21,751 nt of DNA from NCBI GenBank assembly GCA_040219255.1, contig JAVJSW010000022.1:1-21751 (forward strand), in the 5' to 3' direction. Below, one piece after another: positions 1 through 21,751 of the stretch. Every line of letters starts with the position of its first letter. Position 1 is the first letter of the stretch. The translations under genes and the position numbers were made by a program. The stretch is from Sumerlaeia bacterium. GTDB taxonomy: Bacteria; Sumerlaeota; Sumerlaeia; SLMS01; JAHLLQ01. The notes beneath the pieces were generated by a model. The model did no database searches. It saw only the letters and a list, made by a program, of their open reading frames with translations, and had not been told where the DNA came from.

Positions 1-141
1 CTCGACAGCAGTCAACCTCCGCAAAAGACCAACGCGAGCGAAACGGTGCTTCCTCAGGCCAAGCGGCCTCGAGGTTCGTGGAGACGCTACGCCCCGCCAC
101 GGAGGATGGCAAGGCCGTCGGGGACGTGGCTCAGCTGACGC

Positions 142-3012
142 TTACACACTTCCCCGGACGTTTACCGCACTGGCGGCATGGGTCCGGAAAAATATGTCCT
201 TGGTGGGAGTCCCTAAAGCTTCACCCCCTGGGTAAGGATCGTCATTTGATGCGACAACGAACAGGGTATCAGAATCGGGGATAAACTCCATTGTGTATAC
301 CTGATTTGCCGTAATCGGTGCGGGCGAAATCAGCGGGAATTCTTCCCACTGTCTGATGCCGGGGACGACGCTGAATCTCTGGGTCGCCAACAACGCCCCG
401 TTTGTGCCGGCTCCCTCGTAGATATTTAGCGTGCCGCCGGATGCCGTATTCAATTCGTGCACTTGAAACGCGACCATCGAGAGAACACCGGATACACCTG
501 CCGTAAATGATTGCGCCAGGCTAAACTGAGGATTGCCAGCTTCTTGGGTAGTAGTAGGAGCGCTCTCAACCGCCTGATCCAGGACGGGTTCTCCCCCCAC
601 AGTCACGTTGCCTTCCTCATCCACGAACACGACGTCCACAGGATCTCCATCGGAGGCGTCGAGCGAGTGGCCATCAAGGCCATTGGTCAACGACGAAAGG
701 TCTTGCGACAGGGTGCTGCCGGCGTCCGTCAGCTCCAGGGTCGTCCCATTGAGGACCAACGAAGAGTTGAGTTCGTTGGCGGGGTCGGCGTCGATGCCCG
801 TGAGCGCGGAGCCGTCGCCCGCGAAAGCGGTGGCCGTCACCGTGCCGGTCACGTCCAACGCCGTGGAGGGTGAGTCCGTGTTGATGCCAACGCGCGTGGC
901 GGATGTCAAAACGTAGGTGCGGAATAGCAAGTCCAGGGAGCTGCCCACTGGAAAGTTAACAATCTGACCTCCAGGGTAAGCATCGCCGGTATTCCTGCTG
1001 AGTCGGAACTCGTCACCGCTGGAGTTGAACTGGAAGGTGTAGACTTGACCGGCGGTTACGGGTGGCGGCGAGTTTAAGACAAACTCTTCGAATTGCTCCA
1101 CACCGGTGACGATCGTGAAGCTTTGGCTCGCCAAAAGAGTTCCTTCGGTTCCATAGCCCTCGTAAATATTGAGGGTGCCAGAGGTAGCCGTGCTATCAGC
1201 CCTTTGCTGGATGTCCACCTGCGTCAGCAAGCCGGTGGCTCCAGCGGTGAACGATTGCCCGAGGCTGGTTCCGGACGAAGTACCAGCGCCAGATTCCAGG
1301 GCTTGATCCAGAATTGGCTGCCCCCCGCCCATCGTCACAACGCCGTCCGTGTTCACAAACACCACATCCGTTGGCGATCCGTCGCTGGCGTCCAGCGAGG
1401 AGATGCTGATGCCAGTCAGCGCGGAGCCGTCGCCGCTGAAGCTGGATGCAGAGACCGTACCGAGGTTGGTCAGGCTTGCGCCCCCGGCATCATTGCCCTG
1501 GGCCAGGACGCTTGAGATGCTCTGTAGTTCGTTGGTCGGGTCAGCGTCCGCATCATCCACGTTGATGCCCGTCAGACGGGAGCCGTCCCCGATAAAGGCG
1601 TTGGCCATGATGGTTCCATCAGCCAGCAGGCTTAGGCCCTCGCTGACCTCGAAAACCGCCATCGACGGTGAACCGTTGGCTACGTAGGCGAAGCGGCCGG
1701 AGTAAGCCACCGAGGTCGGTCCGGTAAGACCCGCCGAGGTGGTATCAAGCGGACTGATGTTCGACGGATCGGTGACATCGAAAGTAAAAAGTTCATTCGA
1801 GAAGCGATCCACCACGGCAGCGAAGCGTCCCTGGACACTCACCGAGAGCGGATCCGTCAGGCCAGGATCGATAGAATCGAGCGGGGTGATCGAAGAGGGG
1901 TTAGACACATCGAACGTGGCCAGTCCACCCTGGCCCACCACATAGGCAATCCCGTCCAATACCGCCACGGATTCCGTTGTCGAGAGGCCCGTATCCACTT
2001 TGCCGTTTAGTTGCATCGCCGTGGATAGATCAAAACTCGCCAGTTCGCCATTTTCGATGATGAACCCCGTCCCATCTGCTACCGTGATGTCGCTTGCGGC
2101 GCCTACCTGGTCGGAATTGGAGCCGATCTGGACGATGTTGTCGGGATCGGACACATCGAAGCTTACCAGTCCAACTCCGAAGCTAAATATTTGAGGAGAC
2201 AGAACATAAGCCGTGGTTCCCGAAACGGCTACTCTCAATGGCAGTTCCACGCTGATCGTGCCCCGGGGGACGATGTTGTCGGGGTCGGTAACGTCGAAGA
2301 TCGCCAGGACCTCTGCACCATTGTCTACAACATAGGCGAAGTTGCCCTCGACGGCGATATCGGAGGGTGACGTGAGGCCCGTCCCATCGGCGTCGCGCGG
2401 AACAATATTGTCGGGGTCGGACACATCAAAGATGGCCAGGACGCCACTGCTGTCGGCAACGTAAGCGAAGTCGCCGGACACAGCGACCGACTGGGGTGAG
2501 GAAAGGCCTGTTGAATCGGCGTCACGGAGGATGAGTGAACCGAAGTCAGGGGTACCGTCGATCTCCATGCGCGCCGCTGCGAGGGTTGTCCCCACACCGA
2601 CATTACCGGCGCCATCAACGAAGACGGCATCCACGGGAGTTCCGTCATTGGCATCGAGCGAGTGGCCATCGCCAGCACCGCCTCCTCCAGCCAGGGAGGA
2701 CAGGTCAGCGGTCAGGGTGCCAGCGGCGTCGGTCAGCTCCAGGGTCGTCCCATTGAGCGTCAGGCCCGTGTTCAGCTCGTTGGTCGGGTTGGGATCTGCG
2801 TCGTCCACATTGTCCGTGAGACCCGTCAGCGCGGAGCCATCACCCACGAAGTTGTTGGCGAAGACGGTTCCGCCCGCTTCGATATCATCCGCCACCCACA
2901 GGTCAGAATCGCCGGCTCGACCGAAGTCCACGTTTGCGTCAGGATCAATCGTCGACAACTGCGTTTCCGCCCTCGGCACCCACCGCGAGGCTGTCGTGAA
3001 ACTGGCTGGCAT
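142..3012 (-). CDS. C-terminal part of a large modular secreted/surface protein: LVIVD-repeat beta-propeller, DADPTNEL and GDGSxLTG linker repeats, two 'LDQ...QSFTAG' beta-sandwich-like modules. Probably continuous with 2945-3832 across a frameshift
   Basis: 956-aa ORF. About 7 LVIVD-type repeats (xVxVxGxxAYV...LxIFDVSDPxN) at ~1640-2535. Repeated FxGDGSxLTG, DADPxNEL and SLDAxDGxPxDxVFV motifs. Its own N-terminus (MPASFTTASRW...) has no signal peptide and looks out of frame. Confidence 0.8.
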   Translation of the reverse strand: MPASFTTASRWVPRAETQLSTIDPDANVDFGRAGDSDLWVADDIEAGGTVFANNFVGDGSALTGLTDNVDDADPNPTNELNTGLTLNGTTLELTDAAGTLTADLSSLAGGGGAGDGHSLDANDGTPVDAVFVDGAGNVGVGTTLAAARMEIDGTPDFGSLILRDADSTGLSSPQSVAVSGDFAYVADSSGVLAIFDVSDPDNIVPRDADGTGLTSPSDIAVEGNFAYVVDNGAEVLAIFDVTDPDNIVPRGTISVELPLRVAVSGTTAYVLSPQIFSFGVGLVSFDVSDPDNIVQIGSNSDQVGAASDITVADGTGFIIENGELASFDLSTAMQLNGKVDTGLSTTESVAVLDGIAYVVGQGGLATFDVSNPSSITPLDSIDPGLTDPLSVSVQGRFAAVVDRFSNELFTFDVTDPSNISPLDTTSAGLTGPTSVAYSGRFAYVANGSPSMAVFEVSEGLSLLADGTIMANAFIGDGSRLTGINVDDADADPTNELQSISSVLAQGNDAGGASLTNLGTVSASSFSGDGSALTGISISSLDASDGSPTDVVFVNTDGVVTMGGGQPILDQALESGAGTSSGTSLGQSFTAGATGLLTQVDIQQRADSTATSGTLNIYEGYGTEGTLLASQSFTIVTGVEQFEEFVLNSPPPVTAGQVYTFQFNSSGDEFRLSRNTGDAYPGGQIVNFPVGSSLDLLFRTYVLTSATRVGINTDSPSTALDVTGTVTATAFAGDGSALTGIDADPANELNSSLVLNGTTLELTDAGSTLSQDLSSLTNGLDGHSLDASDGDPVDVVFVDEEGNVTVGGEPVLDQAVESAPTTTQEAGNPQFSLAQSFTAGVSGVLSMVAFQVHELNTASGGTLNIYEGAGTNGALLATQRFSVVPGIRQWEEFPLISPAPITANQVYTMEFIPDSDTLFVVASNDDPYPGGEALGTPTKDIFFRTHAASAVNVRGSV
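728..753. repeat. Exact 26-bp direct repeat (second copy 2732-2757) within duplicated linker modules
   Basis: gtcagctccagggtcgtcccattgag occurs at 728-753 and 2732-2757; it encodes LNGTTLELT on the minus strand. Confidence 0.9.
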
Positions 3013-3832
3013 AGCCAGCTTCGGCGGGGCCGATTGCAGAGAAACGGGTCGCCCCTCCCGAGCTTCGAACGCTTAGAAGCCGGTAGCCGCCCTCGGTGGT
3101 GGGGTTGTCCTGGGTTTGGATGGTAAGTCCCTGGGAAGCGCTGCTTGAGCTACTGGTAAAGATCTGCTGGTTGCCAATCACAATATTGCCATAGCTGTTG
3201 CCGGGCTCGGCGGAAGTATTGAGTCCGCCGTCCACACCCACCCGCAGGCCACTGTTGCCTCGGGAACTATTGAAGGCCCCTGTTGTTGTCGGCCCGTTGA
3301 TATCCACTCGCCTCAGGTTTCCCACGTTGGCGTTGCCCGCATCGTTGCCCGTTCCCAGCACACTCGAGAGGTCCTGCAGCTCGTTCGTCGGATCCGCATC
3401 CGCGTCGTCCACGGCGTCATTGATCACCGACTGGGCGATGCCCGCATTCTCCGCGTAGATGGCGTAGGGAGCGGGGAGAATGTGTACTCGGGGTGTCAGC
3501 GTGTCGAACCCTGCGGGTCCGGCCGTGCCATCGGGATCCACTTCTAATTCCAGCCAGCGCGCCGTCCCATCGAAGGCATCGCCGAAGTCCAGCTTCGCGT
3601 AGATCAGGCCATTGGTCACGGCCACATCCAATTGTTCCACCGTCGCCGGGGCGCCCACCGTGCTTCCGCCGCTTTCTGCATCATAGATCGTGAAGCGAAG
3701 TGAAACCGTGCCGCTCAGCGGAGCACCGCCATTCTCTATGCTTCCCTGGTAGTGAAACGCGCTCTGGGCGAAGCTGTCGCCGCCAAAGGCAAGGCAGGAC
3801 AATAGTGAGGGCAGAATCAGTCTGTTTTTCAT
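2945..3832 (-). CDS. N-terminal part of the same secreted protein: signal peptide plus 'FxYQG...LRFTIYDAxSGG...RWLEL...APYA' domain
   Basis: Start placed at ATG 3832 (MKNRLILPSLLSCLAFGGDSFA-QS, Sec signal). I recognise this N-terminal domain from secreted 'tail-fibre-like' proteins of PVC-group and related bacteria. It shares the DDADADPTNELQxxSSVLxxGNDAG motif with the downstream ORF. Confidence 0.8.
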   Translation of the reverse strand: MKNRLILPSLLSCLAFGGDSFAQSAFHYQGSIENGGAPLSGTVSLRFTIYDAESGGSTVGAPATVEQLDVAVTNGLIYAKLDFGDAFDGTARWLELEVDPDGTAGPAGFDTLTPRVHILPAPYAIYAENAGIAQSVINDAVDDADADPTNELQDLSSVLGTGNDAGNANVGNLRRVDINGPTTTGAFNSSRGNSGLRVGVDGGLNTSAEPGNSYGNIVIGNQQIFTSSSSSASQGLTIQTQDNPTTEGGYRLLSVRSSGGATRFSAIGPAEAGYASQFHDSLAVGAEGGNAVVDD

Positions 3833-3867
3833 GGGAATCACTTTCACACGGATCAAATCTTAAGCAG

Positions 3868-3887
3868 ACTGAACCGTGCGTTCCAGT
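3868..3887. promoter_or_regulatory. Candidate TetR operator (imperfect palindrome)
   Basis: ACTGAACCGTGCGTTCCAGT has 7 of 10 symmetric pairs and lies in the divergent gap between tetR and the surface-protein gene. It overlaps a weak minus-strand TGGAAC-N17-TAAGAT sigma70-like match. Confidence 0.5.
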
Positions 3888-4010
3888 TTCGCGCAACCAT
3901 AAAAAGAGAGTCCCTCTGTTAATATACCCCTGCATCTTAGGATTGTCCCCTGGATATTAGCCCACGTAGAGATTCCTGGTCTTCTTGATGAACAAGGCAC
4001 ACGGTGACAC

Positions 4011-4694
4011 ATGAAGCGAAAAAAGGGCGAAGCCAGCCGCGAAAGAATTCTGGATACTGCGGAGCAGGTTTTCCGGAAGAAGGGTTTCTTGCATTCGAGC
4101 GTCAACGACATCATGTCTGCGCTGGGGGCATCCTCCGGCGCTATTTATTATCATTTCCCAACGAAAAAAAGCATTTTGGAGTCCATCGCCGAGCGCGGCA
4201 TCCGCAACGCTCGACAGAAAATTCACGGCTGGGTCCACGATCCTACGCTTACCCCGTATGAGAAGCTGGACCTGATTTTTGAGCAGGTTGAATCCGGCAG
4301 GCGACTGCGCGTGGCCATCGACCATCTTGGGCTGGGTCTGGTGCGCGAAGACCGCGACATGCACGAACTCTTCGTTCAAAGGAGTCTCAAATCCTTTACG
4401 GAAGAATTCGTCAAGCTCATCGAGGACGGAATCGAGCGGGGGGACTTCCAGGTCAAACACCCCAAAGCGGCAGCCGTCACGATTATCCTGCTCTTCTCAG
4501 AACTCATCCATCGGGCCGGCAGAACGGAAGAGATCGTGCCGTGGAAGCACCTGTTCGAAAACTTCAGGGACACGGTGCTGCTGATGCTCGGGGCCGAGCA
4601 AAACCGGCAAGATTCCCCCAGGAAGGCTGCCCGAGGAAGAGCGACCCGAACCGCCGAAGCGAAGAACCCGAGGAAACCACCCGACCAGACCTGA
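4011..4694 (+). CDS. TetR/AcrR family transcriptional regulator
   Basis: N-terminal HTH: RERILDTAEQVFRKKGF..SSVNDIMSALGASSGAIYYHFPTKKSIL. C-terminal domain has LIEDGIERGDF. Confidence 0.95.
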   Translation: MKRKKGEASRERILDTAEQVFRKKGFLHSSVNDIMSALGASSGAIYYHFPTKKSILESIAERGIRNARQKIHGWVHDPTLTPYEKLDLIFEQVESGRRLRVAIDHLGLGLVREDRDMHELFVQRSLKSFTEEFVKLIEDGIERGDFQVKHPKAAAVTIILLFSELIHRAGRTEEIVPWKHLFENFRDTVLLMLGAEQNRQDSPRKAARGRATRTAEAKNPRKPPDQT

Positions 4695-4833
4695 GAGAGT
4701 ATGTGTGGAAGGTGACGGAGTTGGACATCTCGTTAGAAGAGTCCGATGCTCAGTGCGGAGATAGGAAAGTGGTTCATTTCGAGGGCCCTTTTACGCCGAG
4801 GATCCAGACCGGAGCCGCTGGTTCCTCGACAAT

Positions 4834-7800
4834 GTGGTCACCTTTGCCAGCCAGGGCATTCGTTACCCGAACACGGTTCTGGCGATCGTGGAGAAGCCCG
4901 ACGGCACGCTGTACGCGGGGGGGCGGCGCATGATGCGCCTCGCCAACAGCACCCCGCCGGTGCTGCGCATGGTGCGCGACGACGAACCATTTTGGGATCT
5001 GCCTCCCGCCGTCGTGGGTCTTCCCTGGGTGTTTCAATTCAAAGCCCGCAGCGGCGTCGGTCCGCTTCGCTTCAGCAGCGATGATCTGCCACTGGAACTC
5101 CGGCTCGATGCCGAGACGGGCATCCTGTCCGGTACCTTTTCTAGTCCTGGGCCACGGTCCTTCGATGTGACGGTGACCGACTCGCAGGGGCAGACGGATA
5201 CGCTTGTCGTTCTCAGGCTGGCCGTCGCCGCAGAGCCCGTTACTCTCGCTTCCGCACCCATCGAACCGATGACGCACCGCATGACCAATCGCCGGAGCGT
5301 GGACGTGACCGGCGGCAATCCCCCCTATGCGTGGCGGGTGGTCGATGGCGCCCTTCCCGAAGGCGTCACCGTGGAAGGCCCGGGCATCCTCTCCGGCACG
5401 CCGCAGGAAACCGGCACGTTCGACTTCACGCTGGAAGCGAGCGATGTCTCCGCTCAGCCTTCCATCGCCTCGGCCCAATATACTCTGACGGTGAATGACC
5501 TCGAGGAAGACACGTGGCAAATCCAGAGCAGTCACAACCGGCTGAACTTCCTGCACTTCTTCGATGAAAATGAGGGGGTCGCCGGTGGATTGAGCGGCGT
5601 GATCATCCGCACCATCGACGGCGGCAAGACCTGGAGTTTCGAATCGACTTTGGATCCGTTCGAGTCCGATATGATCGACGCTTCTTTCTTTGACGATGTG
5701 GGACTCGTTGGAACCGTGACCGGTATCTATCGCAGCACCGACAGGGGCCGAACCTGGACCCACGTCCATGCGCCGAACCATCCACAGGCCCCGCTGACGC
5801 TCCCCAGTGTCGAGTTCGCGAGCGAGTCGCTCGCCTTCGCCTGGAACAACAAAGTCATCCGGTCCACCGACGGCGGCCTCACCTGGGAGCCAACGAACGC
5901 CCCCGAGCGCGGAGACCGATACTTCGATCTGGCCATGGGAACGGAGCAGCTCGGTTGGCTGGCCGGTCATGACGGCGAGTTCTTCAAGACCACGGATGGC
6001 GGCGTGAACTGGACGCTCCAGGAAATTCTCGACGCTGAAGGCGAAGGTCCCGGAGACGCCGATATCGCTTCCGTCGCGGCCGTTGGAAATCAGGTTTGGG
6101 TCGGCACGAGCCTCAACCTCGGCTTCGCGATCGCGCTCTATCGCAGCGAGGACGCGGGGGCGACATGGACCGAGGAGGGCGTTACGCCGGGCCTGGGTTT
6201 CCTTACCCACCTCGAATTCCTCGACGATGGCCAGAACGGCTGGGCCGTGGGTTTTGGCCGGGGTTCCATTTCGCGGACCACCGATGGCGGCGACGTATGG
6301 TCCCGGGTGAGCAGTTTCTCCAACGCGAGAAACGTCACCCACACCTCCTTTATCGACGATCAGACCGGCTGGGTGGCTATTCAGGCCAACGGCCGCGGCA
6401 TCGACGGCGCGACGGTGGACCTGCAAGGCACGATCTGGAAGACGACAGATGGCGGCGAAACGTGGGCCATTCAGTATGGTCTTCCCCTTCGCGATAACGA
6501 CATCCTCTTGGAAGATGCGGATTTCGACAATCACTACCCCGGCGGAGATTTGAACGCGATCTCTTTCCCCACGGCGACCCGGGGATACGCGGTGGTGCAG
6601 GATCCGGCGGCCCGGGGCCTCAATATTGGCGATCTCATTACGACGGAGAACGGCGGCGCGACCTGGGACTGGATCCGCAGGGTCTCCTCCAGCACGGACA
6701 TGGTCTTTGTGACCGAAGATCACGGTTGGATCTACAAAGACGAACCCCGCACCCGAGACATCTTCGAGACACGCGACGGAGGCCGAACCTGGAGCTACCG
6801 TGGCGACATCATGTCTGATATCTTGGGCGACCTGAATTTCAATTTCGAAACTGGCATGGACGACCTCTTCTTTATCGACGATCAGAACGGGTGGATTTCC
6901 TACGACGGCAGCATCGTCCGCACCCGCGACAGCGGCCTGACCTGGGAAGTCGCCAACACCGAGGGAGTCACCAGGGGTAGCGCCGGCTGGGTCCTCCATT
7001 TCGTGGACCGGATGAATGGTTGGCGAGGGGAACTCGATGGTCAGAAAGTCGAGACAACCTCAGACGGCGGGGTGAATTGGACCCCGGCGACCCGCATTTC
7101 GACGACGGGAGCCAATCGGATTCAGGACATCTACGCCCTCGATACGCAGAACGCCTGGGCCACCACGCAATGCGGCCAGATTCATCGGACCTCTGACGGA
7201 GGCGCCACATGGGAAACGAAGCAGTTTGGCGGCGACCCCGCGGCCGTGTGGACGGGCATCGACTTCACAAGCTGCCTGCGCGGCTACGCCATCGGCTATC
7301 GCCCACGGGAGGCGTTCGTGGAAGTCGGCAAACCGATCCTGGCCGAAACCACCAATGCCAGCTTCGCTGACTCCCCAGAGCAGGACTTCGGCTTGCTCAA
7401 CCATGCGCTCCTCGGATTCCACGCCGTTGACAGCGCCAATGCCTGGGCCGCCGGCTCCTACGGTGGTTCTCTGAAGTATTCCGCGGCCACCGGCAATCTC
7501 AGCATCGGGACCACCGGCCTGCCCCTGGGAACCGTCGGCATCGCATACGAGACGGCTCTCGAAGCGATCAACGCGGACGGAGCCGTGACCTGGGAAGTCT
7601 GCAGCGGTGCTCTCCCACCGGGGCTCACGCTGGGTTCCACCGGCTCCATCTCCGGCACCCCGACCGAGGCCGGAGGCTTCTGGGCGATCATCGCCGTCAC
7701 GGATTCCTCCGGCGCGAGTTTCGGCCGGCGCTTCACCTTCGCCATCAACCCGGCGGAAAGCCCAACGATTGTGACCGATACGCTACCCGAGGGCCAGATC

Positions 7801-8079
7801 TTTGCCGACTTCGGCGCCGCCCTCGAAGCCACCGGAACCAACGCGCCGTACACGTGGTATCGCACCACCGGCAATCTCCCCCCAGGGCTCACACTGCTCT
7901 CCACCGGAGCGGTCTCCGGCCGCCCCACCCTCGCCGGGACTTACCGATTTGGCGTCGAGGTGCGGGACAATCGCACCCCGTTCGGCCGCGACCGGAAGAT
8001 CCTCGAACTCAAAATCAACGGCGCTCCAGACCCTCCGCCACCCCCCGCTGCCGCCGAAACCGGCTGGGTCTTGAAGTGA
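4834..8079 (+). CDS. Extracellular protein with putative Ig (He_PIG-like) domains and BNR/Asp-box (YCF48-like) beta-propellers; probably 5'-truncated
   Basis: More than a dozen [S/T]xDGGxTW-type Asp-boxes (~5510-7480). They are flanked by two N-terminal and two C-terminal 'GxLPxGLxL...GxISGTPT' Ig-like repeats. GTG start with no signal peptide. Confidence 0.85.
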   Translation: MVTFASQGIRYPNTVLAIVEKPDGTLYAGGRRMMRLANSTPPVLRMVRDDEPFWDLPPAVVGLPWVFQFKARSGVGPLRFSSDDLPLELRLDAETGILSGTFSSPGPRSFDVTVTDSQGQTDTLVVLRLAVAAEPVTLASAPIEPMTHRMTNRRSVDVTGGNPPYAWRVVDGALPEGVTVEGPGILSGTPQETGTFDFTLEASDVSAQPSIASAQYTLTVNDLEEDTWQIQSSHNRLNFLHFFDENEGVAGGLSGVIIRTIDGGKTWSFESTLDPFESDMIDASFFDDVGLVGTVTGIYRSTDRGRTWTHVHAPNHPQAPLTLPSVEFASESLAFAWNNKVIRSTDGGLTWEPTNAPERGDRYFDLAMGTEQLGWLAGHDGEFFKTTDGGVNWTLQEILDAEGEGPGDADIASVAAVGNQVWVGTSLNLGFAIALYRSEDAGATWTEEGVTPGLGFLTHLEFLDDGQNGWAVGFGRGSISRTTDGGDVWSRVSSFSNARNVTHTSFIDDQTGWVAIQANGRGIDGATVDLQGTIWKTTDGGETWAIQYGLPLRDNDILLEDADFDNHYPGGDLNAISFPTATRGYAVVQDPAARGLNIGDLITTENGGATWDWIRRVSSSTDMVFVTEDHGWIYKDEPRTRDIFETRDGGRTWSYRGDIMSDILGDLNFNFETGMDDLFFIDDQNGWISYDGSIVRTRDSGLTWEVANTEGVTRGSAGWVLHFVDRMNGWRGELDGQKVETTSDGGVNWTPATRISTTGANRIQDIYALDTQNAWATTQCGQIHRTSDGGATWETKQFGGDPAAVWTGIDFTSCLRGYAIGYRPREAFVEVGKPILAETTNASFADSPEQDFGLLNHALLGFHAVDSANAWAAGSYGGSLKYSAATGNLSIGTTGLPLGTVGIAYETALEAINADGAVTWEVCSGALPPGLTLGSTGSISGTPTEAGGFWAIIAVTDSSGASFGRRFTFAINPAESPTIVTDTLPEGQIFADFGAALEATGTNAPYTWYRTTGNLPPGLTLLSTGAVSGRPTLAGTYRFGVEVRDNRTPFGRDRKILELKINGAPDPPPPPAAAETGWVLK

Positions 8080-8087
8080 GGCCGGCA

Positions 8088-8101
8088 AGAGAGAGAGAGA
8101 G
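8088..8101. repeat. (AG)7 dinucleotide microsatellite
   Basis: agagagagagagag in the 57-bp gap between convergent genes. Confidence 0.85.
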
Positions 8102-8136
8102 CGTATGCCAGCAGGGGCACCATACTCTCCAACGAA

Positions 8137-8943
8137 TCAGGGCTGATCGCTAGCCTGCAACAAGGCCTCGGATGACCGAACCACGGCGTCGGGGGGAGGT
8201 GTGTTCGGCTGGGCGAGCGCTTCGGATTGGAGCAACTTCGCCTTGGCCCCTTCTCCCCGAGCGTCCAGAATCCGGCTCAGCAGAAGCGCGTTTTCCAGCG
8301 ATGGCAGTTCCTCGTACGCCGCTCTGGCGTGGCTTTCGGCGTCGGAAAGGCTGCTCTTGGGCTTGCCGAAGCTCATGACTTTGGCGATTCCGGGCAAGGT
8401 CTCCAGGCGGTAGTTCAGGATCGCAAGGGTCTGATGAGCCACCGGGTTGGCGGGTTCGAGCGCGAGGGCCCGTTCGGCGGCGCGCTCGGTCTTGCGGGCG
8501 TGGCCGGCGCGCGCCATCATGGGCGCCAAATGCGTCGTTCCGCCCAAAGCATAGGCGTACCAGGCGGCGGCCTCGGGGTCTTCCGGAGCGGCGGCCACGG
8601 CCCGTTTCGCGTACTCGGCGGCGCTGAGGGCCGCCATGGCTCGCTGGTCTTTCTCGTGCGCGTGGTGCAGCAGGACGGCGTCGCTCTCGGCTCGGGCGGC
8701 CCGCCAGAGGACGGAGCCGTCGTCGGGATGTTCCGCCGCCAAAGCGAGCGCCAGCGACCGCGACGCCCTCAGGTCACCGGCGTTTCGGAGTTCATCCACA
8801 GCCGCGAGGTCTTCCTGAAGCGAGCCTCTGGCTGCCTCGGCGCGCGGTTGGGAAGCGACCGTTTGCCAGGTGGCGAGGTCATAGTTCGCCGCGCATCCGG
8901 TCAGCGTCAGCAGAGTGGTGATGACGATAAGCCGCCAGATCAT
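8137..8943 (-). CDS. TPR lipoprotein, RMDN (regulator of microtubule dynamics)-like
   Basis: Lipobox LTG-C. Helical repeats 'VLWRAARA', 'YAKRAVAAAPEDPEAAAWYA' and 'ERALALEPANPVAH'. AAGGA lies upstream of the ATG. Confidence 0.8.
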   Translation of the reverse strand: MIWRLIVITTLLTLTGCAANYDLATWQTVASQPRAEAARGSLQEDLAAVDELRNAGDLRASRSLALALAAEHPDDGSVLWRAARAESDAVLLHHAHEKDQRAMAALSAAEYAKRAVAAAPEDPEAAAWYAYALGGTTHLAPMMARAGHARKTERAAERALALEPANPVAHQTLAILNYRLETLPGIAKVMSFGKPKSSLSDAESHARAAYEELPSLENALLLSRILDARGEGAKAKLLQSEALAQPNTPPPDAVVRSSEALLQASDQP

Positions 8944-10471
8944 AAGTCAGATTTCCTTTGTCTGGAATTCGAAGCATTTGCTCCAGGAGTGTGGGGTAGG
9001 TGTAGCGGTACTGATCGAAATGAATCAGATGAGTCCCCCGAATGCGGGGCGTGCCGGGATGATACATTCCCGAGGGGAAGAGCAGCGCCGCCTCGGGCCG
9101 GTCGGCGCCCCGGACGAGACCGTCCTTTCCAAAGACCGAGACTGTTTCTCCACCCCAAGGCAGCAGTTCCAGATCGCGTGAGGGAAGTTGATCGTAAGCC
9201 AGCGTTTCCCGGGCGGCGGGAACGGACTCGGTGAATCGGACGGCCGCAATCAGGTGGAATCCGCTCCGCACCCAAACCACCGGATGAGGTTGCGCCGGCG
9301 AAAACCGGCCACCGGTTTCGGGAATGGCGGGATCGATGCGGCCTTTGATGTGCCGGGCCAGAACGAAATCCCCCTGCTCCGGCGTACCATGGGCTTGCTT
9401 GGCGGCTTCCTCCAAATCATCGAGGGGATAGATCCGGTGATAGCATCCGCAGGCGTAAACCGCCTCCGAAACAAGAGGCCGATGGGTGGCGTCGAGCGTG
9501 ATGCGCACGAGTTGGCCTTCGGCGCGGCCCGCTTCCGGATCGCGAGCTTTCAATTCGGGATGGTCGTGATACCAGAAGGAGTAGTTGAGTTGGGTCAGCC
9601 AGCGCCCCCCCACATAGGCGTGCGTCAGATGCCCATAGACTGTGGGTTGGGATTCATCGACTTCCGCCACCGGATCGCCCGATCGATCAGGGATCAGACC
9701 CACTCGCCCGATCGAGTCGTCGCGGCGGTCGGGAGGCGATTCGCCGGGAATTTCCTGGACAATCAGGGGCGCGTAGAGCTGGAGCAGTTCCTCCTCGGTG
9801 GCGCCCGCCAAGTGATCCAGTATGGCCTGGTCGCCCGAGGTGTCGGGTTCGTAGAGGCGTTGTGCGGCGAAGTCGCGCCAATTGGCGCCGCGCCACTCGT
9901 GCTTCGCGTGATTGGCGATCCAGAGCTTGACGAAGGGAACCGCCGGCAACGTAGCCAGCATGCGCAGGGTCTTGCCATGATTCGTGTCAGGGAGTTCGGC
10001 GGAATCGAGTAACTGCTGCGCCCACTCGCGGCGGTCCTCGGGCGAGTGGAGAGCGGCGAGACGGGACTGTTCCGCGATGCCTTGCTTGGCCAGGGCGCGG
10101 GTCATTTCGGGCGCTTGGGCGAGCCCAGCGCTTCCGACCACAAAGTCTTCGCGCCCCTTCGCCAGCATCAGATCCAGGGTTTCCTGGGCGGTCGGGGTAA
10201 ACCGGTCTGGCTGGTCGGCCAGGGCCTTCAACTGCTCCAGTCGGAAAACGATCTCGGCGTTGACCCCGAGCCACGGGCGCCCGGCGATTCCGCGATGCGT
10301 GACGTTCCAGGTTCGTGAGTTCTGTTCCATCCGTTTCGCCGCATCGAGCAATTCGCGGTCGGGTCTTGAGTCCGACCGCCGATTCGCCAAGCCGGCGGCG
10401 CATCCACTGAGAGCCATAGCTCCGGAGCACACCAGGATCAGGAACATCAATCGATAGGGGGGTCTCAGCAT
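8879..10471 (-). CDS. Lipoprotein of unknown function with an ACGCYH motif
   Basis: Lipobox LSG-C. Start placed at ATG 10471 (GAGGT RBS; ATG 10492 is too close to the sigma54 site). C-terminal domain has PTVY...LTQLNYSFWY...RITLD...ACGCYH. Confidence 0.8.
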   Translation of the reverse strand: MLRPPYRLMFLILVCSGAMALSGCAAGLANRRSDSRPDRELLDAAKRMEQNSRTWNVTHRGIAGRPWLGVNAEIVFRLEQLKALADQPDRFTPTAQETLDLMLAKGREDFVVGSAGLAQAPEMTRALAKQGIAEQSRLAALHSPEDRREWAQQLLDSAELPDTNHGKTLRMLATLPAVPFVKLWIANHAKHEWRGANWRDFAAQRLYEPDTSGDQAILDHLAGATEEELLQLYAPLIVQEIPGESPPDRRDDSIGRVGLIPDRSGDPVAEVDESQPTVYGHLTHAYVGGRWLTQLNYSFWYHDHPELKARDPEAGRAEGQLVRITLDATHRPLVSEAVYACGCYHRIYPLDDLEEAAKQAHGTPEQGDFVLARHIKGRIDPAIPETGGRFSPAQPHPVVWVRSGFHLIAAVRFTESVPAARETLAYDQLPSRDLELLPWGGETVSVFGKDGLVRGADRPEAALLFPSGMYHPGTPRIRGTHLIHFDQYRYTYPTLLEQMLRIPDKGNLTYDLAAYRHHHSADADRMRGEL

Positions 10472-10510
10472 CAAAGGCACCTCGCGAGCCATCGGACTAA
10501 CCTGGTTTTC

Positions 10511-10526
10511 GGCAAGGTCTCTGCCA
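10511..10526 (-). promoter_or_regulatory. sigma54 (-24/-12) promoter for the leftward lipoprotein operon
   Basis: Minus strand TGGCAGAGACCTTGCC = GG-N10-GC, close to the consensus TGGCAC-N5-TTGC; 40 bp upstream of ATG 10471. Confidence 0.8.
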
Positions 10527-10566
10527 CGCGGAAATCCCGGCAGAAGGCGGTGAAGGGCACTTGGTT

Positions 10567-10606
10567 CCGGTAAGAGCTATAGGACTCGATCTGTAAGAAC
10601 TTCCCG
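10567..10606. promoter_or_regulatory. Candidate tandem enhancer (UAS) for the NtrC-family activator
   Basis: CCGGTAAGAGCTATAGG (10567-10583) and TCTGTAAGAACTTCCCG (10590-10606), 23-bp period, midway between two sigma54 sites. Confidence 0.55.
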
Positions 10607-10656
10607 ATTTGACGCCGCTTCCCCCGGCAAGGGCCGTTTCGGGGCGGACACCCGCT

Positions 10657-10672
10657 TGGACTCGCCCTTGCA
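10657..10672 (+). promoter_or_regulatory. sigma54 (-24/-12) promoter for the TPR-HEAT-kinase-regulator operon
   Basis: TGGACTCGCCCTTGCA = GG-N10-GC with TTGCA, followed by AAGGAGG RBS (10693-10699) and ATG 10708. Confidence 0.7.
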
Positions 10673-10707
10673 CTGAGGGGCGAGGCTCTTGAAAGGAGGC
10701 CTCCTCT

Positions 10708-11490
10708 ATGTTTTCGCGAATCTCCTGGATTGCGCTCCTGTGCGTCGCCCTCACCGCTTTGGCGGGCGCCGCCGAGCCGGAGTCCGCTCCCGCCGCGCCT
10801 TCCCTCGCTGAACGTCTCGAAACGGCCGTGCGATCCAGCGACGATGCCCGGATCGAGAAGGTTCATCAGGACGTTCTGGCGGCGGCGGAACGGGAAGCCA
10901 ATCAGTACGAATGGCGTATCCTGGCCGCAAAGGGCTATCTGGCGCGGGCGGATTTGCTCCGCGTTCAACGGCAAATGGGAAAGGTCAGCGAAGAGGAAAA
11001 CTCGGCGATGCGCGAACAACAGGCGATCTGGGGCAAGGCCGGCGCCGAACACGCCGAGGCCGCCAAACGCTTGGCCACCACGGACCAGGAAAAATCGGAA
11101 GCTTATCGTCTCTCTGGCGAATGCACGGTCCATCGAATCAACGGACCTTTCGCCGGGATGCGCTATGGCCCCACCGCCAAGTCGGACATCGAGTACGCCC
11201 TGGAAAAGAATCCAGAGAATTGGGAGGCGCACCGCGCCCAGGGGCTCATGTTCCTCAACAATCCACCCATCAACGGCGGAGACCTGGACAAGGCTCTCGA
11301 AACATTCTCCGAATGCGCGGAGAATGATGGGGACCGCGACGCGTATCACGCCTTGCTGGCGCAAACCTGGATGAAGAAGGATCGCCCTGAACGGGCCCGT
11401 CTGGAAGTCCAAAAGGCTCTGGCCGGCAACCCGGATAATCTGTTGGCGCGACTGACCAAAGAGCGTCTGGAGGAACGGAAAGCATGGTAA
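10708..11490 (+). CDS. Exported TPR protein
   Basis: Strong RBS; Sec signal (…TALAGA-AEP). TPR-like helices 'IEYALEKNPENWEAH', 'PPINGGDLDKALETF' and 'VQKALAGNPDN'. Confidence 0.85.
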   Translation: MFSRISWIALLCVALTALAGAAEPESAPAAPSLAERLETAVRSSDDARIEKVHQDVLAAAEREANQYEWRILAAKGYLARADLLRVQRQMGKVSEEENSAMREQQAIWGKAGAEHAEAAKRLATTDQEKSEAYRLSGECTVHRINGPFAGMRYGPTAKSDIEYALEKNPENWEAHRAQGLMFLNNPPINGGDLDKALETFSECAENDGDRDAYHALLAQTWMKKDRPERARLEVQKALAGNPDNLLARLTKERLEERKAW

Positions 11491-11939
11491 CCGGTTCCCT
11501 TCGCGCCTTGGCGCTCCTCGCCTGCTTCTTGATGATGATGGTTGCCGCCGGGTGCTCATCGACCCGGGCGTTGCGGAGCGGCGACTATGGCAGTGTGGCG
11601 CCCGATGACCTGGTGAAAGCCGGCAAGTCGCACGACAGCGAACTGGCACCGCCGCTGCGGCAACTGCTGGAAACGCGCCTGAACCAGGGCGAGGACGCCG
11701 TTTCCGAAGACCAGGCCATCGAGGCCGTGATCGCCTTGGGCAAGGTGGGCGGAAGACGCGACTCGGCGATCCTGCTAAAGGTCCTGGAGACCGAGCCCTC
11801 GGCCGACGTGCGCTTCTTCGCCGTCGATGCGCTGCATGCCCTCGACGCCGTGGCCTTTCAAGAGGCTGCTCCGCGATTGCGCGAGAGCGAAGGCAGCGAT
11901 CTTGTCCGTGGACGCTACGATCAACCCCTGGCGCCATGA
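11484..11939 (+). CDS. HEAT-repeat lipoprotein
   Basis: Lipobox AAG-C. HEAT-like repeats 'EAVIALGKVG...LLKVLETEPSADVRFFAVDAL'. Overlaps the upstream stop by 7 nt. Confidence 0.8.
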   Translation: MVTGSLRALALLACFLMMMVAAGCSSTRALRSGDYGSVAPDDLVKAGKSHDSELAPPLRQLLETRLNQGEDAVSEDQAIEAVIALGKVGGRRDSAILLKVLETEPSADVRFFAVDALHALDAVAFQEAAPRLRESEGSDLVRGRYDQPLAP

Positions 11940-12027
11940 TCGCTTCGCCGGACCCGCCTTTGAGCTTTCGGCGGCGGCGCGATCGAGATATTCTCCATCC
12001 TCGGTATCCCGTCGGAGGTCCGGCCCG

Positions 12028-13878
12028 ATGTCCCTCAAGGCCCGTTTTTTTCTACTCACGCTCATTTTCCTGAGCTTGACCGCCGCGTTCTGCGTCGTTC
12101 TCAGCCGCCGAAACGGGGACCTGCGCTCCGCCCGCCACCATATCGAAGACGACTGGATTGAAATCCGTCATCTGCTGGAGTTGGAGCAGGCTCTCAATTA
12201 CGTTCACGGCGAGATCGAAACCAATGGCGTCCGGACGGACCGGGCGCTGGCGAGCGGCTACCTCCAGCAGGCCGTGGAGCACTCGGAGAAAATTCGCGAT
12301 CATGCCCAATCGGACCTCGTGGGCGAGAGCGGTGAGCGTGATGAACTGACCGCCCTAGCCGCTTTGGAAACCAATCTGGAGCGGTGGCAACAGTTCCTCG
12401 ACACCGCCACCTTCGACTCCTCGGACATTCGCGAGATGAATGAACTCCACAAGCAAAGTATGCTGGCTTCCAATCTCTACAGCCGAGGAGCGTTGCGGGA
12501 ACTCGAAGGGTCCATCGGTCGGCTGGATCGAACGGAAGACTTGATCAGCGCGCTCCTGCGCAATTGGTCCGTGGGCATGATCATGCTCCTGGTCTTCACT
12601 TGGGCGGGCTTCGGAATCTGGCTGATTCGTCCCATCCGGAATCTGCGTACTATGGTCGCCCAGGTGCGCGCGCGACAGTACGACGCGATCACTTCGAAGA
12701 AGGCAACCGGCGAAATCGGCGAAGTCATCCTCTCGGTACAGGAAATGGCCCAGGAAATTCAATCCTTCACCACTGGCTTGGAACAGCGCGTTCATGAACG
12801 AACTCGGGAACTCGAAGCTTCCCGCCACCAACTCCGCACCATGCTCGATCATCTCCCCGACGCCGTGGGGCTGGTGGGCCCCGGCAACCGGGTCTTGATG
12901 GCTAACGAGACCTACCACCTGCTCTTTGGCGAGAACGGCTCTTCGCCCGCCGCCTCGCTCCGCCAAGCCCCCCGCACGCCCCATGGTTATTTCCTATGGG
13001 AAGATGAACATGCGGTGTCCTACGTGCTCGACGCGCAAAGCTTCGAGCTGCCCGGCGGCGAGGACGGCGACACCATCGTGCTGGAGCACATCCGTGACAT
13101 GACCCGCCAAACGGGGGTTGAGCGAGCTCTGGCCTCTTCGCAGAAGCTGGCCGCCATCGGCCGCATCGCTTCCGGCATGGCCCACGAAATCAACAATCCC
13201 CTCACGGCCATCGGAGCCTGCGCGGAGGGTTTGATGAGGCGCATCGACCGCCCGGAACTCGATCACGAGACCTTTCGCGATTACCTGCGAACGATCCGCG
13301 ACGAAGTCTTCCGCTGTAAGGAAATCACCGAGGGACTGCTCGATCTGTCGCGCCAACGGGGACAGGCTCTGATAAATTGTTCTCCATCCGCCATCATCAC
13401 CGAAATCGTGCGGTTGGTCGCCCAGCTCGCGGACAAGAAGGGCATCGATCTTGTCTGGAACGAAGCCGGCGAATTGGAAATCATAACGAGTCCCTCCGCT
13501 CTGCGGCAGATCGTCCTCAATCTGACGCTCAATGCCATTGAAGCCTGCGAGGAGGATGGCCGGATCGAATTCCATTTGGAGCCCGAGAACGACCAGCTTG
13601 TGCTCACGATCGAGGACAACGGGCGAGGCATCCGGGGCGAGGATTTACCACAGATTTTCGAACCCTTCTTCAGCCGACGGCGCGACGAATCGGGAACGGG
13701 CCTTGGACTCTACGTTTGTCAAAGCCTGGCCGACGCCATCGGAGGGGTTCTTTCGGCGGAGAGCGCCGGTTTGGGCCAAGGGGCGTTATTCGCACTACGC
13801 CTGCCTTTGACCTCGCGCCAAGCGGCGGGTCCCATCGATCATCGATTCGAATCGAACGAAAGGATCGCTCATGTCTGA
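12028..13878 (+). CDS. Membrane sensor histidine kinase (TM - periplasmic helical sensor - TM - HAMP - PAS-like - HisKA - HATPase)
   Basis: Start placed at ATG 12028 (GGAGG RBS). H-box AHEINNPL, N-box QIVLNLTLNA, G1 DNGRGI, F-box IFEPFF, G2 GTGLGL. Confidence 0.95.
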   Translation: MSLKARFFLLTLIFLSLTAAFCVVLSRRNGDLRSARHHIEDDWIEIRHLLELEQALNYVHGEIETNGVRTDRALASGYLQQAVEHSEKIRDHAQSDLVGESGERDELTALAALETNLERWQQFLDTATFDSSDIREMNELHKQSMLASNLYSRGALRELEGSIGRLDRTEDLISALLRNWSVGMIMLLVFTWAGFGIWLIRPIRNLRTMVAQVRARQYDAITSKKATGEIGEVILSVQEMAQEIQSFTTGLEQRVHERTRELEASRHQLRTMLDHLPDAVGLVGPGNRVLMANETYHLLFGENGSSPAASLRQAPRTPHGYFLWEDEHAVSYVLDAQSFELPGGEDGDTIVLEHIRDMTRQTGVERALASSQKLAAIGRIASGMAHEINNPLTAIGACAEGLMRRIDRPELDHETFRDYLRTIRDEVFRCKEITEGLLDLSRQRGQALINCSPSAIITEIVRLVAQLADKKGIDLVWNEAGELEIITSPSALRQIVLNLTLNAIEACEEDGRIEFHLEPENDQLVLTIEDNGRGIRGEDLPQIFEPFFSRRRDESGTGLGLYVCQSLADAIGGVLSAESAGLGQGALFALRLPLTSRQAAGPIDHRFESNERIAHV

Positions 13879-15268
13879 GCGCGATGAGCCCACCGTCGTC
13901 CTGGTGGACGATGAAGCCAACATCCGCCGCATTCTGGCCCGCGAGTTGGAAAACCTGGGGCTAAAGACGCACGCCTGCGAAGACGCCGCAGCCGCTCGAA
14001 AGCTCCTCAAGGACGTCGATCCCGATGTCATCGTGCTCGATGTCCGTCTGCCAGGCGTGAAGGGCGATGCCTTCCTGGAGGAATTGCGCCAGACGGCGCC
14101 CCGCGTCCCCGTTATCATGCTGACTGGCCACGCCAACATCGATCTGGCCGTGAAGTGCATGAAGAGCGGGGCTGTCGATCTGCTGACAAAGCCCTGCTCG
14201 ATCGAGCATCTTGAGCTCTCCATCCGCCGCGCCATCGAGAATCGCCAGCTCAAGGAACAGACGCAAACGATCACTCGCCACGCCCAGCCCCGGCGGCCGT
14301 TGCCGGATCTGGTGGGGTCGTCGCCCAAGATGGCGAAGCTGCGGCGCCTGATCGAAAAAGTCGCCGGATCGGAGGAAGCCATCCTGATCGGGGGCGAGAG
14401 CGGCACCGGCAAAGAACTGATCGCCCAAGCCATTCAACGCCGCAGCCGCCGCTCCCAGGCGCCCTATATCACGGTGAACTGCGCCGCCGTCACCGAGACA
14501 CTCCTGGAGAGCGAGTTGTTCGGCCACGAAAAGGGAGCCTTTAGCGGAGCGGAAGACCGGCGTCTCGGCTTCTTCGAAATCGCCAGCGGCGGCACGCTCT
14601 TTCTGGATGAAATCGGCGACATGCCTCTCTCCATGCAGCCCAAACTGCTGCGTGTGCTGCAATCCGGCGAGTTCCGCCGCGTGGGGGGCAGCAAGACCCT
14701 CCACGCCGATGTGCGCATCATCGCCGCCACGAACAAGGACCTCTTCGAAGAAGTGCGCGAAGGGCGCTTTCGCGAGGACCTGATGCACCGCATCAACACA
14801 ATCATGCTGGAAGCACCGGCACTGCGGGACCACATTGAGGACCTGGAAGAGCTCATCGCCTTTGTGGCGCGCGATTCGGGCGAGCCGGAAGGCCGCAAGA
14901 CGTTCCAGCGGGAAACCCTCGATGTCATGCGGGTCTATCGTTGGCCTGGCAACATCCGCGAACTCCGCAATGTCGTCCGGCGAGCCTTCATCCTCTCGGA
15001 AGGCGATGAAATCGAACCGGAAGACCTGCCTCCCCACGTTCGATCAAGGGGTACCAATGGCCGGGGGTCCGCCGCCGAACCGGCCCGCGATCACGTTTTC
15101 GATTCCGAATTGACTCTGGCCGACTTGGAGAAACGCCACATCCTGGCGATGCTCGACGCCAAGGACGGAAACAAGACCCAGGCGGCCCGAGCGTTGGGCG
15201 TTTCGGTCAAAACGCTCTACAACAAGCTCGAAGCCTGGAATGCGGAACTGGAGGACAACTTGAATTGA
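13871..15268 (+). CDS. sigma54-dependent response regulator (NtrC/AtoC family: REC - AAA+ - Fis HTH)
   Basis: REC (LVDDE, VLDVRLP, KP), Walker A GESGTGKE, GAFSGA loop, Walker B LFLDEI, FREDL, WPGNIREL, HTH GNKTQAARALGVSVKTLYNKL. Confidence 0.97.
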   Translation: MSERDEPTVVLVDDEANIRRILARELENLGLKTHACEDAAAARKLLKDVDPDVIVLDVRLPGVKGDAFLEELRQTAPRVPVIMLTGHANIDLAVKCMKSGAVDLLTKPCSIEHLELSIRRAIENRQLKEQTQTITRHAQPRRPLPDLVGSSPKMAKLRRLIEKVAGSEEAILIGGESGTGKELIAQAIQRRSRRSQAPYITVNCAAVTETLLESELFGHEKGAFSGAEDRRLGFFEIASGGTLFLDEIGDMPLSMQPKLLRVLQSGEFRRVGGSKTLHADVRIIAATNKDLFEEVREGRFREDLMHRINTIMLEAPALRDHIEDLEELIAFVARDSGEPEGRKTFQRETLDVMRVYRWPGNIRELRNVVRRAFILSEGDEIEPEDLPPHVRSRGTNGRGSAAEPARDHVFDSELTLADLEKRHILAMLDAKDGNKTQAARALGVSVKTLYNKLEAWNAELEDNLN

Positions 15269-15933
15269 GCGAGCCACTGGCGCGCTTCGGCACCGAGGGC
15301 TTCGCCTTGTCCGACAAACAAGTGGTCCGTGTCCGGTATTATCCGAACCGAGGGCGACTGCCGGCCGAGCCCCGTGTGGATTCGTAGCTCTTCCTCCGTG
15401 ATCGCGAAGTCATTCTCGGCAAGCAGCACAACGCTCCCCAGGATCAGCCGCACGGGCGCCTGGAGCGCCCGCAACGGCGGGCTAACAGCAAGGGCGGGAG
15501 TCTTCAGCTCCTCCGCCTGGGACAAGGCGATCAGCGCTCCATAGGAATAGCCACCCACCGCCACAATTCCCACGTCCGTCCCCAACGGCAACTCGCGCAG
15601 GAGCCGGGCCACCCGGCGGGCATCCGCCATGTCGGGGGCGGTGCGGGGGTCGAAACGCTGGTCCGTCCAGAAGGCTTCACGAGCCGCCCCGGCCTCTCTC
15701 GAGGCGCTCTCTCCCAAGACTCGGTACTGCCAGACGAGGGCGGCGTATCCCAAGCCAGCGCAGGCATCGAGGAGCGCCAGAATGACCGGATGATCCATCG
15801 TGCCGCCAAGGAGCGGGTGGGGCGCGTGGAGCAGCATCCTCCCGGCGGCGATCGTTCCCTCGGGATAGACGAGGAGCCCCTCGATGGCACCGCTTTCCGC
15901 GGTCAAGACGACGCGTTCGTGCACGAGCTTCAT
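15217..15933 (-). CDS. Alpha/beta-fold hydrolase (COG2945-like)
   Basis: Start placed at ATG 15933 (ATGA overlap with the aminotransferase stop). HPLLGGTMDHPV, nucleophile elbow GYSYG, Asp in AEND, His in DTDHLF. Confidence 0.85.
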   Translation of the reverse strand: MKLVHERVVLTAESGAIEGLLVYPEGTIAAGRMLLHAPHPLLGGTMDHPVILALLDACAGLGYAALVWQYRVLGESASREAGAAREAFWTDQRFDPRTAPDMADARRVARLLRELPLGTDVGIVAVGGYSYGALIALSQAEELKTPALAVSPPLRALQAPVRLILGSVVLLAENDFAITEEELRIHTGLGRQSPSVRIIPDTDHLFVGQGEALGAEARQWLAQFKLSSSSAFQASSLL

Positions 15934-17192
15934 CGCGAGCCCGCCAGCGGGGAGCAATCGAGGGCCAGGGCTTCGCTGACTTGGCTGACAGCGTATTCCA
16001 TCTGGGCTTCGGTCACGATGAGGGGTGGTTCGAAGGTCAAGACATTGCGATGAGCACCCGTCTTGCCGGCCAGGATTCCGCAGTGCCTGAGTCTCATCAG
16101 CAAGGCATCGCAAAGGGTCGGATCGGGCGAGCCATCCTCCTGGCGCAGTTCCACGCCGATCATCAGCCCTTTGCCTCGGACCTCGGCGATTCTGGGGTCG
16201 TTGACCGTAGCCAGCAGGGCGCGGAAGAATCGGCCCTTTGCTTCCGCCGCCGAGGTCAGATTTGCGCGTTCGATGACCTCGATCACCTTTCGGGCCGCCG
16301 CCATGGCCACGAGGTTTCCCCCAAAGGTCGAGGCCTGGGGAGACGTCACCGCTCTCGCCACCTCCTCGGTCGCCAGCCAGGCCGCGACCGGCAACCCATT
16401 CCCAAGGGCCTTCGCCACCGACATCAGGTCCGGGGAAACATCCCAGTGCTCCATCCCGAACCATCGGCCCGTCCGGCCAAAACCGGTTTGAACTTCATCG
16501 GCAATGAGCAGGATTCCATGGCGATTCAGCAGGTCCTTCAAACGCCGGAAATACGCTGGCGGAGGGACCAAGATGCCTCCGTTGCCACAGATGGGCTCGG
16601 CGATAAAGGCCGCGAAGCGCTCGGCTCCCGTCGTTTGAATCACGTCTTCCAACGCCGCGAAGTGTTCCTCGATCGGTTGCAGCGCCGGGTGTTCGACAAA
16701 CTGGACCACCGGCGGCGGAAAGGGGTCCGCGCGCCACATCGCCACGCCCGTCGCCGCCAAGGTGAGCGAAGTGCGCCCGTGCAATCCCGGGCGAAACGCG
16801 AGAAAACCGGGACGCCCCGTCGCGATCCGCGCCGCCACCAGGGCGCCTTCATTGGCACCGCTACCGTCGGCACAGAAAAACACGCGGGAAATCGGCTCCG
16901 GCGCGAGACGAACCAGGTCCTCAGCCAGCGCGATCGGCAACTCCGACAGGTAGATCGAAGTCGTGTGCTGCAGCGAATTCATCTGTGCGGAGGCGGCGGC
17001 GGTCACCTCCGGGTGGCAGTGCCCCAGGCTGTTCACGGCGACGCCCGCGAAGAAATCCAGGTACTGGCGGCCCTCCCGATCCCAAACCGTCATGCCTTGA
17101 CCGCGAACGAGTTCCAGCGGGTTGTCGCCGTAGAAATGATAGAGGCAGGGCATCATCACCCGGCGTTTGCGTTCCAGCAGACTGGCAGTCAT
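15930..17192 (-). CDS. Class III PLP-dependent aminotransferase (omega-transaminase; GabT/ArgD/AGXT2-like)
   Basis: YLDFFAGVAVNSLGHCHP, GSGANE, HGRT, AEPICGNGG, ADEVQTGFGRTG, PLP lysine in SVAKALGNG, STFGGN. Start is ATG 17192 or GTG 17216. Confidence 0.95.
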   Translation of the reverse strand: MTASLLERKRRVMMPCLYHFYGDNPLELVRGQGMTVWDREGRQYLDFFAGVAVNSLGHCHPEVTAAASAQMNSLQHTTSIYLSELPIALAEDLVRLAPEPISRVFFCADGSGANEGALVAARIATGRPGFLAFRPGLHGRTSLTLAATGVAMWRADPFPPPVVQFVEHPALQPIEEHFAALEDVIQTTGAERFAAFIAEPICGNGGILVPPPAYFRRLKDLLNRHGILLIADEVQTGFGRTGRWFGMEHWDVSPDLMSVAKALGNGLPVAAWLATEEVARAVTSPQASTFGGNLVAMAAARKVIEVIERANLTSAAEAKGRFFRALLATVNDPRIAEVRGKGLMIGVELRQEDGSPDPTLCDALLMRLRHCGILAGKTGAHRNVLTFEPPLIVTEAQMEYAVSQVSEALALDCSPLAGSR

Positions 17193-17218
17193 GTGCGAAC
17201 CATCCTTTGCGGACACGA

Positions 17219-18646
17219 TCAGTAAATCCCCCCGGCCACCAGGCTGCGCGTTTCGGCGGCGGGAGCGGGTGCATGAAAACGGTCGCCCCGCCGGATGGCT
17301 TCGTCCCGTTCATCGCAGTTGAGGAGCAACGCGGACTCATCGAAGCGATGAAAGACCAGGCGGCCGCGCGCACCCTCTGGAGCGCGGGCGAAGCCGCCGG
17401 GCCCCGGCTCACGCAACTCCACCACCCATCGGTCCGAGAATGACCCATAGGTCAGTGGGTCGCGGCGGTCTTCGATCAGGCAGCCGAAGAGCGAGTTGCC
17501 GAAGCCGTTGATCAACTGGCAATCCGCCGGCAGCCGTTCGCGCAGGACCTCCCACTCGGCAAGCGTGAGGCTCTGGCCACCGAGATGGACGAGGCGGAGT
17601 TGCTCGAAGCGGCTCGCGGACAGGCGGGCCAGCAGGACTTTCAGGATGCTCGGCGTGATGAACAAGGCATCCACCGGATGACGGTTGAAGTGACCGAGTG
17701 TTTGCTCGATCAGGTGCTCGAGATGGCGTGTGGAGGCGGTCGTTCCGGGCAGGAGCCTGCGATGCCACCGCGGGTCGAAATCGACCTTCAGCGCGTCGCA
17801 GCCGCTTGTGCGGCGGGCGATGGCGTCGGCCGCTTTGCCGATGATGTGCGGTCCTGTGGGGCCGGCGAAGAGCCATTGACGCAGGCCGGTGATCCCCAGC
17901 TCTCCCAATTCCTGGCAAAGCGGATCGAGGAATGCGGACTTGAAATCGGCCGCCGTCCAGCCGAGGGTCACTGGCGGCCCCGTCGTACCTCCAGTCTCGC
18001 CGAGGAGAAACGGCCCCTCGGTCTCCAGGATCGAGACCGGCACGAAATCGCGCCATGTGTGCCGCAGCATTTCCGCGCGATCCATGGGTCCAAAGGCGGC
18101 TCTCAGGTCTTCGATGGTGCGGAAATCATCGGCGCTCAGGCCCCGTTCCGCCGCCCGCCAGCGCCAGAACGGCGACCCCTCGCGCGGGTCCAGATGCAGC
18201 GCCAGGACGCGGCGTTGGTGCCCCGACAGAGGGTGCGCCCGAGGCGAGGTCTCGCGGCCCGCACCCCGGCCTGACTTGACGTGTCCATCCCAGGGAAGCC
18301 GCCGGAAAATCGAGTCCAGCAGACTGCCCAGCCGCACGGCGAGAAACTGGTCGCCGGAGAGCCGCAGCTTGCCCGTGAAGAGGGCACGCTGGGGGCTCAT
18401 CTCGTTCGCCACAATCCGCAGGAATGTCTGCGCGCTGAGCCGATAACGGCAGACTGGCTCTCTGTCCCGGGGAAAGGTCAAACCCGCTTCCGTTTGCAGA
18501 AGCACCACTTCCTCGGTGCGTTCCCCATCATGCAATTCCATCGCCACGGGAACGCCGATGGAAAGCAGCAGGCGGGCGTCGTCCGGGCCGAGTCTCGGCG
18601 GGAGCCAATGCCTCAGGTAGTAGTCGCATCGCTGCAGATCGTTCAT
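17219..18646 (-). CDS. Fusion of an N-terminal SCP2 lipid-binding domain and an EhpF/PaaK-like adenylate-forming domain
   Basis: Start placed at ATG 18646 (ATGA overlap). SCP2 signature 'FLRIVANEMSPQRALFTGKLRLSGDQFLAVRL'. EhpF-like motifs 'HLDPREGSPFW', P-loop 'ETGGTTGPP', 'GPTGPHIIG', 'VDFDPRW', 'GFGNSLFG', 'ERD' and a C-terminal GIY. Confidence 0.75.
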   Translation of the reverse strand: MNDLQRCDYYLRHWLPPRLGPDDARLLLSIGVPVAMELHDGERTEEVVLLQTEAGLTFPRDREPVCRYRLSAQTFLRIVANEMSPQRALFTGKLRLSGDQFLAVRLGSLLDSIFRRLPWDGHVKSGRGAGRETSPRAHPLSGHQRRVLALHLDPREGSPFWRWRAAERGLSADDFRTIEDLRAAFGPMDRAEMLRHTWRDFVPVSILETEGPFLLGETGGTTGPPVTLGWTAADFKSAFLDPLCQELGELGITGLRQWLFAGPTGPHIIGKAADAIARRTSGCDALKVDFDPRWHRRLLPGTTASTRHLEHLIEQTLGHFNRHPVDALFITPSILKVLLARLSASRFEQLRLVHLGGQSLTLAEWEVLRERLPADCQLINGFGNSLFGCLIEDRRDPLTYGSFSDRWVVELREPGPGGFARAPEGARGRLVFHRFDESALLLNCDERDEAIRRGDRFHAPAPAAETRSLVAGGIY

Positions 18647-19668
18647 GCGGCATTCTCCATTTTGGCCACCGATTCGGACCACAGCATTGCCAGCGAGCGG
18701 AAATCCCCGGCGGTCATGTCATCGAAACGCACCGAAGCGGCCTCGGCCGCCGCCAGCGTCCGCTGCTGGCACCAGGCGCGCTGCTCCGAAAGATACAACT
18801 TCCAGGCGGCGAAAAGCCGGGACGAAGAGCGTTCGTCCAGTTCGAGCCGGGGGCAGAAGGGAACTTCCTGTAGCGCCTCCGCCAGCTCATCAACGCGGGG
18901 CGAACGGGGACTCACCAGGTTCCACACGGCTCGGTCCATAGCGGGCGAGCGAAGTCTGCCCAGGATGAAGTCCACGATGTCGGACAGGAAGCAGAAGCCG
19001 GGGCGCACCTCGGATCGCGCCGGCAGGAAACAGCGCTGGCCGCTGGCGGAACTCCAGGCGAGGGCGCGGAAGAAGGGGCCGAGGGGGCTCTGGCGCAGCG
19101 GTCCAATGCCATCCGATGGCTTGGACAGGATGATGCCGGGCCGGAAGACTTCGACAAAGGGAAGGGGGCCCTGCATCATCACCGCTTCCGCCCGGGTCTT
19201 TGTCAGTTCATAGGGGTTGCGGCAGGTCGATTCGACGGCGGCGGACTCGGACAAAAAGCCTTTGGCATCGGGGCCCACGTAGGCCGTGGAGAGATGGAAG
19301 AAGCGCGCCTCGGGATGGCGCTCCGCCAGACGGCTCAGGTTCCGCGCGGCCAAAACATGGGCCCGGCTCAACTCCTCGAGGCTGGCTCCGGCTAACTTCG
19401 GTTGGGCCGCGCAGTGGAGGATGAGGTCGAACGGCGCCCCGGCCGGCGAGTTGGCTTCGAATCGCGCTTCCGCCAAATCCGCGATCATCAACCGCAAACC
19501 GGGTTCCTCCGTTTGCCCTCCCAGCTTGTGCGCCGACTCGGGGCGAACGAGGGCCGTGACGCGATGTCCTTCGAAGAGCAGGCGCCGAAGAAGTCGGGAC
19601 CCAAGGTAGCCCGTTGAGCCTGTGATCAGGATCGAGAGGCGCTTTGCGGAGTTGTCTGAGCCGGCCAT
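18643..19668 (-). CDS. Extended SDR, thioester-reductase / fatty-acyl-CoA-reductase-like (NAD_binding_4)
   Basis: Start placed at ATG 19668. TGSTGYLG Rossmann motif, HCAA, HLSTAYV, catalytic YELTK, RPGII. Confidence 0.88.
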   Translation of the reverse strand: MAGSDNSAKRLSILITGSTGYLGSRLLRRLLFEGHRVTALVRPESAHKLGGQTEEPGLRLMIADLAEARFEANSPAGAPFDLILHCAAQPKLAGASLEELSRAHVLAARNLSRLAERHPEARFFHLSTAYVGPDAKGFLSESAAVESTCRNPYELTKTRAEAVMMQGPLPFVEVFRPGIILSKPSDGIGPLRQSPLGPFFRALAWSSASGQRCFLPARSEVRPGFCFLSDIVDFILGRLRSPAMDRAVWNLVSPRSPRVDELAEALQEVPFCPRLELDERSSSRLFAAWKLYLSEQRAWCQQRTLAAAEAASVRFDDMTAGDFRSLAMLWSESVAKMENAA

Positions 19669-19709
19669 AAGGACATGCCTTCGCTTCCAAAGTATAGCGG
19701 CTTGCGAGG

Positions 19710-19725
19710 GGCAATCCTTGTGCCG
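19710..19725 (-). promoter_or_regulatory. sigma54 (-24/-12) promoter for the four-enzyme operon
   Basis: Minus strand CGGCACAAGGATTGCC = GGCAC-N5-TTGC, near consensus; 42 bp upstream of ATG 19668. Confidence 0.85.
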
Positions 19726-19765
19726 CGGCGAGGTTCCACCCAGAGGCCCGATACTGCCGGCTTGG

Positions 19766-19805
19766 CTGGACTTTTTTTCATGCGATGGCCGGTAAAGTTT
19801 TCTGG
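19766..19805. promoter_or_regulatory. Candidate tandem enhancer (UAS), second copy
   Basis: CTGGACTTTTTTTCATG (19766-19782) and the imperfect palindrome CCGGTAAAGTTTTCTGG (19789-19805), 23-bp period. The latter shares CCGGTAA-N8-GG with 10567-10583. Confidence 0.55.
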
Positions 19806-19844
19806 ATAGGCGCCTTTGATGCCCCATTCCCCGGCCCGCGAGCC

Positions 19845-19860
19845 GGGTCCGGGGCTTGCC
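19845..19860 (+). promoter_or_regulatory. Weak sigma54 promoter match for the mqnD-like/cupin operon
   Basis: GGGTCCGGGGCTTGCC = GG-N10-GC with TTGC. The -24 element is poor, but its distance (~40 bp) from ATG 19901 matches the other three sites. Confidence 0.5.
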
Positions 19861-19900
19861 GGAGAGGGCCTCATCCAACGCGAAAGGGAACTCGCAAACT

Positions 19901-20812
19901 ATGGCCGTCGCCGAAGAAACCCGTATTCTGACTTTATCGCATTCCCCCGACCCGGACGACGCCTTCACCTGGTGGGGTTTGGTCAGCGGACGGGTGCGCG
20001 TCCCCGGTGTCCGGTTCGAGGTCACACCCCGGACCATGGAGCAGGCCAATCGCGCGTGCCTGGCGGAGCGGGTGGATGTGGCGGCGATTTCCTCGGCGGC
20101 CTGGCCGCACTTCAGTCGAAAGTATGCGATCCTCGGCAGCGGCGCCTCGGTCGGCCGGGGCTACGGACCGGCGGTCGCGAGCCGTGTTTGCTCATCCGTC
20201 GCCGAACTCGACCGCGCCACCGTAGCCCTGCCCGGCTCGATGACCACCGGGGCATTGCTCTTCCGCCTGTTCCATCCTCTGGCGGCCACCATCGAAAAAC
20301 CCTGCTCCGCCGTCGCCGAAGCCATTGTCAACGGCGACGTGGAAGGGGGTGTTCTGATCCACGAGGAATTGATGAACTACGCACACAAGGGGCTGCGCCG
20401 GCTGGAGTGCCTGGGCCGGCGGTGGCTCGATGAAACCGGCCTGCCCATTCCCGTGGGACTGATCGCCGTGCATCGCCGGCTGGGCGAGGAACTGATCGCG
20501 AGGATCGCCGCCGCTGTGGCCGAAAGCGTCGAATGCGGTTTCCGGCATCGCGACAAGGCCCTGACTTACGCCATGAACTTCAGCACCCAGGCGGTGGATG
20601 GCATCGGCGTGGACTTCGTCCGCATGTTCACCAACGAGGACACCCTCGCGCTGCCCGAGGACTGTCTCGCCGCATTGCGCCTTCTCTATGCGAAAGCCTA
20701 CGTCGCCGACCTCATTCCCGAACTGCCCCCCGTCAATCCGGTCTATCCGGGAAAGCGCGAGCCAAAACCATCGCGCGTGGGGTTGGACTGGGACTACCAA
20801 TATGCGATTTGA
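19901..20812 (+). CDS. mqnD: MqnD-like protein (1,4-dihydroxy-6-naphthoate synthase; MqnA/MqnD/SBP family)
   Basis: Start placed at ATG 19901 (AAAGGGA RBS). HSPDPDDAF, GASVGRGYGP, VALPGSMTT, GVLIHE, WLDETGLPIPVG and FVRMFTNEDT match MqnD family motifs as I recall them. Orthology is not certain. Confidence 0.75.
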   Translation: MAVAEETRILTLSHSPDPDDAFTWWGLVSGRVRVPGVRFEVTPRTMEQANRACLAERVDVAAISSAAWPHFSRKYAILGSGASVGRGYGPAVASRVCSSVAELDRATVALPGSMTTGALLFRLFHPLAATIEKPCSAVAEAIVNGDVEGGVLIHEELMNYAHKGLRRLECLGRRWLDETGLPIPVGLIAVHRRLGEELIARIAAAVAESVECGFRHRDKALTYAMNFSTQAVDGIGVDFVRMFTNEDTLALPEDCLAALRLLYAKAYVADLIPELPPVNPVYPGKREPKPSRVGLDWDYQYAI

Positions 20813-21236
20813 TCACCTCGAAGCCCCCCTCTGTCAACTGGACGAAGGCCCCTTGGCGGGCCTCCGCCACCGGACCGTGATCGACGCCACCGCCGGGGCA
20901 AAGCAACTCGCGCTCTGGCAGGAAGAACACAAGAGCGGTTTCCGAGTTCCACCGCACCGCCACAATTGCGAGGAAATCATCACCGTTCTGGACGGAGAAA
21001 TCCTGGCCGATATCGACGGTCAAAACCACACTGTCAAAGCTGGCGAAAGCATCCTGATCCCGGAGTGGGCCTCCCACGGATTCCAGGTTATGGGAGAAAG
21101 ACCGGTTCGACTTTTGGCGATCTTCGGTTCCGCCAAGCCCGGAATCTACCGCGAAGACGGCACTCCCTCCACCCCTCCCTGGGAGGGGGGGAACTCCGCC
21201 CACCTGGAAAGTCCCGCGGACTCACAAGCCAACTGA
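20802..21236 (+). CDS. Cupin-domain protein resembling auxin-binding protein 1 (ABP1)
   Basis: Start placed at ATG 20802 (overlaps the upstream stop by 11 nt). Cupin motif 1 PPHRHNCEEIITVLDG; motif 2 GESILIPEWASH. Confidence 0.85.
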   Translation: MRFDHLEAPLCQLDEGPLAGLRHRTVIDATAGAKQLALWQEEHKSGFRVPPHRHNCEEIITVLDGEILADIDGQNHTVKAGESILIPEWASHGFQVMGERPVRLLAIFGSAKPGIYREDGTPSTPPWEGGNSAHLESPADSQAN

Positions 21237-21693
21237 GGCAGGACGACCTTTCCGGAACCTGTCAACCACATGAGAAACCCGGGGGGCGCTCCCTAATCCT
21301 TCAAGAAATTACCGCTGAGACGCAGAGAACGCTGAGATGATCGGCGCTTTTGAAGTTAACCGATGCAACCGGCGGGCCTCGGTTCGTGGCTGGATGACTG
21401 GAAAACGGCGGCCTATTTTTGTTAAAAAAAGAATTATCAATGCTGGAAAATGCCAGAATTGCCGCGACTCTATTTGGGTCTGACAAGTATTCTAATTTGG
21501 GATTCATTTGCATCCTTCTGACTCCGTTCGACTTGGTTCAGACAAGCCACTTTCCTAACTACACCTTTGAAATGATCTCTGTGGTGAAGGATCGCGGGGG
21601 CGCTAATTTGCGTCTTCATATTCTTGCGCGAGGCCTTTGGCCGAAGGCGCGTCCCTACCTGCCTATACCCATTGAGACACCCGGTCATCGAGT

Positions 21694-21750
21694 TTACAGA
21701 GTGGGCGCTTTGAAAGCAGGTTCTCCTTCATGACCCATCCCGATCAACGT
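21694..21750 (-). CDS. Possible 3' end of a gene entering from beyond the window (…TLIGMGHEGEPAFKAPTL*)
   Basis: Open frame from the window edge to TAA at 21694-21696; too short to assess. Confidence 0.25.
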   Translation of the reverse strand, partial: TLIGMGHEGEPAFKAPTL

Positions 21751-21751
21751 C

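Follow-up and report, generated by a model that had tools for sequence, protein, structure and literature searches.

A widespread gene cluster tied to menaquinone synthesis that probably encodes carrier-free conversion of a carboxylic acid to an amine

Four adjacent genes of a Sumerlaeia bacterium (GenBank assembly GCA_040219255.1) probably encode the conversion of a hydrophobic carboxylic acid to an aldehyde and further to an amine, with no need for the carrier protein usual in such pathways. The cluster to which they belong is widespread and tied to the synthesis of menaquinone (vitamin K2). The module was found in at least 80 species of about 8 phyla, together with SCP2 and often with an MMPL exporter, and our literature searches returned no paper that describes the cluster, which thus appears to be undescribed. 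The fuller reading, in which a sigma-54-type operon forms a carrier-free module that takes a futalosine-derived acid through the aldehyde to a primary amine, is one that we favor only tentatively and at somewhat less than an even chance. All positions refer to the window, the whole stretch of 21,751 nucleotides that was analyzed (contig JAVJSW010000022.1, positions 1 to 21,751, forward strand).

Operon structure and control

The operon consists of four co-directional genes on the minus strand (19668..15217), all of which are present as the first-pass annotation had described them. In 5' to 3' order they encode an SDR, an SCP2::adenylating enzyme, a class III aminotransferase and an alpha/beta hydrolase. 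Both ATGA overlaps of start and stop codons noted earlier are real; they lie at 18646-18643 (SDR/adenylating enzyme) and at 15933-15930 (aminotransferase/hydrolase). Codon-position GC values of the four genes (GC3 0.76-0.79, GC2 0.48-0.52) are consistent with genuine genes. In a set of 80 related loci, the gene of the adenylating enzyme has that of the SDR as a neighbor in 66, that of the hydrolase in 58 and that of the aminotransferase in 57, and the four-gene arrangement is well past chance expectation. The aminotransferase is not in the neighborhood of about 8 Phycisphaerae loci.

The earlier statement that the window encodes no ACP or PCP is likewise correct. PP-binding domains are absent from it, and an adjacent T domain that would supply a thioester to the SDR was not found. 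A PP-binding profile search of the whole 5.35-Mb genome, which is estimated to be only 92% complete, gave a single match on contig C56 and none on the operon contig, and a scan of 120 ORFs from 12 related loci gave no such domain either. As judged by these profiles, the operon appears to have no dedicated carrier protein.

The four genes are probably transcribed as a single operon driven by sigma-54. A sigma-54 promoter-like element, GGCAC-N5-TTGC (19711..19724, minus strand), precedes the start codon of the SDR gene by about 40 nt. It is the sole exact match on both strands of the window, where 0.27 matches are expected and 22 of 100 shuffles contain at least one; related sigma-54-like elements precede the SDR gene in 15 of 58 related loci. 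Convergent with the operon is the gene of a sigma-54-dependent response regulator with REC-AAA+-Fis architecture (13871..15268, plus strand; Pfam Sigma54_activat 1e-68, Response_reg 4.5e-28). It is paired with a HAMP/PAS histidine kinase (12028..13878, plus strand; HATPase_c 2e-25, HisKA, HAMP), whose ORF opens at 11827 with Met 12028 as the likely start. Homologues of the regulator occur near the cluster in 16 of the 80 loci, and the same count applies to the kinase.

The four enzymes

The SDR (18643..19668, minus strand, 341 aa) is of the thioester-reductase/fatty-acyl-reductase type. It matches the Pfam family NAD_binding_4 (1.1e-18; 67.8 bits, above the cut-off of 20.1) and also Epimerase (6e-17). 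Its top NCBIfam matches are PRK07201 and the thioester reductase model TIGR01746, both below cut-off: on the latter the window protein reaches 53.8 bits and its orthologues 142-158 bits, still under the required 213.35. The orthologues match the R domain of MxcG at 1e-31 and also that of CAR, where only the R part of the model is covered. An alignment of 34 sequences shows no variation in the Rossmann glycines G17, G20 and G23 (TGxxGxxG), nor in the catalytic residues S127, Y153 and K157. By their profile matches the SDR and its orthologues appear nearest to thioester-reductase, R-domain and FAR models. The first-pass annotation had left room for an enzyme acting on NDP-sugars; compared with R-domains and FARs on one side and sugar epimerases on the other, the protein falls on the R-domain/FAR side, and we have set an NDP-sugar epimerase aside.

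The adenylating enzyme (17219..18646, minus strand, 475 aa) starts with an SCP2 domain (about residues 1-120; Pfam 9e-9), followed by an EhpF-type part (about residues 140-475). Its match to Pfam AMP-binding is weak (1.4e-4; 21.2 bits, below the cut-off of 29.9), and among PDB sequences EhpF (3l2k/3hgu, 2e-19, residues 146-452) matches best. In the AF2 model of the adenylating part, residues 140-475 form one domain (pLDDT 92). The top Foldseek matches of this model are EhpF over the whole chain (335-346 of 345-352 residues; TMt 0.79-0.80, E 2.8e-20), while PaaK1 (E 8.5e-17) has a TMt of only 0.56 and matches in the N-domain only. The motifs GETGGTTGxP, a Gly/Thr-rich phosphate loop, and GYGNS are kept in 34 adenylating-enzyme sequences, and the family alignment has no invariant cysteine. 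The predicted fold is that of an EhpF-like ANL enzyme that lacks the C-terminal domain handling CoA/pantetheine. The fusion of SCP2 to the adenylating part is seen in the window protein and in 16 of 38 homologues from the database; in other lineages SCP2 is fused to the SDR or free-standing. Some JGI records label homologues of the enzyme 'thienamycin biosynthesis protein ThnN'.

EhpF of Pantoea agglomerans (D-alanylgriseoluteic acid/phenazine; PDB 3HGU, 3HGV, 3L2K) shares its whole-chain fold with the window enzyme and likewise has no ANL C-terminal domain. However, identity is only about 24-26%, and the N-terminal SCP2 domain of the window enzyme is a further difference. A structure study of 2010 reportedly proposed that EhpF and EhpG reduce an aromatic carboxylate, activated as the adenylate, to the aldehyde with neither CoA nor a carrier. 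The reductase partners are not of the same kind, since an R-domain/FAR-type SDR accompanies the window enzyme, whereas ehpG is annotated in PMC11278526 as an aldehyde dehydrogenase family protein. The context differs as well, being phenazine synthesis for EhpF/EhpG and menaquinone for the window module, where an aminotransferase and a hydrolase follow.

The class III (omega-type) aminotransferase (15930..17192, minus strand, with an alternative GTG start at 17216) matches Aminotran_3 (PF00202) at 2e-100 and 336.7 bits, nearly over the full profile (residues 34-417 of the 428-aa ORF, profile positions 11-403 of 403). Its best models are acetylornithine transaminases, but the protein stays under every ArgD cut-off (336.5 bits on the argD model, cut-off 410.05). 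On the GabT model it reaches 256.8 bits (cut-off 506.65), and a match to PigE is also below cut-off. In the tree, 34 of 35 cluster-linked aminotransferases form one clade (SH-aLRT 99) from which all five genome paralogues are excluded. The enzyme is the top argD-like gene of its own genome, where no gene exceeds the argD cut-off and a separate GabT-type gene scores 541 bits. Three of 5 other genomes with the cluster, that of a Sumerlaeota relative among them, encode a separate ArgD that exceeds the cut-off. A plain ArgD or GabT, the identity that would have spoken against the first-pass reading, is rejected on the sub-cut-off scores, the cluster-specific clade and the separate ArgD copies elsewhere.

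The last gene of the operon (15217..15933, minus strand, 238 aa) encodes a protein for which a Pfam search gave no match of its own, and its orthologues match Abhydrolase_1/6 and Hydrolase_4 models. In an alignment of 45 orthologues S130 (GYSxG), D175, H204 and H39-P40 are invariant. These residues describe a predicted alpha/beta hydrolase with an intact Ser-Asp-His triad.

Genomic link to the futalosine pathway

The domain-level assignments of the first-pass annotation stand, but it overlooked the context, namely the divergent MqnD paralogue, the sigma-54 control and the larger cluster. That the four genes are a self-contained unit was not borne out; they make up the core of a larger conserved cluster that is linked, by genomic association, to menaquinone synthesis via futalosine. 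The gene of a second MqnD-type paralogue, here called MqnD2, diverges from the operon (19901..20812, plus strand; the longest ORF starts with TTG at 19856; PF02621 6e-55). Its best PDB matches are AF1704 (1ZBM, 7e-41) and the MqnD TTHA1568 (2CZL/3A3U, 2.5e-35), with no MqnA chains listed, and in the tree it falls into the MqnD-side clade of the family (SH-aLRT 100). MqnD2 shares PF02621 and its nearest structures with MqnD, the 1,4-dihydroxy-6-naphthoate synthase of the futalosine pathway. It differs from canonical MqnD in being an extra paralogue on a cluster-linked branch, apart from housekeeping MqnD. A separate MqnD of the window genome, on contig C77, has much better scores (1e-64 and 1e-51) and clusters in the tree with housekeeping copies from other genomes; MqnD2 as the housekeeping enzyme is therefore rejected. 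With this MqnD, MqnA, UbiD, UbiA and two CofH/MqnC-family radical-SAM matches, one of them at MqnC/MqnE-type strength, the canonical menaquinone pathway of the genome is complete, and thus the cluster would make something extra.

In 38 of the 80 loci the cluster contains or adjoins MqnD paralogues or MqnE/C genes (MqnD-type paralogue in 25, MqnE/MqnC radical-SAM genes in 15). Two Sumerlaeota loci, L001 and L002, have the same MqnD2 neighborhood, and in one related locus an MqnE-MqnC fusion above the NCBIfam cut-offs lies immediately upstream of the SDR gene. Genomes of the MqnD2 type carry 3-4 PF02621 genes and those of the U32 type carry 2. In Planctomycetota, PF02621 is present in 19 of 20 cluster-bearing genomes compared to 143 of 231 others, a modest enrichment (p about 0.003; 19 high-scoring genomes) as the background in the phylum is already 62%. 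In one cluster-bearing Scalindua genome neither a PF02621 match nor an MqnC above cut-off was found, possibly owing to incompleteness.

Other components of the larger cluster are SCP2 and an MMPL exporter, joined by a U32 hydroxylase in some loci and by an MqnD paralogue with a lipoprotein in others. An MMPL/HpnN-like exporter is found in 41 of the 80 loci and, like the SCP2 fusions, speaks for a lipid substrate. A fused double U32 protein resembling UbiU/UbiV is found in 38; this UbiU/V-like hydroxylase and the second MqnD paralogue are hardly ever found in the same locus. A cluster-type U32 is missing from the window genome, whose sole U32 gene is of the DUF3656 'collagenase' type and lies on another contig. 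With the double U32 protein and a UbiT-like SCP2, the related loci resemble the UbiT/UbiU/UbiV system of O2-independent ubiquinone hydroxylation. However, all their scores on the UbiU, UbiV and UbiT models are below cut-off, and UbiT/U/V serves ubiquinone, whereas the host pathway here is menaquinone. The combination of UbiU/V-like U32 and UbiT-like SCP2 suggests a prenylated aromatic lipid as substrate. A prenyltransferase was found in none of the clusters scanned.

Proposed pathway and alternatives

What is observed is the gene structure, the folds, the catalytic motifs, the conservation and the genomic association with mqn genes; from these we infer the adenylation, direct reduction, carrier-free hand-off, step order and substrate of the following pathway. 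A hydrophobic carboxylic acid would be held by the SCP2 domain and adenylated by the fused EhpF-type enzyme, which has no C-terminal domain for thioester formation. The R-domain/FAR-type SDR would then use NAD(P)H to reduce the activated acyl group to the aldehyde, and the dedicated class III aminotransferase would convert this into the amine. The Ser-Asp-His hydrolase might cleave an ester or thioester precursor to release the acid in a LuxD-like manner, or might itself be a transient acyl carrier. R-type reductases act on thioesters, and to our knowledge none has been shown to take an acyl-adenylate. Because the cluster is tied to the futalosine route and has a divergent MqnD paralogue, the acid would most likely be 1,4-dihydroxy-6-naphthoate or a prenylated derivative, giving a 6-(aminomethyl)naphthoquinol-type lipid.

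The same logic of adenylation, reduction by an R-type SDR and class III transamination is found in CAR (A-T-R) combined with an omega-transaminase, in TamA/TamH and in MxcG/MxcL. These systems need a phosphopantetheinyl carrier domain, whereas the window module has no PP-binding domain. CAR is a fusion of A, T and R, while the window proteins are separate, without a T domain and with a truncated A domain that, unlike in the CAR, TamA and MxcG systems, lacks the thioester-making domain. In LuxCDE of luminous bacteria an acyl-hydrolase/transferase, a small adenylating 'acyl-protein synthetase' and a reductase convert an acid to an aldehyde without a separate carrier. As LuxCDE is commonly described, this is the same trio as hydrolase, adenylating enzyme and reductase of the window module. 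The Lux reductase, LuxC, is of the aldehyde-dehydrogenase type, and LuxE becomes acylated on a cysteine of its own, a residue that has no invariant counterpart in the window family.

The four enzymes might instead convert a fatty acid via the fatty aldehyde to a long-chain primary amine for the envelope, with the mqn neighbors only loosely related. The hydrolase would then free the acid from acyl-ACP like LuxD, the SCP2-adenylating enzyme would be LuxE-like, and MMPL proteins would serve for export in other loci. SCP2 and the MMPL/HpnN-like transporters are generic lipid handlers, fatty acyl reductases are among the members of PRK07201 and NAD_binding_4 (the 'male sterility' FAR family), and the sole carrier of the genome is the housekeeping ACP. 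The conserved lipoprotein and the secreted TPR proteins suggest an envelope destination, and the transaminase::thioester-reductase TamH of tambjamine synthesis is described in PMC9594044 as turning fatty acids into amines. We nevertheless consider a fatty amine unlikely. The nearest structural relative, EhpF, acts on a polycyclic aromatic acid of the phenazine pathway (PDB titles), the frequency of mqn genes in and around the cluster is far above chance, the Ubi-like U32 and SCP2 proteins indicate an aromatic prenyl-lipid, and fatty-acid synthesis genes were not seen in the clusters scanned. Thus, the cluster context tilts the likely product towards a lipid-bound arylmethylamine over a plain fatty amine.

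We regard amide formation as improbable. Here the adenylating enzyme would couple the acid to an amine made by the aminotransferase from an aldehyde or ketone produced elsewhere, and SDR and hydrolase would do other tailoring. An ANL enzyme without C-terminal domain could in principle hand its adenylate to any nucleophile, and the aminotransferase, missing at some loci, may be independent of the pair formed by adenylating enzyme and SDR. However, the SDR is the most constant neighbor and of the acyl-reducing R-domain type, and the fusion of SCP2 to the one or the other enzyme depending on lineage suggests a lipid substrate common to both. An amino-acid semialdehyde route, with adenylating enzyme and SDR replacing ArgB/ArgC or ProB/ProA (ThnN/ThnO-like), the aminotransferase as ArgD or ornithine aminotransferase and the hydrolase as deacylase, is very improbable. 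It would fit the ThnN label, the acetylornithine transaminase models and the first rank of the aminotransferase among argD-like genes of a genome in which none passes the cut-off. Yet the score of 336.5 against 410, the separate clade and the ArgD copies of other cluster-bearing genomes speak against it; the ArgD of the window genome may be missing from the assembly because this is only 92% complete. SCP2, MMPL, U32 and mqn neighbors would also serve no purpose with a soluble amino acid as substrate.

Other genes of the window

Next to MqnD2 lies the gene of a Cupin_2 protein (20802..21236, plus strand, start approximate; the ORF opens at 20598; Pfam 4e-16), with 71-72% identity to counterparts in L001 and L002 and no match in the other 78 loci. 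Its membership of the system is uncertain, as it stands beside MqnD2 only in these two Sumerlaeota loci. A conserved lipoprotein (8879..10492, minus strand) has a lipobox Cys, an invariant Cys-Gly-Cys and an NLP-like beta-sandwich C-terminal domain. A Pfam search with it gave no match; the alignment shows C31, C348-G-C350 and H413 to be invariant. Its AF2 model (pLDDT 80.6) has a VIA Z of 10.1 to NLP proteins over residues 230-504, and the Foldseek match is weak (E 4e-3). Homologues occur in 28 of the 80 loci, together with U32 in only 2, which makes the lipoprotein a cluster member of U32-less loci. Downstream of its gene a TPR-like protein is encoded (8137..8943, minus strand; RMD1-3/TPR-like match 1.3e-7), which is found with 49-50% identity in L001 and L002 only. 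A minus-strand ORF at 10471..11937 looks spurious by codon-position GC. It overlaps the gene of a secreted TPR-like protein (10708..11490, plus strand) with gene-like GC1/2/3 of 0.67/0.46/0.70 and a signal-peptide-like N-terminus. This protein is weakly similar to a TPR protein encoded between U32 and aminotransferase in Scalindua clusters and has tblastn matches of 63-70 bits in 9 of the 80 loci.

Architecture of the operon and its proposed carrier-free chemistry

The operon is made up of four genes on the minus strand. The SDR gene (19668..18643) matches the Pfam models NAD_binding_4 (1.1e-18) and Epimerase, and is followed by the genes of the SCP2::adenylating enzyme (18646..17219; SCP2 at 9e-9, AMP-binding below threshold), of a class III aminotransferase (17192, or a GTG at 17216, to 15930; Aminotran_3 at 2e-100) and of a fourth protein of 238 amino acids (15933..15217) without a Pfam match. 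The two ATGA start/stop overlaps described in the first-pass annotation are present at 18646-18643 and 15933-15930, and the codon-position GC of all four genes has the pattern of real genes (GC3 0.76-0.79, GC2 0.48-0.52). Because the GC content of the window is about 60-65%, spurious long ORFs are plentiful on both strands; among those rejected as high-GC artefacts are 10471..11937 on the minus strand and several further long ones. The host genome comprises 5.35 Mb in 83 contigs with an estimated completeness of 92%, and the window is the entire contig C22.

The chemistry first proposed for the module, in which an acid is activated, reduced and transaminated without a carrier, is also the reading best supported by the domain, fold and motif evidence. 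The claimed lack of a carrier protein held up as well: the sole PP-binding match in the genome lies on contig C56, and a Pfam scan of 120 ORFs from 12 related loci returned no PP-binding domain.

The adenylating enzyme resembles EhpF and is predicted to lack the C-terminal domain

A word-indexed protein search recovered just 38 homologues of the adenylating enzyme, of which 16 carry the SCP2 fusion; one of the 38 comes from Frigoriglobus tundricola. Its only clear relative of solved structure is EhpF from the phenazine/griseoluteic acid pathway (2e-19, residues 146-452). The AlphaFold2 model, built on an alignment of 34 homologues, has a pLDDT of 92 and contains the SCP2 domain, a disordered linker (residues 126-133) and one catalytic domain. 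When this model was searched with Foldseek, EhpF chains ranked at the top with TM-scores of 0.79-0.80 normalised to the EhpF length, the alignments covering 335-346 columns of 345-352 residues, whereas PaaK1 and other two-domain ligases reached a TMt of just 0.5-0.56. The ANL C-terminal domain normally carries out thioester formation. The match over the whole chain of EhpF and the low TMt of PaaK1 argue that the adenylating enzyme is, as modelled, an ANL enzyme without this domain. The phosphate-loop-like motif GETGGTTGxP and a GYGNS motif are kept throughout the 34-sequence alignment, which holds no invariant cysteine or lysine. The substrate of EhpF, structurally the nearest relative, is a polycyclic aromatic acid in the phenazine pathway; in a table of PMC11278526, ehpF is annotated as an AMP-binding protein and its partner ehpG as a member of the aldehyde dehydrogenase family.

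Reductase, hydrolase and aminotransferase

The SDR is divergent; among NCBIfam models it matches best PRK07201 and that of the thioester-reductase domain. On the latter, orthologues from other loci score 142-158 bits (cut-off 213), and they also match the R domain of MxcG (1e-31) and those of alpha-aminoadipate reductase and CAR. A sugar-type function, which had been named as one of the findings that would overturn the amine proposal, is not borne out, since sugar-epimerase models score far below the reductase-type models. The Rossmann glycines and S127, Y153 and K157 are invariant in 34 sequences. The fourth protein is an alpha/beta hydrolase: all 45 aligned orthologues keep S130, which sits in a GYSxG elbow, as well as D175 and H204; the Abhydrolase and Hydrolase_4 models are matched by its orthologues.

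Nor is the aminotransferase a plain ArgD or GabT, as it stays below the cut-offs of both models, with 336.5 bits against 410 for argD and 256.8 bits against 506.65 for GabT. A quick maximum-likelihood tree was calculated from 40 rows, namely the window copy, 34 cluster-linked copies chosen for diversity out of 54 extracted ORFs, and five paralogues from the same genome as the window copy. The window copy and 33 of the 34 cluster-linked copies form a clade (SH-aLRT 99) that leaves all five paralogues outside; the lone outlier, from locus L062, is a different, upstream aminotransferase. Two GabT-type paralogues (541 and 506 bits) are found in the genome of the window. No argD match above cut-off was obtained in this genome, where the cluster aminotransferase scores best, and 13 of 14 control genomes reach the cut-off; the housekeeping ArgD may be unassembled, given the 92% completeness, or replaced. 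Of five other genomes with the cluster, three, among them that of the closest Sumerlaeota relative, have a separate ArgD (451-480 bits) beside the cluster copy (305-335 bits).

Distribution and composition of the cluster

Scanning one genome per GTDB species yielded 287 tblastn-confirmed relatives of the adenylating enzyme, from which the best 80 loci were kept; the remaining 207, which stand outside the counts, may include an orphan paralogue family. The 80 loci belong to Planctomycetota (including the anammox genus Scalindua), Candidatus Sumerlaeota, Acidobacteriota, Lentisphaerota (Victivallales), Auribacterota, Hydrogenedentota, Desulfobacterota and Sedimenticolaceae. Closest among them are the Candidatus Sumerlaeota, with 50% identity and the same SCP2 fusion. 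As judged by tblastn in these best 80 loci, several of which are interrupted by contig ends, the adenylating enzyme has as neighbours an SDR (66 loci), SCP2 (58), a hydrolase (58), an aminotransferase (57), an MMPL/HpnN-like transporter (41), a fused double U32 protein (38), a lipoprotein (28), an MqnD-type PF02621 gene (25), a sigma-54 response regulator (16) and MqnE/MqnC radical-SAM genes (15). These identities were borne out when 12 diverse loci were scanned with Pfam and NCBIfam. In the same 12 loci SCP2 is fused to the SDR in five cases and stands alone in three, and the U32 protein is UbiU/UbiV/TrhP-like, with scores under the cut-offs of those models.

A profile search of 251 Planctomycetota genomes found a match to the adenylating enzyme in 71, a figure that as a count of cluster-bearing members is inflated by orphan paralogues. 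All 52 lower-scoring matches (L114-L165) were fetched, and 51 of them proved to be an orphan paralogue family and one a true cluster. The orphan proteins (51/251 genomes) are EhpF-like and C-domain-less, share 22-32% identity with the window protein and have no cluster genes within about 7 kb; one that was counted among them, L163, is not matched by the window protein in tblastn.

Genes of B12-binding radical-SAM proteins are found beside the cluster in Victivallales and in a deltaproteobacterial MAG (L032:5188-6600; L033:2057-3445 and 12648-14099). One of them scores 354.7 bits on the model "lipid biosynthesis B12-binding/radical SAM protein", whose cut-off is 360.

Two forms of the cluster

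The U32 protein and the MqnD-type gene alternate almost exclusively: among the 80 loci, two contain both, 36 only U32, 23 only the MqnD-type gene and 19 neither. For U32 and the lipoprotein the corresponding numbers are two, 36, 26 and 16. Both loci with U32 and an MqnD-type gene are from Victivallales, where the cluster sits inside a full mqn operon, and their MqnD-type gene may be the housekeeping copy. Four of five U32-form genomes hold two PF02621 genes, and a Scalindua genome has none; of five genomes with the MqnD-paralogue form, four hold three and the Sumerlaeota relative four, the number also found in the window's genome.

The cluster in the window is of the MqnD-paralogue form. The genome's second MqnD-type gene (19901..20812, plus strand) is divergent from the operon, and further members are a lipoprotein conserved in cluster loci (8879..10492, minus strand), a TPR-like gene (8137..8943, minus strand), a secreted TPR-like protein similar to the TPR protein of the Scalindua cluster (10708..11490, plus strand) and a sigma-54 two-component pair (12028..15268, plus strand). 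This gene order is that of the two Sumerlaeota loci. The sole U32 gene of the genome encodes a DUF3656-type protein on another contig, and no close MMPL homologue lies near the operon. The lipoprotein has an invariant Cys-Gly-Cys, and its C-terminal beta-sandwich (residues 230-504) aligns with NLP-fold proteins in VIA-align at Z 10.1, a likeness that, as modelled, is one of fold only; Foldseek found no convincing match for it (best E 4e-3). Its homologues in L047 and L050 carry a C-terminal thioredoxin-like extension with CxxC, and this sequence feature hints at possible periplasmic thiol/redox chemistry.

A genomic link to futalosine and menaquinone synthesis

Four PF02621 copies were distinguished in the window's genome. 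The best MqnD is at 174 kb on contig C77 (1e-64 to AF1704 and 1e-51 to MqnD TTHA1568, both MqnD-type structures), a second copy on C77 is MqnA, the chorismate dehydratase (4e-32), the copy on C16 is a distant MqnA relative, and the copy in the window is the second gene of the MqnD type (7e-41 to AF1704, 2.5e-35 to TTHA1568). In a quick tree of 35 PF02621 proteins all cluster-linked copies of loci without U32 fall on the MqnD side (SH-aLRT 100), in groups separate from the housekeeping MqnD of the same genomes; on the MqnA side are the PF02621 genes that lie within clusters of Victivallales and Auribacterota. MqnE is aminofutalosine synthase and MqnC is cyclic dehypoxanthinyl futalosine synthase. 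In a Sedimentisphaerales MAG (L067:2135-4381, plus strand) a 748-aa MqnE-MqnC fusion, both parts above the NCBIfam equivalog cut-offs, lies directly upstream of the SDR-SCP2 gene of the cluster. In one Sedimenticolaceae genome two PF02621 genes are about 13-16 kb from the cluster, apparently on the same contig.

The canonical futalosine set is complete in the window's genome, with MqnA, MqnD, two CofH/MqnC-family radical-SAM matches (126 bits, of MqnC/MqnE-type strength, and a weak one of 61.5 bits), one UbiD and three UbiA-family genes. Since this set is complete, the cluster is an addition to the pathway and not a replacement. A substitution of the UbiD-type decarboxylase (MqnL) by the cluster was rejected, as UbiD is present in 17 of the 19 high-scoring cluster genomes among the 251 Planctomycetota and in the window's genome; in a smaller sample UbiD was not found in three of five cluster genomes. 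For the late steps, the 2016 comparative-genomics prediction in PMC4746308, in the part that treats them, gives only prenylation, decarboxylation and methylation (MqnP, MqnL, MqnM, MenG).

PF02621 occurs in 19 of 20 true cluster genomes, compared to 143 of 231 other Planctomycetota genomes, the 20 being 19 high-scoring genomes taken by score and the one confirmed lower-scoring genome. This enrichment is consistent with a dependence on the futalosine pathway, and the evidence is modest, the pathway being widespread in the phylum. MqnC was above cut-off in three of five anammox genomes tested; one Scalindua genome gave neither PF02621 nor MqnC above cut-off and is possibly incomplete.

Cytochrome b/b6-like or multihaem cytochrome c genes are located downstream of the aminotransferase gene in L030, L004 and L067 (Scalindua, Acidobacteriota and Sedimentisphaerales), which is compatible with a quinone-related role.

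A sigma-54 promoter-like motif upstream of the operon

The motif GGCAC-N5-TTGC has a sole exact match on both strands of the window, at 19711-19724 (minus strand), some 40 nt before the start codon of the SDR gene; 0.27 matches are expected, and 22 of 100 shuffles contain at least one. With the motif relaxed slightly, the cluster strand of the 80 loci (1.14 Mb) contains 27 matches, and 15 of these are at most 1.5 kb upstream of an SDR ORF, against about two expected from the sequence share. They come from 15 of the 58 loci with an extracted SDR ORF, including one of Sumerlaeota and ten of Scalindua. This motif and the sigma-54 activator encoded next to the operon suggest that the four genes may be under sigma-54 control. 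Scans of the operon region for sigma-70 promoters and terminators gave nothing beyond shuffles.

Possible substrates and products

Taken together, acid activation without the usual thioester route, an acyl-reducing SDR, a dedicated omega-type aminotransferase and a competent serine hydrolase, all carrier-free, are the best-supported description of the four-gene module. The fusion of SCP2 to either the adenylating enzyme or the SDR, depending on the lineage, argues that both work on the same hydrophobic substrate. The likeness to EhpF, the UbiT-like SCP2, the UbiU/V-like U32 and the integration with mqn genes suggest that this substrate is an acid of the futalosine pathway, aromatic and probably prenylated. 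The obvious candidate would be 1,4-dihydroxy-6-naphthoate, prenylated or not, and its conversion would give an aminomethyl naphthoquinol-type lipid; this might then be exported by the MMPL transporter or handled in the envelope by the lipoprotein and TPR proteins. As U32 alternates with the MqnD paralogue, one intermediate may be reached by two routes. A plain fatty-amine pathway, with a LuxCDE-like logic extended by a transaminase, is a serious rival. An amide-forming role of the adenylating enzyme and a route through an amino-acid semialdehyde are less likely.

In its most specific version, the futalosine-acid reading proposes a new nitrogen-containing naphthoquinone lipid, a 6-(aminomethyl) and possibly further hydroxylated relative of menaquinone, made by direct adenylate reduction with U32 and MqnD alternatives, and in this detail we consider it tentative and rather doubtful. 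In Planctomycetota (anammox bacteria among them), Sumerlaeota, Lentisphaerota, Auribacterota and some Desulfobacterota and Gammaproteobacteria, its role would be that of a specialised redox cofactor or of an envelope lipid. The enzymology would be new, with an R-domain-type SDR reducing an acyl-adenylate that is passed on directly from a C-domain-less ANL enzyme, and the same intermediate would be reached through the U32 hydroxylase in anaerobes and through the MqnD paralogue in other lineages. A literature search found no published description of the cluster, and there is a substantial chance that its product is something new.

If the proposed reading is true, a split, carrier-free pair of adenylating enzyme and R-type reductase can turn a carboxylic acid into an aldehyde, and would offer biocatalytic acid-to-amine cascades a compact substitute for the large CAR enzymes. 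It would also mean that ecologically important and mostly uncultured bacteria, marine anammox bacteria among them, possess a side branch of the futalosine/menaquinone pathway whose product is possibly a new quinone-type lipid. The near-exclusive alternation of U32, an oxygen-independent hydroxylase, with the MqnD paralogue offers a concrete handle on the functions of poorly understood protein families.

Other genes in the window

Two large repeat proteins, both probably surface-exposed or secreted, are encoded at 142-3012 (minus strand; 956 aa, LVIVD repeats and DUF4082) and 4834-8079 (plus strand; 1081 aa, He_PIG Ig-like, BNR/Asp-box and sortilin-type repeats), with a TetR regulator between them at 4011-4694; they show no relation to the cluster in other loci. 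Beside the MqnD paralogue lies a cupin gene (20802-21236, plus strand), the most conserved of the neighbourhood with 71-72% identity among three Sumerlaeota loci and with no homologue in the clusters of other phyla. The cupin may catalyse an oxygen-dependent tailoring step or be a neighbour unconnected with the cluster.
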